A stretch of DNA of 64,000 nt, from assembly GCF_025753855.1 (NCBI RefSeq), contig NZ_JAOWPT010000004.1:167871-231870 (forward strand). Direction: 5' to 3'. How positions within the stretch are numbered: the stretch's first letter is position 1; every line of letters begins with the position of its first letter. The stretch comes from Mesorhizobium sp. ZC-5 (lineage in GTDB: Bacteria > Pseudomonadota > Alphaproteobacteria > Rhizobiales > Rhizobiaceae). Made by a program: the position numbers and the translations under genes. The notes beneath the pieces were generated by a model. The model had not been told where the DNA came from and did no database searches. It worked only from the letters and a program-made list of their open reading frames with translations. This document shows, one piece after another, positions 1 to 64,000 of this stretch.

Positions 1-691
1 TGAGCACTTCCTGCGGCGAGCCGGCGGCGGCAAGCCGCCCGTGGTGCATGACGTGGATGCGATCGGCGTACATGGCGGTCAGGTTGAGGTCGTGCAGGAT
101 GGCGACAACGCACCCTCCCCGCCTGGCGAAATCGCGGGCGATGTTCATGATGATGAGCTGATGCTTGATGTCGAGGCTGGACACTGGCTCGTCGAGGAAG
201 AGATAGCGCGGCGCGCCTTCCAGCACCGGCGCCCACACCTGGCAGAGCACGCGGGCAAGCTGCACGCGCTGCTGCTCGCCGCCGGAAAGCTCCTGGTAGA
301 AACGGCCGGCGAAACCGTCGAGGTCGACGCGTGCCAGTGCGCGGTCGGGCAGCCGCTCCGTCTCGCCCGCCAGCACGCCCGAACGGCCGTTGAGCATGCC
401 GAGCTTGACGATCTCGCGCACCGTGAACGGAAACGACAGCGCCGTCTGCTGCGGCAGCACGGCCCGCAGCGCCGCCGATTCCCACGGCTTCATCTGCGAA
501 ATCCCGCAGCCGTTCATCGTGATCGAACCGCTGTGCGGCAGGTCGCCCGCCAGCGCGCGCAGGAAAGTCGTCTTGCCGGAACCGTTGGGGCCGACGATCG
601 CCGCGAGTTCGCCCGGCCGCATCTCGAAATCGACGTTCTGGACGATGCGCTTGCCGCCGATGGACACCGAGACGTCGCGTGCTTCGATCAT
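1..691 (-). CDS. hmuV: Hemin ABC transporter ATP-binding protein (FecE/HmuV family). The gene's 3' end runs beyond the window start.
   Basis: Reverse-complement translation starts MIEARDVSVSIGGKRIVQNVDFEMRPGELAAIVGPNGSGKTTFLRALAGDLP... It has Walker A GPNGSGKT, the ABC signature LSGGEQQR and Walker B LFLDEP. Its start is 10 nt downstream of the hmuU stop in an hmuTUV arrangement. Confidence 0.85.
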   Translation of the reverse strand, partial: MIEARDVSVSIGGKRIVQNVDFEMRPGELAAIVGPNGSGKTTFLRALAGDLPHSGSITMNGCGISQMKPWESAALRAVLPQQTALSFPFTVREIVKLGMLNGRSGVLAGETERLPDRALARVDLDGFAGRFYQELSGGEQQRVQLARVLCQVWAPVLEGAPRYLFLDEPVSSLDIKHQLIIMNIARDFARRGGCVVAILHDLNLTAMYADRIHVMHHGRLAAAGSPQEVL

Positions 692-701
692 TTTCTTGCC
701 C

Positions 702-1802
702 CTAGAGATCGATCAGCCCGCGCTTGCGCAGCAGGATCCACAGGAAGAACGGCGCGCCGACCGCGGCGGTGACGATGCCGATCGGCAGTTCCGCCGGCGC
801 CACGATGGTGCGGCTGACGGCATCGGCGAGCAAGAGCAGGCTGGCGCCGAGTAGCGCCGAAGCCGGCAGCAGATAGCGGTTGTCGGGTCCGATCACCAGG
901 CGCAGCAGATGCGGCACCACGATGCCGACGAAACCGATGCCGCCGCTGACCGCCACCGACGCGCCGACCGACGCCGAAACGGCAACGATCGCCACATATT
1001 TGAAGCGCTGCACCGGAATGCCGAGATGGCTGGCCGAAGCCTCGCCCAGCGCCAGGGCGTTGAGGCCGCGCGCCAGGAACGGTGCCGCCGCCAGCGACGC
1101 CATGATGATCGGCCCGGCGGTGGCGATCTTGCCCCAGGTGGCGCCGGCCAGCGAGCCTAGCTGCCAGAAAGTCAGGTCGCGCAACTGGCGGTCGTCGGCC
1201 ATGAAGACCAGCAGGCCGGTGAAGGCCATCGCCATCGCGCCGAGCGCGATGCCGGCAAGCAGCATGGTCGCGACCGAGGTCTGCCCGCGCCGCGTCGACA
1301 CCCGGTAGAGAACCAGTGTGACTGCCAGCCCGCCGCCGAAGGCCGCGACCGGCAGTGCGTAGATGCCGAGCATCGCGGTGAACGGTGCGAGCGAGGTGGC
1401 GCCGAGCACGATCACCGAAACCGCCCCCAGGCTGGCGCCGCTGGAGACGCCGACGAGACCGGGATCGGCGAGCGGGTTGCGGAACAGGCCCTGCATGACG
1501 GCGCCGGATACCGCGAGCGCAGCTCCGATCAGCACACCGAGCACGACGCGCGGCAGGCGGATGTCGTAGACGATGAGGCGGTCGCGCGCGGAAAGCGCGT
1601 CGCCGGGTGCCTGGAACAGCCAGTCCGACAGGACGGCGGTGGCCGACGCGTCGGACGCGCCGTAGGCGAGGCTGATCAGCACAGTTGCTGCAAGCAGCAG
1701 GCAAAGCAGCAGGATCGCCAGCCGCGCCCTGCCGCTGCGATCACCATCAGGATTGCGGCGCGCAGCCATGACCAGCGCGCCGTCGGCGGATCGATCGACC
1801 AT
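702..1802 (-). CDS. hmuU: Hemin ABC transporter permease (FecCD family)
   Basis: 366-aa highly hydrophobic FecCD-type permease. It sits between the heme-binding protein gene and the ATPase gene. Confidence 0.85.
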   Translation of the reverse strand: MVDRSADGALVMAARRNPDGDRSGRARLAILLLCLLLAATVLISLAYGASDASATAVLSDWLFQAPGDALSARDRLIVYDIRLPRVVLGVLIGAALAVSGAVMQGLFRNPLADPGLVGVSSGASLGAVSVIVLGATSLAPFTAMLGIYALPVAAFGGGLAVTLVLYRVSTRRGQTSVATMLLAGIALGAMAMAFTGLLVFMADDRQLRDLTFWQLGSLAGATWGKIATAGPIIMASLAAAPFLARGLNALALGEASASHLGIPVQRFKYVAIVAVSASVGASVAVSGGIGFVGIVVPHLLRLVIGPDNRYLLPASALLGASLLLLADAVSRTIVAPAELPIGIVTAAVGAPFFLWILLRKRGLIDL

Positions 1803-1808
1803 GATGTG

Positions 1809-2705
1809 TCAGTTCTGCACCGCGTCGCCGTAGAGCGCGGCGGACAGATCGCGGATCGCGGCGGCGGTGCGCGGGCCGAAGCCGAGCAGATAGGCGCCAT
1901 CCATGCGGATCAGCTTCTTGGCCTGGCCGGCCGGCGTCGACGCGATCGCCGGATGCGCGAAGAGATCGTTGCCGGTGGCGGCATGGTCGTCGCCCCCGCG
2001 ATCCATCATCAGGATGACGTCGGGCTTGGCATCGATGATTGCCTCGTCGGAAAGCTGCTTGTAGCCGGAATAGTCGCTGACGACATTCACCGCGCCCGCC
2101 ATGGCGATGATGCCGTCCGCGGCGGTGTCGGTCCCCGAAGCAAGGATCTTCCCCCCCTGCATGCTGAGAATGAACAGCACCCGCTTGCGCTCGGTGATCC
2201 TGGCGGTCAGCGCCTCGGCAGCGTCGATATCGGCCTCGACGCTCCTGGCGAGTTCGGCGGCCTTGCCCTCGTCGCCCAGCGCATGCCCGACAACCTTGAT
2301 CTTTTCGATAATGCCGTCACGGTCGAACTTTTCCGGCACCATGACGAAAGGCACGCTGGCCTTCTTCAGGACATCGACCGTCTCGCGCGGGCCGCTGCCT
2401 TCGAGCGCGATGATCGCATCGGGGTTCACCGAAAGCACGCCTTCCGGCGACAGCTGCCGCATGTAGCCGACGTCAGGCAGCTGAAACACCGCCTGCGGAT
2501 AGACGCTGGTCGAATCGCGCGCCACCAGCCGCTTTTCGAGGCCCAGCGCATAGACGATCTCGGTCACCGAGCCGCCGATCGCGACGACGCGTGCGGCATC
2601 CGGCAAGGCCGCTGTCGTTTCTTCCGAAAGGGCAGGAGAAGCAGCGAAGGCGAAAGCCAGGGCGGCACCGGCGACAAGCGCCTTGAACGACGAAAACAAA
2701 CGCAT
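1809..2705 (-). CDS. hmuT: Periplasmic hemin-binding protein (class III SBP)
   Basis: The ORF 1809..3026 contains an internal Met (MRLFSSFKALVAGAALAFAFA...) preceded by a good RBS (aggagtggag). A signal peptide follows. The upstream 107 codons are a high-GC artefact. Confidence 0.8.
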   Translation of the reverse strand: MRLFSSFKALVAGAALAFAFAASPALSEETTAALPDAARVVAIGGSVTEIVYALGLEKRLVARDSTSVYPQAVFQLPDVGYMRQLSPEGVLSVNPDAIIALEGSGPRETVDVLKKASVPFVMVPEKFDRDGIIEKIKVVGHALGDEGKAAELARSVEADIDAAEALTARITERKRVLFILSMQGGKILASGTDTAADGIIAMAGAVNVVSDYSGYKQLSDEAIIDAKPDVILMMDRGGDDHAATGNDLFAHPAIASTPAGQAKKLIRMDGAYLLGFGPRTAAAIRDLSAALYGDAVQN

Positions 2706-2713
2706 CTCCACTC

Positions 2714-3775
2714 CTAGGCCGCCGTAGAGCGGGGAACGCGCGGCAGGTTCTCGGCGAGGAAGCGCCAGTCGCCGCGCTCGTCCTGGCCTTCGTGCCGCTT
2801 GCCGAAGAACTGGATGATCATCTTGCGGTCGGCATCGTAAGCCTCGAGCGAGGTGACGTGGCCGTCCTTGGTCGGCTTGCGCACCGCCCACAGTTCCTGG
2901 ATGTGGTCGAGCCTGAGATGCAGATGGAACGTCTCGTCGAAAATATTGATCCACGGCCCCATCGGCTTGACGTTCTGGATCGGTCCGGAATGGATCTGGA
3001 TGCAGCCGCGGTTGCCGACGAAGCACATGATCGGGATCTGGTCCTGCACCGCGTGATTGAACATCGCGGTCAGCGCGTCGACGTCGAGCGGCCAGGCGTA
3101 ATCCTGGCCGACCATGCGGATCGCCTCGTGGCGGCTGAGCTTCAGCGCCTTCAGCATGCCGAAGAACTGGTGGACGTCGGTGAGCCGGCTCCAGCGGTCG
3201 CGCAAATCGTCGATATTGGCGGTGTCTTCCGGCGCGTTGTCGTCGTTGGCCGTTGCGAGCGGCACCGTCCGTACCGATTGCGACTGGTCCGCCGAGACCA
3301 GCTCTGCGACGAGCTTCTGATAGGCGTAAAGATTGGACGCCGGCCTCAGATGCACCTTGTGCACCGCTTCGCCGGTCTCGTCGAAGAACTGCAGGCTGTG
3401 CCTGACCCCGTCGCCGTCGCGCTTTTCGACCGCGAAGCCATGCGCCCAGATCTTGGGGAAGATGCGCAGGTCGATCTGCTCGCCCAGCACCATCGCGTTG
3501 TGGTTGCCGGTGACGACCTTGTCGTAGATGCCGATCTTTTCGTGCACGGCGCTTTCGTTGCGCGTCAGCGCCATCACTTCGCCGACCGCCTCCAGCCCGT
3601 TCAATACGTCGTTGACGCGCGGCTCGATGCAGGTGACGCCTTCGCCGACGAAAGCGGCAACGAATTCCGCTTCCGAAATGCCGAGTTGCGCGGCCAGGTC
3701 GCGCTCGCGCATCTTCGGGTTTTCGGCGCGCGCCTTTATGATCTCGCTCGGCGCGGGTTTCACCAATGCAGTCAT
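2714..3775 (-). CDS. hmuS: Heme utilisation/degradation protein (ChuS/HemS/HmuS family)
   Basis: 353 aa, HemS/ChuS-like two-domain protein, directly upstream of hmuTUV. Confidence 0.8.
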   Translation of the reverse strand: MTALVKPAPSEIIKARAENPKMRERDLAAQLGISEAEFVAAFVGEGVTCIEPRVNDVLNGLEAVGEVMALTRNESAVHEKIGIYDKVVTGNHNAMVLGEQIDLRIFPKIWAHGFAVEKRDGDGVRHSLQFFDETGEAVHKVHLRPASNLYAYQKLVAELVSADQSQSVRTVPLATANDDNAPEDTANIDDLRDRWSRLTDVHQFFGMLKALKLSRHEAIRMVGQDYAWPLDVDALTAMFNHAVQDQIPIMCFVGNRGCIQIHSGPIQNVKPMGPWINIFDETFHLHLRLDHIQELWAVRKPTKDGHVTSLEAYDADRKMIIQFFGKRHEGQDERGDWRFLAENLPRVPRSTAA

Positions 3776-3784
3776 TTCAGTCCC

Positions 3785-3919
3785 CTACTTGTTCAGTATC
3801 AGCTTGCCCTGCCGGGTGATCTTCAGCCGGTAGAGCGCACCGTGATGCTCGATGCCGATCTCGTGCTCGCCGACGAACAGGGACTGGCTGGTCAGCACGC
3901 GCATCGGCGCCCGCATCAT
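3785..3919 (-). CDS. hmuP: Small hemin uptake protein HemP/HmuP
   Basis: Probable start at an internal Met giving ~44 aa. The C-terminus ...GIEHHGALYRLKITRQGKLILNK matches the HemP signature (YRLRxTRxGKLILTK). It is the first gene of the hmuPSTUV operon. Confidence 0.6.
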   Translation of the reverse strand: MMRAPMRVLTSQSLFVGEHEIGIEHHGALYRLKITRQGKLILNK

Positions 3920-4286
3920 CGGGGTCCTGTTTTCGATCGCCGGAGCCGGACGGCGGGTGTTGTGCGGGAAGTACAATGGGTTGTGGCTGTTCACGTGACT
4001 GGTCCCTTTTTGCGCGGGGCTTGCATCAGCTTGCTGGGCGGTTTTCGTGAATCCCAAACTGAATTCTTGACACTAATTATCAGGTTTAATAGGGAGTGCA
4101 ATACCGGAGTATTCGAGTCAAGATTTTAGGCAACGAACGACGGAAATGCCAGCCAGCGAGATCGCCAGCCCGCATCCAGCAGCAATTTTGTGGAGAACGG
4201 GAATGGGGCCTGTCGATTCTAGGCAGACGGAGTGGGGTGTATCTCGGGCTGAAGGCAGGCAATCGCCTGCCTTTCGAACAAGGCCC
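3920..4286. promoter_or_regulatory. Divergent hmuP / hmuR promoter region. It has an AT-rich core and a TGA-N9-TCA (RirA IRO-box-like) motif at about 4068..4082.
   Basis: tgacactaattatca = TGA + 9 nt + TCA. The local GC drop (ttgacactaattatcaggtttaatag) sits between two iron-regulated transcription units. Confidence 0.4.
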
Positions 4287-6428
4287 ATGCTTTTGGCCGG
4301 AGTAGCGGCGCTCGCTGTTTTCGGCATGCCTGCGCAGGCGCAGGAAACCACGCAGCCAGCCGCCGGCGCGCCCCCCGCCGAAGGACAGGCACAGGGCGAA
4401 ACACTGGCGCAGGACAGCGCCGGCACCACGCTTCTCGACCGCGTGCTTGTAGTCAGCCGCACCGGCGAAACCTCGATCGAAAGCCTTGCCTCGACCAGCC
4501 AGGTCGACCAGGAACAGATCGACCGCCGCATGGCCGCCACCCCGCAGGATCTGCTCTTCGGCGTCCCCGGCGTCGCCCTGCAGACCGATGCCAACAGAAC
4601 CGCCTCCAGCGTCAACATTCGCGGCCTGCAGGATTTCGGCCGCGTGGCCGTCATCGTCGACGGGGCGCGGCAGAATTTCCAGCGCTCCGGCCACGGCACC
4701 CAGTCGATGGTGTGGATCGACCCTGAACTGGTCAAACAGGTCGACGTGATCCGCGGCCCGGTCGCCAACACCTATGGTTCCGGCGCCATCGGCGGCGTCG
4801 TCTTCTTCGAGACCAAGGACGCCATCGACTTCCTGCGTCCGGGTGAAACCTGGGGCGCCTCGGTCACAGGCCGCTACGACACCAACGGCCAGGGCTGGAC
4901 CACCAGCGCCACCGGCGCCTACAAGTTCAACGACGCGGCCGACGTCCTCGGCAATATCGTCTACCGCGACTTCGGCAACTACAAAGACGGCGACGGCGAC
5001 GAAGTCGAGGGTTCCGCCTTCGACGTGCTCAGCGGCATGCTGAAGTCGACCATCCGCCCGAGCGAGAACAGCGAGTTGAAGCTCGGCTGGGTCGGCGCCG
5101 ACGACAGCTGGACGGAAGGCTCCAACGCCTACGATCTCGGCGTCAAGCAGAACACGTTCACGGCACGCTACAACATCACCGACGAAGACAAGAGCTGGCT
5201 CGACCTGCACGTCAATCTTGCCTACAACCAGGCCGACCTCGACCAGACCTATCTGCGCGACGTGAGGCGTTTCAGCTCCATCACCGGCTTGCCGATCACC
5301 GTCCCGGCAGGCTCGCAGACCACGTACGATCTCGACACCACCGGCATCGACATCTGGAACACGTCGCGGTTCGATACCGGCACGGTCTCGCACGAACTCA
5401 CTTACGGCGGCGACTGGGTCACCGACAATGTCGACACCGCCAGCCCGGAAGGCGGCAGCGACCTGTTCACGCCGAGCGGCGACCGCCGCGTTTCGGGCGC
5501 CTACATCCAGGAAAAGCTGACCTGGGACTGGCTCGAAGTGATCGGCGCGCTGCGTTACGACAGCTACGAACTCGACAATGACGAAGGCGACGTTTCCGGC
5601 GACCGGCTGTCGCCGCGCATTACTGTCGGCGTCTCGCCGTTCGAGCAGATCGGACTCGAGGGATTGCAGATCTACGGCACCTACGCGGAAGGCTATCGCT
5701 CGCCCTCGCTGTCGGAAACGCTGATCAGCGGGCTGCATCCCAACGGCGTCGTCTTCCCGTTCCTGCCCAATCCCGACCTGCGCCCGGAAACGGCAAAGAC
5801 CTGGGAATTCGGCCTTAACTACAGCCAGGACGGCATCTTCGCCGCCGATGACGGGCTGCGCCTCAAGGCGGCCTACTTCAACAACGACGTGGATGATTAT
5901 ATCGGCGGCACCACGCTGTCGGCGTTCGACCCGACCAGCGGCTGCCCGTTCATTCCCGGCCCCGGCGTCATTCCGATCTGCTTCCAGTACCAGAACTACG
6001 CCAATGCCGAGATCAAGGGTTTCGAGCTTGAAGGCGTTTACGAAGCCGGCTGGGGATTTGTCGGGCTTTCGGCTTCGATCATCGACGGCCACACCGTTTC
6101 CTACGAAGGCGTAACGGAAGATCTTCTCACCATCCCGTCGTCGCAGGTCACCGCGCAGGTCGGCTTCCGTTTCCTCGAGGACAAGCTGACCATCGGCGGC
6201 GAAGTCCAGTACAACGGCGCCCCGGAGGGCAACGACACCGCGGAGGATTATACGCTGGTCAACGCCTTCGCCAGCTACCAGGCGACCGAGGACTTCAAGG
6301 TCGACTTCCGCGCCGACAACATCTTCGACGTCAAATATGCGAACCCGCTTAACTCGTCGGCCACGACGACCATCTACGAGCCCGGCGTGACGCTGAAGCT
6401 TGCTGCAACCATGCGTTTTGGAGGGTAA
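4287..6428 (+). CDS. hmuR: TonB-dependent outer-membrane hemin receptor
   Basis: Start chosen at Met48 of ORF 4146..6428 (MLLAGVAALAVFGMPAQAQ signal peptide). It has a TonB box/plug region and ends in the C-terminal aromatic residue of a beta-barrel (...MRFGG). Length is 713 aa. Confidence 0.85.
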   Translation: MLLAGVAALAVFGMPAQAQETTQPAAGAPPAEGQAQGETLAQDSAGTTLLDRVLVVSRTGETSIESLASTSQVDQEQIDRRMAATPQDLLFGVPGVALQTDANRTASSVNIRGLQDFGRVAVIVDGARQNFQRSGHGTQSMVWIDPELVKQVDVIRGPVANTYGSGAIGGVVFFETKDAIDFLRPGETWGASVTGRYDTNGQGWTTSATGAYKFNDAADVLGNIVYRDFGNYKDGDGDEVEGSAFDVLSGMLKSTIRPSENSELKLGWVGADDSWTEGSNAYDLGVKQNTFTARYNITDEDKSWLDLHVNLAYNQADLDQTYLRDVRRFSSITGLPITVPAGSQTTYDLDTTGIDIWNTSRFDTGTVSHELTYGGDWVTDNVDTASPEGGSDLFTPSGDRRVSGAYIQEKLTWDWLEVIGALRYDSYELDNDEGDVSGDRLSPRITVGVSPFEQIGLEGLQIYGTYAEGYRSPSLSETLISGLHPNGVVFPFLPNPDLRPETAKTWEFGLNYSQDGIFAADDGLRLKAAYFNNDVDDYIGGTTLSAFDPTSGCPFIPGPGVIPICFQYQNYANAEIKGFELEGVYEAGWGFVGLSASIIDGHTVSYEGVTEDLLTIPSSQVTAQVGFRFLEDKLTIGGEVQYNGAPEGNDTAEDYTLVNAFASYQATEDFKVDFRADNIFDVKYANPLNSSATTTIYEPGVTLKLAATMRFGG

Positions 6429-6877
6429 TGAGTATGTTGAAACCGGCGGCGTTCGCCCGTTTTCTGACCGCGGCGGTCGCGATGTCGCCCATGCCGGTGC
6501 TGGCGCAGTCTGGGGATGCCGCGCCGGCACCGGTCCTCACCCTCGAACTCAACGCGCTGCAGCCCTCGGAAAAGGGCTGCCGCCTGACCTTCGTGGTGAA
6601 CAACGGTCTCGGCGGCGAGCTTGCCCAAGCCGCCTTCGAGATCGCCCTGTTCAATGCCGAAGGCGTCGTCGACAGGCTGATGGTGCTCGATTTCAAGGAA
6701 CTTCCCGTCGGCAAGACCAAGGTCAGCCGCTTCGACCTTGCGGGAGCCGACTGCGGCAAGATCAGCCGCGTGCTGATCAACCACGCGACGGAATGCACGG
6801 GGGGCGGCATCGAGCCGGCAGCCTGCACCCGTCAACTCAAGACCGATACGAAAACCAGCGTCACATTCGGTCTCTGA
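6428..6877 (+). CDS. Hypothetical secreted protein (signal peptide, 4 Cys). Its start overlaps the hmuR stop.
   Basis: RBS ggaggg is 3 nt before the ATG. Signal peptide MSMLKPAAFARFLTAAVAMSPMPVLA | QSG. Mature protein is ~120 aa with CxxxC-like spacing (CGK...ECTGG...AAC). Confidence 0.55.
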   Translation: MSMLKPAAFARFLTAAVAMSPMPVLAQSGDAAPAPVLTLELNALQPSEKGCRLTFVVNNGLGGELAQAAFEIALFNAEGVVDRLMVLDFKELPVGKTKVSRFDLAGADCGKISRVLINHATECTGGGIEPAACTRQLKTDTKTSVTFGL

Positions 6878-6911
6878 AGACAACCGCGGACGACCGGACT
6901 AACGCCTCGCG

Positions 6912-7208
6912 ATGCAGCGGGCTATCCGGGACATGCCGCTTACGGACAATGAAATGAACGGACTGACCAGACTGCACACAATCGCCGCGGCGCGCGGCGA
7001 CGGGCTGAGGCCTGAACTGCTCGCGCTGTTCCAGCGGCAGCACGAAACCGCGCGGCATCCAAACGTCGTCGTCCTGCAGCCGCAGGACCGCACTCAGGCG
7101 GGGCCGAGTCCGGTCGGCATCGGCACGACGGATTTGCCGGACGGCGTGCTTGCCTTCCCCGCCCGTCCGTGCACCAGTTTTCAACACGCCAGCAAACGCA
7201 AGCTTTGA
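6912..7208 (+). CDS. Possible small hypothetical protein (98 aa). This is a weak call.
   Basis: High-GC3 ORF between the secreted protein gene and hmuQ. No RBS and no recognisable motif. It could be non-coding. Confidence 0.2.
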   Translation: MQRAIRDMPLTDNEMNGLTRLHTIAAARGDGLRPELLALFQRQHETARHPNVVVLQPQDRTQAGPSPVGIGTTDLPDGVLAFPARPCTSFQHASKRKL

Positions 7209-7220
7209 AAGGAACCAACC

Positions 7221-7535
7221 ATGTACATCGCGATGAACCGCTTCAAGGTGCAGAACGGCTCGGAAGAGGCGTTCGAGAACGTCTGGAAGAACCGCGATTC
7301 CAGCCTGTCCGAGATGAAGGGATTCCAGCAGTTCCATCTCCTGCGCGGGCCGGTCAACGAGGCCGAAGGCTATACGCTGTTCGCCTCCCACACGGTCTGG
7401 GCTTCGCACGAGGATTTCGTCGCCTGGACGAAGTCGCAGAACTTCCGCGACGCGCACAAGAACGCCGGCAACAACAAGACGGTCTATCTCGGCCACCCGC
7501 AGTTCGAGGGTTTTTCGGTCGTCGAAGGGGCTTGA
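7221..7535 (+). CDS. hmuQ: IsdG/ABM-family heme-degrading monooxygenase (HmuQ-like)
   Basis: 104 aa. N-terminal catalytic Asn (MYIAMNRFKV). The stretch TVWASHEDFVAWTKSQNFRDAHKN aligns with the IsdG motif [24 protein letters not shown] (Trp/His triad). RBS gaaagga. Confidence 0.7.
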   Translation: MYIAMNRFKVQNGSEEAFENVWKNRDSSLSEMKGFQQFHLLRGPVNEAEGYTLFASHTVWASHEDFVAWTKSQNFRDAHKNAGNNKTVYLGHPQFEGFSVVEGA

Positions 7536-7548
7536 AGTTTTTGACGGC

Positions 7549-7813
7549 GGTGCGTCCTTCGAGGCTCGCCCGTCAAGATTGGCGCGCAATCGGCTGCGGC
7601 CAGCAGGCTCCCACCTCAGGATGAGGATCGTTGGCGCTAACCGCCGGATGGATCCGTCGTCGCCAACTCCGAAGGGCACACTCCATTCAGCAAGGCGTCG
7701 ACATCTCAGGATTAGCGAGGGTGCGCCAACCGCCCTCATCCTGAGGTGCGAGCCCTCGATGCCATTTGCAAGTTTGGCGCAATGTTTGTGGGGCGAGCCT
7801 CGAAGGACGCACC
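7549..7813. repeat. ~265-bp nested imperfect palindrome (RIME/MITE-like intergenic element)
   Basis: Outer 23-bp perfect inverted repeat: ggtgcgtccttcgaggctcgccc (7549-7571) against gggcgagcctcgaaggacgcacc (7791-7813). Inner 15-bp inverted repeat: cacctcaggatgagg (7613-7627) against cctcatcctgaggtg (7734-7748). A further ttggcgc/gcgccaa pair lies between them. Confidence 0.6.
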
Positions 7814-7826
7814 ACTCACCCCGTCT

Positions 7827-10800
7827 CTAAGCCGCCGTCAGCAGGCTCGCATTGCCGCCGGCCGCCGTGGTGTCGACGCAGACGGCGCGTTCGTGCGCGT
7901 AGGCCGCCGGGTTGATGATCTCCGTCACCAGCGGCACGATCGGACCTTTCCGTCCCGCCAGCGCCCGCCGAAGGCCGCGCAGCGTCCCCTCCTCTGCCGA
8001 ACTCGCCACCACGTCGACTACAAGATTCCCGAGGTTTTCCGGATCTACATTGCCGTCGAGCGCTGCGATCGGCAGCCCCTTCCCGGTCAGCGACGAGAGT
8101 GCTGCGGCGGCGCCCGGCGCCACGGCCAGCACGCCATTGCCGGCTGCCAGCGCCTGAATCGCCTGGGCAAGCAGCGTATCGGCATCCGGCCCCAAGCAGA
8201 GCACGCGGCCGCGCGGAAAAAGGCTGAGCGTGTTTGCTTCGCCGGTCGGTCCGGGCAGGTCGACCGGACCGAAATCGACCCCCGCCGAAGCGGCGATCGG
8301 CTCGGCGCCTTTGCCGCGCAGATGTTTGCGCAGGATGGCGATGCGGTCGGGACGCGTCGCCCAGCCGCCCATCGCCGGATCGGGCAGATGTTCGATCAGC
8401 GATTTTACGGCGATCGCCTGGGCATCGGGCTGCTCACTGCCGGCGCTTGCCGAGCGGCGAAAACGGCGCAGATAATGCGGCCCGCCAGCCTTCGGTCCGG
8501 TGCCGGAAAGCCCTTCGCCGCCGAACGGCTGCGAGCCGACGACGGCCCCGATCTGGTTGCGATTGACATAGATATTGCCGGCATGCACGCCGTCGACAAT
8601 CTCCTGCACACGCGCCTCGATGCGAGTATGCAGCCCGAAGGTCAAACCGTAACCCTTTCGGTTGATTGACGAAATCACCTTACCGATGTCTTCGGCCTCG
8701 AACGTCGCGACATGCAGGACCGGCCCGAAGACCTCCTTTTCCATGTCTTCGATGCCCTTGACGCGAAACACCTGCGGCGCCACGAAACGGCCGCCATCCG
8801 GCGCCTCGCGCCTGGCGACCAGCTTGCCCTTCTCGGTGAGGGCCGCGCTGTACGCCTCGATCGATTTTTTCGCCTCGTCGTCGATCACGGGACCGACATC
8901 GGTCGACAATGCCCACGGGTCGCCAACGGTGAGCGCAGCCATGGCGCCCTCCAGCATCTCCAGCATCTTTTTCTCGACGTCCTTCTGCACATAGAGCAGC
9001 CGCAGCGCCGAACAGCGCTGGCCGGCACTCTGGAACGACGAGGCAAGGATGTCGCGCACGGCCTGTTCCGGCAGCGCGGTGGAATCGACGATCATCGCGT
9101 TCAGCCCGCCGGTCTCGGCAATCAGCATGGCATCGGGTGCTGCGGTCTCCGCCAGTTGTTTCTCGATCAGCTTCGCCACTTCGGTCGAGCCGGTGAAGCA
9201 GACGCCGGCAATGCGCGGGTCGGCGGTCAGCGGGCCGCCGACCGACGGGCCGTCGCCCGGCAGAAGCTGCAGCACGTCGTCGGGGATGCCAGCCTCGCGC
9301 AGCAGAGCAACGGCGCGGGCGGCAATCAGCGGCGTCTGCTCGGCCGGCTTGGCGATCACCGCATTGCCGGTGACAAGTGCGGCCGCGACCTGACCCGTAA
9401 AAATCGCCAGCGGAAAATTCCACGGCGAGATGCAGACGATGACGCCGCGCGCCTCGGTGCCCGCTTCAGCCTTCTCGGCCTCGGCCGCATAATAGCGCAA
9501 AAAGTCGACCGCCTCGCGCACCTCGGCAACGCCGTCGGCCAGTGTTTTTCCCGCCTCGCGCGTTGCCAGCGCGAAAAACTCGACGGCATTCGCCTCGTAG
9601 AGGTCGGCGGCACGCCGCAGCGTCGCGGCGCGCTGCGCGACGGGTTTGGCCGCCCAGGCTTTGTGCGCCTCGGCGGCCGCCTTGACCGCGACCGGCACCT
9701 GGCTCGCCTTAGCCTCGTGCACGGTGCCGACGATATCGCCGGGTTTCGCCGGATTGGCGATCTTGCGCGCCGTGCCGTAACCGGCAGCACGCGTCATCGG
9801 CCTGGCCGACCAGAAATTCTGCCCGGCAAACGCCGCCCGCTCCTTTTCGATCCTGTCCAGCGTGTTCTGGTCGGTGATGTCCCAGCCTTGCGAATTCACC
9901 CGCCCCGCGCCGAAGATCGTCGACGGTTTTGCGATGTTCGGGTTGGCAGCCGGGCCCTGGGCTTCCACCGTCTCCAGCGGATCGCGGGCGATATCCTCTG
10001 CCTTCACATCCTCGTCTGTGATCTGGTGGACGAAGGAAGAGTTGGCGCCGTTTTCCAGCAGTCGGCGCACCAGATAGGCGAGCAGGTCGGAATGCGCGCC
10101 CACCGGCGCATAGATGCGGCAGCGCGTGCCTTCCGCCTTGCGCACCGTCTCGTGCAGCGCTTCGCCCATGCCATGCAGTCGCTGGAACTCGAAGCTGTCG
10201 CGGTCGCCGCCCGCCATCGCCAGCACCGCTGCCACCGTATGCGCATTGTGGGTGGCGAACTGCGGGTAGATGCGGTCGGTCATGCCGAGCAGCTTTTTCG
10301 CGTTGGCGATGTAGGAAACGTCGGTATTTGCCTTGCGCGTGAACACCGGATAGCCGGAAAGCCCCATCGCCTGGGCACGCTTCACTTCGGTATCCCAATA
10401 GGCGCCCTTGACCAGCCGCACCATGATCTTGCGGTCGAGTTTCTGCGCCAGCGCATAGAGCCAGTCGATGACAAAGGCCGCGCGCGGGCCGTAGGCCTGC
10501 ACGACGACACCGAAACCGTTCCAGCCAGCAAGCTCCGGATCGGCAAGCACGCGTTCGATCACATCGAGCGACAGGTCGAGCCGGTCGGCCTCCTCGGCGT
10601 CGATGTTCAGGCCCATGCGGGCGTGGCGGGCGGCGATGCAGAGGCCGAGCAGCCGCTCGGCCATTATGGGCAGCATCGCTTCCTTCTGCGCCACCTCATA
10701 GCGCGGGTGCAGCGCCGAGAGCTTCACCGAGATGCCCGGGTTCTGGCGGATGTCGGTGCCGGTCGAGCCGCTGTTCAGCGAGGATATCGCGTCGGCATAG

Positions 10801-11453
10801 GCGCGCAGGTAGCGCAGCGCGTCGGCTTCGGTGCGCGCTGCCTCGCCCAGCATGTCGTAGGAATAGAGATAACCCTTCTGGCTGAACGGCCGGCCGCGCT
10901 TCACCGCTTCCTTGATGGTGCGGCCAAGCACGAACTGCTCGCCCATCTCGCGCATCGCCGCCGCGACCGCGGTGCGGATCACCGGCTCGCCGAGCCGCCG
11001 CATCATGCCGCGCAGCGTCCGCTCGATGCCGCCATCGTCCTCGTCTTCCTCCAGCACCTTGCCAGTGAGCATCAGCGCCCAGGTCGAGGCATTGACGAAG
11101 ATCGACGAGGAACCACCCGAGTGGGCCGACCAGTCATGCGGCGCGATCTTGTCGCGGATCAAATCGTCCATGGTCTCGGCGTCGGGCACGCGCAGCAGCG
11201 CCTCGGCCAGGCACATCAGCGCCACGCCTTCCTTGGTCGACAGGCCATAGGCGGAAAGAAACACCTCCATCAGCCGCGGATCGGACGACGAGCGCACCGC
11301 CCGCACCAGGTCGGCGGCGCGCTTCGAGATCGCCTTGCGGTCGTCGGCGGAAAGCCCGGCGGTGCCCGCCAGCCGCTTCACCGCTTCCGCCTCGTCGGGC
11401 AGGTAGTTGTCGCGGATCTTCTGGCGGATGGCGTCGAGTTTCTGCGCTGGCAT
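7827..11453 (-). CDS. putA: Bifunctional proline dehydrogenase / 1-pyrroline-5-carboxylate dehydrogenase
   Basis: ~1208 aa. Start chosen at MPAQKLDAIRQ after RBS gggggaaag. PRODH and ALDH (P5CDH) domains are obvious. Confidence 0.9.
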   Translation of the reverse strand: MPAQKLDAIRQKIRDNYLPDEAEAVKRLAGTAGLSADDRKAISKRAADLVRAVRSSSDPRLMEVFLSAYGLSTKEGVALMCLAEALLRVPDAETMDDLIRDKIAPHDWSAHSGGSSSIFVNASTWALMLTGKVLEEDEDDGGIERTLRGMMRRLGEPVIRTAVAAAMREMGEQFVLGRTIKEAVKRGRPFSQKGYLYSYDMLGEAARTEADALRYLRAYADAISSLNSGSTGTDIRQNPGISVKLSALHPRYEVAQKEAMLPIMAERLLGLCIAARHARMGLNIDAEEADRLDLSLDVIERVLADPELAGWNGFGVVVQAYGPRAAFVIDWLYALAQKLDRKIMVRLVKGAYWDTEVKRAQAMGLSGYPVFTRKANTDVSYIANAKKLLGMTDRIYPQFATHNAHTVAAVLAMAGGDRDSFEFQRLHGMGEALHETVRKAEGTRCRIYAPVGAHSDLLAYLVRRLLENGANSSFVHQITDEDVKAEDIARDPLETVEAQGPAANPNIAKPSTIFGAGRVNSQGWDITDQNTLDRIEKERAAFAGQNFWSARPMTRAAGYGTARKIANPAKPGDIVGTVHEAKASQVPVAVKAAAEAHKAWAAKPVAQRAATLRRAADLYEANAVEFFALATREAGKTLADGVAEVREAVDFLRYYAAEAEKAEAGTEARGVIVCISPWNFPLAIFTGQVAAALVTGNAVIAKPAEQTPLIAARAVALLREAGIPDDVLQLLPGDGPSVGGPLTADPRIAGVCFTGSTEVAKLIEKQLAETAAPDAMLIAETGGLNAMIVDSTALPEQAVRDILASSFQSAGQRCSALRLLYVQKDVEKKMLEMLEGAMAALTVGDPWALSTDVGPVIDDEAKKSIEAYSAALTEKGKLVARREAPDGGRFVAPQVFRVKGIEDMEKEVFGPVLHVATFEAEDIGKVISSINRKGYGLTFGLHTRIEARVQEIVDGVHAGNIYVNRNQIGAVVGSQPFGGEGLSGTGPKAGGPHYLRRFRRSASAGSEQPDAQAIAVKSLIEHLPDPAMGGWATRPDRIAILRKHLRGKGAEPIAASAGVDFGPVDLPGPTGEANTLSLFPRGRVLCLGPDADTLLAQAIQALAAGNGVLAVAPGAAAALSSLTGKGLPIAALDGNVDPENLGNLVVDVVASSAEEGTLRGLRRALAGRKGPIVPLVTEIINPAAYAHERAVCVDTTAAGGNASLLTAA

Positions 11454-11619
11454 GCTTTCCCCCGTCGGTCGATTGAGAGTGATCCGGAATCCGCGCTTCG
11501 GCAAGCACACGGTGGCGGCTCTATAGCACGGCCGGAATCAGCCGGCCGACTGAAGAACTGGAAAATCGCGATCAAACAGCCTATCAAGGGTTCTGAAGAA
11601 TCCCATTTGGACCATAAAT

Positions 11620-12075
11620 TTGATGAATTCAGATCAACTGGACCGTATCGACCGCAACATGCTCGCCGCCCTGGCGCGCGACGGCCGTCTTTCGATGGCC
11701 GAACTGGCGGCCAAGGTCGGGCTGTCGAAGACGCCGGTGCAGGCGCGCGTACGGCGGCTGGAGAAGGACGGTTATATCCGCGGCTATTCCGCCGTCATCG
11801 ACCGCGAGAAGATGGGCGAAGGCCACGTCGCCTTCGTGCAGGTGAAACTGTCGGACACCCGCTCGCTGGCACTCAACGAATTCAACCGCGCCGTCCGGGC
11901 CGTGCCGGAGATCGAGCAGTGCCACATGATGGCGGCGAGCTTCGACTATCTCCTGAAGGTGCGCACCCGCGACATCGCCGCCTACCGCCGCGTGCTCGGC
12001 GAGCGCATCTCGGCGCTGCCCCACGTCGCCCAGACCTCGACCTTCGTGGCGATGGAGACGGTGAAGGACAGGTAG
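11620..12075 (+). CDS. putR: Lrp/AsnC-family transcriptional regulator, divergent from putA (PutR-like)
   Basis: 151 aa. HTH_AsnC followed by a RAM domain. Classic putR-putA divergent arrangement. Confidence 0.75.
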   Translation: MMNSDQLDRIDRNMLAALARDGRLSMAELAAKVGLSKTPVQARVRRLEKDGYIRGYSAVIDREKMGEGHVAFVQVKLSDTRSLALNEFNRAVRAVPEIEQCHMMAASFDYLLKVRTRDIAAYRRVLGERISALPHVAQTSTFVAMETVKDR

Positions 12076-12112
12076 GCGCTGCAAAGTCCACCCGAAGAGA
12101 TCCATCGATCAA

Positions 12113-12484
12113 TCAGTTTTCGGGGGATTTGAACTCCAGCGTGTAAACCCTGCCCGCGATCCCAGCCGCCAACGATGGCGCAAACTCCAATGGCAGGCAT
12201 TTGTCCATCGCCGCGATGGCCGCGGCAACGAACGCCTCCCTTGCCTTCTGGTCTCCCTCGACGTTGATCGCAGTCGGTCGCGGCGTGCCGATCAAGCTCC
12301 CGTCGCGCTTGAAGCTGAAACTCAAGGTGACGAATGCTCCGTCCGTGCCGGACGGCGGCGACCAGCATTCCATCAGCGCCGCTCCGACGTCATCCATGGT
12401 CTTGAGCGGGTCTGCCCGGGATTGCACGGTTGCTATTATCATCGTGCCGCCAATGACCGCAGCCAATATCCCCGTTCTAGTCAC
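12113..12484 (-). CDS. Hypothetical secreted protein
   Basis: GTG start after a perfect RBS (ggaggatcgttGTG). Signal peptide VTRTGILAAVIGGTMIIATVQSRA | DPL. No recognisable domain. Confidence 0.5.
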   Translation of the reverse strand: MTRTGILAAVIGGTMIIATVQSRADPLKTMDDVGAALMECWSPPSGTDGAFVTLSFSFKRDGSLIGTPRPTAINVEGDQKAREAFVAAAIAAMDKCLPLEFAPSLAAGIAGRVYTLEFKSPEN

Positions 12485-12763
12485 AACGATCCTCCGAGAG
12501 ATTTGACCCGCAGGCCGGTTGCGCGCAACCGGAATCACGCAGGTCACGTCGCCTTCCTCGTGGTGCTTGGCGACGTTGGCATAATAAACATCCAGCCCTG
12601 CCTGGCCACCCGTCGGCCTTCAAGATTCCGAAGCGAACGAGATACATCGATCAACTTGTTCGGCCATCGTTCCGAAGCAGACTGTCCTTGCAGGATAACA
12701 CCACACCGATCTGCCATCAGATCGGGCCTGTTGCGCGATTGTCCGCTGCGATATCCTTGGGCG

Positions 12764-13822
12764 ATGAAACTCAGCCAGAGCATCCGGTTCTGCGCCTCAG
12801 CCGACGGCACCCGCATCGCCGTCGCGTCGTGCGGGGAAGGACCGGTGATCCTGCGGGCGGCGCACTGGCTGAGCCATGTCGACTACGATCTCGAAAGCCC
12901 GGTGTGGCGGCCGTGGCTTCAGGCGCTTTCGGCCCGCAACCGGTTCGTGCGTTACGATCCGCGCGGCTGCGGCCTGTCGGACCGGCATGTCGCTGACCTG
13001 TCGCTTGAGGCGTGGCACACCGACCTGGAGGCCGTGGCCGCGTCGATCGAGGAGCCGCGCTTCGTCCTCCTCGGTCTTTCGCAAGGCGGCGCGCTCGCCG
13101 TCGCATATGCGCTGAGGCATCCCGAGCGCGTATCGCATCTGGTGCTCCTGAATGCCTACGGTCGAGGTGGGCGAGTTCGGGCGCAGACGGATGCCGAGCG
13201 GCTGGAGGCCGAGACTCTGGTCAATTTCATTCGCATCGGCTGGGGGCGCGACAGTCCCGCGTTCTGCCAGTTCTTCACCAATCTCTTCATACCTGACGGA
13301 ACGCCAGAACAGCATCGCTGGTGGGGCGATCTCGAGCGCGTGACCGCAACCGCCGACGTTGCCGCGCAACTGCTCTGGCAGATGCAGGGGATCGACGTGC
13401 TTGACCTTGCCGCGCAGATCCGCGTCCCGACGCTGATCGCGCATTGCCGCGGCGACATGCGCGTCCCGTTTGACGAAGGCTGCAAGCTCGCAGCCGCGAT
13501 CCCGGGCGCGCGTTTCGTGCCGCTCGACAGCAAGAACCATGTGCTCTTGCCGGACGAACCGGCCTGGGGCGTGTTCCAGACCGAACTCGCCGCCTTCCTC
13601 GGGCAGGATCGGCCGAGGCAGCCGCGCGCGATCCGCGAGGCCGGTCTTACGCCCGCCGAGGCAGCGCTTCTGAACCTCGTCGCGGAAGGGCTCGACAACC
13701 GCTCGATCGCCGAGCGCCTCGGCAAGCGCGAGAAGACCGTCCGCAACCAGCTGTCGGTGATCTTCGGCAAACTCGGCGTCCACAACCGCTCGCAGGCGAT
13801 CGTCATGTCGCTTTCCGGATAA
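12764..13822 (+). CDS. Alpha/beta-hydrolase domain fused to a C-terminal LuxR-type HTH. Transcriptional regulator with an apparently intact hydrolase fold.
   Basis: Start at MKLSQSIRF. Nucleophile elbow GLSQGG (GxSxG). C-terminal LTPAEAALLNLVAEGLDNRSIAERLGKREKTVRNQLSVIFGKLGV matches the LuxR/FixJ HTH. Confidence 0.7.
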   Translation: MKLSQSIRFCASADGTRIAVASCGEGPVILRAAHWLSHVDYDLESPVWRPWLQALSARNRFVRYDPRGCGLSDRHVADLSLEAWHTDLEAVAASIEEPRFVLLGLSQGGALAVAYALRHPERVSHLVLLNAYGRGGRVRAQTDAERLEAETLVNFIRIGWGRDSPAFCQFFTNLFIPDGTPEQHRWWGDLERVTATADVAAQLLWQMQGIDVLDLAAQIRVPTLIAHCRGDMRVPFDEGCKLAAAIPGARFVPLDSKNHVLLPDEPAWGVFQTELAAFLGQDRPRQPRAIREAGLTPAEAALLNLVAEGLDNRSIAERLGKREKTVRNQLSVIFGKLGVHNRSQAIVMSLSG

Positions 13823-13992
13823 GCGGGCGCGTTTGCCCTCACCGCAGGCCAGGGATCCGGGACATCTGTCCCCGCCTTGCGTGGATTTTCCTGGCCGCCC
13901 GGGACGGCCGCCTCATGCACGCGGCCACGACAGGTCTCACCCTGGACCACCGGGAGTGGCAGGACGCCGCCTGAGGCAAGGAGGAACTCGAC

Positions 13993-15042
13993 ATGACACA
14001 ACCAAACGAAGCAACGCTCAACGATCTCGTTGGCCGTATCCTTGGCGATCTTGGCGGCGCGGTCAGCGTGCCGCTGGTGCGGATCGGGGATAGCCTCGGC
14101 CTGTACAAGACCCTCAAGGAGATCGGGCCGTCGAACGCCGATGAACTGGCGAGGGCCGCGGGATGCGCGGCCCGCTACGTGCGCGAGTGGCTGTCAGCGC
14201 AGGCGGCCTCTGGCTACGTGCACTACGAGAACGGGCGGTTCTCGCTGACACCCGAGCAGGCGTTCGTGTTCGCGGAGCCCGACAGCCCGGTCAATCTGAT
14301 CGGCGCGTTCGACACCGCCGCCGCCATGGTTGAGAACCAGCCAAAAGTGCAGTCGGCCTTCAAGACCGGACGCGGCGTCGCCTGGGGCGATCAGGCCGGC
14401 TGCATGTTCTGCGCCGTGGCGCGGCTGTTCCGGCCGGGTTACGTGAACGCCCTCGTGCAGGAGTGGCTGCCGGCGCTCGACGGCGTCATCGACAAGTTGA
14501 AGTCCGGCGCGAAAGTGGCCGACGTGGGGTGTGGACACGGGCTGTCGACGGTCCTGATGGCACAGGCGTTCCCCAACTCCCGATTTACCGGCTACGATTT
14601 CCATCCGGCTTCGATCGCCGCCGCGACCGCGCACGCCCGTGCGCACGGCATTGCGAACCTGCACTTTGAAGTCGGGCGGGCGCAGGACTTCGCAGGGCGC
14701 GATTTCGATCTGATCACCTGCTTCGACTGCCTGCATGACATGGGCGATCCCGAAACCGCCGCGGCGCATATCCGCAAGGCGCTGAAAAAGGGCGGCACCT
14801 GGATGGTGGTCGAGCCCATGGCGGGCGACACGCTGGAAGACAATATCAACCCGGTCGGACGGCTCTACTACTCGGCCTCGACGATGATCTGCGTTCCCAC
14901 CTCGCTGGCGCAGGAGACGGGTCTCGCGCTCGGCGCCCAGGCGGGAGAGAAGCGGCTGAGCGAGGTGATCCGCTCGGGCGGCTTCACCCGTGTCCGACGG
15001 GCGGCCCAGACCCCGCTCAACATGGTGCTCGAAGCGACCTGA
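13993..15042 (+). CDS. Class I SAM-dependent methyltransferase
   Basis: RBS aaggagg. SAM motif I VADVGCGHG with an acidic motif DLITCFD. 349 aa. Confidence 0.75.
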   Translation: MTQPNEATLNDLVGRILGDLGGAVSVPLVRIGDSLGLYKTLKEIGPSNADELARAAGCAARYVREWLSAQAASGYVHYENGRFSLTPEQAFVFAEPDSPVNLIGAFDTAAAMVENQPKVQSAFKTGRGVAWGDQAGCMFCAVARLFRPGYVNALVQEWLPALDGVIDKLKSGAKVADVGCGHGLSTVLMAQAFPNSRFTGYDFHPASIAAATAHARAHGIANLHFEVGRAQDFAGRDFDLITCFDCLHDMGDPETAAAHIRKALKKGGTWMVVEPMAGDTLEDNINPVGRLYYSASTMICVPTSLAQETGLALGAQAGEKRLSEVIRSGGFTRVRRAAQTPLNMVLEAT

Positions 15043-15246
15043 CGGCAGGCGGCTGCGCCCGCGCTCGATCATGAAGGGCGTGGGCGCGCGCTGCCCTTGG
15101 CAAACTTTCTCACTTGATGTCGGAACTCCGGCCCGGCATTCGTCCTTTGCTTGCGACAATCGAAGAAGGGACGACGAGATGAGGAAACCGATCTCAATCG
15201 ACGCCGCGACGGGCGATGGCCTCCTGCAAACGCCAGGAGCCCGCCA

Positions 15247-15903
15247 TTGACCCCCACCATCACCGCCTTTGAAAGCTCCCCCGATGGCGGCCAGGGACTG
15301 GCGCGCGACATGCGCGTGCGCTGGGCGTTCGAGGAAGTCGGCCAGCCTTACGACGTTCGTCTTGTTTCGTTCAAGGAGATGAAGGAGCCTGCGCATCGTG
15401 CGCTTCATCCCTTCGGGCAGATCCCCACATATGAGGAGGGCGATCTGGTCCTGTTCGAGTCGGGGGCGATCATATTCCATATCGCACAGCACCATGGAGG
15501 CCTGCTGCCGGACGATGCAAATGCGCGGGCGCGCGCGATCACCTGGATGTTCGCCGCGCTCAACACGGTGGAGCCGCCGATCGTGGAGCTCGAACAGGTG
15601 CCCTACGCGGAGCACGACAAGCCCTGGTACGACGAGCGCCTGCCCATGATCGAGGATCGCGTCCGCGTCCGGCTGACCGAACTTTCCAGCCGGCTCGGCG
15701 ATGCCGACTGGCTCGATGGTGCGTTCAGCGCCGGCGACCTCATGATGGTGATGGTGCTGCGCCGAGCGGAAGGGACAGGCCTGCTGGAAGAGCACCCGAA
15801 CCTGCTGGCCTACATCGCCCGCGGCGAAGCGCGGCCCGCCTACAGGCGCGCTTTCGACGCTCAACGGGCGGTTTTCACCGGCAAGTCACCGATGCGCCGT
15901 TAA
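15247..15903 (+). CDS. Glutathione S-transferase
   Basis: TTG start after RBS aggag (MTPTITAFE...). Thioredoxin-like N-terminal fold plus a C-terminal helical domain. The ORF-track start at 15151 is an upstream artefact. Confidence 0.7.
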   Translation: MTPTITAFESSPDGGQGLARDMRVRWAFEEVGQPYDVRLVSFKEMKEPAHRALHPFGQIPTYEEGDLVLFESGAIIFHIAQHHGGLLPDDANARARAITWMFAALNTVEPPIVELEQVPYAEHDKPWYDERLPMIEDRVRVRLTELSSRLGDADWLDGAFSAGDLMMVMVLRRAEGTGLLEEHPNLLAYIARGEARPAYRRAFDAQRAVFTGKSPMRR

Positions 15904-15985
15904 AAGAGCTGTCGGAAAAAATCCAAATCGGGTCAATGAGTTGGTTGACCCTTTCATCCGGCCAACTTAGAAAATTGCCAAGTAC

Positions 15986-17458
15986 GTGGAGGGACGTGTC
16001 TTGCCGTTTCGACTTGGCCGGAAATATGGTCACCTTGTGCACGGCTGGACCTGCGCCTGCCATGGCGCGCAAACCAGGCAGCTCTTCGCACGCATCGACA
16101 AGGGGCTGTCCCGCCGCGCCGTTCTGAAGGGGGTGGCGGCAAGCCTTGCCGCTCCTGCTCTCGGCATGGTCAGCCCCGCCTTCGCGCAAATTCCGGCGAA
16201 GCCGGTTCTGCTCAGGAATGTGAACATCTTCGACGGGATCGACGGCACGCTTGTCGAAGGCCGGAGCGTACTGGTCGAGGGCAAGCTCATCAAGGCGCTG
16301 GTCGCGTCCGGGGACACCGTCGCCGATGCGGACATCATCGATTGCGGCGGGCGGACGCTGATGCCCGGGATGATCGACGCGCACTGGCATTCGATCCTCG
16401 CCGGGATATCGATGGCGGCGGCGATGACGGCCGACGTGCCCTATGTCCATCTCGTCGCCGCCGAAGAGGCCGAGCGCACGGTGCTGCGCGGCTTCACCAC
16501 GGTGCGCGACGTCGGCGGGCCGGCCTTCGCGCTCAAGCGCGCCATCGACGAGGGCCTCGTCCCCGGCCCGCGCATCTATCCGTCCGGTGCCATGGTCTCG
16601 CAGACCTCCGGCCACGGCGATTTCCGCATGCGCACGGACCTGCCGCGCGGTCCGCAAAGCGACCTCAGCATCACCGAGGAGGCGGGTATCGCCGCCATTG
16701 CCGACGGCGAGGCCGAGGTTCTGCGCCGGGTACGCGAACAGCTTATGCTGGGTGCCAGCCAGATCAAGATCATGGGCGGCGGCGGCGTCGCTTCGGCCTA
16801 CGATCCGATCGACGCGCTGCAATATTCTGAAGCCGAGATGAAGGCGGCGGTGTCCGCGGCCACTGACTGGGGTACATATGTGTGTATCCACGCCTATACC
16901 TCCGCCGCCGTTCAGCGGGCGCTCACCAGCGGCGTGAAATCAATCGAGCATGGACAGCTTGCCGACGAGGAGACCGTGAAGCGCATGGCCGATGCCGGTG
17001 CCTGGTGGAGCATCCAGCCCTTCCTGGCCGACGAGGACGCGAACACTTATGCCGCCGCCGAGCAGCGTGCCGCCCAGGAGCAGATCGCCGAAGGCACGGC
17101 CCGGGCGGTCGAACTGGGACGCAAGCACAAGGTCAAGATGGCCCTCGGCACCGACATCCTGTTCAGTCCGAAAGGCACAGCAACGCAGGGCAGGCAACTC
17201 GCCAAGTTCGCCCGCTGGTACGACAATGCCGAACTGCTTCGCCTCCTCACCAGCGGCAATGCCGAGCTTGCGGGTCTTTCCGGGCCGCGCAACCCCTATC
17301 CCGGCAAGCTCGGCCGCATCGAAGCCGGGGCCTATGCCGACATTCTCGTCATCGACGGCAACCCGCTCGATGACATTTCCCTGATCGCCGATCCGGACCG
17401 GACGATGAAATTCATCATGAAGGACGGGCGCATCCACAAGAACACGCTTTCAGCTTGA
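15986..17458 (+). CDS. Amidohydrolase-family metallo-hydrolase with a Tat-type signal. The start codon is uncertain.
   Basis: SRRAVLKGVAASLAAPALGMVSPAFA twin-arginine signal. Metal-binding motifs DAHWH and HAYT of the amidohydrolase superfamily. The start is GTG at 15986 or GTG at 16037. Confidence 0.7.
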   Translation: MEGRVLPFRLGRKYGHLVHGWTCACHGAQTRQLFARIDKGLSRRAVLKGVAASLAAPALGMVSPAFAQIPAKPVLLRNVNIFDGIDGTLVEGRSVLVEGKLIKALVASGDTVADADIIDCGGRTLMPGMIDAHWHSILAGISMAAAMTADVPYVHLVAAEEAERTVLRGFTTVRDVGGPAFALKRAIDEGLVPGPRIYPSGAMVSQTSGHGDFRMRTDLPRGPQSDLSITEEAGIAAIADGEAEVLRRVREQLMLGASQIKIMGGGGVASAYDPIDALQYSEAEMKAAVSAATDWGTYVCIHAYTSAAVQRALTSGVKSIEHGQLADEETVKRMADAGAWWSIQPFLADEDANTYAAAEQRAAQEQIAEGTARAVELGRKHKVKMALGTDILFSPKGTATQGRQLAKFARWYDNAELLRLLTSGNAELAGLSGPRNPYPGKLGRIEAGAYADILVIDGNPLDDISLIADPDRTMKFIMKDGRIHKNTLSA

Positions 17459-17468
17459 GGGGGCTCCT

Positions 17469-18317
17469 TTGAACAGATATGCCATTGCCGTTGTCCTGAG
17501 CCTGTGTGGCGCTCACGCCGCATTTGCCGCCGACCCCGCAACTGTCCAACCGGACGAAGCGACGCCGGTCGCGGTCGAACGTCCGGACTGGACATTGCAA
17601 GTCACGCCCTACATGTGGGCGGCAGGTCTCGATGGAAACATATCGCCGTTCCAGCGCGCGCCGACAATACATATCGAAAAATCGTTTTCAGACGTCATGG
17701 AAGATCTCAATTTCGGCGGCTTCGTCAACATATGGGGACGCTATGACCGGTTCGTCTTCTCGGGCGACGTTATGTATATCAACACGACGGACAGCCATGG
17801 CACCGGGCCGCTGCCGGCGTTGCAGATTCCGGGCCTGGGCGTCCCGATACCGCCTGGCTCCAATGTCGACGCAAGGGTCGACACGGAACAGTTCACCGCC
17901 ACCTTCCAGGGCGGCTATCGCATCCTCGAGACGCCGCAGTTCACGCTCGATGCGCTGGCGGGCGCGCGTTTCTGGTATATCTCCAACGATGTGACGGTCA
18001 CCGCGAGCCACCCCGCCATCGGCACCCGTTTTGCCAGCCACGGCGAAAGCTTCGGCTGGGTGGACCCGGTGATCGGTGCGCGCGCGTTCCTCAACTTGAC
18101 GGAAAAGCTTTCGCTTCAGGCACAGGCGGACATTGGCGGTTTCGGCGCCGGCTCGGAGTTCACATGGTCGGCCCAGGCAACCATCAATTACATCTTCACC
18201 GATCGTCTCTCCGCCTCGCTGGGCTACAAGGTGCTCGATGTCGATTATGATCGTGACGGTTATGTCTTCGACGCCCGCCTGAGCGGTCCGGTCCTGGGCA
18301 TGACCTACCGGTTCTGA
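17469..18317 (+). CDS. Outer-membrane beta-barrel protein
   Basis: Signal peptide MNRYAIAVVLSLCGAHAAFA | ADP. Alternating amphipathic strands. C-terminal ...GMTYRF ends in the Phe typical of OMPs. Confidence 0.65.
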   Translation: MNRYAIAVVLSLCGAHAAFAADPATVQPDEATPVAVERPDWTLQVTPYMWAAGLDGNISPFQRAPTIHIEKSFSDVMEDLNFGGFVNIWGRYDRFVFSGDVMYINTTDSHGTGPLPALQIPGLGVPIPPGSNVDARVDTEQFTATFQGGYRILETPQFTLDALAGARFWYISNDVTVTASHPAIGTRFASHGESFGWVDPVIGARAFLNLTEKLSLQAQADIGGFGAGSEFTWSAQATINYIFTDRLSASLGYKVLDVDYDRDGYVFDARLSGPVLGMTYRF

Positions 18318-18378
18318 TCGACGGGACAAAGTTGCGGGCAAACGTGACGAAGCGATCTGACGGCAGGTAGCTGCGTCG

Positions 18379-19083
18379 TCATGGATCATATCGTGAAGAG
18401 AGGCCATCGAGCAGCAAGCCGAGGCCTTTCCGGAAGGTGCCCTCCCAATCGTCATCCAGCAGCAGGCGGGAGCGTTCGATAGTCGGGTAGCTTTCGCCGA
18501 GACGCTCAAGACGCTGCTGCGCGGCGGCCCTGTCGTCGTCGGAGAGGTCGAAGCTCGCCCGGGTGATGGTGGCGCCCATCACATAGTTCCAGAGCGACCA
18601 TATCGCGACATTCAGATCCGCGTCCGCCACTCCGGCTTTCGCCAGGGTCTTGCTCAGCAGTTCCAGGCGACCGAGGATGTTCGGACCGAGCGCCCGGCGC
18701 GGCAACAGCGATGCCGACCAGGGATGGCGCAGCATGCCACCGCGCCAGTCGTCGAGCATGTGAACGACTTCTGCGCGCCAGTCTCGAGACTCACCCGTTT
18801 GCGGCGGCCCGCGATATTCGAGCACCGAGTCGAGCGCCAGATCGAAGACGTCCTCCTTGTTATCGACGTGCCAGTACAGGCTCATCACGCCCGAGCCGAG
18901 GCGGTCGGCCAGCCGACGCATCGTCAATCCGTCGACGCCCTGAGCATCCAGCAACTCCACCGCGGTCGCGATGATGCGTTCCCGGGAGAGAGGCGGTTCA
19001 CCGCGCGGCTCCTGCTCGGGCTGGAGCGTTTCGCTTTGCCGTCGAGGCTGCTTGCTCCGGGCGCCGGTGCGTTTGGCTGCCAT
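18379..19083 (-). CDS. TetR/AcrR-family transcriptional regulator
   Basis: N-terminal HTH (IIATAVELLDAQGVDGLTMRRLADRLGSGVMSLYWHV). 234 aa. Confidence 0.8.
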   Translation of the reverse strand: MAAKRTGARSKQPRRQSETLQPEQEPRGEPPLSRERIIATAVELLDAQGVDGLTMRRLADRLGSGVMSLYWHVDNKEDVFDLALDSVLEYRGPPQTGESRDWRAEVVHMLDDWRGGMLRHPWSASLLPRRALGPNILGRLELLSKTLAKAGVADADLNVAIWSLWNYVMGATITRASFDLSDDDRAAAQQRLERLGESYPTIERSRLLLDDDWEGTFRKGLGLLLDGLSSRYDP

Positions 19084-19151
19084 CCGTCTTCCTCACTGTT
19101 CAGAACGACGACTTTGTCCGGCAACGTCAGGAATGTCGATCCCGAGTGATT

Positions 19152-19196
19152 GACTCGTACGGCGTACCATACGATGGATAGTACGCAGTACGAGTC
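19152..19196. promoter_or_regulatory. Putative TetR operator. A 9-bp perfect inverted repeat (gactcgtac ... gtacgagtc) with internal gtac repeats.
   Basis: Lies in the 187-bp divergent region between the tetR gene and the RidA gene. Confidence 0.45.
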
Positions 19197-19270
19197 GTAC
19201 TGCGATAGAGGTTAAGGTTCAATCACACCGGCCGTGGGACGTTGCTCGCCCGCGGAGTCGAGAGAAAATC

Positions 19271-19759
19271 ATGTCACGCGCAATCAAGCATCTGCTCATC
19301 GGAGGGCTAATCATCATGACCATGGCAGTTCCCACTGCGACGACAGCGAACGGGGAGGATCTCAAGCTGACCATCGTCAACCCGCAAAAACTCTACGACC
19401 CGTCACCGAATGGCTACAGCACGGCGGTGATCACGCCTCGTGGAGCCCGGGTGGCCTATGTTTCCGGACAAGGCGGTCAGGACAGCACGGGCGGTCTGTC
19501 GCCCGACTTCGCTGTCCAGGTGAAACAGGCCTATGCGAACCTGCGCACCGCGCTCGAGGGGATCGGCGCGAAACCGGACCAGGTCGCCAAGCTCACGGTC
19601 TTCGTGGTCGACCACGATATGTCCAAGCTTGGGGTGTTGACCCAGAACGTCAAGGAAATGTTCGGCGAGGCGCTGCCGGCGCAGACGTTGGTTCCCGTTC
19701 CCAAGCTTGCAATCGACCCCATGCTCTTCGAGGTGGAGGCCGTGGTCGTGCTTGACTAG
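19271..19759 (+). CDS. RidA/YjgF-family protein with an N-terminal signal peptide
   Basis: Signal peptide MSRAIKHLLIGGLIIMTMAVPTATTA | NGE, then a RidA fold (YSTAVITPRGARVAYVSGQGG...). Confidence 0.7.
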   Translation: MSRAIKHLLIGGLIIMTMAVPTATTANGEDLKLTIVNPQKLYDPSPNGYSTAVITPRGARVAYVSGQGGQDSTGGLSPDFAVQVKQAYANLRTALEGIGAKPDQVAKLTVFVVDHDMSKLGVLTQNVKEMFGEALPAQTLVPVPKLAIDPMLFEVEAVVVLD

Positions 19760-19764
19760 CGGGA

Positions 19765-20973
19765 CTACTCCCCCAGCGTCTTCAGGAACGCGATCAGCGC
19801 CTCGCGTTCGCGTTCCGACAGCGTCATCGGATGCACTTCGGATGCGCCGCTGGGAGCAATCGGCGCGGTCGCATAATGGTCGAGCACGGCTTCGAGCGTC
19901 TCGATCTGCCCGGCATGCATGTAGGGCGGGCGACCAGCGGCACCGCGCAGCGACGGCGCCTTGTAGGCGCGGGTCAGCGCCTCGCCCGCCGTCACCATGA
20001 ACCGCAGTTCGCCGCAGTCGCCGGGACCAGCATCGCTGAATTTCCCAAGGCAGTTGAACGGATCGGCGGCAACGTCCTTCACCGCCGTCTCTCGGCCCAG
20101 ATCCTCCGGCAGTCCCGCGACGACCGGCACCCCGGTGTTGTGGAAATGATTGTCGGTGAAGCGCGCGCCATTGTGGCAATTGATGCAGTTGGCCTTGCCG
20201 ATGAACAGTTTCAGCCCGAGCATTTCCTCGCTGGAGAACGCGGCGTCGCCTTCCGGCTGCTTGCCTGCGGCCAATGCCGCGGCGAAGCGGTCGAAGCGTG
20301 TTTCCTCGGGCACGATCGAGCGTTCGAACGCCGCGATCATCTTGCCGATGTTGGAAAACACCCGGTCGACGGCCTCGCGCTGGGCGTCAGTCATCGCATT
20401 CCATGCAGCCTTTTCAGCCTCGCTGCCGAGCGGGCCGGCATTTTCCGGAACGCCGGACAGATCGGGCAGCGGCCCGAAGATGCGCTCGTAACGGTCGTGG
20501 AAATTGGCCGCGATGAAGTGTGCGAAGGCCGCGCGGTTGCCGCCGTGCTCGACCGGGTTCTCCATCGGCACCAGCGCCTGCGCCCACAGACTGTCGCGGC
20601 GGCCGTCCCAGAACAACCACGGGCTCCAGGCGACGCCCGCGAGCGGCATGGTGCGCCGGTTGGTGGTGCCAATGCCTTTGGCCAGCGGCAGGTCGTCCTG
20701 GAACTGCCGGTCGATCAGATGGCAGGACGAGCACGACACCGTGCCATTGCTGCTCATGCGCGCATCGAAGAAGAGCGTGGCGCCGAGCGCTGCGGCGGCG
20801 GGATCGTCGGCAACCCTGTTGGTCGGGTCGTCCGGCAAAGGCGGCAGCGCCGTCAGCGCCAGCGAGGCGATGACCTCCTTCTCGGCATCGCTGAACGATA
20901 CCGGCTGGCAACCGGCGGTCGCAAGCGTCGAGACCGCCAACGCACCGAGCACAAATCGCGAAGCCCGGCGCAT
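19765..20973 (-). CDS. Di-heme cytochrome c peroxidase (CCP/MauG family)
   Basis: Start at MRRASRFVLGALAVSTLATAGC (signal or lipobox-like). Two CxxCH motifs (CSSCH, CINCH). Confidence 0.8.
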   Translation of the reverse strand: MRRASRFVLGALAVSTLATAGCQPVSFSDAEKEVIASLALTALPPLPDDPTNRVADDPAAAALGATLFFDARMSSNGTVSCSSCHLIDRQFQDDLPLAKGIGTTNRRTMPLAGVAWSPWLFWDGRRDSLWAQALVPMENPVEHGGNRAAFAHFIAANFHDRYERIFGPLPDLSGVPENAGPLGSEAEKAAWNAMTDAQREAVDRVFSNIGKMIAAFERSIVPEETRFDRFAAALAAGKQPEGDAAFSSEEMLGLKLFIGKANCINCHNGARFTDNHFHNTGVPVVAGLPEDLGRETAVKDVAADPFNCLGKFSDAGPGDCGELRFMVTAGEALTRAYKAPSLRGAAGRPPYMHAGQIETLEAVLDHYATAPIAPSGASEVHPMTLSEREREALIAFLKTLGE

Positions 20974-20981
20974 CGGCGTTT

Positions 20982-21422
20982 CTAGAGTTTCAGGTTGAAG
21001 GTGACGCGGTCGTCGCCGGGTGGCGCCGAGATCGCAAATTTCAGCTCCCACCAGCCCCCCATGTTGAACTTCACGCCTTCGATGCGATAGCGCCCCTCGC
21101 CCAGGTAGGACGTCATCTGCGGGCTGGTCGGCAATCCATGTCCGTGCTGCGGCATGCCTCCGTCGACAGCGATGGTCGCGCCTTCGACGGGCTTGTTGTC
21201 CGGTGTCGTCACCGTCAGCACCCAAGCATGCAATTCGCCTTGCTGCAGCGGTTCCGTTTCGGGTGCGATGGAGGCGACATAGGCTCGCTGCTCGGTCGGC
21301 TTCGAGCGCGCCAGGTCGAGATCGTCCGGCGGTGTCATCATCAAGTGGAAGACGGCGGCGCCGATCGCGACCGCTGCGATTGCAATTGCGATCAGGATCC
21401 AGTGGATACGTCTCAGTTTCAT
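20982..21422 (-). CDS. FixH-like membrane-anchored protein (single TM plus a periplasmic beta domain)
   Basis: Start at MKLRRIHWILIAIAIAAVAIG (TM). C-terminal stretch HGHGLPTSPQMTSYLGEGRYRIEGVKFNMGGWWELKF. It lies 9 nt downstream of the peroxidase gene. Confidence 0.5.
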   Translation of the reverse strand: MKLRRIHWILIAIAIAAVAIGAAVFHLMMTPPDDLDLARSKPTEQRAYVASIAPETEPLQQGELHAWVLTVTTPDNKPVEGATIAVDGGMPQHGHGLPTSPQMTSYLGEGRYRIEGVKFNMGGWWELKFAISAPPGDDRVTFNLKL

Positions 21423-21609
21423 CTTTTCGCCTGCCCGGTTTCGTTCGTTCTGCCGAACGATCTCGCTTCTCTCTGCCTGATCCATTCCATTAGTGAAAGG
21501 TCAGCGTCCTTTTCAGCACAACGCTTGCGGGAGCCTTCGGCTTCCCGGGCGCATTGCCATACGCACGCAGCGCAGTATAGGAGCAAGACGGAAAGAGGAG
21601 GAGCGGCAG

Positions 21610-22530
21610 ATGGCTGAAGGAATCGCGGCAATCGGCGAATGCATGCTGGAGCTTTCCGGCCAGAGCGGCGCGAACTGGCGCATGGGCTATGCCGGCGACA
21701 CCTTCAACACGCTGTGGGCCATGCGCGCGCTGTCGCCCGGCCATCACGTCGATTACGTTTCGGCGTTCGGCGACGATCCGTTCTCGCAAGCGCAGATCGC
21801 TTTCTTTCGCGAACACCATATCGGCATTGCGCAGAGCCCCATCATCGACGGCGCGAAACCCGGCCTTTATGCGATCACGCTGACCGGAGCCGAGCGCTCC
21901 TTCACCTACTGGCGTTCGGAAGCCGCCGCCCGGCAACTCGCAAGCGACCCAACTAAACTGGCAAAAAGCCTTGAAAACCGGGCACTTGTCTACTTTTCCG
22001 GAATCACTTTGGCAATCCTCTCGAAAGAGGCGCGCCGGACCTTGCTCGCCGCCATTGCCGCCGAGCGGGCAAAAGGCTGCCACGTCGCCTTCGATCCGAA
22101 CTACCGGCCGCGCCTGTGGCCGGACGCCGGCGCGGCGCGCGACGCGGTCGCCGAGGCACTCGAAGTCACCGACATCGCGCTTCCGACCTTCCCCGACGAG
22201 GAGATGCTTTATGGCGACGCCTCGCCGGAAGCGACCGCCAAGCGGCTGGAACACGCAGGCGTCGCCGAAATCGTCGTCAAGAACGGCGACCAGCCGGCGC
22301 TCATCTCGCATTACGAGAAACTGGAAACCGTGCCGGCGACGCATGTCTCGGACCCGCTCGACACCACCGGCGCCGGCGATTCGTTCAACGGCGCTTACCT
22401 GTCGGCGCGATTGCTCGGCATTCCACCGGTCGAAGCGGTAAAGCGCGCCCACAGGGTTGCCGGCGCCGTTGTCCGGGTGCGCGGTGCCCTCGCCCCGTTC
22501 GACTTGCTCAGGCTGGCATTCGATCGCTGA
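21610..22530 (+). CDS. PfkB-family sugar kinase (2-dehydro-3-deoxygluconokinase-like)
   Basis: Start at MAEGIAAIGECMLEL after RBS gaggagg. Motif DTTGAGDSF. 306 aa. Confidence 0.75.
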   Translation: MAEGIAAIGECMLELSGQSGANWRMGYAGDTFNTLWAMRALSPGHHVDYVSAFGDDPFSQAQIAFFREHHIGIAQSPIIDGAKPGLYAITLTGAERSFTYWRSEAAARQLASDPTKLAKSLENRALVYFSGITLAILSKEARRTLLAAIAAERAKGCHVAFDPNYRPRLWPDAGAARDAVAEALEVTDIALPTFPDEEMLYGDASPEATAKRLEHAGVAEIVVKNGDQPALISHYEKLETVPATHVSDPLDTTGAGDSFNGAYLSARLLGIPPVEAVKRAHRVAGAVVRVRGALAPFDLLRLAFDR

Positions 22531-22533
22531 ACG

Positions 22534-23550
22534 TCAGGGCAGCTTGAACCGGTATTCGGTCGTCTGCCGATAGATCTCGCCGGGCCAGAGTACCGCCTGC
22601 GGGAAATACGGGCGGTTGGGCGAATCCGGCCACACCTGCGGCTCGAGACAGAAGCCGGCATGCGCCTTGTAGCGGCGCCCGCCGTGCCCTGCAGCATCGC
22701 GCGCCACATTCTGCCCGGCATAGAACTGCACGCCGGACTCAGTCGTCCAGACTTCCATTTCGACGCCCGAGGCAGCGCCTTGCACCCATGCCGCCTGGTG
22801 CAGCGGCCCCCGCGCCGCCGCCAGGCAGAAATTGTGGTCGTAGGGCAGTTGTTCGCCCTCGGTGCGGATGGGCCGCGCCTGCCGGAAATCGAACGCCGTG
22901 CCGTCGACCGGCTGCACGACCCCGGTCGGGATCAGCTCATCGTCGACCGGCAGGTAGGCGCCCGCGTTGAGCATCATCCGGTGATCGAGGATGTCGCCGC
23001 TGCCGCCGTCGTCGAGATTGAAATAGGAGTGATGCGCCAGGTTGCAAAGCGTCGGCTCATCGGTCGTGGCGGTGAATTCGACCGACAGCGTGCCGGGGAT
23101 TTTCAGCCGGTAGGTGCAGGTGACGTCGATGGCGCCGGGAAAGCCCATGTCGCCGTCGGCCGAATGCAGCGAAAACGTCACATAATCGCGTCCATGCAGC
23201 GCCACGTCCCAGACCCGGGTGCCGAAGCCGTGTGCGCCGCCGTGCAGCGTGTGCCTGCCGAGAAAGTTGGTGTTCGCCTGGAAGCGCTGGCCGGCGATGG
23301 TGAATTTGCCGTCATGGATGCGGTTGGCGTAGCGGCCGGCGGCGGCGCCGAAATAGGGTGAATGCGCCGGATAGTCGTCAAACCGCTCGAAGCCCAGCAC
23401 CAGCGGCGCCTCGTGGCCGGCGAGCCTGAGATCCTGCAGCACGGCGCCCCAGGTCATGATGTTCGCCCCGAGGCCGCCGCCGCTGATGGCGAAGCGCTGG
23501 ACGGCTTCGCCTTCCTCAGTTGTGCCGAAGAGCTCGCCGTCCGTGCGCAT
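22534..23550 (-). CDS. galM: Aldose 1-epimerase (galactose mutarotase)
   Basis: 338 aa from MRTDGELFG. Mutarotase His/Glu motifs are present. The upstream 199 codons of ORF 22534..24147 overlap gabD in another frame and are an artefact. Confidence 0.8.
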   Translation of the reverse strand: MRTDGELFGTTEEGEAVQRFAISGGGLGANIMTWGAVLQDLRLAGHEAPLVLGFERFDDYPAHSPYFGAAAGRYANRIHDGKFTIAGQRFQANTNFLGRHTLHGGAHGFGTRVWDVALHGRDYVTFSLHSADGDMGFPGAIDVTCTYRLKIPGTLSVEFTATTDEPTLCNLAHHSYFNLDDGGSGDILDHRMMLNAGAYLPVDDELIPTGVVQPVDGTAFDFRQARPIRTEGEQLPYDHNFCLAAARGPLHQAAWVQGAASGVEMEVWTTESGVQFYAGQNVARDAAGHGGRRYKAHAGFCLEPQVWPDSPNRPYFPQAVLWPGEIYRQTTEYRFKLP

Positions 23551-23558
23551 GCCGGCGT

Positions 23559-25016
23559 CTAGAGACCGAGGCCGCCGATGCAGACATATTTGGTGTCGAG
23601 ATAGTCCTCGATGCCTTGGTGGCCGCCTTCCTTGCCGAGGCCGGATTCCTTGACGCCGCCGAACGGCGCTTCCGGCGTGGTGATCAGGCCTTCGTTGACG
23701 CCGACCATGCCGTATTTCAGACCTTCCATGACCCGGAAGGCGCGGCCGAGGTCGCCGGTGTAGAAATAGCAAGCAAGGCCGAACTCGGTGTCGTTGGCAA
23801 GCCGCACCACCTCTTCCTCGCTCTCGAACTTGAACACCGGAGCGACGGGGCCGAAAATCTCTTCCTTCATGAACATCATGTCGGGTTTGGCGCCGGAAAT
23901 GACGGTCGGCTCGAAGAAGGAACCGCCGAGTGCATGGCGCTTGCCGCCGGTGACGACGGTGGCGCCCTTGGCCTTGGCGTCGGCCACGAATTCTTCCGTC
24001 TTCTGCGCCGCCTTCTCGTCGATCAGCGGTCCCTGCTGGGTGCCGTCCTCGAGGCCGGAGCCTACCTTCAGCTTCCTGGTGGCCTCGGCAAGCCGCTCGA
24101 CAAACTTGTCGTGGATGCCGGCCTGCACGAAGAACCGGTTGGTGCACACGCAGGTCTGGCCCGAGTTGCGGAACTTCGCCATCATGGCGCCCTCGACCGC
24201 CCTATCGAGATCGGCGTCGTCGAAAACGATGAAGGGGGCGTTGCCGCCGAGTTCCATCGATACCTTCTTGACGGTGGAAGCCGACTTCTCGATCAGCATC
24301 TTGCCGACCGGCGTCGAGCCGGTGAAGGTGATCTTCTTGACCAGCGGGTTGGCGCAGATCTCGTCGCCGATCTCGCCGGCCGCACCCGTCACGATGTTGA
24401 TGACGCCCTTGGGGATACCGACCTCCTCTGCCAGCACGCCCCAGGCGAGCGCCGAATACGGCGTCTGCGTCGCCGGCTTGACCACAGACGTGCAGCCCGC
24501 GGCGAGTGCGGGGCCGAGCTTGCGTGCCAGCATCGACGAGGGGAAATTCCACGGCGTGATCGCCGCGATGACGCCGACCGGCTCCTTGGTCACCATGATG
24601 CGGCGATCGGCCCACGGCGACGGCACCACGTCGCCATAGGTGCGGCGGCCTTCCTCGGCGAACCACAGGATGTACGCGGCCGACATGCCCACCTCGCCGC
24701 GCGCCTCGAACAGCGACTTGCCCTGCTCGGTGGTCAGGAGTTCGGCCAGCACATCCTGGTTGTCCATGATCGCGTCGTGCAGCTTGCGCAGCAATTTCGA
24801 GCGATCGAGCGCGGAGGTTTTCCGCCAGGTCAAAAATGCCTTGTCCGCCGCCTCGATGGCGCGGCGGGTCTCGGCAGCGCCGGATTTCGGCACGGTGCCG
24901 ATCTTGAGCCCGGTGGCCGGGTTGGTGACGTCGATGGTGGCGCCGCTATCGGCCTGCATCCACTCACCATTGATGAGGTTGGCCTGTTTCATGAAGTGGC
25001 TGGTTTTCTGGAGCAT
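23559..25016 (-). CDS. gabD: NAD(P)-dependent succinate-semialdehyde dehydrogenase (GabD-like ALDH)
   Basis: Near-colinear with E. coli GabD (ANLINGEW... VSLELGGNAPFIVFDDADLD... FRNSGQTCVC). RBS gggagg is 6 nt before the ATG at 25016. Confidence 0.85.
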   Translation of the reverse strand: MLQKTSHFMKQANLINGEWMQADSGATIDVTNPATGLKIGTVPKSGAAETRRAIEAADKAFLTWRKTSALDRSKLLRKLHDAIMDNQDVLAELLTTEQGKSLFEARGEVGMSAAYILWFAEEGRRTYGDVVPSPWADRRIMVTKEPVGVIAAITPWNFPSSMLARKLGPALAAGCTSVVKPATQTPYSALAWGVLAEEVGIPKGVINIVTGAAGEIGDEICANPLVKKITFTGSTPVGKMLIEKSASTVKKVSMELGGNAPFIVFDDADLDRAVEGAMMAKFRNSGQTCVCTNRFFVQAGIHDKFVERLAEATRKLKVGSGLEDGTQQGPLIDEKAAQKTEEFVADAKAKGATVVTGGKRHALGGSFFEPTVISGAKPDMMFMKEEIFGPVAPVFKFESEEEVVRLANDTEFGLACYFYTGDLGRAFRVMEGLKYGMVGVNEGLITTPEAPFGGVKESGLGKEGGHQGIEDYLDTKYVCIGGLGL

Positions 25017-25256
25017 TTTCTGCCTCCCTGGGCGGCGCCCGTGACGGGCGCGGATGGTTCGGATCCTCGGTTAACGCGCTCACAGGCCGGAGAGCCTCCC
25101 GCGCGCCACGCGCAAGCTCTTACCTTACGAAACGAGGTCCAAGCAACCGCGATCATGGGATTGTGATGGAGCAGTCTGCCCCTCCAGCGCAGCCCAAGTC
25201 AGCAACGATGGACGAAGCGCTCCGCCGCATATCCAGAATATCCATTAAATCTAGAA

Positions 25257-26012
25257 CTATCGCGGTATCAGCGTCGCGAAATTCTCGTCGATGGCGCGGT
25301 GCACGAGGCCGCTGTAATGCGCGTGGCATTCGTGGCCCTTCTCGATGCGGCCGAAGCTTGCCTTGCCGGCAAGCCGCTTCAGCGGCGCCAGCACGATCGG
25401 CGTCGACACAGGAAAGAGGTTGGTGCCCCTGCCCGACTGCAGCGTGGTCAAAAGGCCGAACATCTCGCCCGAAATGGTCGGCTTGGACACCACGATCAGC
25501 CGGTACTGGCCGAATTTGTTGGTGACCAGGTAGATGAAACCAGACTGGTGCGGGATCGAGACATGGCCCTGCTGGGTGAAGGCGGCGTCGATGCGTTCCG
25601 ATTCGGTGAAGACGAGATGCGAATGGTCGTCGTTCCAGCCGATCTCGGTCACATAGGCATAGATGGCGCCGGGGCTGGAGAATGATGGCCTGAGCGTCAG
25701 GTAGCCGCCTTCGATCCACGACACCGCCGGACGCGCATAGGAACCGAGTTCTTCCGGCGCCACGCCGTTAAGGCGGTCGGCGGCCCTCGCCTGGCTTTGC
25801 GGCCGCAACGCGACGCCGAGCGCCGTTTCCAGCCGCACGATGCTGGCCAGCGTGAACGGCCGCTGGCCGGACAGCGCCTTCTCCAGCGTCGACAGGCTGA
25901 TCTTCGCCTGGTCGGCGAGGAACTGCCTGGTGATGCGCTGCCTCGCCAGCGCCTCGCGCACGATGCCGGCAACCGTATCGTTCTCGGCGGCGGAAAGCGT
26001 CTGCTCGGTCAT
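25257..26012 (-). CDS. XRE-family HTH transcriptional regulator with a C-terminal domain of unknown function
   Basis: Start at MTEQTLSAAE. HTH region QFLADQAKISLSTLEKALSGQRPFTLASIVRLE. Divergent from the sortase-target operon. Confidence 0.6.
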   Translation of the reverse strand: MTEQTLSAAENDTVAGIVREALARQRITRQFLADQAKISLSTLEKALSGQRPFTLASIVRLETALGVALRPQSQARAADRLNGVAPEELGSYARPAVSWIEGGYLTLRPSFSSPGAIYAYVTEIGWNDDHSHLVFTESERIDAAFTQQGHVSIPHQSGFIYLVTNKFGQYRLIVVSKPTISGEMFGLLTTLQSGRGTNLFPVSTPIVLAPLKRLAGKASFGRIEKGHECHAHYSGLVHRAIDENFATLIPR

Positions 26013-26031
26013 CGGGAGATGTTGTGTGCGT

Positions 26032-26051
26032 ACATTTCCACACATTTCCAC
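26032..26051. promoter_or_regulatory. Tandem 10-bp direct repeats acatttccac x2 (a second pair, gatttgc x2, is at 26174-26193) in the XRE/sortase-target divergent promoter
   Basis: Low-GC stretch gtgcgtacatttccacacatttccacatcttg. Candidate operator. Confidence 0.3.
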
Positions 26052-26214
26052 ATCTTGTTTCCGGCAGCAATGCGGCACGGCGGAAACCGGCAAGACAAGG
26101 CCGAAGAAGACCGGACTTCCCGCTCGAATTCGAACGCAATCGGACCACAGATCGGTCCTCAGCCGCACACAATGATTTGCGCAGATTTGCACGGGTGCGG
26201 AGTGGGAGCCTGAC

Positions 26215-28362
26215 ATGAAACGATTGCTGATAACCTTCTTTGCCGTGCTTGCGACGGCCATCGCGGCGATGGCCGCGACCTTTGTAAAACCCAACGACAT
26301 GGGCACCGGGGCGCTGCTGTTCAAAAGCAACGAGCCCGGACAATTCGTCGAGGCGCCGCGCGTGGCGTCCGACTTCGACATTTCCGTCACCGGACAGATC
26401 GCCCGGACGCGGGTGACGCAGCAATTCCGCAACCCGGCGAAGGGTTGGGTCGAAGGCGTCTATGTCTTCCCGCTGCCCGAAAACGCCGCCGTCGACACGC
26501 TGAAGATGGTGATCGGCGACCGCGTCATCGTCGGCGACGTCAAGGAAAGGCAGGAAGCCAAGCGCATCTACGAACAGGCCAAGGCCAACGGCGAAAAGAC
26601 CGCCCTGCTGGAACAGGAGCGGCCGAACCTCTTCACCAACCAGGTCGCCAACATCGGCCCCGGCGAAACGATCGTCATCCAGATCGAATACCAGCAGCCG
26701 GTGCGCCAGTCGGGCGGCGTCTTCAGCCTGCGCGTGCCGATGGTGGTCGCCCCGCGCTACAATCCAGCGCCCGAACTCGTCGCTGCCGTGTCGGCCGACT
26801 CGGTCGAGATGTACACCGTTTCCGACCCGGTGCCGGATCGCCAGCGCATTGAGCCGCCGGTGCTCGACCCGCGCTCCAACGCGCCGGTCAACCCGATCAC
26901 CCTGGCGATCGACCTCAAGCCCGGCTTCGACCTCGGCGAGGTGAAAAGCTCGTATCACGATGTGAACGCGACGGGCGACGCATCCGCCAGGAAGATCTCT
27001 CTGAAGAACCCGGAATTTGCCGACCGCGATTTCGAACTGACCTGGGTCGCCAAGTCAGGCAAGGAACCGGCGGTCAGCCTGTTCAACGAAAAGGTGGCTG
27101 GCAACGATTATGCACTGCTGCAGATCACCCCGCCGGAACCGCAGGCTGAACAGAAGCGCCTGCCGCGCGAGGCGATCTTCGTCATCGACAATTCCGGCTC
27201 GATGGGCGGCCCTTCAATGGGCCAGGCCAAGGCGAGCCTCGTCTATGCGCTGGACCGGCTGGAGCCGGGCGACAAGTTCAACGTCATCCGTTTCGACGAC
27301 ACCATGGAGACGGTGTTCGCCCAAGCGGTCGAGGCGAGTCCGGAAAACATCAATTACGCCAGGAGCTTCGTCAACGCGCTTGAAGCGTCGGGCGGCACCG
27401 AGATGGTGGAGCCGCTGCGGGCTGCGCTCCGCGACAGCAATGCCGGGGATGGCTCGCTGCTTCGCCAGGTGGTGTTCCTCACCGACGGCGCCATCGGCAA
27501 CGAACAGCAGATGTTCGACCTCCTCGGCACCATGCGCGGCCGCTCCCGCGTGTTCATGGTCGGCATCGGCTCGGCGCCGAATTCCTTCCTGATGAACCGC
27601 ATGGCCGAACTCGGTCGCGGCAGCTTCACCCAGATCGGCGAAGGCGGCCAGGTCGAGCAGCGCATGCGCGAGCTGTTCGCCAAGCTCGAAAACCCGGTGG
27701 TCACCGAGCTGAAGGCAGCGGCGAGCGATGCCGCGATCGAAGTGACGCCTTCCACCTTGCCCGATCTGTACAAGGGTGAGCCGCTGACGCTGCTGGTCCG
27801 GGCGAAGGAGCTGAAAGGCGATATCGCCGTCTCTGGAATGGTCTCCGGCAGACCGTGGAGGCAGAATATCGCGCTCGACACCGCCGTCCCCGGCTCCGGC
27901 ATCTCGAAACTGTGGGCGCGCCGCAACATCGACGATGCGGAAGTGGCGCAAAGTCTTGGCCAGATCAGCCCGAGCGACGCCGACCGCCGCATCCTGGCGC
28001 TGGCGCTAGAGCATCATCTGGTCAGCCGGGTGACCAGCCTGGTCGCGGTCGACAAGACGCCGTCGCGCAAGCCCGGCGAGAAGCTGACCCGCACCGACGT
28101 GCCGCTCAACCTGCCCGCCGGCTGGGACTACGACAAGGTGTTCGGCGAGCAGAAACCCGTGCTGGAGCGCGAGGCGATGCTCGACCCAACGCTGATCGCC
28201 TCGACCAGGAATGCGCCCGCAGCGCAGTCGCCGGATGCGCAGCAGCAGATCGACCTGCCGCAGACGGCGACGCCTTCGCAACTGCTGATGATCGCCGGCG
28301 CGCTGATCATGGCGCTGGCGCTTCTCCTGCAATTCTGGTCACGCCGCACGAGGGTGGCATGA
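26215..28362 (+). CDS. Sortase substrate with a VIT domain, a vWA domain and a C-terminal LPQTA sorting signal (marine-proteobacterial sortase target family)
   Basis: Signal peptide MKRLLITFFAVLATAIAAMA. N-terminal VIT region. vWA MIDAS motif (DNSGSMGG ... TDG). C-terminus IDLPQTATPSQLLMIAGALIMALALLLQFWSRRTRVA is motif, then TM, then basic tail. Confidence 0.8.
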   Translation: MKRLLITFFAVLATAIAAMAATFVKPNDMGTGALLFKSNEPGQFVEAPRVASDFDISVTGQIARTRVTQQFRNPAKGWVEGVYVFPLPENAAVDTLKMVIGDRVIVGDVKERQEAKRIYEQAKANGEKTALLEQERPNLFTNQVANIGPGETIVIQIEYQQPVRQSGGVFSLRVPMVVAPRYNPAPELVAAVSADSVEMYTVSDPVPDRQRIEPPVLDPRSNAPVNPITLAIDLKPGFDLGEVKSSYHDVNATGDASARKISLKNPEFADRDFELTWVAKSGKEPAVSLFNEKVAGNDYALLQITPPEPQAEQKRLPREAIFVIDNSGSMGGPSMGQAKASLVYALDRLEPGDKFNVIRFDDTMETVFAQAVEASPENINYARSFVNALEASGGTEMVEPLRAALRDSNAGDGSLLRQVVFLTDGAIGNEQQMFDLLGTMRGRSRVFMVGIGSAPNSFLMNRMAELGRGSFTQIGEGGQVEQRMRELFAKLENPVVTELKAAASDAAIEVTPSTLPDLYKGEPLTLLVRAKELKGDIAVSGMVSGRPWRQNIALDTAVPGSGISKLWARRNIDDAEVAQSLGQISPSDADRRILALALEHHLVSRVTSLVAVDKTPSRKPGEKLTRTDVPLNLPAGWDYDKVFGEQKPVLEREAMLDPTLIASTRNAPAAQSPDAQQQIDLPQTATPSQLLMIAGALIMALALLLQFWSRRTRVA

Positions 28363-28955
28363 CCAGACGTCGATTGTTGAACCTGGGCGCGGCGGCAATC
28401 GCCGCGCTCGGGCTTACCATCTTCGCGCAAGGCGCATGGATCCAGGCCAAGGCGGTGCTGGCGCAATATCTGCTCGAGGACGCCTTTGCAGAAAGCGTCG
28501 CCACCGGCAGGCCGGTGAAGCCGTGGGATTGGGCCGACACCTGGCCCGTGGCAAAGATAGAAGTACCGAGCCTCGGCAGATCGGCGATTGCGCTCGCCGG
28601 GTCGAGCGGCCAGGCTCTGGCCTTCGGCCCGGGACATCTCGACCGCTCCGCCGAGCCCGGCGAACCCGGCACCACCGTCTATGCCGCCCATCGCGATACC
28701 CACTTCGCCTTCCTCGGCGCGGTGAAGGTCGGCGACGCGATCGAGGTGACCCGCGCCGACGGCCGGACGTTCATCTACCAGACGACCGGCAGCGAGATCG
28801 TGCGCTGGGACAATTCAGGCATCAGCACCGACGCGCGCGGCGCGCAGCTCGCACTCGTCACCTGCTGGCCGCTCGACGGCAAGACGCGCGGCCCCCTGCG
28901 CTACGTCGTCCACGCCACCTTGAAAGAAGGAGCAAAAATTGCGGAAGCACGCTAA
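28359..28955 (+). CDS. Sortase (proteobacterial, GN/class-6-like)
   Basis: ATG overlaps the target stop (gtggcATGAcc). N-terminal TM. Catalytic His (YAAHRDTHF), Cys (LVTCWP) and Arg (RYVVHA). Confidence 0.8.
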   Translation: MTRRRLLNLGAAAIAALGLTIFAQGAWIQAKAVLAQYLLEDAFAESVATGRPVKPWDWADTWPVAKIEVPSLGRSAIALAGSSGQALAFGPGHLDRSAEPGEPGTTVYAAHRDTHFAFLGAVKVGDAIEVTRADGRTFIYQTTGSEIVRWDNSGISTDARGAQLALVTCWPLDGKTRGPLRYVVHATLKEGAKIAEAR

Positions 28956-29902
28956 CCGAACACTGCCTGCGCCACCGCCAGCCAGAACGCGGTGGACACC
29001 ACCGCGCACGCTGTGGCGATCGTCATCTGGTTCGATGCCAATGCCTGGCCGGTGCCGAACTGCATGGCGATCAGATAGGAGTTGACGCCCGACGGTAGCG
29101 CAGCCGCCGCCACCGCCACCTTTGCCGGAAGCGGCGGCAGGCCAAGCAGCCAGGCCATGCCGAGCGCCACCGCTGGCATCAGGAACAGTTTCAGGAACGA
29201 CAGCACGACTGCCGGGCGGACATTTCCGGAAATCCCGAATTTCCTCAATCCAAGCCCCATCGCGAACAGCGCGAGCGGTGCTGCGATATCGGCCAGCGCG
29301 TCGACGAAGCGGGCAGCCAGCACAGGCAGCGGAATGCCGGTCATGCTCCACAGCAGCCCGGCAACAATGCCGAGGATCAGCGGGTTGGTGCCGATCTTGC
29401 GCAGGAAATCGCGAATCATCGCGGCCGGATGCAGCCCGCCATTCTTCTCGCGCCCGAAAATCTCGAACAGGATGATGGAGGCCATCATCATCGTCGGCAG
29501 ATGCACGGCGATGATAAGGGAGAGTATCTCGAAACCCTGCTGCCCGAAAACGCCGAGCATGAATGGGGTGCCGAGCAGCACCAGGTTGGAAAACGCCGTG
29601 GCGACGCCGCCGACGACACCGGCCTGCCCGTCGCGCCCGAAGATGCGGGTGATGGCCAGATGCCCGGCGGTCCAGGCAACGATCACCGCGGTGAAATAGG
29701 TCGTCCACAGCGCCCAGGGCGCGGCGCCGTGAAAATCGGCGCTGACCATGGTGCGGAAGAGCAGCAGCGGCAGCGCCACGCCGACCGCGAAGGCCGAGAG
29801 CGCGTCGCCCGTTTCGGTACGCAGATAACCGGTCAGGCCAGCCAGGTAGCCGAGCGCAACGAGGCCGAAGACGAAAAGCACTGTTTCGAAGAGCGGAGAC
29901 AT
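28952..29902 (-). CDS. AEC-family (auxin efflux carrier / MdcF-like) transporter
   Basis: 316 aa, about 10 TM segments, membrane-transport family signature. Confidence 0.75.
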   Translation of the reverse strand: MSPLFETVLFVFGLVALGYLAGLTGYLRTETGDALSAFAVGVALPLLLFRTMVSADFHGAAPWALWTTYFTAVIVAWTAGHLAITRIFGRDGQAGVVGGVATAFSNLVLLGTPFMLGVFGQQGFEILSLIIAVHLPTMMMASIILFEIFGREKNGGLHPAAMIRDFLRKIGTNPLILGIVAGLLWSMTGIPLPVLAARFVDALADIAAPLALFAMGLGLRKFGISGNVRPAVVLSFLKLFLMPAVALGMAWLLGLPPLPAKVAVAAAALPSGVNSYLIAMQFGTGQALASNQMTIATACAVVSTAFWLAVAQAVFG

Positions 29903-30135
29903 GCGCCGCTCTTAGCGCATGCCTTCCGAAACCGGAAACCGGTTTTCGAAGCATTGTCGATCGGACAAAATGTCAAAACATGCAAACTGCATGTTTGAGG
30001 GCCTTCAAAACTCCCCGGGAACATACGACCTGTATGAAATTGTCGGCCCGGTGGCGCGCTTTGATGTCCTGAGCGCAGGCGGGTTGTTTTTCATCCCGCT
30101 TTCCCTTCCCTATATCGGGACCGGGAGGAATTTGG

Positions 30136-30690
30136 ATGCTTCGACTGGCCGCGACCCTGTTCGCGCTTCTTCTGCTGACACCGGCCCACGCCACGGAAGC
30201 CGGCTGGGCGTTGCTGCGCGACGGCGGCCACGTCGTGCTGTTGCGGCACGCCACGGTCACCGGCAGCGCCGATTCGGCGGGCTTCGACATCGAGAAATGT
30301 GCCAGCCAGCAGAAGCTGTCGGAGCGCGGCAAGCAGCAGGCGCGCAAGATCGGCGCACTGTTTGCGACGCGCGCCGCCCCCATCGAGCGCGTCCTGTCGA
30401 GTCGTTATTGTCGGGCTGTCGACACCGCCGACATCGCCTTCCGGGACAACGACGCCGAAAAGTTCGAGCCGCTCGACCTGCTCTCGAAGGACCCGGAGAA
30501 AGCCGCGGCGCAGAACGCCGCCGTCATCAAGGAAGTCGGCGACTACACCGGCGACGGCAATCTGGTGCTCGTCACCCATCTCGAAAACATCATGGCGCTG
30601 ACCGGCGCCGGTGCCCGTGAAGGCGAGGCGGTGATCGTCGGCCTCGACGGCGAGAAACTGCGTGTACTCGGCCGCATCATCTTCAACTGA
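30136..30690 (+). CDS. Histidine-phosphatase (PGAM/SixA-like) family protein with a signal peptide
   Basis: RBS gggagg. Signal peptide MLRLAATLFALLLLTPAHA. Catalytic motif LLRHA (an RHG variant). Confidence 0.7.
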   Translation: MLRLAATLFALLLLTPAHATEAGWALLRDGGHVVLLRHATVTGSADSAGFDIEKCASQQKLSERGKQQARKIGALFATRAAPIERVLSSRYCRAVDTADIAFRDNDAEKFEPLDLLSKDPEKAAAQNAAVIKEVGDYTGDGNLVLVTHLENIMALTGAGAREGEAVIVGLDGEKLRVLGRIIFN

Positions 30691-30937
30691 AAGCCCTTCG
30701 GTGCCAGCCGATGGGCGTTGTTTTGCGGGCTGCGCGAATGTTGCCTAAATGCAACCACCACAAGAAGCCGCACTTCCGCCACGACAATGCCGCTTGCGAC
30801 AACCCGCCGCAGGGGCTATAGGCGCGCTCCCGGTCACGAAAGCCGGAGCGAGCACAACGGTTGGAGCTTTCGTCTCCGCCCGCGCAGGCGGCATTGCCGG
30901 CCCTGTGTACGGCGCCGCTTCGGAGGTCGGATAGGGC

Positions 30938-31011
30938 GCGGATGTAGCTCAGTCTGGAAGAGCGCCGGATTGCGTATCCGGAGGTCGCAGGTTCGAATCC
31001 TGCTGTTCGAG
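30938..31011 (+). tRNA. tRNA-like sequence 1. It has canonical D- and T-arms but a non-pairing acceptor stem, so it is a possible pseudogene. The anticodon loop reads TTGCGTA.
   Basis: TAGCTCAGTCTGGAAGAGC D-arm, CCGGA-TTGCGTA-TCCGG anticodon arm and GCAGGTTCGAATCCTGC T-arm are all present. The 5' GCGGATG does not pair with the 3' TGTTCGA. Confidence 0.4.
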
Positions 31012-31015
31012 CCCA

Positions 31016-31089
31016 CCACGGATAGCTCAGTTGGGTAGAGCATCAGACTTATAATCTGACTGTCGAAGGTTCGAATCCTTCTCCATTGG
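31016..31089 (+). tRNA. tRNA-like sequence 2. It has canonical arms and an anticodon loop CTTATAA (anticodon UAU). The acceptor stem has 2 mismatches.
   Basis: CCACGGA-TA-GCTCAGTTGGGTAGAGC-A-TCAGACTTATAATCTGA-CTGTC-GAAGGTTCGAATCCTTC-TCCATTG. No CCA is encoded. Confidence 0.4.
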
Positions 31090-31427
31090 CCTGAAAAGCC
31101 AGCACCCTTTTAAGGTGTCCATCTGAACGACGGTCCGGGGACTGGAATGCGGAAGGCCTGACGACGGGCTCCAAGCCTGCGGGCAAGGAATTCGACCGAT
31201 GGCCTGATGCCGTCCCTCTGCGGCCAGGCCCGCGGTGATGGCCAAGACGCATGCCCGCCGGCAACGGAGCGTCGCTCCAGCGCCCGCCCGCATGCCTCGC
31301 GGCCCGCTCCCGCTGGCCCGCCTCGGAAGGATGCCACCGGTCCCCGGATCTTTCATGCCCGGGACGCGAAACAGAACGAAAGGACGATCGACGCATGACT
31401 TAGCCATGCCCGACAGGAGTGAAGAAC

Positions 31428-32573
31428 ATGATGACCATTCTCGACAAGGTTCTTGGACGCCAGCGCGTCCTCGTAAAGGAAAACGAACGTGCGATCGCCC
31501 TCTACAAGGGCGAGATGCTGGGCATTCTCGGCCCGGGCGAACATGCTTTGCCCAACCGCCGCAACCGCCTCGACATCTTCCGGCACGATCTGAAGAGCCC
31601 GGAATTCGTTTCGGCGTTCGAGAAGGCGTTGTTCGACAAGCTCCCGGACGTGGCGGCGCGTCATTTGACGGTGTTCCGCACCAGCCGCACTGAAGTAGCC
31701 GTGGTCGAGCGGGACGCACAGATCCACACGGTTCTGGGTCCGGACCGCAAGCTTTCGGTGTGGACGGATGCTGGTCCGTGGACGTCGACCGTGGTCGACA
31801 TCTCGGAAGGACTGACCGTTGATGCAGCCCTGCTGCGCCGGCTCGTGCTGGCCAGCAAGGCGAACGTCGTGACGACGTCCTACGTTGCGGAAGGCTATGC
31901 CGGCCTGCTGTTCGTGGATGGCGTGTATGTCGAAACGCTGGCGCCGGGCGCGCACGGCTTCTGGAACACCGGCCGTTCAGTGCTCGTGAAGCTCGTCGAC
32001 CTGAAGCGCCAGTCGCTCGACGTGGCCGGACAGGAGATGCTGACCAAGGATCGCGTGACGATCCGCGTCAACATCGCCGCCGACTACCGCGTCGTCGACC
32101 CGCTGAAGGCGGTGGCGACGGTGAAGGACTTCTCCGAAGCCCTCTACCGTGCGCTGCAGTTCGCCTTCCGCAAGACGCTTGGCGCCCTGACGCTTGATCA
32201 GATCCTTGAAAAGAAGGTGACGGTCGACGAAGAGGCGGCAGGCAAGGTGCGCGCCGACATGGCCGAGATCGGCGTCGAGGTTTCCGATATCGCCCTCAAG
32301 GATGTTATCCTGCCGGGCGAGATGCGCGAGATCCTCAACCAGGTGGTCGCGGCCGAAAAGCAGGCCGAGGCCAACGTCATCCGCCGCCGCGAGGAGACGA
32401 ACGCAACGCGTTCCCTGCTCAACACGGCGAAGGTGATGGCCGAGAACCCGGTGATGCTGCGCCTGAAGGAGCTCGAGGCGCTGGAAACCATCGCCGGCAA
32501 GGTCGAGCGTCTGACGGTCCACAACGGCACCGGCGGGCTCTTGAACGACCTGGTGAAGCTCCGCGACCAGTGA
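31428..32573 (+). CDS. SPFH/band-7 (stomatin/slipin-like) domain protein
   Basis: RBS aggag is 9 nt upstream of the ATG. Band-7 core (TKDRVTIRVNIAADYRVVDPLKAV...) followed by a coiled-coil tail. Confidence 0.8.
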   Translation: MMTILDKVLGRQRVLVKENERAIALYKGEMLGILGPGEHALPNRRNRLDIFRHDLKSPEFVSAFEKALFDKLPDVAARHLTVFRTSRTEVAVVERDAQIHTVLGPDRKLSVWTDAGPWTSTVVDISEGLTVDAALLRRLVLASKANVVTTSYVAEGYAGLLFVDGVYVETLAPGAHGFWNTGRSVLVKLVDLKRQSLDVAGQEMLTKDRVTIRVNIAADYRVVDPLKAVATVKDFSEALYRALQFAFRKTLGALTLDQILEKKVTVDEEAAGKVRADMAEIGVEVSDIALKDVILPGEMREILNQVVAAEKQAEANVIRRREETNATRSLLNTAKVMAENPVMLRLKELEALETIAGKVERLTVHNGTGGLLNDLVKLRDQ

Positions 32574-32747
32574 GCATCCAAAGCAACAAGAAGGGCCGTC
32601 CGTTTGCACGGACGGCCCTTCGTTTCTATCTGTTTAGCGCCGCTGGCCGGCAGGCGGGAGCATTTCGCCCTTTTCCTGCAAGGCAAAACCGATTAGAGAG
32701 CCCGACAAACTTCATCCTTGAATCCGACCCTATCGAGGGAATTGCCT

Positions 32748-33032
32748 GTGTCCACCACATTTGAAAAAGTTGCGAAAATCATTGCCGATACCAGCGAGAT
32801 CGATATCGATTCGATCACGCCGGAGAGCCATACGATCGATGACCTCGGTATCGACAGCCTCGATTTCCTCGACATCGTGTTCGCCATCGACAAGGAATTC
32901 GGCATCAAGGTGCCGCTCGAAAAGTGGACCCAGGAAGTCAATGATGGCAAGGTCTCGACGGAAGAGTACTTCGTCATGAAGAACCTCTGCGCCAAGATCG
33001 ACGCCCTCGTCGCCGCCAAGAACGCCGTCTGA
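32748..33032 (+). CDS. acpXL: Specialised acyl carrier protein for the lipid A very-long-chain fatty acid
   Basis: GTG start ([19 protein letters not shown]...). Phosphopantetheine site [14 protein letters not shown]. First gene of the acpXL-fabF2XL-fabF1XL-adh-lpxXL set. Confidence 0.8.
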
Positions 33033-33065
33033 CCGGCGTTTCCAGCCGAACAACCACGGACAACC

Positions 33066-34253
33066 ATGAGCGCCCGCGACGTCGTCATCACCGGCATCGG
33101 CCTCGTCTCATCGCTTGGCGAAGGCGCCGACGCGCACTGGCAAAAACTGTCGGTGCCGGGCGTCAAGCCGGTTGTCGACGAAGCGCGCTACGCGCCCTAC
33201 ACCGTGCATCCGCTGCCCGAAATCGACTGGAGCCTGCAGATCGCCAAGCGCGGCGACCAGCGCCAGATGGAAAACTGGCAGCGGCTCGGCACCTATACGG
33301 CGGGCCTCGCGCTCGACGATGCCGGGGTGAAGGGCGACGAAGCGCTCTGCTCCACCATGGACATGATCGTCGCCGCCGGCGGCGGCGAACGCGACGAGGC
33401 GGTGGATCAGGGCATTCTCGATGCCTCGGCCACCCGCAACGACCGTGACGTCCTGCTCAACGAAAAGCTCACCACCGAGCTTCGCCCGACGCTTTTCCTG
33501 GCGCAGCTTTCCAACCTGCTGGCCGGCAACATCTCCATCGTCCACAAGGTAACGGGATCCTCGCGCACCTTCATGGGCGAAGAAGGCGCCGGCATCTCGG
33601 CGGTCGAGACGGCCGCCGCACGCATCCGCTCGGGCCGCTCGACCCATGCGCTGGTGGGGGGTGCCTTCCAGACAGAGCACTCCGACATGCTGCTGGCCTA
33701 TGAACTCGCCGGCTATCTGCATCGCGGCGCCTGGAAATCCGTGTGGGAGCGCAAGCGCTCCGAAGGTGGCGGTGTCGTCACCGGCTCGGGTGCGGCATTC
33801 CTCGTGCTGGAATCGCGCGAACATGCGCAAAAGCGCGGGCGCGATGTATACGCGGCGCTGGGTCCAGTCGCTTCGGGGCGCCACCAGCGTTCCGGCGACG
33901 GGTTGTCGACCGCGGTGACCGACCTCGTCAGGGCGACGGGCATTCCGGCCGGCCGACTGCTGGCGCTCTCCGGCGCTTCGGGTGCCCATGCGGCGACCGC
34001 TGCCGAAAAGGCGGCGCTCGCCGCGGCCGGGGAAATTGCCGTGCGCGGCGTCTCGACGGTTACCGGCCATTTGAAAGAGGCACAGTTCCCGTTCGCCATC
34101 GCGCTGGCGGCGCTCGCCGTGAAGAACCGCGCCGGCTATCCGGCCTTCGACGGCGCCAACGAGCCGGCCTTCGACGGCGCGCCCGAGGCTGCACTCGCCA
34201 CCGCGATCGGCTACCATCGCTTCGAAGGCGCGGCGCTCATCAGCCGAGCGTAA
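33066..34253 (+). CDS. fabF2XL: Beta-ketoacyl-ACP synthase-like protein (KAS / chain-length-factor type)
   Basis: 395 aa thiolase-fold KAS homologue directly after acpXL. Confidence 0.7.
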   Translation: MSARDVVITGIGLVSSLGEGADAHWQKLSVPGVKPVVDEARYAPYTVHPLPEIDWSLQIAKRGDQRQMENWQRLGTYTAGLALDDAGVKGDEALCSTMDMIVAAGGGERDEAVDQGILDASATRNDRDVLLNEKLTTELRPTLFLAQLSNLLAGNISIVHKVTGSSRTFMGEEGAGISAVETAAARIRSGRSTHALVGGAFQTEHSDMLLAYELAGYLHRGAWKSVWERKRSEGGGVVTGSGAAFLVLESREHAQKRGRDVYAALGPVASGRHQRSGDGLSTAVTDLVRATGIPAGRLLALSGASGAHAATAAEKAALAAAGEIAVRGVSTVTGHLKEAQFPFAIALAALAVKNRAGYPAFDGANEPAFDGAPEAALATAIGYHRFEGAALISRA

Positions 34254-34272
34254 GCGCGCAAAGGAAAAGGTC

Positions 34273-35544
34273 ATGGCAAGAACCAAAGACCATCTCGGCA
34301 GGCCGGTCGTGGCCGTCACCGGCATCGGCGTCGTCACTTCGCTCGGCATCGGCAAGAAAGACAATTGGGCGGCCCTAACCTCGGGGCGCTCCGGCATTCA
34401 TCCGATCACGCGCTTTCCTGTCGATCACATGAACACCCGCATCGCTGGTACCGTCGATTTTCTCGGCTCGAGCGACAAGGGCGCGACCGCCCTCACCTAC
34501 GAACTGGCGGAAACGTCGGCCCGCGAGGCGCTCGACGAAGCCGGTTTCACCAACGGCCATTTCGCCGGTCCGCTGTTTCTCGCCTCGCCGCCGGTCGAGA
34601 TGGACTGGCACGACCGTTTTGCGCTCTACAATTCGGTCAGCGAACCCGAGGGTTACCAGCGCCTGCTCACCGTCGGCCGCAATTTGCAGACGCATGAGAT
34701 CTTCGAATCCACGCAATTCGGCTCGATCGCCGACCGGCTCGCCGATCGCTTCGGCACGCAGGGCCTGCCGGTGACGCTGTCGACGGCCTGCGCCTCGGGC
34801 GCCACCGCGATCCAGCTTGGCGTCGAGGCGATCCAGCGCGGTGAGACCGATCGCGCCATCGCCATCGGCGCAGACGGCTCGGCGACCGCCGAGGCGCTGA
34901 TCCGTTTCTCGCTGCTGTCGGCGCTATCGACCAGCAACGACAACCCGGAACGGGCCTCCAAGCCGTTCTCGAAGGACCGCGACGGTTTCGTGCTTGCCGA
35001 AGGTTCGGCGGCACTGGTGCTGGAATCGCTCGAAAGCGCCGAGGCGCGCGGCGCCACGATACTCGGCATCATGCGCGGCTGCGGCGAGCGCGCGGACGAT
35101 TTCCACCGCACCCGCTCGAAGCCGGACGGTTCGCCGGCCATCGCCGCCGTGAAGGCGGCGCTGGCCGACGCCGGCCTCCGCGACGACGAGATCGACTATG
35201 TCAACGCGCACGGCACTTCGACGCCGGAAAACGACAAGATGGAGCATCTGTCGCTGTCGACGGTGTTCGGCGAGCGCATCCGTTCGATCCCGGTATCGTC
35301 GAACAAATCTATGATCGGCCACACGCTCTCGGCGGCGGGTGCCATCGAGGCGGCCTTCTCGCTGCTGACCATGCGCGAAGGCGTCATCCCCCCGACCATC
35401 AACTACGACAACCCCGATCCGGCGATCGAGCTCGACGTGGTGCCCAACGTCAAGCGCGAGGCCAAGGTGCGCACCGTGCTTTCCAATTCGTTCGGTTTCG
35501 GCGGCCAGAACACCTGCCTTGTCATGGCGCGGGAACCGGTCTAA
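34273..35544 (+). CDS. fabF1XL: 3-oxoacyl-ACP synthase II (FabF-like)
   Basis: Active-site Cys context (STACASGATAIQ) and C-terminal GHTLSAAGAIE / NSFGFGGQN. Confidence 0.8.
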   Translation: MARTKDHLGRPVVAVTGIGVVTSLGIGKKDNWAALTSGRSGIHPITRFPVDHMNTRIAGTVDFLGSSDKGATALTYELAETSAREALDEAGFTNGHFAGPLFLASPPVEMDWHDRFALYNSVSEPEGYQRLLTVGRNLQTHEIFESTQFGSIADRLADRFGTQGLPVTLSTACASGATAIQLGVEAIQRGETDRAIAIGADGSATAEALIRFSLLSALSTSNDNPERASKPFSKDRDGFVLAEGSAALVLESLESAEARGATILGIMRGCGERADDFHRTRSKPDGSPAIAAVKAALADAGLRDDEIDYVNAHGTSTPENDKMEHLSLSTVFGERIRSIPVSSNKSMIGHTLSAAGAIEAAFSLLTMREGVIPPTINYDNPDPAIELDVVPNVKREAKVRTVLSNSFGFGGQNTCLVMAREPV

Positions 35545-35578
35545 GCGACCGGTTCCGATCGCCATTTCAGGAAAAACA

Positions 35579-36607
35579 ATGCGTGCATTGCAACTCGTCG
35601 AGGACCGCAAGCTCGAGATCGTCGATCTCGCGCCGCCGTCGGCACCCGAACGCGGCGAAGTCACGCTGCGCATCAAGGCGGTGGCGCTGAACCACATCGA
35701 TGTCTGGGGCTGGCGCGGCATGGCCTTCGCCAAGCGCAAGATGCCGCTGGTCATCGGCGCCGAGGCCTCCGGCGAGGTCGATGCCGTCGGCCCGGGCGTC
35801 TCTAACCTGCTGCCCGGCCAACTGGTTTCCATCTACGGCGCCCGCACCTGCGGGCTGTGCCGTCCCTGCCGCGAAGGTCGCGACAATCTCTGCGAACATG
35901 TTTCGGGCGTGCACGGCTTCCATCTGGACGGTTTTGCCCAGGAGAAGATCAATCTCCCGGCAAGATTGCTGGTCCCTGCCCCACCCGGTGTCAGCGATAT
36001 CGCGGCGGCTGTCGCCCCGGTCACCTTCGGCACTGTCGAGCACATGCTGTTCGACAATGCGAAATTGCAGCCCGGCGAGACGATCCTCGTGCATGCCGGC
36101 GGTTCCGGCATCGGCTCGGCGGCGATCCAGCTTGCCAAGCGCATGGGCTGCACCGTCATCACAACGGTCGGTTCGGATGCCAAGATCGAGAAGGCCAAGG
36201 CGCTTGGCGCCGACCATGTCATCAACTACCGCGAGGACCGCTTCGAGGGCGTGGTGCGCAAGCTGACGAGAAAAAAGGGCGTCGACGTCGTATTCGAGCA
36301 TGTCGGCGCGGATACCTGGGCCGGCTCCATGCTTTGCATGAAGCGTGGCGGGCGCCTGGTCACCTGCGGTTCGACATCCGGCGTCTCGACTCAGATGAAC
36401 CTGATGCAGCTCTTCCAGCAGCAGTTGAAGATCCTCGGCTCGTTCGGCTGCCGCATGGAGAACATGGCCGACGCCATGCAGAAGATGGCGGCAGGCATCG
36501 TCAGCCCGGTGATCGACACCGAAACGGGTTTCGACGACATCGACACGGCGCTGAAACGCATGGAAGGCCGCGACGTCTTCGGCAAGATCATCCTGCGGGT
36601 GAACTGA
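35579..36607 (+). CDS. Zinc-binding alcohol dehydrogenase / MDR-family oxidoreductase of the acpXL cluster
   Basis: Start at MRALQLVED. GroES-like and Rossmann motifs (GGSGIGSAAIQLAK). Confidence 0.8.
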   Translation: MRALQLVEDRKLEIVDLAPPSAPERGEVTLRIKAVALNHIDVWGWRGMAFAKRKMPLVIGAEASGEVDAVGPGVSNLLPGQLVSIYGARTCGLCRPCREGRDNLCEHVSGVHGFHLDGFAQEKINLPARLLVPAPPGVSDIAAAVAPVTFGTVEHMLFDNAKLQPGETILVHAGGSGIGSAAIQLAKRMGCTVITTVGSDAKIEKAKALGADHVINYREDRFEGVVRKLTRKKGVDVVFEHVGADTWAGSMLCMKRGGRLVTCGSTSGVSTQMNLMQLFQQQLKILGSFGCRMENMADAMQKMAAGIVSPVIDTETGFDDIDTALKRMEGRDVFGKIILRVN

Positions 36608-36667
36608 CGCCATGATCCCGAAGCGCGGGACTCGGTCTTCGGACTCGATCACGGTTGGCAAGAACTG

Positions 36668-37624
36668 ATGCGGCCAATCATCGCGAAATTGCTGCAAGGC
36701 CTGAAACAGCTGAATTACTGGCTGGTCGCCCAGCTGGCGCTGGCCGTGCTGACCGTGCTGCGCCTGCTGCCGCCGGACAAGGCTCTGAACTTCGCCGACC
36801 GCGCGGCCCGGAAAGTCGGCCCGTGGATCGGTCGCCATCGGGTCGCTCTCGACAATCTCAGGAAAGCCTATCCCGAGAAGACCGAGGCCGAGATCGAAGC
36901 GATCGCGCTCGACATGTGGGGCAACATGGCCCGGCTCGGTGCTGAATACATCTTTCTCGACCAACTGTTCGATTACGTGCCGGATGTACGCACCGATGGC
37001 CGAATCGAGGTTTCCGGCAAGGAAACATTCCTCAAGCTGGCAGCCGAAAAAGACCGGCCGCACATTATCTTCACTGGCCATCTCGGCAATTTCGAGCTGC
37101 TCCCGGTGGCGGGCGCGGCCTTCGGGCTCGCCGTCACCGCGATGTTTCGCCCGCCGAACAATCCCTACATCGCCGAATATGTGTTCTCGACGCGGCAGTC
37201 GAAGATGGGCGGGCTGCTGGCCTCGCGCGCCGGCGCAGCCTTCGCGCTGGCCCGCATCCTCGAGGCCGGCGGCAATATCGGCGTGCTGGTCGACCAGAAG
37301 TTCCAGTACGGCATCCGGACGCAATTTTTCGGTCGCGAATGCGAAACGAGCCCCTTGGTGCCGAAACTCGCCAAGCAATATGACTGCGACGTTTACCCGG
37401 CCCGCTGCATTAGATTGCCTGGCAACAGGTTCCGGTTGATTCTTCAGGAAAGACTCGAATTGCCCCGCACCGGTGACGGCCAGGTCGACGTGGCCGCGAC
37501 CGCGCAGGTTCTGACCGATATTGTTGAAGGATGGGTGCGCGAAGATCCGGGGCAGTGGATGTGGTTCCACAAGCGCTGGAACATCACTCCGCCGAAGCCG
37601 AATCGCGCCAAACGCGCCGCTTAG
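36668..37624 (+). CDS. lpxXL: Lipid A biosynthesis very-long-chain acyltransferase (HtrB/MsbB family)
   Basis: 318 aa LpxL-family protein (...IFTGHLGNFELL...), last gene of the cluster. Confidence 0.8.
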   Translation: MRPIIAKLLQGLKQLNYWLVAQLALAVLTVLRLLPPDKALNFADRAARKVGPWIGRHRVALDNLRKAYPEKTEAEIEAIALDMWGNMARLGAEYIFLDQLFDYVPDVRTDGRIEVSGKETFLKLAAEKDRPHIIFTGHLGNFELLPVAGAAFGLAVTAMFRPPNNPYIAEYVFSTRQSKMGGLLASRAGAAFALARILEAGGNIGVLVDQKFQYGIRTQFFGRECETSPLVPKLAKQYDCDVYPARCIRLPGNRFRLILQERLELPRTGDGQVDVAATAQVLTDIVEGWVREDPGQWMWFHKRWNITPPKPNRAKRAA

Positions 37625-37627
37625 CCG

Positions 37628-38566
37628 TTAGCCGCCGTAGTAGTTCATCACGGCGTGGCGGGCTTCCGCAAAGAACAGCCAGCGTTCGGCCAGCATGCCG
37701 ATGATGTGCGAAATGACCGCAAGCGTCATTGCCAGTATAGCCGCCAGTCCCCCACCTGCACCTGCCACCGTCGTGACCAGCAGCATGAAAACCAGCGCGG
37801 CGGGCAGCAGGCCGCCAAGCAGCAGCGCAAGCCGCCGCAGCTTCACGGCGTGCTTGCGCGCGATGCGGAAACCCATTTCGCGCGTCAGGTAGTTTTCGGT
37901 CATATGCGGACGTTCAAAGAGCCGGACACGACCGATATTTCCGAGACCGGTGGCGGTTTCAGGCGTCGATAGCGGGACAAGCCCATCCATGTTGCGGCGC
38001 CAGGCAATCTTCACCACCCAGGCGGCAATGGTGAAAAGCAGCGCCAGCAGCAGCAGGAAAAGCCCCGAGTTTCTTCCAGCCATGGCAAAGAAGGCGCCCA
38101 GCAGCGAACCGCCTGCCGCGGCGAAGAGCAAGTAGCAAAGCGGCGTGAGCGGCGTGTGCCAGGCCTGCACGGATTTGAGCGAGGCGTAGATCATCGCCGT
38201 GCAGTAGACGGTGACCCCGGCCAGCACGGTTCCGAGCAGCCCCGGCAGCACCAGGTACCGGCTTTCGATCACCGATGCCCAGGCCGACCACAGAAGCGGC
38301 AGGAAGGTGAGGATCGCCATCACGCCTTCGCGTGACAGCCAACTCGACCGCCATTGGCTCAGCGCCCGCCAGGCGCGCTGCGGATTGCCGAGATGCAGCG
38401 TCGACGAGAGCAGACCGATCGCGATCATCAGCAGCGCCAGAACATGCGCGACCTTGGTCAAGGTGAGCGACGGGTCGAGCAGCCCAAGCCCCAATATCGC
38501 GGCAAGGCCGTAGCCGAGGCCGGAAAGCGTGGTGAAGACGATGATCGAAGGCGCCGGATGCATCAA
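37628..38566 (-). CDS. NrfD/DmsC-type membrane anchor subunit of a molybdopterin oxidoreductase (SoeC-like)
   Basis: 312 aa polytopic membrane protein. A 4-nt ATGA overlap with the upstream FeS-subunit gene. Confidence 0.65.
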   Translation of the reverse strand: MMHPAPSIIVFTTLSGLGYGLAAILGLGLLDPSLTLTKVAHVLALLMIAIGLLSSTLHLGNPQRAWRALSQWRSSWLSREGVMAILTFLPLLWSAWASVIESRYLVLPGLLGTVLAGVTVYCTAMIYASLKSVQAWHTPLTPLCYLLFAAAGGSLLGAFFAMAGRNSGLFLLLLALLFTIAAWVVKIAWRRNMDGLVPLSTPETATGLGNIGRVRLFERPHMTENYLTREMGFRIARKHAVKLRRLALLLGGLLPAALVFMLLVTTVAGAGGGLAAILAMTLAVISHIIGMLAERWLFFAEARHAVMNYYGG

Positions 38567-39330
38567 ATCCGCTCCAGAACGCCATCGAGCCAGGCAAAGA
38601 AGCCTTTCGCGCCGTCGGTGTTTTCCGCCAGCGGCATCAAGGGCGCACCGGCTGCGAGGCTCTTGCGCGGCCGCGGCGGCAGATATTTGTTGACCGGCCG
38701 CGTCCCCTGCTCCGGCATCAGGTCCATGCCGCCGCGCTCCATTGTCATGATCGAGACGGCCGATTGGGGATCGGAAAAATCACCGAAATGGCGGGCGTTG
38801 GCGGGGCAGGTACGCACGCAGGCGGGCTGGCGGTCCGCCTCCTCCATCGTCTCGTTGTAGATGCGGTCGATGCACAGCGTGCATTTCTTCATGACGCCGG
38901 CCGCCAGGTCCATCTCGCGCGCGCCATAAGGACAGGCCCAGGCACACAGTCCGCAGCCGATGCACATGTCCTCGTCGACGAGTACGATGCCGTCTTCGGC
39001 CCGCTTGTAGGAGGCGCCGGTCGGGCAGACGGTGACGCAGGGCGCGTCCTCGCAGTGCAGGCAGGATTTCGGGAAGTGTACGATCCGCGCCTCACCCGCC
39101 TCGCCGACGATCTCGCCGCCCTCGGGCACCACTTCGAAAGTGTGGACACGGTTCAGCCAGGCGCCGGAAACGTCCGCGCCATAGGGGGCCTGGTCGGACA
39201 GCGCCGAACCGTAACCACCGGTGTTCCATTCCTTGCAATTGACGACGCAGGCGTGGCAGCCGACGCAGACATCGAGATCGATGACAAGGCCGAGCTTTTT
39301 CGGCGTCGGCAACGCGGGAAGCAAGGTCAT
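38563..39330 (-). CDS. Four-cluster [4Fe-4S] ferredoxin-type electron-transfer subunit (DmsB/SoeB-like)
   Basis: Start at MTLLPALP (RBS ggagtggg). Four Cys clusters (CVGCHAC, CLHCEDAPC, CIGCGLCAWAC, CTLCIDR...C). No Tat signal. Confidence 0.7.
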   Translation of the reverse strand: MTLLPALPTPKKLGLVIDLDVCVGCHACVVNCKEWNTGGYGSALSDQAPYGADVSGAWLNRVHTFEVVPEGGEIVGEAGEARIVHFPKSCLHCEDAPCVTVCPTGASYKRAEDGIVLVDEDMCIGCGLCAWACPYGAREMDLAAGVMKKCTLCIDRIYNETMEEADRQPACVRTCPANARHFGDFSDPQSAVSIMTMERGGMDLMPEQGTRPVNKYLPPRPRKSLAAGAPLMPLAENTDGAKGFFAWLDGVLERI

Positions 39331-42176
39331 TTCGCCCACTCCTGCCCGTACCGCAGTTGCTCGACCTCGACATGCGTTCTGCCGGGTTCGGCAACCGTCG
39401 CAAAATGCGGCTCACTGATTTCCGCCGGTTCCGCCTTCTCGATGCGCACGCGCAGATCATACCAGGCCGCCTGCCCGGTGACCGGATCGGAGTTCGACCA
39501 CCGCAGGCCATCGCCTTTCGGTGGTAGAAGTTCATGAATCAAGTGGTTCATCAGGAAGCCTTTTCTGGCTTCCGGCGCATCCTGGTCAAGGGCCCAGGCA
39601 CCCTTGCGCTTGCCGATCGCATTCCAGGTCCAGATGGTGTCGCGGTTGACTGCGTCGCTGCGTGCGATCTCGACCTTGATACGGCCGTGGTGGGAGATCA
39701 CCCAGATCCAGTCGCCGTCGGCGAGCCCCATCTCGTCGCAGATCGGACCCGGCACATAGAGGGGGTTGCGGGTGTGAATCTGCCTGAGCCAGGCATTCAT
39801 CGAACCCCAGGAATGGTACATCGCCGCCGGCCGCTGGGTGATCGCGTGATATGGAAATTTTTCGCGGTCGACCGCGGCTTCCTCGAATGGCCGATACCAG
39901 TCCGGCAGCGGCGAAAACGTGTCGAGGATGCGCTGCCGATGGGTCTCGGGAGCTTTCGGCTCGCGCACGCCCTCGGCCGAAAGCCGGAACTTCTGCAGCG
40001 ATTCCTGGTAAAGCTGGAAGGTCACCGGCTTCGGCTGGTCGAAGAAGCCCATTTTTACGGCGAAGTCCTGGTACGCCTTGTTGGCGTGCTTGAAGAACTG
40101 CGCCTCCATCGGAATGTGGGCGGAGAAAAAAGAGCCGTTCTCGATGTAGCGCTTCAACTGATCCGGATTGGCAGCACCCCTGCCCGTCCGGTCGCCGTTG
40201 ACGCCGCGAAAACCAGCCAGCGGCCCGATGCCCGGCCGCCGCTCGTGGCGAACGATATAGTCGGCGTAGTCCTTGTAGAGCGCCTTGCCCCGCTGATCGA
40301 CGAAACCGTTGAGCTTCAGCCGCGCGGCGAGATCGAGCAGCACGGTCTGGAAACCGCGCACATCGCGGTCCGGTTCGATCACCGGCCAGCGGATGGCATC
40401 CTGTACCGCGTCCGGCTCGGAAATCGGCCGGTCGAGCAGCGAAATGCAATCATGGCGCTCCAGGTAGGTGGTATCGGGCAGCACGAGGTCGGCATAAGCG
40501 ACCGTTTCCGAGGCATAGGCGTCGGAATAGATGATTTTCGGGATCTTGTAATCGCCTGTGGCGGGATCCTTGTCCTCCAGCATCCTGATGACGCCGGCGG
40601 TGTTCATCGACGAGTTCCACGCCATGTTGGCCATGTAGAGGAACAGCACGTCGACCGGGTAAGGATCGCCGGCATGCGCATTGGCGATGACCATGTGCAT
40701 GGCGCCGTGCACGGCAAACGGCGCATCCCAGGAAAATGCCTTGTCGATGCGGTTCGGGCGGCCCTCGGCGTCGATCAGCATATCTTCCGGGCCGCGCGGA
40801 AAGCCGAGATGCGGGCCGGAAAGCGGCTTGTTCGAGCCGAAATGCTCGGCGCGGCCATGCGGCGTCGGATGCGCCTCGACCGGCTTCGGATAGGGCGGCT
40901 CGAAGCGGAAGGCGCCGGGACAATCGACCGCGCCGATCAGCACCTGCAACATGTGCAGCGCGCGCGCCGTCTGGAAACCGTTGGAATGCGCCGAGAGCCC
41001 GCGCATCGCGTGGAAGGACACCGGGCGGCCGATATAACTTTCATGCCGCTCACCATGCATATCGGTCCAGGGTTGATCGATGCTGATCGTTTCCTCGAAG
41101 GCGACGCGGGCAATCTCCGCGGCAAGCCCGCGAATGATTTCCGGCGCGATGCCGGTCTCCCCGGAAACAGCCTCCGGTGCGTATTGCGGGTCGAGATATT
41201 TTTCGGCGAGCAACTGGAACGACGGCACGGCAAAGCGCCCGTCGTCGAGTTGGAAGCGGCCGGACAGCGCCGGCCGGGCGCCCCTGGTGCCTTCCGCAAC
41301 CGGTCGCTCCGTAACCGTCTCGAAGATCAACGGCTTGCCGTCGGCATCGCGGGCGAACAAGCCATGCTCAGCCGTACCCGGCGCGTCGATGACCAGCCAC
41401 GGGGCGTTCGAATAGCGCACCAGATAGTCGACGTCGATCTTCCGAGCCTTCAGCAATTCGTGCACGACGGCGAGAATCAGCAACCCGTCCGTGCCGGGCC
41501 GGATACCTATCCAGTTGTCGGCGACCGCGGAGTAGCCGGTGCGCACCGGATTGACCGAGATGAAGCGCGCGCCGTTCTTCTTGACCTTGGCGATGCCCAT
41601 CTTGAGTGGGTTGGAATCATGGTCTTCGGCAACCCCGAACATGACGAACAGCCTGGTCCGGTCCCAGTCGGGCGCGCCGAACTCCCAGAAGGCGCCACCA
41701 ATGGTCATGATGCCCGCCGCCGCCATGTTGACCGAGCAGAAGCCGCCATGCGCGGCATAGTTGGGCGTGCCATATTGCTGCGCCCAGAAACCGGTGAGCG
41801 ACTGCGACTGGTCGCGGCCGGTGAAGAACGCAAGTTTCTTCGGATCGCTCTCCCGGACCCGCCCGAGCCAGTCGGCGGCCAGCGTCAGCGCCTCGTCCCA
41901 GGAGATTTCCTTGAATTCGCCGGATCCGCGCGGCCCGGTCCTGAGCAGCGGCGCACGCAGCCGCGCCGGCGCGTAATGCTGCATGATGCCTGCCGATCCC
42001 TTGGCGCAGAGCACGCCCTTGTTGACCGGGTGGTCGCGATTGCCCTCGATGTAGCGGATCTTGCCGTCCTTGATGTGGACGTTGATGCCGCAGCGGCAGG
42101 CGCACATGTAGCATGTGGTCTTGCGGACTTCGTCGGCTACCGGCTTCGACAGCGCGACTCGCAAAGTGGACTTCAT
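39327..42176 (-). CDS. Molybdopterin-dependent oxidoreductase catalytic subunit with an N-terminal 4Fe-4S motif and no Tat signal (SoeA-like sulfite dehydrogenase candidate)
   Basis: 949 aa. CYMCACRCG...LCAKG is a C-x2-C-x3-C-x-C cluster. MGD-binding regions. The N-terminus MKSTLRVALSKPVADEVRK lacks RRxFLK. Confidence 0.7.
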   Translation of the reverse strand: MKSTLRVALSKPVADEVRKTTCYMCACRCGINVHIKDGKIRYIEGNRDHPVNKGVLCAKGSAGIMQHYAPARLRAPLLRTGPRGSGEFKEISWDEALTLAADWLGRVRESDPKKLAFFTGRDQSQSLTGFWAQQYGTPNYAAHGGFCSVNMAAAGIMTIGGAFWEFGAPDWDRTRLFVMFGVAEDHDSNPLKMGIAKVKKNGARFISVNPVRTGYSAVADNWIGIRPGTDGLLILAVVHELLKARKIDVDYLVRYSNAPWLVIDAPGTAEHGLFARDADGKPLIFETVTERPVAEGTRGARPALSGRFQLDDGRFAVPSFQLLAEKYLDPQYAPEAVSGETGIAPEIIRGLAAEIARVAFEETISIDQPWTDMHGERHESYIGRPVSFHAMRGLSAHSNGFQTARALHMLQVLIGAVDCPGAFRFEPPYPKPVEAHPTPHGRAEHFGSNKPLSGPHLGFPRGPEDMLIDAEGRPNRIDKAFSWDAPFAVHGAMHMVIANAHAGDPYPVDVLFLYMANMAWNSSMNTAGVIRMLEDKDPATGDYKIPKIIYSDAYASETVAYADLVLPDTTYLERHDCISLLDRPISEPDAVQDAIRWPVIEPDRDVRGFQTVLLDLAARLKLNGFVDQRGKALYKDYADYIVRHERRPGIGPLAGFRGVNGDRTGRGAANPDQLKRYIENGSFFSAHIPMEAQFFKHANKAYQDFAVKMGFFDQPKPVTFQLYQESLQKFRLSAEGVREPKAPETHRQRILDTFSPLPDWYRPFEEAAVDREKFPYHAITQRPAAMYHSWGSMNAWLRQIHTRNPLYVPGPICDEMGLADGDWIWVISHHGRIKVEIARSDAVNRDTIWTWNAIGKRKGAWALDQDAPEARKGFLMNHLIHELLPPKGDGLRWSNSDPVTGQAAWYDLRVRIEKAEPAEISEPHFATVAEPGRTHVEVEQLRYGQEWAK

Positions 42177-42214
42177 CGGCGGGCTCCCTGAGCCCCCTGT
42201 CCTATAGGCCGGTC

Positions 42215-42258
42215 GAAAGAAAGAAAATGGGGACGGGCGTCCTTTCAGGGCGCCCTGT
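42215..42258 (-). terminator. Rho-independent terminator of the L,D-transpeptidase gene
   Basis: Minus-strand read: gggcgccctgaaaggacgccc hairpin followed by ccattttctttctttc. Confidence 0.4.
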
Positions 42259-42312
42259 CTAAAATTTGTATATACTTATCCGCCCCAGCGAACGTACTGG
42301 CGCGCCAACCGG

Positions 42313-42744
42313 TCAGTTGACGACGACGATCCGCGTGTTGCCGGGACCGACCTGCTTCACCAGCGAGTAGAAGCGGGCTGCATTGGCTGTCGCCAGGCGC
42401 ACGCAGCCATGCGAAGCCGGACGGCCGAGCTGCTTGACGTAGCCGGTGCCGTGGATGGCATAGCCGCCACGGAAAAACACCGAATACGGCATCGGCGACA
42501 TGTCGTATTTGCGCGAATACCACATCTTGTGAAGTCGGGTCGGCCTGTAGTTGCCGCGCGGGGTCACATACCCCTTTCGCGCCGTCGAAACCCGCCAGGT
42601 GTGGATGACCCGTCCCTGCTTGCTGACGGTCATCGTCTGGTTGCCGACATCGATGCGGGCAACAAGCCCTGCCGCCCAACCTTGTGAAGTGACGCCAAGC
42701 AGCATCGCTGCAAACGCCATTGCCATGAGAAATTTCTTCTTCAT
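42313..42744 (-). CDS. L,D-transpeptidase (YkuD domain) with a signal peptide
   Basis: MKKKFLMAMAFAAMLLGVTSQGWA signal peptide. Catalytic HGCVRL motif. Confidence 0.75.
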   Translation of the reverse strand: MKKKFLMAMAFAAMLLGVTSQGWAAGLVARIDVGNQTMTVSKQGRVIHTWRVSTARKGYVTPRGNYRPTRLHKMWYSRKYDMSPMPYSVFFRGGYAIHGTGYVKQLGRPASHGCVRLATANAARFYSLVKQVGPGNTRIVVVN

Positions 42745-42952
42745 GCGACCCAACCCCTATTCTGCCCGATTTAAATCTAAGTTCACTTTTCTGAATGGCA
42801 GGTGAACGAGATTACACGAGTTTCTTAAAAATTTCTTGATTCCAACCCTCGGCTGCTGAACACTTCCTTGTGAATGCTGCGGGCTTACCCGCTGAGACTG
42901 GCCCAACCGAGCCACCTTGCCAAACAGCGCCCTTCCCTGCTCAATTTGCCGG

Positions 42953-44233
42953 ATGAACGAAAGACTGAGCAAGACAATCGACGACCGCGTCGAAGACCTC
43001 GTGGCGCTGACGGCCGATCTGATCCGCTTTCCAACCGTCAATCCGCCGGGCGAAGCCTATACGCCTTGCGCCGAGTACATCGCGGCGCGGCTGAAGAAGC
43101 GGCGTTTCGAAACCCAGTTCATCCGCGGCGAAGGCACGCCCGGCGACAACGACCGCTACCCGCGCGTCAATGTGGTCGCCCGTTTCGACGGCAGGAGCAG
43201 CGGCGCGACCGTACATTTCAACTCGCATATCGACGTGGTGGAGGCCGGTGTGGGCTGGAGCGTCGATCCGTTTGCCGGCGTGGTGAAGGACGGCAAGGTT
43301 TATGGCCGCGGCGCCTGCGACATGAAAGGCGGACTGGCGGCCTCGATCATCGCAGCAGAAGCCTTCATGGACACCTATCCGGATTTTCCCGGCGCGATCG
43401 AGATTTCCGGCACCGTCGACGAGGAATCGGGCGGGTTCGGCGGCGTCGCCTACCTGGCCCGGCAAGGCTTTTTCTCGAAGCCCCGCGTCGACCATGTGAT
43501 CATTCCGGAACCGCTCAACAAGGACCGCATCTGCCTCGGCCATCGCGGGGTCTGGTGGGCGGAGATCGAGACCAAGGGCGAGATCGCGCATGGTTCGATG
43601 CCGTTCCTCGGCGATTGCGCGGTACGGCACATGGGTGCCGTCCTGCATGCCTTCGAAGACGAGTTGTATCCCGCGCTCGACCGCAAGCAGACGAAAATGC
43701 CGGTCGTTCCGGAAGGTGCCAAGCGCTCGACCATGAATATCAACTCGGTTCACGGCGGCCAGACCGACGACTTCCGGCCGGGTCTGCCCTCTCCCAACGT
43801 TCCCGACTGGTGCCGCCTGACCATCGACCGTCGTTTCCTGCTCGAGGAAAACCTGGACGACGTGAAGGGCGAGGTGACGGCGATCCTCGATCGGCTCAAA
43901 CGCGAGCGGCCGAAATTCGACTACGAAATCCGCGACCTGATGGAGGTTCTCCCGCTGATGACCGAGCGCGACGCGCCGGTGGTCACCGCCGTCGCGCAAG
44001 GCATAAGGGAGATTTTCGGCAAGGAACCGGACTACGTCATCTCGCCCGGCACCTACGACCAGAAGCACATCTCCCGCATCGGCCATCTGCACGACTGCAT
44101 CGCCTATGGCCCCGGCATACTCGACCTAGCCCACCGTCCGGACGAATGGGTCGGCATCGCCGACATGGTCGAATCGGCAAAGGTGATGGCGATCGGGCTG
44201 GACGTGCTGTTGCGCGGCGTGCGCCACAACTGA
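42953..44233 (+). CDS. M20-family metallopeptidase (ArgE/DapE/dipeptidase-like)
   Basis: Metal ligands HIDVV ... GACDMKGG ... EESGG. 426 aa. Directly upstream of the peptide ABC importer. Confidence 0.75.
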   Translation: MNERLSKTIDDRVEDLVALTADLIRFPTVNPPGEAYTPCAEYIAARLKKRRFETQFIRGEGTPGDNDRYPRVNVVARFDGRSSGATVHFNSHIDVVEAGVGWSVDPFAGVVKDGKVYGRGACDMKGGLAASIIAAEAFMDTYPDFPGAIEISGTVDEESGGFGGVAYLARQGFFSKPRVDHVIIPEPLNKDRICLGHRGVWWAEIETKGEIAHGSMPFLGDCAVRHMGAVLHAFEDELYPALDRKQTKMPVVPEGAKRSTMNINSVHGGQTDDFRPGLPSPNVPDWCRLTIDRRFLLEENLDDVKGEVTAILDRLKRERPKFDYEIRDLMEVLPLMTERDAPVVTAVAQGIREIFGKEPDYVISPGTYDQKHISRIGHLHDCIAYGPGILDLAHRPDEWVGIADMVESAKVMAIGLDVLLRGVRHN

Positions 44234-44347
44234 AGCTGTTGGGAAAAGATTTCCCGCGCGAACACCGCACTGCAACAAACTTTGATTTACTCTCGCTAAA
44301 ATTCAGGCTTCAATCGCCGCGGCTTCATTCTTCGGGAGAGAAAACCA

Positions 44348-45826
44348 ATGAGAGCTTGGCAATCCATCCTCGCAGCTACGGCGGTTGCGCTGGCCTCCAG
44401 CACGATGGCGATGGCTGCGAGAACCGACCTGGTGCTCGGGGTTCCACTCGAACCGCCGCATCTCGACCCGACAGCCGGCGCCGCGGCAGCCATCGACGAG
44501 GTGCTCTACACCAACGTGTTCGAAGGCCTCACCCGTATCGGTTCCAAGGGCGAGGTTCTGCCTGCGCTTGCCGAAAGCTGGACCGTTTCCGACGACGGCA
44601 AGACCTATACGTTCAAGCTCCACACCGGCGTGAAATTCCATGACGGCAGCGATTTCAATGCCGACGACGTCAAGTTCTCACTCGACCGGGCTCGCGCCGA
44701 AAATTCGACCAATGCACAGAAAAAGCTGTTTGCCGCCATCGATACGGTCGAGGTCGTGGATCCCACGACAGTGAAGGTGTCGCTGAAGCACCCGGAGGGG
44801 CAGTTTCTCTACAATATGGGCATCGGCGACGCGATCATCGTGGCGCCGGAATCGGCCGAGACCAACAAGGAAAAGCCGATCGGCACCGGACCCTTCAAGT
44901 TCGACAGCTGGGCCAAGGGCTCCTCGATCAAGCTTTCCAAGACTGACGGCTACTGGGGCGATGCGGTTTTTCTCGACAAGGTCGAGTTCCGCATCGTGCC
45001 GGATGCCGCGGCGGCGATCCCCGCGCTGCTTTCCGGCGACGTGCAGGCTTTCCCGTTTTTCCAGCCTGACGGCGTCTCACAGATCGAGGGCGATCCGCGC
45101 TTCAAGGTGGTGATTGGCTCGACCGAAGGCGAGACGATCTTGACCATGAACAACAAGAAGCCGCCATTCGACAAGCTCGAGGTTCGCCAGGCGATCGCCT
45201 CGGCGATCGACCGCAAGGCGGTCATAGACGCCGCATCAAACGGACTCGGCCAGCCGATCGGCTCGTTCATGTCGCCTGCCAATCCGGCCTATGTCGACCT
45301 GACCGCCACCTATCCCCACGATGTCGCCAAGGCCAAGGAATATCTGAAGGCGGCCGGACTGGAAGGCGGCTTCAGTGCGACGATCAAATTACCGCCACCC
45401 TCCTATGCGCGGCTCGGCGGCGAGGTGATCGCCTCGCAACTGCGTGAGGTCGGCATCAACCTCGAGATTATCCCGGTCGAATGGGCCGACTGGCTGAGCA
45501 AAGTGTTCACCGACAAGGATTTCGACCTCACCATCGTCTCGCACACCGAGGCAAACGATATCGATATCTTTTCGCGGCCGGGCTACTATTTCCAGTATGA
45601 GAATCCAGAGTTCAACAAGTTGATCGAGGAACTCGCCGTCACCAACGACGAGGCCAAGCGCAACGAACTGCTGGGTTCGGCGCAGAAGATCCTCGCCCAA
45701 GACGTTCCGGCGGTCTTCCTGTACGAATTGCCGAAGGTCGGTGTCTGGGACGCCAAGCTGGAAGGGCTCTGGGACAACGCACCGATCCAGGCGAATGACC
45801 TGACCAAGGTGAAATGGCTAGAGTGA
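44348..45826 (+). CDS. ABC transporter substrate-binding protein, family 5 (DppA/OppA-like)
   Basis: Signal peptide MRAWQSILAATAVALASSTMAMA. 492 aa SBP_bac_5. Confidence 0.8.
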   Translation: MRAWQSILAATAVALASSTMAMAARTDLVLGVPLEPPHLDPTAGAAAAIDEVLYTNVFEGLTRIGSKGEVLPALAESWTVSDDGKTYTFKLHTGVKFHDGSDFNADDVKFSLDRARAENSTNAQKKLFAAIDTVEVVDPTTVKVSLKHPEGQFLYNMGIGDAIIVAPESAETNKEKPIGTGPFKFDSWAKGSSIKLSKTDGYWGDAVFLDKVEFRIVPDAAAAIPALLSGDVQAFPFFQPDGVSQIEGDPRFKVVIGSTEGETILTMNNKKPPFDKLEVRQAIASAIDRKAVIDAASNGLGQPIGSFMSPANPAYVDLTATYPHDVAKAKEYLKAAGLEGGFSATIKLPPPSYARLGGEVIASQLREVGINLEIIPVEWADWLSKVFTDKDFDLTIVSHTEANDIDIFSRPGYYFQYENPEFNKLIEELAVTNDEAKRNELLGSAQKILAQDVPAVFLYELPKVGVWDAKLEGLWDNAPIQANDLTKVKWLE

Positions 45827-45851
45827 GCAGGCCGTCCGCGACCTGACATCC

Positions 45852-46799
45852 ATGACCGCATATCTCCTGAAGCGCCTGCTGATCGGCCTGGCGACGCTGG
45901 TGGTGGCGTCGCTGGTCGTTTTCGGCGTGCTTGAGATCCTGCCCGGAGACCCCGCCCGACTGATGCTCGGCTTCGAGGCCACCGAGGATGCGATCCAGGC
46001 CCTGCGCGTCGAGATGGGCCTCGACCAGCCTCTGCTGTGGCGCTACCTCGACTGGGTGGGGGGATTGCTGACCCTCGATTTCGGCCGGTCGTACACCTAT
46101 TCGGTGCCGGTCATCGACCTCGTGTCCGAACGTGTCGTGGTGTCGCTGCCACTCGCCCTTATCGCGCTGACGCTGTCGACGGCAATCGCCATCCCGGTCG
46201 GCGTTTTCTCCGCATCGCGGCGCGGCCGTCCCGCCGACACGATCTCGATGGGAGCGGCGCAGGTCGGCGTCGCGGTGCCCAATTTCTGGTTTGCGCTGCT
46301 ATTGATCTATGTGTTTGCCGTATGGCTGCGGCTGGTGCCGGCAGGCGGCTTTCCCGGCTGGAGCGCCGGCGCCTGGCCGGCGCTGAAGGCATTGATGCTA
46401 CCGGCTGTCGCGCTGGCGTTGCCGCAGGCTGCGATCCTTGCGCGCGTCACCCGCTCGGCGCTGCTGGAAGTGCTCGGGGAAGACTATATCCGCACCGCGC
46501 GCGCCAAGGGCATGCCGCGGCGCACGGTGCTGTGGCGGCACGCGCTGCGCAACGCCATGATCCCCGTTCTGACCATCCTCGGCCTGCAATTCGCCTTCCT
46601 GCTCGCCGGCACCATCATCATCGAGAACGTCTTCTATCTGCCGGGGCTCGGCCGGCTGGTCTTCCAGGCGATCACCCAGCGCGACCTTATCGTCGTCGAG
46701 AGCGTCGTCATGCTGCTGGTGGCGAGCGTCATCGTCGTCAATCTCCTCGTCGACCTCTCCTACGCGCTTGTCGATCCGCGCCTGAGGGTCAATCGATGA
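45852..46799 (+). CDS. ABC transporter permease (DppB-like)
   Basis: 315 aa, 6 TM, BPD_transp_1 family. Confidence 0.85.
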   Translation: MTAYLLKRLLIGLATLVVASLVVFGVLEILPGDPARLMLGFEATEDAIQALRVEMGLDQPLLWRYLDWVGGLLTLDFGRSYTYSVPVIDLVSERVVVSLPLALIALTLSTAIAIPVGVFSASRRGRPADTISMGAAQVGVAVPNFWFALLLIYVFAVWLRLVPAGGFPGWSAGAWPALKALMLPAVALALPQAAILARVTRSALLEVLGEDYIRTARAKGMPRRTVLWRHALRNAMIPVLTILGLQFAFLLAGTIIIENVFYLPGLGRLVFQAITQRDLIVVESVVMLLVASVIVVNLLVDLSYALVDPRLRVNR

Positions 46800-47665
46800 C
46801 CGACAGCACTGACTTCCGGAGCGAGACATTCGGCAGCTTCGCCGCGAAGGCATTTGCCAACAGGTCGTTCCTTGCCGGCTTCGTCATAACCGTGCTGATC
46901 GCGGCAATGGCATTGCTGTCGTTCCTGTGGACGCCCTACGACGTCACCAGGCTGATCGTCGCGGACCGCATGCAGGCGCCATCGGCGGTGCATCTTTTCG
47001 GCACCGACCATTTCGGCCGCGATGTCCTTTCCATGATCATGGTTGGCGCGCGCAACTCGATCGCCGTGGCGCTCGTCGCCGTCGGCATCGGCATGGGGAT
47101 CGGCGTGCCGCTCGGCTGCTGGGCGGCGGCGCGCGGCGGGCTTGCCGATGAAATCCTGATGCGCTTCAACGACCTTGTCTTCGCCTTCCCGGCGCTGCTG
47201 TCGGCGATCATGATCACTGCGATCTTCGGGCCGGGCGCCGTCAACGCCATCATCGCCATCGGCATCTTCAACATACCGGTGTTCGCCCGCGTGGCGCGTG
47301 CCGGCGCGCTGTCGCTATGGCCGCGCGAATTCATCCTTGCCGCGCGTGCCGCCGGCAAAGGCAAGGCGCTGATCACCATCGAGCATATCCTGCCCAACAT
47401 CGCCAACCTGCTGCTCGTGCAGGGCACCATCCAGTTCGCACTCGGCATCCTCGCCGAAGCCGGGCTTTCCTATCTCGGGCTCGGCGCGCAGCCGCCAATG
47501 CCGAGCTGGGGCCGCATGCTGTTCGACGCGCAGACCCGCATGATCGTGGCGCCCTATCTCGCCATCTTCCCCGGCTTCGCCATCGTCTTCACGGTGCTCG
47601 GCCTCAACTTGCTCGGCGATGGCCTCAGCGACGTGCTCGACCCCAAACTGAGGCGCCAGCGGTGA
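46796..47665 (+). CDS. ABC transporter permease (DppC-like)
   Basis: ATG overlaps the dppB-like stop (ATGA). 289 aa. Confidence 0.85.
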   Translation: MTDSTDFRSETFGSFAAKAFANRSFLAGFVITVLIAAMALLSFLWTPYDVTRLIVADRMQAPSAVHLFGTDHFGRDVLSMIMVGARNSIAVALVAVGIGMGIGVPLGCWAAARGGLADEILMRFNDLVFAFPALLSAIMITAIFGPGAVNAIIAIGIFNIPVFARVARAGALSLWPREFILAARAAGKGKALITIEHILPNIANLLLVQGTIQFALGILAEAGLSYLGLGAQPPMPSWGRMLFDAQTRMIVAPYLAIFPGFAIVFTVLGLNLLGDGLSDVLDPKLRRQR

Positions 47666-49287
47666 GCCTGCTCGAGATCGAAAACCTGTCGGTCGAGATC
47701 GATGGCACGCCGATCCTGCGCGACATCGACCTGACCATCGACCAAGGCGAAGTGATGGGGTTGGTCGGCGAAAGCGGCTCCGGCAAATCCATTACCGCGC
47801 TGACCGTGATGCGGCTTTTGCCTTATGCCGCCCGCGCCGCGGGCCGGGTGAGCTTCAACGGCATCGACATTCTCGCGGCAAGCGAAGACCAGATGTGCGC
47901 TCTGCGCGGCGACGACATCGGCATGGTGTTCCAGGAGCCGATGACGGCGCTCAATCCGGTCAAGACAATCGGCGAGCAGGTGGCCGAGGGCATCCGCTGG
48001 CATACCCGCGCCAACCGGGCAGATGCAGAGGCGCATGCGCGCAGGATCCTCGACCGCGTCGGCCTGCCGGAATCCAAATTTCCGCTCTCCTGCTATCCGC
48101 ACGAACTTTCCGGCGGCCAGCGCCAGCGCGTCGTCATCGCCATCGCTTGCGCATTGAAGCCGAAGTTGCTGATCGCCGACGAGCCGACCACGGCGCTCGA
48201 TGTCGTGTTGCAGAAGCAGATCCTCGAACTGCTGCGCGACCTTGTCGACGAAAACCGCATGGGCCTGCTTTTGATTTCGCACGATCTGGCGGTGGTGACC
48301 GACATGGCCGACCGCATCACCGTGATGCGGCACGGCGAGGTGATGGAAAGCGGCGATACCGCGCGCACCCTGTCGGAGCAGGTGCATCCCTATACGCGGC
48401 AACTGGCACAGGCCTCGATGCATGTGCCGGTGCGCGCCAAACCGCACGGCGTGTCGGGTAGTGGCGAGATGCTGCTCGAGGTGAAAAACGTCAGCCGCGA
48501 CTATCCCGGCCGCCGCACATCGTTCTTGCGCAAGGCGGAGCCGTTGCGCGCCGTCGACAATGTCTCGTTCTCGATGCGGCCCGGCCAGTCGACGGCGCTG
48601 GTCGGTCGTTCCGGTTGTGGAAAATCCACGCTCGCCCGCATGATCCTGGCGCTCGACAAATCGACCGCCGGCGAAATCCGTTTCACCGGCGAGACACTGA
48701 CCGGCAAGGACGAAGCCGCGTTGAAACCCGCGCGCCGCAACATGCAGGTCGTGTTCCAGGACCCGTACGGCTCATTCAACCCGCGTCACAAGGTCGAGCG
48801 CCTTGTCGCCGAACCGCTGCACCTGCTCGAAAAGAAGCCGAACTCGGCGGAGCGGCGCGAAAAAGTGGCTGCGGCGCTGCATGAAGTCGGTCTTAGCCCG
48901 CGCGACATGGATAAATACCCGCACGAGTTTTCCGGCGGACAGCGCCAGCGTCTGTCGATCGCGCGTGCCATCATCACGCGGCCGAAACTCGTCGTCGCCG
49001 ACGAACCCGTGTCGGCGCTCGACGTCTCGATCCGCGCCCAGATCCTCGACCTGTTCGCCGACCTCAACAGCCGGCTCGGCGTCGCCTATCTCTTCATCAC
49101 CCACGACCTGACGGTGGCGCGCGCCATCACCGACGACGTGATGGTGATGCATGAGGGCAAGATCGTGGAGAGCGGCAGGACGAATGACGTGCTCGACCAT
49201 CCGCAATCGGAAGCTGCCAAAGCGCTGGTAGCGGCTGCGCCCGACCTGCACCGCGCCATCGCACGACGATTACAAGAACAGGGCTGA
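47662..49287 (+). CDS. Fused double ABC ATPase (DppD-DppF-type)
   Basis: GTG overlaps the upstream stop. Two complete ABC domains: GESGSGKS ... LSGGQRQR ... LIADEP and GRSGCGKST ... FSGGQRQR ... VVADEP. Confidence 0.85.
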   Translation: MSLLEIENLSVEIDGTPILRDIDLTIDQGEVMGLVGESGSGKSITALTVMRLLPYAARAAGRVSFNGIDILAASEDQMCALRGDDIGMVFQEPMTALNPVKTIGEQVAEGIRWHTRANRADAEAHARRILDRVGLPESKFPLSCYPHELSGGQRQRVVIAIACALKPKLLIADEPTTALDVVLQKQILELLRDLVDENRMGLLLISHDLAVVTDMADRITVMRHGEVMESGDTARTLSEQVHPYTRQLAQASMHVPVRAKPHGVSGSGEMLLEVKNVSRDYPGRRTSFLRKAEPLRAVDNVSFSMRPGQSTALVGRSGCGKSTLARMILALDKSTAGEIRFTGETLTGKDEAALKPARRNMQVVFQDPYGSFNPRHKVERLVAEPLHLLEKKPNSAERREKVAAALHEVGLSPRDMDKYPHEFSGGQRQRLSIARAIITRPKLVVADEPVSALDVSIRAQILDLFADLNSRLGVAYLFITHDLTVARAITDDVMVMHEGKIVESGRTNDVLDHPQSEAAKALVAAAPDLHRAIARRLQEQG

Positions 49288-49288
49288 T

Positions 49289-49720
49289 TCAGGTTTTCGA
49301 CTGCACCAGGTCGTTCGGATCGACGCCCAGAAGCTCGAGGGTGCGCTTCAGAAGCCGTATCTCCTGCTCGGCAAGCTGGGTATCCGCCTTGGCGATCGCC
49401 GCCATGTGGCGGGCGAGAGTCTTGCGGCGGTCGAGATCGAGCCCGCGGAAAAGATCGACCGCCTGGGTCCCGCTTGTCTCGTAGCCAAAGTCGTTCAAAT
49501 AGTCGACGACACCGTCGATGCTCTCGCCTTCGATGCCGAAAGCATCGCGGCAGATACGCCGGAACGTTGCCATCTCATTGTCATCGACCTTGCCGTCGGC
49601 CAGGATCATGCGGAAGAGCAGCAGCAGTTCGGCTGAAAGCACCGGATCGTCGGCGACCTTGCGGACGCCTGGATCGCCCTCGATCATCATGCGCACCCTG
49701 GCGAGAACACTGTCCAGCAT
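49289..49720 (-). CDS. TerB-like / DjlA N-terminal-like domain protein
   Basis: 143 aa from MLDSVLARVR. The upstream part of ORF 49289..50671 is antisense to the TSUP gene and is an artefact. Confidence 0.5.
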   Translation of the reverse strand: MLDSVLARVRMMIEGDPGVRKVADDPVLSAELLLLFRMILADGKVDDNEMATFRRICRDAFGIEGESIDGVVDYLNDFGYETSGTQAVDLFRGLDLDRRKTLARHMAAIAKADTQLAEQEIRLLKRTLELLGVDPNDLVQSKT

Positions 49721-49831
49721 CGGCAATCCCCTGAGTTGGTCGCCTGCGAACGTAGCGCGAAATGCAACTTGCGCAAGCGCCTCCGCTATGGTCGAAGCGG
49801 CGGCCCGCCACAAGTATAACGTTGCCTCTCG

Positions 49832-50617
49832 ATGATCGATCCCGCCACCGATATCATCCTGCTGCTTTGCATCGCCGCCTTCTGCGGCGGTTTCATCGAT
49901 TCGATCGCCGGGGGCGGCGGGCTGATCACCGTGCCGGCCCTGCTGCTGGCCGGCTTCAGCCCGGTCCAGGCCCTTGCCACCAACAAGCTGCAAGGCGTGT
50001 TCGGTACGGGCGCTGCAACCATCACCTATGCCTCGAAAGGCCTGGTCGATCTGCGCCGCCAATTGGTCCCGGCCGTCCTGTCCTGCGCCGGTTCGGTGGT
50101 CGGCGCTCTGGTCGCCACGGTGATTCCCGGCGACCTTCTGCGCATCGCCCTGCCCTTCCTTTTGATCGCCATAGCGATCTATTTCGTCCTCAAGCCCAAC
50201 ATGGATGATATCGACCGCGCCGAGCGCATGTCGCCATTTCTGTTCGGGTTGAGCATCGTGCCGCTGATCGGCTTCTACGACGGCATGTTCGGTCCTGGCG
50301 CCGGTTCCTTCTTCATGCTGGCGTTCGTTTCCCTCGCCGGCTACGGGGTCCTGAAGGCAACGGCCCACACCAAGCTGCTGAACTTTGCTTCCAACGTTGG
50401 CGGCCTGGCCTTTTTCGCCGCCGTCGGCGCGGTGTCGTGGAAAGTCGGCCTGATGATGGGCGTGGTGCAGGTTCTCGGCGCCCGCATGGGAGCGAGGCTT
50501 GCCATGAAGAACGGCGCCAAACTGATAAAGCCCTTGCTGGTGATCGTATGCGTGGCGTTGGCACTGCGGCTGCTGCTCGATCCGGCACACCCCTTGCGTG
50601 TAATGATTGGCGGCTAA
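49832..50617 (+). CDS. TSUP-family (TauE/SafE) anion exporter
   Basis: 261 aa, 8 TM, duplicated GxxxG-rich halves. Confidence 0.8.
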   Translation: MIDPATDIILLLCIAAFCGGFIDSIAGGGGLITVPALLLAGFSPVQALATNKLQGVFGTGAATITYASKGLVDLRRQLVPAVLSCAGSVVGALVATVIPGDLLRIALPFLLIAIAIYFVLKPNMDDIDRAERMSPFLFGLSIVPLIGFYDGMFGPGAGSFFMLAFVSLAGYGVLKATAHTKLLNFASNVGGLAFFAAVGAVSWKVGLMMGVVQVLGARMGARLAMKNGAKLIKPLLVIVCVALALRLLLDPAHPLRVMIGG

Positions 50618-50669
50618 CCCGCATAGGAATAGACTTTCCTTGTACGACTCACCGTACGAGGAGGAAGTC

Positions 50670-50840
50670 ATGAATCTCAGTGCACCAACCCAACTCGTCT
50701 ACATTGTCTCGCTGGTTGTCGCCGTCATCGGCTTGTTGGCCGGACTCGGTGTCGTTTCGTTCATTCCAATTGCGGCTTTCTGGATCATGACGATCGCCTA
50801 TGTGATCCTCGCGGTCGCCTGCCTGCTGCGCGGCGCGTGA
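50670..50840 (+). CDS. Small hydrophobic protein (56 aa, 2 TM)
   Basis: Strong RBS gaggagg is 5 nt before the ATG. MNLSAPTQLVYIVSLVVAVIGLLAGLGVVSFIPIAAFWIMTIAYVILAVACLLRGA. Confidence 0.45.
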   Translation: MNLSAPTQLVYIVSLVVAVIGLLAGLGVVSFIPIAAFWIMTIAYVILAVACLLRGA

Positions 50841-50905
50841 CGGGATTGCGGACGACGCTGATCCAGTCTCTTTGAGGCCGCTGCATCATCGCCTATGATG
50901 ATGCG

Positions 50906-51745
50906 ATGATGCCCTGGGTTGAGACCGCGGCTGGTCCGCTCCCGCCTGTCGAAGGCGGATTCACGATGAAGCGCCGGGCGCCGAACCCGGCGCTGCAGGG
51001 TGATGTTGTCGACATCATCGGCTATCAGGAGCATCTCGCCGGACATTTCCGCCAGATCGAACCGGCTTCGCTCGTCGTGCCGTTGATCATCAGTTTCGGC
51101 GACCCTTTCTCCATAGGGCTCGGGCGACTGCCCAGCCGAAACGATTCTTACGGCAGTTTCGCAGCCGGCCTCTACGGCGGTCCGGTGGTCATCGATTCTT
51201 TCGGATCTGCCTGTTGTATACAGGTGAACTTCACGCCACCCGGCGCCTACCGGTTCTTCGGCCTGCCGATGCACGAGCTTGCCGACCGCATGGTCGCGCT
51301 GGACGACATCCATGGCAGCGATGCGATCACCCTGCGCGACCGGCTTGGCGAACAACGGGAATGGGAACGGCGTTTCGATCTGATCGAGGCTTTCATCCAG
51401 CCACGCCTTGCCGCTTCTGAAGGTCCTTTGTCGGCGACCGCCTGGGCTTATGCCGAATTGCTGCGGAGCAGCGGCACGGAGCGCGTCGAAACCATTGCCG
51501 GCAAGCTCGAATGGAGCCGCAAGCACCTGGCGGCAAAATTCCATGCCGAAATCGGCCTCGCGCCAAAGACCGTCGGCCGCATGGCCCGCTTCAACCGGGC
51601 AATTCGTCTCGCGCGTCGCCGCAGCGACGGCGGCTGGGCCGGCATCGCCGCCGAGTGCGGCTACGCCGACCAGGCGCATCTGGTACGCGAATTCGTGGAA
51701 TTCGCCGGCGAAACGCCAGGCACATGGGCTGCACGCCTGGTCTAG
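50906..51745 (+). CDS. AraC-family transcriptional regulator
   Basis: C-terminal HTH_18 (IAAECGYADQAHLVREFVEFAGETP). Confidence 0.7.
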   Translation: MMPWVETAAGPLPPVEGGFTMKRRAPNPALQGDVVDIIGYQEHLAGHFRQIEPASLVVPLIISFGDPFSIGLGRLPSRNDSYGSFAAGLYGGPVVIDSFGSACCIQVNFTPPGAYRFFGLPMHELADRMVALDDIHGSDAITLRDRLGEQREWERRFDLIEAFIQPRLAASEGPLSATAWAYAELLRSSGTERVETIAGKLEWSRKHLAAKFHAEIGLAPKTVGRMARFNRAIRLARRRSDGGWAGIAAECGYADQAHLVREFVEFAGETPGTWAARLV

Positions 51746-51836
51746 CAAGGCCAACGGCGAGGTAACATTTCTTCAAGACGCCGATCCCGCTAGCCACCAT
51801 TCTGTCACCAGCTCAGAATCGCAGGGAGACAAAAAT

Positions 51837-52265
51837 ATGGCCGCCAACGGACCGATCGAAGCGCCGCGCATCTACGCGACCTTGCGATACAACAATGCCG
51901 GCAAGATGATCGACTGGCTGCAGGAGGCGTTCGGTTTCACCGTTCATGCCCGCTACGGCGAAGGCGATATCGTCGATCATGCCCAACTCGCCTTCGGATC
52001 GTCGATGATCATGATCGGGACGGCGCGCGACGACGGGTTCTGCAAGATCGTCGGCTGGCCCGGGCAGAACGGCGGCAAAGCGATCTATATCGCCGTCGAC
52101 GATGCCGACGCCATGCATACCCGCGCCAAGGCCGCCGGCGCGATCATCGAGGAAGAGCCGACCGACCGCGATTACGGCAGCCGCGAATTCATCTGCCGCG
52201 ACCCCGAAGGCAACATCTGGTCGTTCGGAACCTACTGGCCGAAGGCGCATGAAAAAGCCGGGTGA
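51837..52265 (+). CDS. VOC / glyoxalase-bleomycin-resistance family protein
   Basis: 142 aa from MAANGPIEAPRIYATLRY after RBS gggag. Confidence 0.7.
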   Translation: MAANGPIEAPRIYATLRYNNAGKMIDWLQEAFGFTVHARYGEGDIVDHAQLAFGSSMIMIGTARDDGFCKIVGWPGQNGGKAIYIAVDDADAMHTRAKAAGAIIEEEPTDRDYGSREFICRDPEGNIWSFGTYWPKAHEKAG

Positions 52266-52674
52266 AACCGCAGCCCAGCCGGTTCAGGCTGGCGCAATCG
52301 TTATCGCGCCTGAAGCGGGGCGAACCTACGACCTCGGCGGCATGCGCGCCGTGTTCAAGGCCGACGGTGCTGAGACGAGCGACCGCTATTCGGTTTCGGA
52401 ATGGTGGCTGGATCCGCACACCACCGGGCCGGGGGCGCATCACCACGAAACCAATGACGAAATCTTCTACGTGATCGAGGGCACGCCCAGCCTGCTCATC
52501 GGAGAAGAATGGGTTACCGCCTCGCGCGGCGCATTCTTCCGCATTCCCGCCGGCACGACGCACGACTTCGAGAATCGTACCGGGGAACGGGCCGCCCTGC
52601 TGAATTTTTTCATACCGGGCGGCTTCGAGAAGAACATGCCCGCCATCGTCGAATGGTTCCGGCAGCAGACCTAG
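52250..52674 (+). CDS. Cupin-domain protein
   Basis: Motifs HHHETNDEIFYVIEG and TTHDFEN. Overlaps the glyoxalase gene by 16 nt. Confidence 0.6.
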
Positions 52675-54140
52675 CGCGCCAATCCGAAGATCGCGTCGCA
52701 GTCGAGATGTTTTTCGAGATGAACGGCGATCGCGTCGAGTGCGCGGTCGACCTCGGCGCGGTAGTCGATGCCGCCGCCGACGATGCCGAGGGATTCAAGG
52801 AAGCGGGCCCGGAAGGCGTCGGCGCCGAACAGGCCGTGCAGATAGGTGCCGAAAACCTTGCCATCCGCCGAGGTGGCTCCATCGTCGATCCCGTTTATGA
52901 CGACCGAGGGGCGCAGGCAATCGGGGCCGAACGTGCGGCCGAGATGGATTTCATAGCCGGAAAGTGGGCTACCGAAAGTCGCCGAATGGGCGGTGACATT
53001 GCGTACGGTCTTCTCCGGTTCCATCACCGTCTCGACATCGAGCAGTCCGAGGCCCTTGGTTTCCGTGACTGTTCCTTCGATGCCGTCGGGATCGCGCACC
53101 AGGGCGCCAAGCATCTGGTAGCCACCGCAGATGCCGACGACATGGCCGCCCCGCCGCCGATGGTCGGCAAGATCGCGGTCCCAGCCGTTCTCGCGGAACC
53201 TCAGAAGATCGCCGATCGTCGATTTCGAACCGGGAATGACGACCAGGCCGGCATCAGCCGGCAGCGATTTGCCGGGCGGCACGAACACCACTTCGACCTG
53301 CGGTTCGGCACGCAACGGATCGAGATCGTCGAAATTCGCGATGCGGTCGAGCATCGGCACCGCGACCTTCAGCGCCTTCCTGCGGCCGGAGGCCAGGCGC
53401 TCGAGAATGACGGAATCCTCCGATGGGAGCAGCGCCGCCTCCTTGAGCCACGGCACCACGCCAAAACAACGCCAGCCGGTGAAGCGTTCGATCGCCGTGA
53501 TCCCATCGTCGAACAGCGTGATATCGCCGCGAAACTTGTTGATGAGATAGCCCGCGATCATCTTCCGGTCCTCTTCCGGCAGGATCAGATGCGTGCCGGC
53601 GATCGATGCGATGACGCCGCCGCGGTCGATATCGCCGACAAGGATCACCGGTACGTCGGCGCGGGTGGCAAAGCCCATATTGGCAATGTCGCGGCTGCGC
53701 AGATTGATCTCGGCCGGCGAACCGGCGCCCTCCACGACAATGAGATCGGCGCCTTCGCCAAGTTTGCTCCAGGAATCCATCACCGCTTCAGCGAGTTTCG
53801 GCTTCAGCGCCTGATAGTCGCGCGCCCTCGCCTGCCCGTACACCTTGCCCTGCACGACAACCTGGGCGCCGATGTCGCTCTGCGGCTTCAACAGGACAGG
53901 GTTCATATGCACCGACGGCGCGACGCCGCAGGCGATTGCCTGCAGCCATTGCGCACGGCCGATCTCGCCGCCCGAAGCATCGCCGGGAATGTCGGCCACG
54001 GCGGCATTGTTCGACATGTTCTGCGGCTTGAACGGGCGCACCGCCATGCCGCGGTTTCTGGCGGCGCGGCAGAGCCCCGCGACCAGCACCGTCTTGCCGA
54101 CATCCGAGCCGGTGCCCTGCAGCATGATCGCCTTGGCCAT
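52671..54140 (-). CDS. cobQ: Cobyric acid synthase
   Basis: 489 aa. N-terminal P-loop GTGSDVGKT and a C-terminal glutamine amidotransferase domain (ICGGYQMLG). Confidence 0.85.
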   Translation of the reverse strand: MAKAIMLQGTGSDVGKTVLVAGLCRAARNRGMAVRPFKPQNMSNNAAVADIPGDASGGEIGRAQWLQAIACGVAPSVHMNPVLLKPQSDIGAQVVVQGKVYGQARARDYQALKPKLAEAVMDSWSKLGEGADLIVVEGAGSPAEINLRSRDIANMGFATRADVPVILVGDIDRGGVIASIAGTHLILPEEDRKMIAGYLINKFRGDITLFDDGITAIERFTGWRCFGVVPWLKEAALLPSEDSVILERLASGRRKALKVAVPMLDRIANFDDLDPLRAEPQVEVVFVPPGKSLPADAGLVVIPGSKSTIGDLLRFRENGWDRDLADHRRRGGHVVGICGGYQMLGALVRDPDGIEGTVTETKGLGLLDVETVMEPEKTVRNVTAHSATFGSPLSGYEIHLGRTFGPDCLRPSVVINGIDDGATSADGKVFGTYLHGLFGADAFRARFLESLGIVGGGIDYRAEVDRALDAIAVHLEKHLDCDAIFGLAR

Positions 54141-54142
54141 CG

Positions 54143-54787
54143 TTAGAGAGCCCCTTGCGTACCGGCTGCGCCGATCGTCGATTTTTGCGCCAGATCGCCG
54201 CCGCGCCAGAGATAAAGCGCCAGCAGCGGTTCATCGCCGGTGCGCATCGCGTGATTGACGTTGGAGGCGTGATGGATGATTTCGCCGCCGCGTCTCACCC
54301 GGAAATCGCCATCCCCCATGCGCCATTCGGCACCGCCGGTCAGCGGAATATAGATTTCCTCGGCAACGTGATGGTGGTCGGGGTAAACGACACCGGGACC
54401 GAGAATGAGGAAGCCGGCGGCGACAGTTTCATTGCGAAAATGGCCGCGCGTGCCGAACAGTTCGACCCAGCCGTAATTGTCGATGAAATGCTGGCCGAAA
54501 TCCGCCGCGGTGTAGGTCTGCCCCCAATGCAGCATTTCCGCACCGCCCGCCAAAAGTCCCGCCAATTCCTGTTCGGCAGGCGGAGCGAGTTCGGCGGCGC
54601 GCGGCAGATGCCGCAAGCAGGAAAGCGTGTTGGCTTCGAGCGTTCGCTCCGGCATCGTCCAGGCCATGTCGCCGATGAAATCCCGCACCGGTGCCGCATC
54701 TCTGCCCACAAGATAGTCACGGAAGGCTCGCAGCAGTTCGTCGAAAATTGTCGTCACGTCGTTTCCCGGCCATGCATTCATGCACAA
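54143..54787 (-). CDS. Cupin-domain protein, possibly DMSP-lyase (DddL)-like. It is co-directional with cobQ, and its stop lies 3 nt from the cobQ start.
   Basis: Motifs YPDHHHVAEEIY and IIHHASNVNHAM. 214 aa. Confidence 0.5.
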   Translation of the reverse strand: MCMNAWPGNDVTTIFDELLRAFRDYLVGRDAAPVRDFIGDMAWTMPERTLEANTLSCLRHLPRAAELAPPAEQELAGLLAGGAEMLHWGQTYTAADFGQHFIDNYGWVELFGTRGHFRNETVAAGFLILGPGVVYPDHHHVAEEIYIPLTGGAEWRMGDGDFRVRRGGEIIHHASNVNHAMRTGDEPLLALYLWRGGDLAQKSTIGAAGTQGAL

Positions 54788-54874
54788 CCGCTCTGTCCAG
54801 CATCGGGTTGCGCGGCGGCATCATTGGTCTAGATTGACCTCCGCGCCTAGCGGAAAAACGTCAGGGAGGACGCC

Positions 54875-56050
54875 ATGGACGCCGTCGCCAACGGGACTTC
54901 CGGCCAGTTCGAACTGAACGAAGACCAGCGCGCCATCCAGGAGATGGCCCGAGCCTTCGCCGAAGACCGCGTCGCGCCCAACGCGCTCGAATGGGACAAG
55001 AAGCGCCATTTCCCCGATGATGTCATCCGCGAGACCGGCCCGCTCGGCCTCGGCGGCATCTACATCAGGGACGATGTCGGCGGCTCGGGACTTGGCCGGC
55101 TCGACGCCGTGCTGATCTTCGAAGCGCTGTCGCAGGCCTGCCCGGCCTTTGCCTCCTTCATTTCCATCCACAACATGGCATCATGGATGATCGACACATT
55201 CGGCAGCGAGGAGCAGCGCCAGCGCTTCCTGCCGAACCTCACGTCGATGGAGCTTTTGGCCAGCTATTGCCTGACCGAACCCGGATCGGGTTCGGACGCA
55301 GCGGCGCTGAAGACCCGCGCCGTGCGCTCCGGTGGCAACGGCAGCGACTATGTCCTCAACGGCGCCAAGCAGTTCATCTCAGGTGCCGGCGACAGCGATG
55401 TCTATGTCACCATGGTGCGGACCGGTGAAGACGGGCCGAAGGGCATTTCCACCCTCGTCATCCCTAAGGATGCACCCGGCCTTTCGTTCGGCGCGGTCGA
55501 GAACAAGATGGGCTGGCACATGCAGTCCACCCGCTCGGTGATCTTCGAGGATTGCAAGGTTCCGGCCGAAAACCTTTTGACCGGCGAAGGCGCCGGTTTT
55601 CGCATCGCCATGGCCGGCCTGGACGGCGGCCGCTTGAACATCGCAGCCTGCTCGCTGGGCGGCGCGCAATCGGCGCTCGACAAGGCGCTGGGTTATGCCG
55701 GCGAGCGCAAGGCATTCGGCCAGAAGATCAACCAGTTCCAGGCGCTGCAGTTCAAGCTGGCCGACATGGAGACCGAACTGCAGGCCTCGCGCATGCTGCT
55801 CTATACGGCCGCATCGAAGCTTGATCGCAAGGCGCCTGATGCCGGCAAGTGGTCGGCAATGGCCAAGCGCTTCGTCACCGACACCGGCTTCGGCATCGCC
55901 AACGACGCGCTGCAGATTTTCGGCGGCTACGGCTATCTGCACGACTACGGCATCGAAAAGCTGGTTCGCGACCTGCGTGTCCACCAGATTCTCGAAGGCA
56001 CCAACGAGATCATGCGCGTCATCATCGCGCGCGCGCTGATCGGGAGGTGA
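54875..56050 (+). CDS. Acyl-CoA dehydrogenase (isobutyryl-CoA dehydrogenase-like)
   Basis: 391 aa with ACAD N, M and C domains. C-terminal catalytic Glu context (IFGGYGY...IYEGTNEI-like: ILEGTNEIMRVII). Confidence 0.85.
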   Translation: MDAVANGTSGQFELNEDQRAIQEMARAFAEDRVAPNALEWDKKRHFPDDVIRETGPLGLGGIYIRDDVGGSGLGRLDAVLIFEALSQACPAFASFISIHNMASWMIDTFGSEEQRQRFLPNLTSMELLASYCLTEPGSGSDAAALKTRAVRSGGNGSDYVLNGAKQFISGAGDSDVYVTMVRTGEDGPKGISTLVIPKDAPGLSFGAVENKMGWHMQSTRSVIFEDCKVPAENLLTGEGAGFRIAMAGLDGGRLNIAACSLGGAQSALDKALGYAGERKAFGQKINQFQALQFKLADMETELQASRMLLYTAASKLDRKAPDAGKWSAMAKRFVTDTGFGIANDALQIFGGYGYLHDYGIEKLVRDLRVHQILEGTNEIMRVIIARALIGR

Positions 56051-56051
56051 G

Positions 56052-56381
56052 ATGACGGCGCGCCTCCGTCTGTCAATTGCACTAGCCCTTGCAATGATCG
56101 CGAGCGCGGCCGGCGGCAACGAAACCAGCGATTTCCCCGCGGTGGACTCAGCGGGATATTGCCGCATGATCATGGACAGCAATCCGGCAAGCTCGCTGAC
56201 GCCCGGCCTTTTCGATACATGCATGAGCGGCGAAAAAGACGCCGAGCACCAGGCGCTAGCACGGTGGGATGCAGCAAGTTCGGACATCAAAACGCAATGC
56301 CGGAGCATCGCCAAGCTCGGTGATCACTATTCTTACGGGCTCATCCTGGGATGCATCCGATATCTGGAGCAGAAGATATGA
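56052..56381 (+). CDS. Small secreted cysteine-containing hypothetical protein. Translationally coupled to the upstream ACAD gene.
   Basis: RBS gggagg. Signal peptide MTARLRLSIALALAMIASAA. 4 Cys in the mature ~89 aa. Confidence 0.5.
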   Translation: MTARLRLSIALALAMIASAAGGNETSDFPAVDSAGYCRMIMDSNPASSLTPGLFDTCMSGEKDAEHQALARWDAASSDIKTQCRSIAKLGDHYSYGLILGCIRYLEQKI

Positions 56382-56400
56382 CGAAAGGGAGACACCGCCC

Positions 56401-57285
56401 ATGACCACCATCGCCTTCATCGGCCTCGGCAACATGGGCAACCCGATGGCTGCCAATCTCGTCAAGGCTGGGCACACGGTCCACGGTTTCGACCTGGTCC
56501 CGGAAAACCTGACGACCGCCAAGGAAAACGGCGTCGTGGTGATGGCCAATGCGCCGGCCGCGATCAAGGATGCCGAGGTGGTGATCACCATGCTGCCCGC
56601 CGGCAAGCACGTGCTCTCGGTCTACGAGGACATCGCGCCAAAAGCCGAAAAAGGTACGCTTTTTATCGACTCGTCGACGATCGACGTCGAATCGGCGCGC
56701 AAAGCCCATGCAATTGCCGCGAAACATGGACTGTTGTCGATCGACGCGCCGGTTTCCGGCGGCACCGGTGGCGCCGTCGCGGGCACGCTCACCTTCATGG
56801 CCGGCGGTGAGAAGGATGCGTTCGCCAGGGCTGAGCCGATCCTGAAGCCGATGGCGGGCCGCATCGTCCATTGCGGCGATGCCGGCGCCGGACAGGCAGC
56901 CAAGATCTGCAACAACATGATCCTCGGCATCTCGATGATCGGTGTCGGCGAAGCCTTCGTTCTGGCGGAGAAACTCGGCCTGTCGCACCAGGCGCTGTTC
57001 GACGTGGCGTCCACCTCGTCGGGCCAGTGCTGGTCGCTCACCACCTACTGCCCGGTACCCGGCCCGGTGCCGACTTCGCCGGCCAACCGCGACTACAAGC
57101 CCGGCTTTGCGGCTGCCCTGATGCTCAAAGACCTCAAACTTGCTCAGGAGGCCGCTCAAAGCGCGGGGGCTGTGACCCCTCTGGGCGCCGAGGCGACCCA
57201 GCTTTATGCCCTGTTCAACGCGCAGGGCGGCGCCGGCTTCGACTTTTCCGGCATCATCAATTTCCTGCGTGGTGACGCTGCGTAA
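56401..57285 (+). CDS. mmsB: 3-hydroxyisobutyrate dehydrogenase
   Basis: MTTIAFIGLGNMGNPMAANL Rossmann N-terminus, 295 aa. Confidence 0.8.
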   Translation: MTTIAFIGLGNMGNPMAANLVKAGHTVHGFDLVPENLTTAKENGVVVMANAPAAIKDAEVVITMLPAGKHVLSVYEDIAPKAEKGTLFIDSSTIDVESARKAHAIAAKHGLLSIDAPVSGGTGGAVAGTLTFMAGGEKDAFARAEPILKPMAGRIVHCGDAGAGQAAKICNNMILGISMIGVGEAFVLAEKLGLSHQALFDVASTSSGQCWSLTTYCPVPGPVPTSPANRDYKPGFAAALMLKDLKLAQEAAQSAGAVTPLGAEATQLYALFNAQGGAGFDFSGIINFLRGDAA

Positions 57286-57555
57286 CCGCCTTCGTCCACA
57301 TCTTTCGGCCGCGCCTGCCAAAAAATAGGCAAATTTAGGTTTGCTTAAGCTCTCGATAACCACGCAGTAACGATGTCCGTCTAAAACAGATCACGAGGCG
57401 GTCATCGCAGCCGCCCACCGCTCCGGATCAGGTCTCGCGTACCGGAGCTGTTACCTTCGCCGTGTGCAGTTCGCGAAGGGCCAAGCGTACAGTGGCAAAG
57501 CCGCGTTCCCGGTTGGGGCGCGGTTTTTGCGTTGGTGCTTGCGCCAAAATAGCGA

Positions 57556-58200
57556 TCAAATTCCAAGCGAGCCACTCGGTATGGCCAGGTTGTCCTTGTT
57601 CTTCAGGACCAGCGGCGTGTCGGACCCGTCGACTTGCAACAAGACCAGACGCAAATCCCAGATGCCGTTGGTGCGAACCCCTCGGGAAACGACCCGTCCG
57701 GAGCCCTTGCTGCCGCTGAGAGGGATACTGAGTTGGGCGTCGCCGCTACCATCGATATCGATGCTGATGTTGCCGTTCACCCAGAATCCCGCCTCGATGT
57801 TGTCCCCGAGAGCCGCCTTGGCTGTCGCGCTGCTGCGCACCTCCTGCATCGTCAATGCGTAAGTCAGGCTGTTTTTCAGTGCCGACATCACGCCGAACGT
57901 CAGGCCGACGGCCAGCAAAAGCGCTCCCGCCCAGACGATGATGCCTGCGATTGCCCATTTGCGCTGAACACTGCGGAAATGCTCCGCGTCACGCCACGCA
58001 CGGTTGCGCCATGCCCAACGGCTGCCGCGGGCGCCAAGCACGAAGATCATGACGATATTGACCAGCGGCACGAACATCAAAAGCGCGATGAAGACGCTGT
58101 TGCCGATCCCCCAGATCCAATTGAGGAGGAAAGCGCCCCAGTTCCAGCGGTCGAGGTCCGCAGGAATTTCAGCAGGATTGTTGAGCGGCTGGTCGGCCAT
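57556..58200 (-). CDS. Hypothetical membrane protein (N-terminal 2 TM plus a periplasmic domain, Coa1/DUF-like)
   Basis: Start at MADQPLNN after RBS gaggac. WNWGAFLLNWIWGIGNSVFIALLMFVPLVNIVMIFVLG. Confidence 0.5.
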   Translation of the reverse strand: MADQPLNNPAEIPADLDRWNWGAFLLNWIWGIGNSVFIALLMFVPLVNIVMIFVLGARGSRWAWRNRAWRDAEHFRSVQRKWAIAGIIVWAGALLLAVGLTFGVMSALKNSLTYALTMQEVRSSATAKAALGDNIEAGFWVNGNISIDIDGSGDAQLSIPLSGSKGSGRVVSRGVRTNGIWDLRLVLLQVDGSDTPLVLKNKDNLAIPSGSLGI

Positions 58201-58277
58201 GCTGTCCTCACGTTCAAACAACCGGTCGGAACCTAGGACGTTCCGCCCGGCCTCACAACTTCAGGTAGGATTTTCGC

Positions 58278-58649
58278 TCAACCCTGCCGGGTGCGGGCCA
58301 GTCGCTTGAAATTGGCCTTCACCTTTCGGCCCGCCGGCTTCAGCGCGGCATTCATCGAGCGCTCGGCTGCAACGCCGTTGAGGACCGACGGCGTCTTGCC
58401 GGACAGCACCTCCGGCCAGAAGCGCCAGACCGACTGGATCAGCGACATCTGGGCGGCAAACATGCCTTCCGCGATGGCTGCGTTCTTCTCCGTGATGGCG
58501 CGCTGCGTTTCGAGGCCGAGCATAGTCACGCCGCGGTGCTCGCTCGCCATCAGCGGCAGCCGCATGGCGGCAACCATCGGCGCCAGCATCAGGTTTCCCG
58601 CGATCGTCACGGTCTCGCGCGCCGCGTTGCGGTTGCTACGGCTTGTCAT
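58278..58649 (-). CDS. Hypothetical protein. This is a weak call, and an alternative ORF lies on the opposite strand.
   Basis: ~123 aa, no motif. Confidence 0.25.
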   Translation of the reverse strand: MTSRSNRNAARETVTIAGNLMLAPMVAAMRLPLMASEHRGVTMLGLETQRAITEKNAAIAEGMFAAQMSLIQSVWRFWPEVLSGKTPSVLNGVAAERSMNAALKPAGRKVKANFKRLARTRQG

Positions 58650-58738
58650 GAATATGTCCCTCGCGCCCCGATCAGGGCTCAACGCAACGCCCGGATCATC
58701 CGATCGTTCCTGTATCTAATCTTGAATGACACGACCTG

Positions 58739-59149
58739 TCAGCCGCGCGGCTCGAACTGGACGTCGACCGGCGGTCGCAACCCGTTTGCCAGCCGGTTAG
58801 TCTCATTGGCCATGCCGACGACAGCAAGCAACTCCATCAATTGCGCCTCGGTCAGGCCCTTCGAGCGCGCCGAAGCGGTGTGCGAATAGGTGCAATACTC
58901 GCATCCATTGGTCGCCGATACGGCGATGTAGATCATTTCCTTGGTGAGCGGATCGAGCGCGCCGGGCGCCATCACGTCGCGCAGCGTTTCCCAGGTGCGT
59001 TTCAACAACGCCGGATCATGCGCCAGAACCTTCCAGAAATTGTTGATCCAGTCGACCTTGCGCGTCTGCATGATGTCGTCATAGACGGCGCGCACCGCGT
59101 CGTCCGCCATTTCATATTCGATCAGGGGAACGATCGCTTTTCCGCTCAT
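58739..59149 (-). CDS. Carboxymuconolactone decarboxylase (AhpD-like) family protein
   Basis: CMD-family CxxC-type motif NGCEYCTYSH. Confidence 0.7.
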   Translation of the reverse strand: MSGKAIVPLIEYEMADDAVRAVYDDIMQTRKVDWINNFWKVLAHDPALLKRTWETLRDVMAPGALDPLTKEMIYIAVSATNGCEYCTYSHTASARSKGLTEAQLMELLAVVGMANETNRLANGLRPPVDVQFEPRG

Positions 59150-59205
59150 CCAGGGCCACTCCTTTTTCGGGCAGGTCCAGTTTTGGACCTGCCCGGCTTT
59201 CCTTA

Positions 59206-60588
59206 TCAGGATTTGCCGCGCAAATCGGCTTCGGCAAGGTCAATCGCCCTGGCAATGCGGTCGCAGGCCATGTCGATGGTCTCGCGCGTCCAGATCAGCG
59301 GTGGCGACATGATCATCGTATCGCCGGTCGCCCGCATCATCATGCCGTTGGCGATGGCGTGGTCGCGGATGACCACCGCGGCAGAGCCGGGTTCCTGGAA
59401 ACGCTCACGCGTTTTCTTGTCCTTGACGATCTCGATGGCGGCGAGGAAACCGAAGGTACGAACCTCGCCGACAAGGCCATGCGGGGCGATCCGCGCCTGA
59501 AGCTGTTCGGCAAGATAAGGCCCGGTATCGTTCTTCACCCGCTCGATCATGCCCTCGCGTTCGATGATCTCGAGATTCTTCAAGGCGACCGCGCAGGCCA
59601 CGGGATGGCCTGAATAGGTATAGCCGTGAAAGAACTCGCCGCCCTTCTCGATCACCGTCGCAGCCACCCGGTCGCCGACTAGCAATGCCGACAGCGGCTG
59701 GTAACCCGAGGTCAGCGCCTTGGCGGTGGTGATGGTGTCCGGCTCGATGTCCATCGCCTGCGCGGCAAACCATTCCCCGGTGCGGCCATAGCCGGTGATG
59801 ACCTCGTCGAGCATCAGCAGCACATCATGCTTGCGACAGATGCGCTGGATTTCGGGCCAATAGCTGGCCGGCGGAATCTTGACGCCGCCGGCGCCCTGGA
59901 TCGGTTCGCCGATGAAGGCGGCGACGTTATCCGCACCGGCTTCGAGAATGGCATCCTCGACCGCCTTGGCCGCGCGCAAACCGAAGTCGTGATCGCTTTC
60001 GCCGGGCAGCGCCAATTCGTAGGCATAAGGCATCATCACGTGGACGATGTTAGGCACCGCTCCGCCGAGTTGCCCATGCATGCCCTCCATGCCGCCGAGC
60101 GACGTGCCGGCGATGGTCGAGCCGTGATAGGCCATCTGCCGCGAGATGATGCGGTTCTTCTGCGGCTTGCCTTCGAGCGCCCAGAAATGGCGGACAAGCC
60201 GCAGGGCGGTGTCGTTGGCCTCCGAACCGGATGAACCGAAGAACACCTGGTTGATGTTCTTCGGCGCGAGCCCGGCGATCTTCTGGGCCAGCAGCGTCGG
60301 GGTCGGCGTCGAGCATTTGAAGAAGTTGTTGTAGTAAGGCAATTCCTTCATCTGCTCGTAGGCCGCTTCGGCGAGTTCGGTGCGGCCATAGCCGATATTG
60401 ACGCACCACAGCCCGGCCATGCCGTCGAGTATCTCGTTGCCCTCGCTGTCGTAGATAAACGGCCCATCGGCGCGGGTGATCATGCGCGATCCGGCGCCGC
60501 GCAATTCCTTGTGGTCGGTGAATGGATGGAGATGATGCGCGGCGTCGATCGCCTGCAACTGCTTGAGCGAATAGTTCTGATAAGTCAT
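59206..60588 (-). CDS. Class-III (omega) aminotransferase
   Basis: Start at MTYQNYSLKQ after RBS ggaagga. PLP lysine context (DEVITGYGRTG ... TTAKALTSGY). Confidence 0.8.
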   Translation of the reverse strand: MTYQNYSLKQLQAIDAAHHLHPFTDHKELRGAGSRMITRADGPFIYDSEGNEILDGMAGLWCVNIGYGRTELAEAAYEQMKELPYYNNFFKCSTPTPTLLAQKIAGLAPKNINQVFFGSSGSEANDTALRLVRHFWALEGKPQKNRIISRQMAYHGSTIAGTSLGGMEGMHGQLGGAVPNIVHVMMPYAYELALPGESDHDFGLRAAKAVEDAILEAGADNVAAFIGEPIQGAGGVKIPPASYWPEIQRICRKHDVLLMLDEVITGYGRTGEWFAAQAMDIEPDTITTAKALTSGYQPLSALLVGDRVAATVIEKGGEFFHGYTYSGHPVACAVALKNLEIIEREGMIERVKNDTGPYLAEQLQARIAPHGLVGEVRTFGFLAAIEIVKDKKTRERFQEPGSAAVVIRDHAIANGMMMRATGDTMIMSPPLIWTRETIDMACDRIARAIDLAEADLRGKS

Positions 60589-60855
60589 GGACTTGGTCCT
60601 TCCAGTTGAATCGAACCGGCAACAGCCGGTGACGGACTCAAAGGAAGGCGGGTGGCGAATATCCGATGCGGGCGCAAAGCCGCAACAGCTCGGCATGGCG
60701 CGTACGCGCCGACGGGGTCGACGCGCCGAGCACCAGCATTGCCGGGAATACCATGCAGCATGTCATGGCCATCATCTTAGGCTTGGCCGGTCCGTCAGTT
60801 CAAGCGCCAAGCGACCTGTACAGGAAGACCAGTCCCATGGCGTGCGTGAAGCCAA

Positions 60856-62031
60856 TCATCGCCTGGCTTCGGCATCCCGGCGGCGGGAAAACTGGAACCC
60901 CGCGAGGGTGACACACAACAATCCCAACGTCAGCGGAAAGCCCTGTACGCCGACCACATCCATCACCGCTCCGGTCACCGGCGGCCCGACGATGCCGCCA
61001 ATACCCCAGAACATGGCGAACGCGGCGTTGCCGGCGATCAGCATCGAACCGGAAAAGCGTTCACCGAGTTCGATCAGCGTCATCGTGTAGATGCCGAACG
61101 ACACCGCGCCCCAGACGAAAGCGATCGGCCAGACAAGCGCCGTGTTGAAGGACCACGGCAGGAGCAGGCAGCCGAGCGCAGTGGTCAGCGCGCAGAAAAT
61201 CAGCGCCCGCCGCGCACCTTGCCGTTCGGCGAGCATGCCGAGGGGAATCTGCAGTGCGATGTTCCCCGCAACGAATACCGCGAGCAGGGTCGATATCTTT
61301 GCCTCGGAACCACCGAAACCCTTGCCGTAGACCGACATGAGCGCCAGCGTCACCTGCTCGAACGCCGCCGCCGCGAACACGGCAAACAGCAGAAGCCGCG
61401 CCTGCGGCACGAAACGCATGACCGACGCCTGCTCGTGTCCATCATTGAAATCCGGCAGCCGTGGCAGCACCCATAGCAGGCAGAGCGCACAGAACATGAA
61501 AGCCACGATACCGACCATGAAGGGCGGCCAGCCCTGCGTTCCGACGATGGTCAGCGCAAGCGGTCCTGTCGCAAAGCCTGCGGAAATGATCGAGGTATAG
61601 AGGCCCATGATGCGGCCCCGCTTTGCCGGCGGGGTCAGCGCAATCATCCAGGTTTCGCTGATCACGTAGAGCGGGTTGACCGAAAGGCCGAGCAGGAACC
61701 GCAAAGGGAACCACAGCCAGACGTTTTGCTGCCAGCCGATGAGCGCGAGCAGCAGCGCTGCAAGACCAGCGCAGGCCAGCGCCGTTCGCCCTGCCCCGAA
61801 GCGCCGCGACAGCCACGGAATGAGCGGGGCCGAAAGGATGAAGCCCAGAGGCGTCATCGCCGCCGACAGGCCGATCAGGCTGGGTGACATGCCCTGGCGC
61901 TGCAGGATGAAGCTTAGCAGCGGATAGCTGAGACCCTGGGCGATCGCGAACACGGAAACGGTGGCGATGACGCCGGCAAGGGCCGCCCATGGCGTCTTCG
62001 CTGCGCTGCCCGACACTCCCTGCTCGATCAT
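60856..62031 (-). CDS. MFS transporter
   Basis: 391 aa, 12 TM. Confidence 0.75.
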   Translation of the reverse strand: MIEQGVSGSAAKTPWAALAGVIATVSVFAIAQGLSYPLLSFILQRQGMSPSLIGLSAAMTPLGFILSAPLIPWLSRRFGAGRTALACAGLAALLLALIGWQQNVWLWFPLRFLLGLSVNPLYVISETWMIALTPPAKRGRIMGLYTSIISAGFATGPLALTIVGTQGWPPFMVGIVAFMFCALCLLWVLPRLPDFNDGHEQASVMRFVPQARLLLFAVFAAAAFEQVTLALMSVYGKGFGGSEAKISTLLAVFVAGNIALQIPLGMLAERQGARRALIFCALTTALGCLLLPWSFNTALVWPIAFVWGAVSFGIYTMTLIELGERFSGSMLIAGNAAFAMFWGIGGIVGPPVTGAVMDVVGVQGFPLTLGLLCVTLAGFQFSRRRDAEARR

Positions 62032-62118
62032 TCCTTTTTGCCCTGCCGGATGCCGCGCTCATTGGCGATGCGGCAATCCATGCCATCTGCGGGTTGCTGT
62101 TTCATAGCGGCAGCAGGC

Positions 62119-63264
62119 TCAATCGATGCCGCCAGCGTCAGAGAAGCGGCCGATGCGGAACCTGCCGATGTCATGCGACGTCGTTCCGCCGGTTGCCAGA
62201 TCGGCCAGGACCTCGCCGACGACGCTGGCGAACTTGAAGCCATGGCCCGAACAGGGCGAGGCAACGACGATACGCGGATCGGATGGTGCGAGATCGATGA
62301 CGAAATCCTCATCCGGCGTCATCGTGTACATGCAGGTCTTCATGCCCTTGAGAGGCCCGGCCGCTTGCGGCAGGTAGCGCTCCAGAAACGCCCGTGTCCG
62401 GGCTTCATCGGCCGGTCCAGCATCCTGCCGTGCCGCATCCGCATGCGCGATGACGCCGCTGCCGTAATGCGACGCACATTTGAAGCCGGTGCCGGCGAAA
62501 TCCGGAAAACCGTAGACGATGTCTTCGCCGTCATCGATCGCGAACACCGGCAATTTGCCGAGCCCAAACAGTTCGGGCTGTTTCGGTTCGTACCAGCACA
62601 ACACCTGCCGCTTGATGAAAAGCTGCGGTTTGAGTTCCGGTACCAGATCGGTGATCCACGCTCCCACCGATACCACCACCGATGCGGCTTCAATCGCGCG
62701 GCCTGGCAATGCCAGCTTGACGGCGTCGGGCGACGATTCAATCGCCTCGACACGGCTTCCGGCCAGAATCTCGGCGCTCGCCTCCCGCGCCAGCTTCAGA
62801 TGCAGTGCGTTGGCGAGTTCCGGCTTCAGGAAGCCGCCCTCGGGTTGCCAGATCGCCGAATGGCCGGCGGGCATGCGGAACGCCGGGAAACGGCGCATGA
62901 TTTCGGCAGCGTCCAGCAACTCATAGTCGAGACCGTGCAGGATGCAGGCATCGAGCGATCCTTGCAGCATGCGGCTCTCAGGCGCACCGGCTTCCAGGAT
63001 ACCGGTGGTGGTCAGCACCGTCTCGCCAGTCAGCCGTTCCAACTCGCGCCAGTTTTCGAAGGCGCTGCGCACCAGCGGCACGTAGGACGGATGTTCGGAG
63101 TAGCCGAGCCGGATCGCCCTGCTCTCGCCGTGCGAAGAGCCTCGATCGTGGCCAGGGGTGAACTGCTCGATGCCGATGACGCGCTTGCCGCGCCGCGCCA
63201 GATGGAAAAGCGCGGCGCTGCCCATCGCGCCGAGACCGACGACGGCGACGTCATAGACGCTCAA
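62119..63264 (-). CDS. FAD-dependent N-methyl amino-acid oxidase (monomeric sarcosine oxidase / MTOX-like)
   Basis: N-terminal FAD fingerprint YDVAVVGLGAMGSAA. C-terminal SPCSGHGFK with the Cys of covalent flavinylation. Confidence 0.8.
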   Translation of the reverse strand: MSVYDVAVVGLGAMGSAALFHLARRGKRVIGIEQFTPGHDRGSSHGESRAIRLGYSEHPSYVPLVRSAFENWRELERLTGETVLTTTGILEAGAPESRMLQGSLDACILHGLDYELLDAAEIMRRFPAFRMPAGHSAIWQPEGGFLKPELANALHLKLAREASAEILAGSRVEAIESSPDAVKLALPGRAIEAASVVVSVGAWITDLVPELKPQLFIKRQVLCWYEPKQPELFGLGKLPVFAIDDGEDIVYGFPDFAGTGFKCASHYGSGVIAHADAARQDAGPADEARTRAFLERYLPQAAGPLKGMKTCMYTMTPDEDFVIDLAPSDPRIVVASPCSGHGFKFASVVGEVLADLATGGTTSHDIGRFRIGRFSDAGGID

Positions 63265-63380
63265 CTGGCTTCCCTTCCGGCATGTCGCTTCCCTCGCGCT
63301 AGTGGTCGTCGCTTCCGCAATGATGGAATCGCCGACGGTCCATTATGCCGGTGAAATTCCGCATGACCATGAGGCTAATC

Positions 63381-64000
63381 ATGACCGCTGCACTGCATCC
63401 AGCCGAGCCGGTTCTGGCCACCGATCGCAATCGCCGCGGCGGCCGCGCCGGCAAGCGCGCCGGCGGGTCGGCTGCCTTCGAGCAGCCGGCGTTCCGGCAG
63501 CTGAAAAACCCGCTGCAGCCGACCAGGCTGGTTTCGGAAGACGAACTGGAATCGATTCACCTCGCTTCACTGCGCGTGCTGAGGGAGATCGGCGTCGACG
63601 TTCTGCATGAAGGCGCCCGGCAGATCATGAAGGAGCACGGCGCCGATGTCCGTGACGGCGTCGAGCGCGTGCGTTTCGACAGCGACATGATCCTCGAGCT
63701 GATCGCGCATTGCCCCTCAGAATTCACCATCCACGCCCGTAATCCGGCGCACAATGTGCGGTTCGGCGGCGACAATCTGATCATTTCGATGATGGCGTCC
63801 GCGCCGAACTGCTCGGATCTCGATAGCGGCCGCAGACCGGGAAACCGCGAGGACTACCGCAATTTCCTCAAGCTCGCGCAGATGCACAACATCCTCAACT
63901 GCACCGGCGGCTACCCGGTCGAGCCGATCGACATTCATCCGTCAATCCGCCATCTCGAATGCATCCGCGATCTCAGCCTTTTGACTGACAAGGTGTTCCA
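63381..64000 (+). CDS. MttB-family (non-pyrrolysine) trimethylamine / glycine-betaine methyltransferase. The 3' end is truncated by the window edge.
   Basis: Own translation: MTAALHPAEPVLATDRNRRGGRAGKRAGGSAAFEQPAFRQLKNPLQPTRLVSEDELESIHLASLRVLREIGVDV... This is the typical MttB N-terminus. RBS gagg. It is not in the ORF track because there is no stop before the window end. Confidence 0.65.
   Translation, partial: MTAALHPAEPVLATDRNRRGGRAGKRAGGSAAFEQPAFRQLKNPLQPTRLVSEDELESIHLASLRVLREIGVDVLHEGARQIMKEHGADVRDGVERVRFDSDMILELIAHCPSEFTIHARNPAHNVRFGGDNLIISMMASAPNCSDLDSGRRPGNREDYRNFLKLAQMHNILNCTGGYPVEPIDIHPSIRHLECIRDLSLLTDKVF

Follow-up and report, generated by a model that had tools for sequence, protein, structure and literature searches.

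The 64,000-nucleotide stretch of the Mesorhizobium sp. ZC-5 genome analysed here (the window) carries a three-gene module at 25257..28955, which consists of a divergent helix-turn-helix (HTH) regulator, a VIT-vWA target protein and a sortase. We regard this module as probably an alphaproteobacterial form, made up of three genes, of the proteobacterial dedicated sortase (PDS) system, in which the target would be attached to the wall, the regulator would bind a DNA repeat, and the genes would be an old and dispensable part of the chromosome. By its sequence, the sortase/target pair is a member of an already catalogued family, not a previously unseen type. The present analysis adds that the pair is usually accompanied by its own small regulator and by a conserved DNA repeat that resembles the binding site of this regulator.

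The sortase and its single substrate

The target gene (26215..28362, + strand) encodes a protein of 715 aa that begins with a signal peptide (residues 1 to about 21), continues with VIT (residues 53-159) and vWA (residues 321-470) domains, and closes with a C-terminal sorting signal. In HMM searches, the protein scored 800 bits against the NCBIfam model TIGR03788 (cut-off 551.65), covering profile positions 2-629 of 629, and it matched the Pfam models VIT (126 bits), VWA_3 (64 bits) and Gram_pos_anchor (24.3, cut-off 20). The MIDAS residues D325, S327, S329, T395 and D424 are intact, and all five are invariant in an alignment of 33 sequences. Hydropathy analysis placed hydrophobic 19-mers only at residues 1-26, i.e. 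the signal peptide, and at residues 685-710, i.e. the C-terminal helix. According to the ORF translation, the C-terminus reads ...IDLPQTATPSQLLMIAGALIMALALLLQFWSRRTRVA. It contains a tripartite sorting signal (28255..28362, + strand) composed of LPQTA (residues 681-685, nt 28255-28269), a hydrophobic helix at about residues 689-708 and the basic tail RRTRVA, and no other ORF of the window ends in such a signal.

The downstream gene (28359..28955, + strand) encodes a class GN sortase of 198 aa. It scored 202.7 bits against TIGR03784 ('class GN sortase', cut-off 158.25) over profile positions 3-174 of 174, and 95.8 bits against Pfam Sortase. A single N-terminal hydrophobic segment (residues 5-24) provides the membrane anchor, and the motifs AAHRDT, LVTCWP and RYVVHA supply the triad of His111, Cys169 and Arg181. 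The ATG of the sortase gene at 28359 overlaps the TGA stop codon of the target gene by 4 nt (gtggcATGAcc); judged by this ATGA overlap, the sortase is translationally coupled to its target. The best PDB match was 2LN7, a class D sortase of Bacillus anthracis, with which HRDT, TC.P and RY are aligned, and the second-best NCBIfam model was 'class D sortase, LPxTATN-specific' (NF058671, 80 bits).

Both proteins exceed the curated NCBIfam equivalog cut-offs, and the pair is therefore assigned to the known PDS family. This agrees with the first-pass annotation of the locus, which had described a three-gene module with a dedicated sortase/single-substrate pair, a secreted VIT-vWA protein with an LPQTA/helix/RRTRVA tail, and a membrane-anchored sortase with a His/Cys/Arg triad whose gene overlaps that of the target by 4 nt. 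Every one of these features was recovered between 25257 and 28955.

The sorting motif is well conserved. LPxTA is kept in 103 of the 120 closest target homologues, and the remaining 17 carry LP[EQA][GA][GA]T at the equivalent position, so that the scissile Thr is replaced by Gly or Ala (e.g. LPEGGT, LPQGAT). Three species loci with such a non-Thr motif nonetheless retain the sortase. The non-Thr motifs thus raise the possibility that the chemistry departs from canonical LPXT|G cleavage. For the protein studied here, a transpeptidase activity on LPxTA is predicted.

On this basis, the pathway would run as follows. After export through Sec, the target would stay anchored in the inner membrane via its C-terminal helix, and the sortase, facing the periplasm, would cut between Thr684 and Ala685 to form a thioacyl intermediate on Cys169. 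The Thr carboxyl would then be passed to an amine. The likeliest acceptor would be meso-diaminopimelate, whose side chain in peptidoglycan or lipid II is the group used by class D and E sortases such as SrtC of B. anthracis, the enzymes most closely related to this one among those characterised. The product would be a VIT-vWA protein covalently fixed to the wall in the periplasm, with its MIDAS free for metal-dependent ligand binding. Covalent attachment to peptidoglycan is, in this scheme, inferred by analogy, and a role of the VIT-vWA protein in adhesion or host interaction would be speculation.

Alternatively, the enzyme may act as a processing or release protease, where hydrolysis of the acyl-enzyme frees the target to the periplasm or for secretion, or it may ligate the target to another acceptor, be it an outer-membrane protein, a lipoprotein or a second copy of the target. 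We consider this unlikely, though several observations speak for it. In the papers found, no diderm sortase is reported to cleave or transfer a target and no acceptor is reported for any diderm, the canonical Thr is missing in some target homologues, and the OmpA-like partner of the canonical system, PdsO, is absent from the module. In addition, VIT-vWA homologues elsewhere carry GlyGly-CTERM or PEP-CTERM tails that are processed by non-sortase enzymes (PMC3237569). The conserved feature may therefore be the removal of the anchor rather than linkage to the wall. Against this stand the intact His-Cys-Arg transpeptidase triad and the similarity of the enzyme, which is closest to class D sortases, i.e. 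enzymes that attach their substrates to the wall. Moreover, hydrolysis is only a minor side reaction in characterised sortases. Wall attachment is accordingly the mechanism that we retain here.

The divergent regulator and its candidate operator

The third gene (25257..26012, - strand, ATG at 26012) encodes a one-component regulator of 251 aa, with a predicted N-terminal XRE/Cro-type HTH at approximately residues 8-65 and a C-terminal eight-stranded beta-barrel at approximately residues 100-225. The structure model has moderate confidence (pLDDT 78). Since the HTH_3 score of 21.7 is just under the Pfam gathering threshold of 23, the XRE assignment is based on the fold and on homologues that pass this threshold. 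The protein contains no hydrophobic segment and is therefore predicted to be cytoplasmic. At 50% identity, its small, uncurated family amounts to only ~400 clusters in a set of 1.8 billion representative proteins, and the avidin- or lipocalin-like barrel also occurs fused to TIR or nucleotide-cyclase domains.

The annotation had further assigned to the pair its own divergent regulator, and the comparative data bear this out. Among 81 alphaproteobacterial loci (80 species loci plus L002), a regulator homologue lies divergently upstream in 53 and downstream in three more. In the reverse direction, the target is found next door in 49 of 63 informative metagenomic regulator loci. Together, these counts suggest a link between regulator and module that is strong but not obligate.

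The divergent intergenic control region between regulator and target (26013..26214, 202 bp, 56.9% GC) showed no promoter consensus, with no match to that of sigma-70. Our repeat search did identify an operator-like tandem direct repeat (26027..26053, + strand) with two exact copies of ACATTTCCAC at 26032-26051. This repeat is the local counterpart of a conserved array in which three repeats follow one another in 10-bp phase, with the consensus CCGCACAAttCCgCACAtAnCCGCAC. Across 98 distinct regulator-target intergenic regions, CACA-N6-CACA was present in 52, always in one orientation (none reversed), as compared with 0.46 expected from shuffled sequences. The motif also tracks the gene: of the 53 loci that have a divergent regulator, 36 contain it, versus none of 28 loci without one. 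Hence the CCGCACA repeats look like a candidate operator of the regulator.

The position of the array allows another reading, namely that the HTH gene is a mere neighbour without control over the sortase operon, and that the repeats belong to its own promoter or leader. The array lies 20-40 bp from the ATG of the regulator and 160-190 bp from that of the target. Furthermore, a regulator is missing from 25 of the 81 loci within flanks of at most 10 kb per side, including those of Rhizobium, Ensifer and Pararhizobium, and 14 of the 63 informative regulator homologues are located away from any module, with no alternative partner common to them. This reading is nevertheless very unlikely, as the divergent gene order is kept in lineages as far apart as Mesorhizobium, Caulobacter, Brevundimonas and sphingomonads, in which every other neighbour differs, it is also retained on a plasmid, and in Methylobacterium the regulator has been relocated yet still adjoins the sortase.

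A regulator that acts on the operon would bind the repeats, with a small molecule in the beta-barrel setting the level of operon transcription. Extending this to the group as a whole, we tentatively propose, and with rather less than even confidence, that the alphaproteobacterial pair is controlled by XRE-HTH/barrel one-component regulators that bind three 10-bp-phased CCGCACA repeats and whose barrel senses a cytoplasmic small molecule, and not by PdsS/PdsR. If so, the sensed molecule might be, for example, a cell-wall turnover product or a nucleotide signal, and the state of the wall would be coupled to its covalent decoration by a vWA protein.

Distribution and chromosomal history

Pairs of this type had been described in the annotation as mostly marine and gamma-proteobacterial. 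This view is not supported. We found the pair in the genomes of 80 alphaproteobacterial species and on 14 plasmids or chromids, with a wide spread over Bradyrhizobium, Rhizobium, Ensifer, Phyllobacterium, Methylobacterium, Caulobacter and sphingomonads. RefSeq annotates the pair automatically, e.g. PGAP labels the HTH, target and sortase genes on pOANT04, a 57-kb plasmid of Brucella anthropi, and the Bradyrhizobium japonicum pair was already listed in 2004 (Comfort & Clubb, 2004, as cited in PMC8225981). The pair is thus not rare in rhizobia, and it is common in soil Alphaproteobacteria. The sortase gene directly follows that of the target in 79 of the 80 species loci. The operon of the window comprises two genes only, and no further gene family is conserved across these 80 loci.

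The same annotation had also taken the module to be horizontally acquired, with a low-GC promoter as its mark. A recent island imported together with its own regulator would be in keeping with the occurrence of the module on the 14 plasmids or chromids, including pOANT04, with its unrelated genomic contexts in other genera, and with two odd tRNA genes ~2 kb away. Likewise, the junction between the AEC transporter and SSADH genes, where the module resides in the window (its neighbours being SSADH, the AEC transporter, a histidine phosphatase and a Band-7 protein), is empty in three intermediate genomes, those of Aminobacter anthyllidis, Mesorhizobium sp. NBSH29 and Mesorhizobium sp. M9A. Base composition does not point to an import: the module has a GC content of 0.647-0.670 and a GC3 of 0.81-0.86, which equal the values of the housekeeping genes on either side, and the 57% GC of the intergenic region falls inside the range of the other intergenic regions of the window (0.51-0.64). 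The neighbours tested include neither an integrase nor a transposase, and no flanking repeats were seen there. Importantly, the more distant Mesorhizobium sp. ASY16-5R carries the module at the same AEC|SSADH junction, with 76, 76 and 68% identity for the module proteins and 83, 76 and 65% for the flank proteins. The shared junction and the flank-like divergence are better explained by vertical descent with repeated loss than by independent insertions. A recent import is therefore improbable, and the data point to an old but dispensable resident of the chromosome that was lost in several lineages.

Comparison with known systems

The role of sortases in bacteria that possess an outer membrane has been a question since their genes were noticed there in 2001-2004, and the locus described here leaves this question unchanged. 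It does show that the system is a common and dispensable part of soil and rhizosphere Alphaproteobacteria. The likely dedicated regulator and its likely operator would offer an experimental handle in genetically tractable rhizobia, albeit one of limited practical value, as the same experiments are already possible in Sinorhizobium, Bradyrhizobium, relatives of Caulobacter, and Shewanella.

Closest in kind are the pairs of Sinorhizobium meliloti (SMc01580) and B. japonicum, which represent the same two-gene pair of the Rhizobiales. SMc01580 and its Ensifer homologue are annotated as 'marine proteobacterial sortase target protein', and both are listed in expression tables that relate to symbiosis. 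The pairs of Rhizobium, Ensifer and Pararhizobium differ from the window locus by the lack of a regulator in the flanks inspected.

Bacillus class D sortases, with LPNTA or LPxTATN substrates, share the aligned catalytic motifs, an Ala-containing recognition motif (LPxTATN versus LPQTAT) and a restriction to few, dedicated substrates. However, the window sortase stays under the class D cut-offs (80 versus 140 and 74 versus 165 bits), its diderm host means that the enzyme faces the periplasm, and its substrate is a VIT-vWA protein. The rhombosortase/GlyGly-CTERM and exosortase/PEP-CTERM systems likewise combine a VIT-vWA passenger and a tripartite C-terminal signal with a dedicated enzyme (PMC3237569). 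They nonetheless employ an unrelated motif and enzyme class, i.e. their enzyme is a rhomboid protease or an exosortase and not a cysteine transpeptidase. Among proteins of solved structure, the target is most closely related to the heavy chains ITIH4 and ITIH1 of human and to PARP4; like the target, ITIH1 and ITIH4 combine VIT with a MIDAS-containing vWA domain (E = 1.5e-31 for ITIH4). ITIH chains become covalently joined via their C-terminus to a glycan. In contrast to the bacterial pair, this linkage is an ester to chondroitin or hyaluronan made without a sortase, and ITIH chains are extracellular proteins of eukaryotes.

The PDS system of Shewanella (SO2192-SO2196) encodes PdsS/PghK, PdsR/PghR, PdsO, the VIT-vWA target and the class GN sortase. 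Its adjacent two-component system mediates a strong induction of the operon when beta-lactams are added or peptidoglycan is damaged, with a rise of > 17-fold upon ampicillin treatment or when PBP1a is lost. In a pdsS mutant, expression increases 126- to 799-fold. Deletion of the genes leaves ampicillin resistance unchanged, a result that counts against the pathway proposed here. The statement in the first-pass annotation that such pairs have essentially no experimental characterisation in Gram-negatives applies to the biochemistry, but it needs to be qualified by these induction and deletion data. Sortase and target of the two systems are orthologous at the equivalog level (TIGR03784, TIGR03788), and both consist of one enzyme and one substrate with an LPxTG-type tail, encoded by adjacent genes. 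Specific to Shewanella are the divergent two-component system, which senses peptidoglycan damage, and an operon that starts with the gene for the OmpA-like PdsO. PdsO, PdsS and PdsR were detected neither here nor in any of the 80 alphaproteobacterial species loci. A search of 20 window genes beyond the module for PdsS (TIGR03785) and PdsR (TIGR03787) returned no kinase or response regulator, and the histidine kinases near a few relatives fail TIGR03785 (74-82 bits versus a cut-off of 612). Instead of the Shewanella two-component system, it is usually a cytoplasmic XRE and beta-barrel regulator that occupies the divergent position in Alphaproteobacteria, and the locus thus displays a minimal form of the system, with two genes and a regulator and without PdsO or a two-component system.

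The sortase, its target and their family

All three open reading frames of the first-pass annotation were recovered as it had described them. A 251-aa regulator (25257..26012, reverse strand) is transcribed divergently from a 715-aa VIT-vWA target (26215..28362, forward strand; C-terminus ...IDLPQTATPSQLLMIAGALIMALALLLQFWSRRTRVA), which is followed by the sortase (28359..28955, forward strand). The sortase ATG, within gtggcATGAcc, overlaps the TGA of the target by four bases, and the two genes are translationally coupled. By hydropathy, the target has two hydrophobic stretches and no more, the signal peptide (residues 1-26) and the sorting-signal helix (685-710); the sortase has a single such segment (residues 5-24) and the regulator none. 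Motifs placed the catalytic residues of the sortase at His111, Cys169 and Arg181. The MIDAS of the target is complete (D325, S327, S329, T395 and D424), all five residues being invariant in an alignment of 33 sequences.

In the HMM search, both proteins cleared the curated equivalog cut-offs of NCBIfam, the target scoring 800 bits against TIGR03788 'marine proteobacterial sortase target protein' (cut-off 551.65) and the sortase 202.7 bits against TIGR03784 'class GN sortase' (cut-off 158.25). Pfam matches in the pair were VIT, VWA, Gram_pos_anchor and Sortase. Among solved structures, the sortase comes closest to 2LN7, a class D enzyme of Bacillus anthracis, with which its catalytic motifs align, and the target passenger to the heavy chains of human ITIH4 and ITIH1. 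LPxTA is kept in 103 of the 120 closest target homologues. No database record matched the target sequence exactly; the nearest relatives are an uncultured alphaproteobacterial MAG (91%) and Mesorhizobium sp. ASY16-5R (76%). With a sortase match present and LPxTA conserved among homologues, the earlier identification of the pair held, and the module is a real feature, correctly read, of a known and automatically annotated family.

Distribution, neighbourhood and history of the module

Target homologues number in the thousands, the closest named ones occurring in Mesorhizobium, Taklimakanibacter, Nordella, Parvibaculaceae, Inquilinus, Labrys, Phyllobacterium and Rhodoplanes. With one genome scanned for each species, at least 80 alphaproteobacterial loci were obtained; those listed include many Bradyrhizobium species, Rhizobium, Ensifer, Pararhizobium, Ochrobactrum and Methylobacterium, as well as Caulobacter, Brevundimonas, Parvibaculum, sphingomonads and Hyphomonadaceae. 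Among the matches listed, the sortase lies directly downstream of the target in 79 of 80 loci, and the sole exception ends at a contig edge. The pair was also found on 14 alphaproteobacterial plasmids or chromids, e.g. the 57 kb pOANT04 of Brucella anthropi, where PGAP annotates an HTH regulator, target and class GN sortase in the same arrangement. Given this broad occurrence, the view that such pairs are mostly marine gamma-proteobacterial is therefore outdated.

Around the 80 listed loci, no conserved family was found beyond the target, the sortase and the 250-aa regulator. Histidine kinases near a few loci (in Methylobacterium, Caulobacter and a Rhizobium MAG) were rejected as PdsS, being generic and far under the TIGR03785 cut-off. 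The window flanks encode SSADH, an AEC transporter, a histidine-phosphatase-family protein, a Band-7 protein and an acpXL/lpxXL-type lipid A cluster. Thus, PdsO, PdsS and PdsR, the additional members of the Shewanella proteobacterial dedicated sortase system (PDS), were not found at or near the module. Where the regulator is missing, we sought an alternative partner, and the neighbours (aminotransferase, MocR-like regulator, GST, PQQ dehydrogenase, peptidases) were unrelated housekeeping genes in no pattern. Two neighbours specific to Bradyrhizobium, one an AMP-binding enzyme and the other an acyl-CoA synthetase-like protein, were discarded as parts of the system, since they reflect genus synteny only. 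PADLOC returned only weak HTH matches for the regulator and no match for either member of the pair, and on this ground we set aside a role as a defence system.

Two further features of the neighbourhood were recorded. The acpXL/lpxXL pathway provides the rhizobial very-long-chain fatty acid of lipid A; the envelope-related cluster of this type (32574-37624: ACP, two beta-ketoacyl-ACP synthases, Zn-dependent dehydrogenase and lipid A acyltransferase) lies ∼4 kb from the sortase, a linkage confined to this genus group. Two forward-strand tRNAs (30938-31011, Rfam 53.6 bits; 31016-31089, 61.7 bits) abut ∼2 kb from the sortase, flanked by the histidine-phosphatase and Band-7 genes; ARAGORN reads them as Arg(GCG) and Ile(TAT), anticodons unusual for bacteria. 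ASY16-5R carries a comparably odd pair at this position; in Mesorhizobium sp. M9A the tRNAs are Leu(TAG) and one that is unassignable, and four other relatives have none. Apart from these two tRNAs, Rfam identified no RNA element in window 24500-32000.

The first-pass annotation had suggested that the module looks horizontally acquired, partly on account of a 'low-GC promoter'. The divergent intergenic region has 56.9% GC, within the range of other intergenic regions (0.51-0.64), and a composition-based signal of horizontal transfer was rejected because the GC (0.647-0.670) and GC3 (0.81-0.86) of the module match those of its neighbours (0.63-0.68 and 0.81-0.89 respectively). Four loci, i.e. 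the window, two MAGs (∼91% identical) and ASY16-5R, carry the module between the AEC and SSADH genes, and the surrounding block from PutA to the acpXL cluster is otherwise conserved among them. The junction is empty in Aminobacter anthyllidis, Mesorhizobium sp. NBSH29 and Mesorhizobium sp. M9A, where the flanking genes are 140-202 bp apart and no trace of a module remnant was found. Compared with the window, SSADH is 83% identical in ASY16-5R and 85-87% in the empty-site genomes, AEC 76% and 74-82%; judged by these values, ASY16-5R and the empty-site genomes are equally distant from the window. The module proteins of ASY16-5R are 76, 76 and 68% identical to those of the window and its flank proteins 83, 76 and 65%, module and flanks having diverged in step. 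Recent acquisition is thus unsupported, in view of the junction shared with ASY16-5R, the matched divergence and the ordinary composition. The simplest history is that of an old resident of the AEC|SSADH junction that was cleanly lost several times; the module is accessory, and can be plasmid-borne elsewhere. In the MAG locus closest to the window (L004), a duplicated AEC 3′ end (13362-13499; residues 271-316, 85% identity) intervenes between sortase and intact AEC, and next to it are two genes that the window lacks, one for a DUF982 protein and one for a small HTH protein. The arrangement has the look of an insertion scar local to that MAG.

The regulator and a candidate operator

Of 81 alphaproteobacterial loci (the 80 listed species loci plus locus L002), 53 have a divergent regulator homologue upstream, and these range from Mesorhizobium to Caulobacter and sphingomonads; three Methylobacterium loci have the homologue downstream of the sortase. 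In the reverse test, which started from 80 metagenomic loci picked via the regulator, the target divergently adjoined it in 49, 17 were too short to judge, and 14 had no module nearby. No other divergent partner was common among these 14.

The regulator family is strongly conserved over its full length, and in an AlphaFold model (pLDDT 78) an XRE-type HTH precedes an eight-stranded beta-barrel, to which no model of Pfam or NCBIfam extends. The barrel is a rare domain, with 410 clusters at E ≤ 1e-3 among 1.84 billion representatives; most clusters are HTH-plus-barrel proteins of ∼250 aa, a few being fused to a TIR or nucleotide-cyclase N-terminus. Among relatives of residues 85-251 (P0383, P0472, P0423, P0436, P0440), the barrel forms the C-terminus of these TIR and nucleotide-cyclase proteins and also occurs in ∼700-aa proteins without a Pfam match. 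Such a spread points to a sensor or oligomerisation module that has been shuffled.

Twenty base pairs from the regulator ATG, window 26032-26051 holds an exact tandem repeat, two copies of ACATTTCCAC. CACA-N6-CACA was present in 52 of 98 distinct regulator-target intergenic regions, in one orientation only and never reversed, vs a mean of 0.46 and a maximum of 4 in shuffles. Positions outside the search pattern were conserved too, which revealed a third repeat (consensus CCGCACAAttCCgCACAtAnCCGCAC). Among the matches listed, the motif occurs in 36 of the 53 loci whose regulator is divergent and is absent from all 28 others, and from this pattern we regard the array as a candidate operator of the regulator. 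A scan of window 25900-26300 for sigma-70 promoters and terminators returned nothing. A perfect 9-nt inverted copy of a GCACA-type element (26164-26172 vs 26022-26030; CGCACACAA / TTGTGTGCG) lies ∼45 bp upstream of the target ATG and 133 nt from the array, and could serve the regulator as a further site close to the target promoter.

Proposed mechanism and the Shewanella system

We hypothesize that the target is exported via Sec and would be retained in the inner membrane by its C-terminal helix, where the periplasm-facing sortase would cut it at Thr684|Ala685 and transfer it to an amine. Because of the analogy to class D and E sortases, the likeliest acceptor would be the meso-DAP side chain of lipid II or peptidoglycan. 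The outcome would be a MIDAS protein bound to the wall, with the XRE-barrel regulator controlling the operon in answer to a small molecule.

In the main rival reading, the sortase would merely release the target or link it to another acceptor. The 17 homologues without LPxTA carry LP[EQA][GA][GA]T at the same position; the scissile Thr is thus replaced by Gly or Ala in ∼14% of close homologues (LPEGGT, LPQGAT, LPAAAT; e.g. P0007, P0009, P0026, P0030 and P0062), which is odd for a sortase substrate. A sortase still follows the target in all three LPQGAT species loci (L027, L040 and L067). In Shewanella, ampicillin or PBP1a loss induces the three structural genes > 17-fold, and their deletion leaves ampicillin resistance unaltered (bioRxiv 10.1101/2023.05.05.539549). 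Owing to the scissile-site variants and the absent Shewanella phenotype, release or another acceptor keeps some probability beside the likelier wall attachment.

Bradyrhizobium japonicum is among the one-sortase/one-substrate Gram-negatives of Comfort & Clubb 2004, as cited by PMC8225981, and S. meliloti SMc01580 and its Ensifer counterpart bear the name 'marine proteobacterial sortase target protein' in expression tables (PMC6637203). What we add is modest: in Alphaproteobacteria the system takes a minimal form, with an XRE-barrel regulator dedicated to it and a repeat array, a description of which we did not find in the literature. Regulator and array offer a handle on the old question of sortases in Gram-negatives. 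The canonical Shewanella PDS comprises five genes, encoding the two-component PdsS/PdsR (since renamed PghK/PghR), the OmpA-like PdsO, the VIT-vWA target and the sortase, and in S. algae carrying pdsS G547W the three structural genes are over-expressed 126- to 799-fold (PMC11580497). With no PdsO, PdsS or PdsR found at or near it, the window module does not belong to this five-gene system; its sortase and target belong to the same families as those of Shewanella.

Follow-up and report, generated by a model that had tools for sequence, protein, structure and literature searches.

SoeABC and its described relatives

The sulfite:quinone oxidoreductase SoeABC of R. pomeroyi DSS-3 is encoded in the cluster SPO3557-3562, which reads tauR-xsc-pta-soeABC (PMC4334477), and proteins of the soeABC-pta-xsc locus go up on DHPS (PMC13335735). 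The membrane anchor, SoeC, is present in some 14% of the alphaproteobacterial species sequenced and has been placed with DmsC in one NrfD-like group, with an orientation predicted to be inverted relative to that of DmsC and PsrC (PMC8076601). The soe genes have also been listed for the related genus Aquibium (PMC11356281). We analysed a 64-kb stretch of DNA from Mesorhizobium sp. ZC-5 (hereafter the window), in which an initial annotation had described an operon for a cytoplasm-facing, SoeABC-like sulfite dehydrogenase. Our sequence comparisons bear out this description. They suggest, with a probability of roughly 85%, that the product of the three genes is a sulfite:quinone oxidoreductase of the SoeABC type (KEGG K21307-K21309) facing the cytoplasm. 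The operon is a member of a known family, SoeABC, and close relatives carry this annotation already.

Organisation of the operon

ORF calls and translations confirmed a three-gene operon exactly where it had been proposed, with three same-direction ORFs filling positions 37628-42176 on the minus strand. The features of the locus are as follows.

37628..38563, minus strand: soeC, 311 aa from ATG, haem-less eight-helix anchor, DmsC/NrfD-like (Pfam PF04976)
38563..39330, minus strand: soeB, 255 aa from ATG, ferredoxin-type subunit with four Cys groups (translation, Pfam)
39327..42176, minus strand: soeA, 949-aa Mo-bisPGD catalytic subunit without signal peptide (ORF and translation, Pfam)
41736..41738, minus strand: codon of Cys147, predicted Mo ligand of SoeA, within the GGFCSVNMAAAG motif (alignment to PsrA 2vpw)
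42006..42113, minus strand: FS0 [4Fe-4S] motif, soeA codons 22-57 (read from the translation)
42177..42312, minus strand: region from the ykuD stop to the soeA start, 136 bp (sequence read directly)
49832-50617: TauE-family gene (PF01925, 172 bits), 7.66 kb from the soeA start

GC3 is of the coding type in all three genes (0.79-0.82). The genes had been described as joined throughout by ATGA overlaps. This holds for the soeA/soeB junction, where the soeB ATG lies on the soeA stop, but not for the soeB/soeC junction, which reads TTTGATGCAT and is a 1-nt TGA/ATG overlap (TGATG). If a TTG start at 38566 were used for soeC, a TTGA overlap with soeB would result. Direct reading of the sequence revealed an AGGGAG ribosome-binding site 6 nt 5' of the soeA ATG and, within 42177..42312, a GC-rich hairpin with a T-rich tail that is likely the ykuD terminator. 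No sigma-70-like site was found by a consensus scan of the same region, and a promoter and terminator scan of the operon gave no signal above that of shuffled sequence. With genes for lipid A very-long-chain fatty acids (lpxXL) on one side and ykuD on the other, the operon stands alone. Recent horizontal acquisition was considered and rejected, as the GC content matches that of the flanks and the synteny lpxXL-soeCBA-ykuD-M20 recurs in about eight related genomes.

SoeA and SoeB carry cofactor motifs and lack export signals

SoeA contains the Pfam domains Molybdop_Fe4S4 (PF04879), Molybdopterin (PF00384) and Molydop_binding (PF01568). The N-terminal Cys4 motif reported for the catalytic subunit is present as C22-x2-C25-x3-C29-x27-C57, with just 21 residues N-terminal to the first ligand, and every one of the 67 orthologs with a Cys motif close to the N-terminus contains the sequence CYMCACRCG[IV]. 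When SoeA is aligned with T. thermophilus PsrA (2vpw), Cys147 falls on Cys173, the Mo ligand of that enzyme, and the surrounding motif, GGFCSVNMAAAG, is invariant in a 25-sequence alignment. An AlphaFold2 model of SoeA built from this alignment was poor (mean pLDDT 52.5).

The initial annotation had allowed that an upstream in-frame start might reveal a Tat motif on SoeA. An in-frame stop lies 34 codons 5' of the ATG, and no ATG, GTG or TTG and no RR occurs between the two. None of the 67 SoeA orthologs has a genuine Tat motif, their sole RR matches being upstream read-through before the real Met. SoeB (Pfam Fer4_11) likewise contains no RR motif. A Tat leader on SoeA or SoeB is therefore impossible, and neither subunit has a Tat or Sec signal, in agreement with what had been claimed for both. 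Direct reading of SoeB revealed the Cys groups CX2CX2CX3C, CX2CX4CX3CP, CX2CX2CX3CP and CX2CX17CX3CP, whose 16 cysteines are the predicted ligands of four cubane [4Fe-4S] clusters, the number given in the initial annotation.

SoeC is predicted to be inverted relative to DmsC

SoeC matches Pfam DmsC (PF04976, E 4.4e-17). The description of the anchor as NrfD-type is thus correct in the superfamily sense, that of the NrfD-like group of PMC8076601, although the Pfam match is to DmsC and not to NrfD. The loops on the N-terminal side of SoeC carry 20 Lys and Arg residues compared to 3 on the opposite side, whereas the same loop sides of the E. coli DmsC control carry 4 and 8. This bias is kept in a 59-row alignment of the window protein and 58 orthologs (median 17 versus 1). 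By the positive-inside rule, SoeC is predicted to be oriented N-in/C-in, with its docking loops in the cytoplasm and inverted relative to DmsC and PsrC. A charge bias opposite to that of DmsC fits a complex that would face the cytoplasm. The locus has the A-B-C operon structure of SoeABC, with Mo-bisPGD, four-cluster ferredoxin-type and haem-less NrfD/DmsC-like subunits.

SoeA groups with Ruegeria proteins in a Tat-less clade

Over 928 aa (98% of its length), SoeA shares 66% identity with protein P0487 of R. lacuscaerulensis ITI-1157, and it is 66-67% identical to proteins of three Ruegeria species, around whose soeA genes the order is tauR-xsc-pta-soeABC, as in SPO3562-3557. Identity to Mesorhizobium and Aminobacter proteins is 85-99%, and the JGI name 'sulfite dehydrogenase (quinone) subunit SoeA' is already on proteins that are 84-94% identical; the novelty of the assignment is accordingly low. 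The clade is tight and Tat-less, with 61-87% identity across Alphaproteobacteria. Betaproteobacterial members, many of them named SoeA by JGI, are 53-56% identical to the window SoeA, and the catalytic-site region is invariant between them and the window protein. A search from the betaproteobacterial representative P0121 returned Burkholderiales only, and a library of 50%-identity representatives gave mostly fragments and frameshifted metagenome proteins such as P0193 and P0220.

Phylogenetic placement had been proposed as a check. In a neighbour-joining tree, the window SoeA and the Ruegeria proteins share the Tat-less clade. DmsA and the Tat-bearing relatives fall outside, the closest of the latter forming a separate clade at 34-41% identity. 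Orthology to R. pomeroyi SPO3559 was judged through congeneric Ruegeria proxies and conserved gene order, and by this proxy the Ruegeria identity, gene order and shared clade all point to SoeA being its ortholog. The DSS-3 protein itself was absent among 120 Ruegeria-type clusters obtained with a profile of four Ruegeria proteins and among the members of eight clusters.

A genome scan covered 80 named genomes or loci with soeA. A soeB homolog directly follows soeA in 75 of these loci, and the full order soeA-soeB-soeC is kept in about 72. In 28 of the 80, the gene immediately upstream of soeA on the same strand is xsc (TIGR03457, 921 bits; cut-off 676), and the orthologs that adjoin xsc are 63-67% identical to the window SoeA. 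The product of xsc releases sulfite. Other same-strand upstream genes were a MocR/TauR-type regulator (16 loci), a class-III aminotransferase (13) and pta (8). Collectively, the clade and identity shared with Ruegeria, the tauR-xsc-pta-soeABC order there and the frequent upstream xsc support the SoeABC reading.

Curated models of other clades are missed

Clustering with the Psr, Phs or Ttr enzymes, which would have argued against SoeABC, was not seen. The top NCBIfam match of SoeA, the PhsA model NF012032, scored 187 bits against a cut-off of 694. Given this shortfall, the missing Tat leader and a PsrA match confined mostly to residues 14-256, membership of PhsA/PsrA was rejected. TtrA was rejected on the same two counts, a score of 88 bits against 1750 (NF011567) and no Tat leader, and the ArrA model gave 80 bits against 1600. 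For the DMSO/selenate reductases DmsABC/YnfEFGH, the cut-offs were missed both by SoeA (DmsA/YnfE model TIGR02166, 133 versus 778 bits) and by SoeB (DmsB model TIGR02951, 125 versus 214 bits); with no Tat leader and an anchor of opposite charge, only the Pfam DmsC domain is shared, and this assignment was also rejected. The PDB holds no SoeABC structure, and the SoeC anchor had no PDB match by sequence.

Proposed function

We infer the substrate, catalytic direction and quinone coupling from the literature on the enzymes of A. vinosum, R. pomeroyi and A. aeolicus. On this basis, the most likely reaction of the enzyme is the intracellular oxidation of sulfite to sulfate, with quinone as electron acceptor. 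In the proposed mechanism, SoeA (with Mo-bisPGD, the predicted Cys147 ligand and one N-terminal [4Fe-4S] cluster) and SoeB (with four [4Fe-4S] clusters) would be folded and retained in the cytoplasm. They would dock at the cytoplasmic face of SoeC, an anchor inserted the opposite way to DmsC. Cytoplasmic sulfite would be converted to sulfate at the Mo centre, and the electrons would reach a quinone site in SoeC through a chain of five clusters and would then join the respiratory chain. The A. aeolicus enzyme was reportedly first described as a sulfur/tetrathionate-reducing complex, and the family may therefore not be strictly unidirectional.

Alternative readings

The gene at 49832-50617 had been offered as supporting context, and an unlikely extension of the SoeABC reading is that this gene and the operon form a sulfite-handling module for taurine or sulfonate catabolism in ZC-5. 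The gene is where it had been reported, 7.7 kb away, and is a clear PF01925 member; in Rhodobacterales, soeABC is strongly tied to sulfoacetaldehyde desulfonation, and a TauE-family gene sits between xsc/pta and soeA in 11 loci. In the window, however, an M20 peptidase gene and a complete peptide ABC transporter lie between the two. The best curated match of the gene is YfcA-like (PRK10621, 265 bits against a cut-off of 383), and its protein has no detectable similarity to a soe-adjacent TauE-family protein of Rhodobacterales (E 0.61). Only 3 of the 80 genomes, all of close relatives, have a homolog at most 10 kb from soeA; in other close relatives (L005, L009 and L076), none lies in that interval. 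We therefore rejected the gene as context evidence for soeABC. The 64-kb window yielded no xsc, tauXY, tpa, suyAB or cuyA, and no sulfite-generating gene was found near the operon. The suggested link to sulfonates or taurine is valid for the family but can only be presumed for ZC-5, because the window holds no desulfonation gene.

A complex of the same composition and topology could also act on another substrate or in the other direction, as a cytoplasm-facing quinol-dependent reductase or as a dehydrogenase of a different sulfur or oxyanion compound, for example tetrathionate, thiosulfate or polysulfide. The nearest structure (PsrA 2vpw, E 3e-36) and the best curated model (PhsA) are indeed polysulfide and thiosulfate reductases, automated pipelines label family members 'tetrathionate reductase subunit A' or 'formate dehydrogenase', and the operon has no sulfur-related neighbours in the window. 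We consider this improbable, given that the PsrA and PhsA matches score far under the curated cut-offs and lie mostly in the N-terminal third, that Psr, Phs and Ttr are Tat-exported as the window SoeA cannot be, that orthologs adjoin the sulfite-releasing xsc and that the catalytic-site region is shared with betaproteobacterial proteins, many of them named SoeA by JGI. A periplasm-facing complex, exported together with another Tat substrate or by a route not yet recognised and working as a conventional DmsABC/PsrABC-like respiratory enzyme, would accord with the periplasmic orientation of all other characterised three-subunit NrfD/DmsC-anchored Mo enzymes (PMC8076601). The signal-less SoeA and SoeB, the short stretch before the first cluster ligand, the Tat-less orthologs, the conserved inverted charge bias of the anchor and the separate clade of the nearest Tat-bearing relatives make it extremely improbable.

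Implications

If the SoeABC assignment is right, this Mesorhizobium/Aminobacter-like bacterium can oxidise sulfite intracellularly and gain respiratory electrons, which would bear on sulfite tolerance and on growth with organosulfonates or reduced sulfur. Sulfite oxidation by SoeABC is expected biology here, considering the distribution of SoeC in Alphaproteobacteria and the soe genes of Aquibium. The practical value lies in annotation. The NCBI curated models include none for the SoeA family, and public names therefore read 'molybdopterin oxidoreductase family protein', 'formate dehydrogenase' or 'tetrathionate reductase subunit A precursor'. In Phyllobacteriaceae, soeABC has become detached from all sulfonate and lithotrophic sulfur clusters and is vertically inherited as a stand-alone operon beside the lipid A very-long-chain fatty acid genes. 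A highly speculative idea, to which we give little credence, is that the enzyme serves this lineage in a constitutive housekeeping role or has undergone a substrate shift. It might clear sulfite from cysteine and sulfur-amino-acid turnover or from plant-derived sulfonates in symbiosis rather than serve a dedicated dissimilatory pathway.

Comparison with known systems

The Soe subunits of A. vinosum are about 109, 27 and 36 kDa, sizes that appear similar to those of the window subunits. A. vinosum SoeABC (Alvin_2491-2489; Dahl et al. 2013, cited in PMC6397845 and PMC8076601) likewise combines a Mo subunit, an FeS subunit and an NrfD/PsrC-like eight-helix anchor, and its predicted orientation is cytoplasmic like that of the window complex. 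SoeABC of sulfur lithotrophs acts downstream of rDsr or sHdr (PMC6397845), whereas no rDsr or sHdr genes lie within the 64-kb window.

R. pomeroyi DSS-3 SoeABC (SPO3559-3557), compared through congeneric Ruegeria, shares the three-gene order and the subunit types. Ruegeria SoeA also lacks a Tat leader, carries the CYMCACRCG and GGFCSVNMAAAG motifs and belongs to the same tree clade; identity is about 65-70% for SoeB and 40-45% for SoeC. In Ruegeria, tauR-xsc-pta and, in some cases, a TauE-family gene are joined to the operon, whereas the window operon is alone with lpxXL and ykuD flanks.

The nearest solved structure, T. thermophilus PsrABC (PDB 2vpw-2vpz), resembles the window complex in its Mo-bisPGD subunit, where a Cys ligand occupies the aligned position, its four-cluster subunit and its eight-helix haem-less anchor, the similarity of PsrA to SoeA lying mainly in the N-terminal region described above. 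Unlike the complex predicted here, Psr is periplasm-facing and Tat-exported, and it is expected to work in the opposite catalytic direction. E. coli DmsABC shares the Pfam DmsC anchor, including the HLG(N/S)P(Q/M)RA(W/F) loop after helix 2, but its DmsA carries a Tat leader and shares only about 27% identity with SoeA, and the charge bias of DmsC is opposite to that of SoeC.

The operon probably encodes the three subunits of a SoeABC complex

Three co-directional ORFs were found on the minus strand, at exactly the position (37628-42176) where the initial annotation had placed an operon:

39327-42176, minus strand, soeA: molybdenum subunit, 949 aa (Pfam Molybdop_Fe4S4, Molybdopterin and Molydop_binding)
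38563-39330, minus strand, soeB: iron-sulfur subunit of the four-cluster type, 255 aa from ATG (Pfam Fer4_11)
37628-38563, minus strand, soeC: membrane anchor, 311 aa from ATG (Pfam DmsC PF04976, E 4.4e-17)

The third-position GC of the three ORFs is 0.79-0.82 in a window sequence of 64% GC, as is typical of real genes, and GC content is flat over the whole operon. The translated N-terminus of SoeA, MKSTLRVALSKPVADEVRKTT, is followed by C22-x2-C25-x3-C29-x27-C57, and the 16 Cys of SoeB are arranged as four groups. Linkage of all the genes by ATGA overlaps, as described in the initial annotation, holds for the soeA/soeB junction (AAATGACC) but not for soeB/soeC (TTTGATGCAT), where there is a one-base TGA/ATG overlap, or TTGA with a TTG start; the rest of that observation was exact.

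When the catalytic subunit was compared with the NCBI curated models (NCBIfam), every score was far under its cut-off: 187 bits against 694 for PhsA, 133 against 778 for DmsA/YnfE, 88 against 1750 for TtrA and 80 against 1600 for ArrA. This indicates that a SoeA family is lacking at NCBI. Among solved structures, T. thermophilus PsrA is nearest to SoeA (E 3e-36), with the match mainly over residues 14-256; in the alignment Cys147 of the window protein pairs with PsrA Cys173, the Mo ligand. The quality of the AlphaFold model of SoeA was too low for use, and the anchor SoeC had no match in the PDB.

SoeA belongs to a Tat-less clade that includes Ruegeria proteins

The closest database proteins to SoeA are from Mesorhizobium, Aminobacter and relatives (84-99% identity), several of which (94, 87 and 84% identity) carry the JGI name 'sulfite dehydrogenase (quinone) subunit SoeA'. 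At 50% identity clustering, very few full-length library sequences represent the family. A genome scan with one genome per species yielded at least 594 confirmed relatives, of which the best 80 were kept. Identity to the window SoeA among these is 80-87% in Phyllobacteriaceae-type genomes, 68-70% in Hoeflea, 63-67% in Ruegeria, Sulfitobacter, Roseobacter, Yoonia, Cereibacter and others, and 61-64% in metagenome-assembled genomes of Hyphomicrobiaceae and Beijerinckiaceae. soeA is followed by soeB in 75 and by soeC in 72 of these best 80 loci, and the loci that depart from the soeA-soeB-soeC order mostly lie at contig ends. Two metagenome-assembled genomes, of a Hyphomicrobiaceae member (L082:10001-12784) and of Neomegalonema (L011:10001-12820), have soeA without recognisable soeB or soeC downstream. 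Either a split system or faulty assembly could explain this; in the Hyphomicrobiaceae genome, soeA is followed instead by an opposite-strand ORF of 1060 aa.

With E. coli DmsA as the root, a neighbour-joining tree places the window protein within the Tat-less clade together with the Ruegeria sequences. A Betaproteobacterial branch (53-56% identity to the window SoeA, many members JGI-named SoeA) is sister to this clade, and the Tat-bearing proteins lie outside. The next relatives, at 34-41% identity, are the library representatives P0128 (Desulfitobacteriaceae) and P0144, the latter with the Tat motif RRRHFLQ within its leader MSIRRRHFLQ; they are an uncharacterised sister group to SoeA, outside the Tat-less clade and presumably exported. 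The SoeA of a gammaproteobacterial metagenome-assembled genome (Granulosicoccaceae, L045) shares 65% identity with the window protein, groups with alphaproteobacterial sequences and has xsc directly upstream, which points to an xsc-soeABC module acquired horizontally or else to mistaken binning.

The position of SoeA in the Tat-less clade, its 66% identity over 928 residues to the protein of R. lacuscaerulensis ITI-1157 and the adjacency of the clade to xsc support the SoeABC-like reading of the initial annotation.

The complex is predicted to face the cytoplasm

An in-frame stop lies 34 codons 5' of the soeA ATG, with no ATG, GTG or TTG and no Arg-Arg in between, so that a hidden Tat leader is not possible. 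No Arg-Arg was found close to the N-terminus of SoeB either. Both subunits thus lack a twin-arginine leader, as had been claimed from the initial reading. Among 67 SoeA orthologs carrying the N-terminal Cys motif, CYMCACRCG is preceded by ~20 residues and none has a genuine Tat motif; three Arg-Arg hits were rejected as read-through 5' of the real Met.

Hydropathy analysis of SoeC revealed eight helices; its loops 55-82 and 185-246 are rich in Lys/Arg. Loops on the N-terminal side carry 20 Lys+Arg, those on the opposite side 3. This bias is kept across an alignment of the window protein and 58 orthologs (median 17 versus 1, smallest difference 12). In contrast, the same script gave 4 on the N-terminal side and 8 on the other for E. 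coli DmsC, whose termini are periplasmic. The loop after helix 2 is HLGSPMRAF in DmsC and HLGNPQRAW in the window SoeC, where the opposite charge bias predicts it to be on the cytoplasmic side. The predicted inversion matches the expectation of Calisto and Pereira for SoeC (PMC8076601).

soeABC is adjacent to xsc in some relatives

We clustered the flanking ORFs of the best 80 of the at least 594 loci and annotated the recurrent clusters. Directly upstream of soeA and on the same strand, 28 of the 80 loci have xsc, encoding sulfoacetaldehyde acetyltransferase (TIGR03457, 921 bits against a cut-off of 676). Also found there are a MocR/TauR-type regulator (16/80), a class-III aminotransferase (13/80), a 259-aa PF01925 protein (11/80) and phosphate acetyltransferase, pta (8/80). 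Xsc releases sulfite in the cytoplasm, and the conserved xsc-soeA adjacency is for this reason strong evidence on the function of the clade that holds the window protein. The order in Ruegeria arenilitoris (L027), regulator-xsc-pta-soeA-soeB-soeC, is identical to that in R. pomeroyi DSS-3: SPO3562 (tauR), xsc, SPO3560 (pta) and SPO3559-3557 (soeABC) (PMC4334477). Protein levels of the soeABC-pta-xsc locus are up on DHPS, and SoeA has been described as a sulfite dehydrogenase feeding quinone (PMC13335735).

No recognisable sulfite-producing enzyme was found in the 64-kb window. Past the soeA start are genes for a ykuD L,D-transpeptidase, an M20 peptidase, a peptide ABC transporter, a TauE-family protein and an AraC-type regulator. 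The TauE/SafE-type gene of the initial annotation (49832-50617) is a good PF01925 member with exact coordinates, but its use as context for the operon did not stand: only 3 of the best 80 loci, all from close relatives, have a homolog within 10 kb of soeA, and it is missing at this distance from others among the close relatives; its best curated match, the YfcA-like PRK10621 (265 bits), is below the cut-off of 383; and it shows no detectable similarity to the soeABC-adjacent PF01925 gene of Rhodobacterales (E 0.61). We therefore rejected it as evidence for operon function. The Rhodobacterales gene, found between xsc/pta and soeA at L022:9079-9858 and in ten other loci, is of another subfamily, and its product is a candidate partner of SoeABC for the export of sulfite or sulfate in these bacteria.

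On the opposite strand, a lipid A very-long-chain fatty acid cluster of the Rhizobiales type (32718-37624) lies upstream of soeC:

32718-33032, plus strand: acyl carrier protein
within 32718-37624, plus strand: two ketoacyl synthases and a Zn-dehydrogenase
ending at 37624, plus strand: lipid A acyltransferase (PF03279; best NCBIfam model NF005120, lauroyl acyltransferase), taken to be lpxXL

The gap between the carrier protein and first synthase genes is only 33 nt and thus holds no fabZ-type dehydratase gene, which is part of the Rhizobium and Sinorhizobium clusters. Elsewhere, positions 702-7535 hold a haem-uptake cluster (FecCD-type permease, HemS/ChuX, HemP, TonB-dependent receptor, ABM monooxygenase) with two small family-less ORFs (6428-6877 and 6912-7208). 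An ORF of 391 aa, for which a weak HTH_3 match was the sole hit (25257-26432, minus strand), overlaps by ~200 nt the start of the gene for a 715-aa VIT/von Willebrand factor A protein (26215-28362, plus strand); the longest-ORF rule has probably miscalled one of the two starts.

Proposed function and comparison with known SoeABC systems

This is an ordinary SoeABC-family operon. We consider it likely (probability about 0.85) that the Mo centre of SoeA would oxidise cytoplasmic sulfite to sulfate, with electrons passing via five [4Fe-4S] clusters to SoeC, the putative site of quinone reduction.

The family is already well described, and there is little new in this operon. SoeABC is reported in ~14% of alphaproteobacterial species (PMC8076601), and soe genes are on record in the related genus Aquibium (PMC11356281). 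Clade members are publicly named 'molybdopterin oxidoreductase family protein', 'formate dehydrogenase', 'anaerobic selenocysteine-containing dehydrogenase' or 'tetrathionate reductase subunit A precursor'; together with the lack of an NCBIfam SoeA model, these mixed names amount to a systematic annotation gap. In Rhodobacterales the sulfite stems from sulfonate desulfonation, and in sulfur lithotrophs from rDsr or sHdr (PMC6397845); no such partner genes were found in the window.
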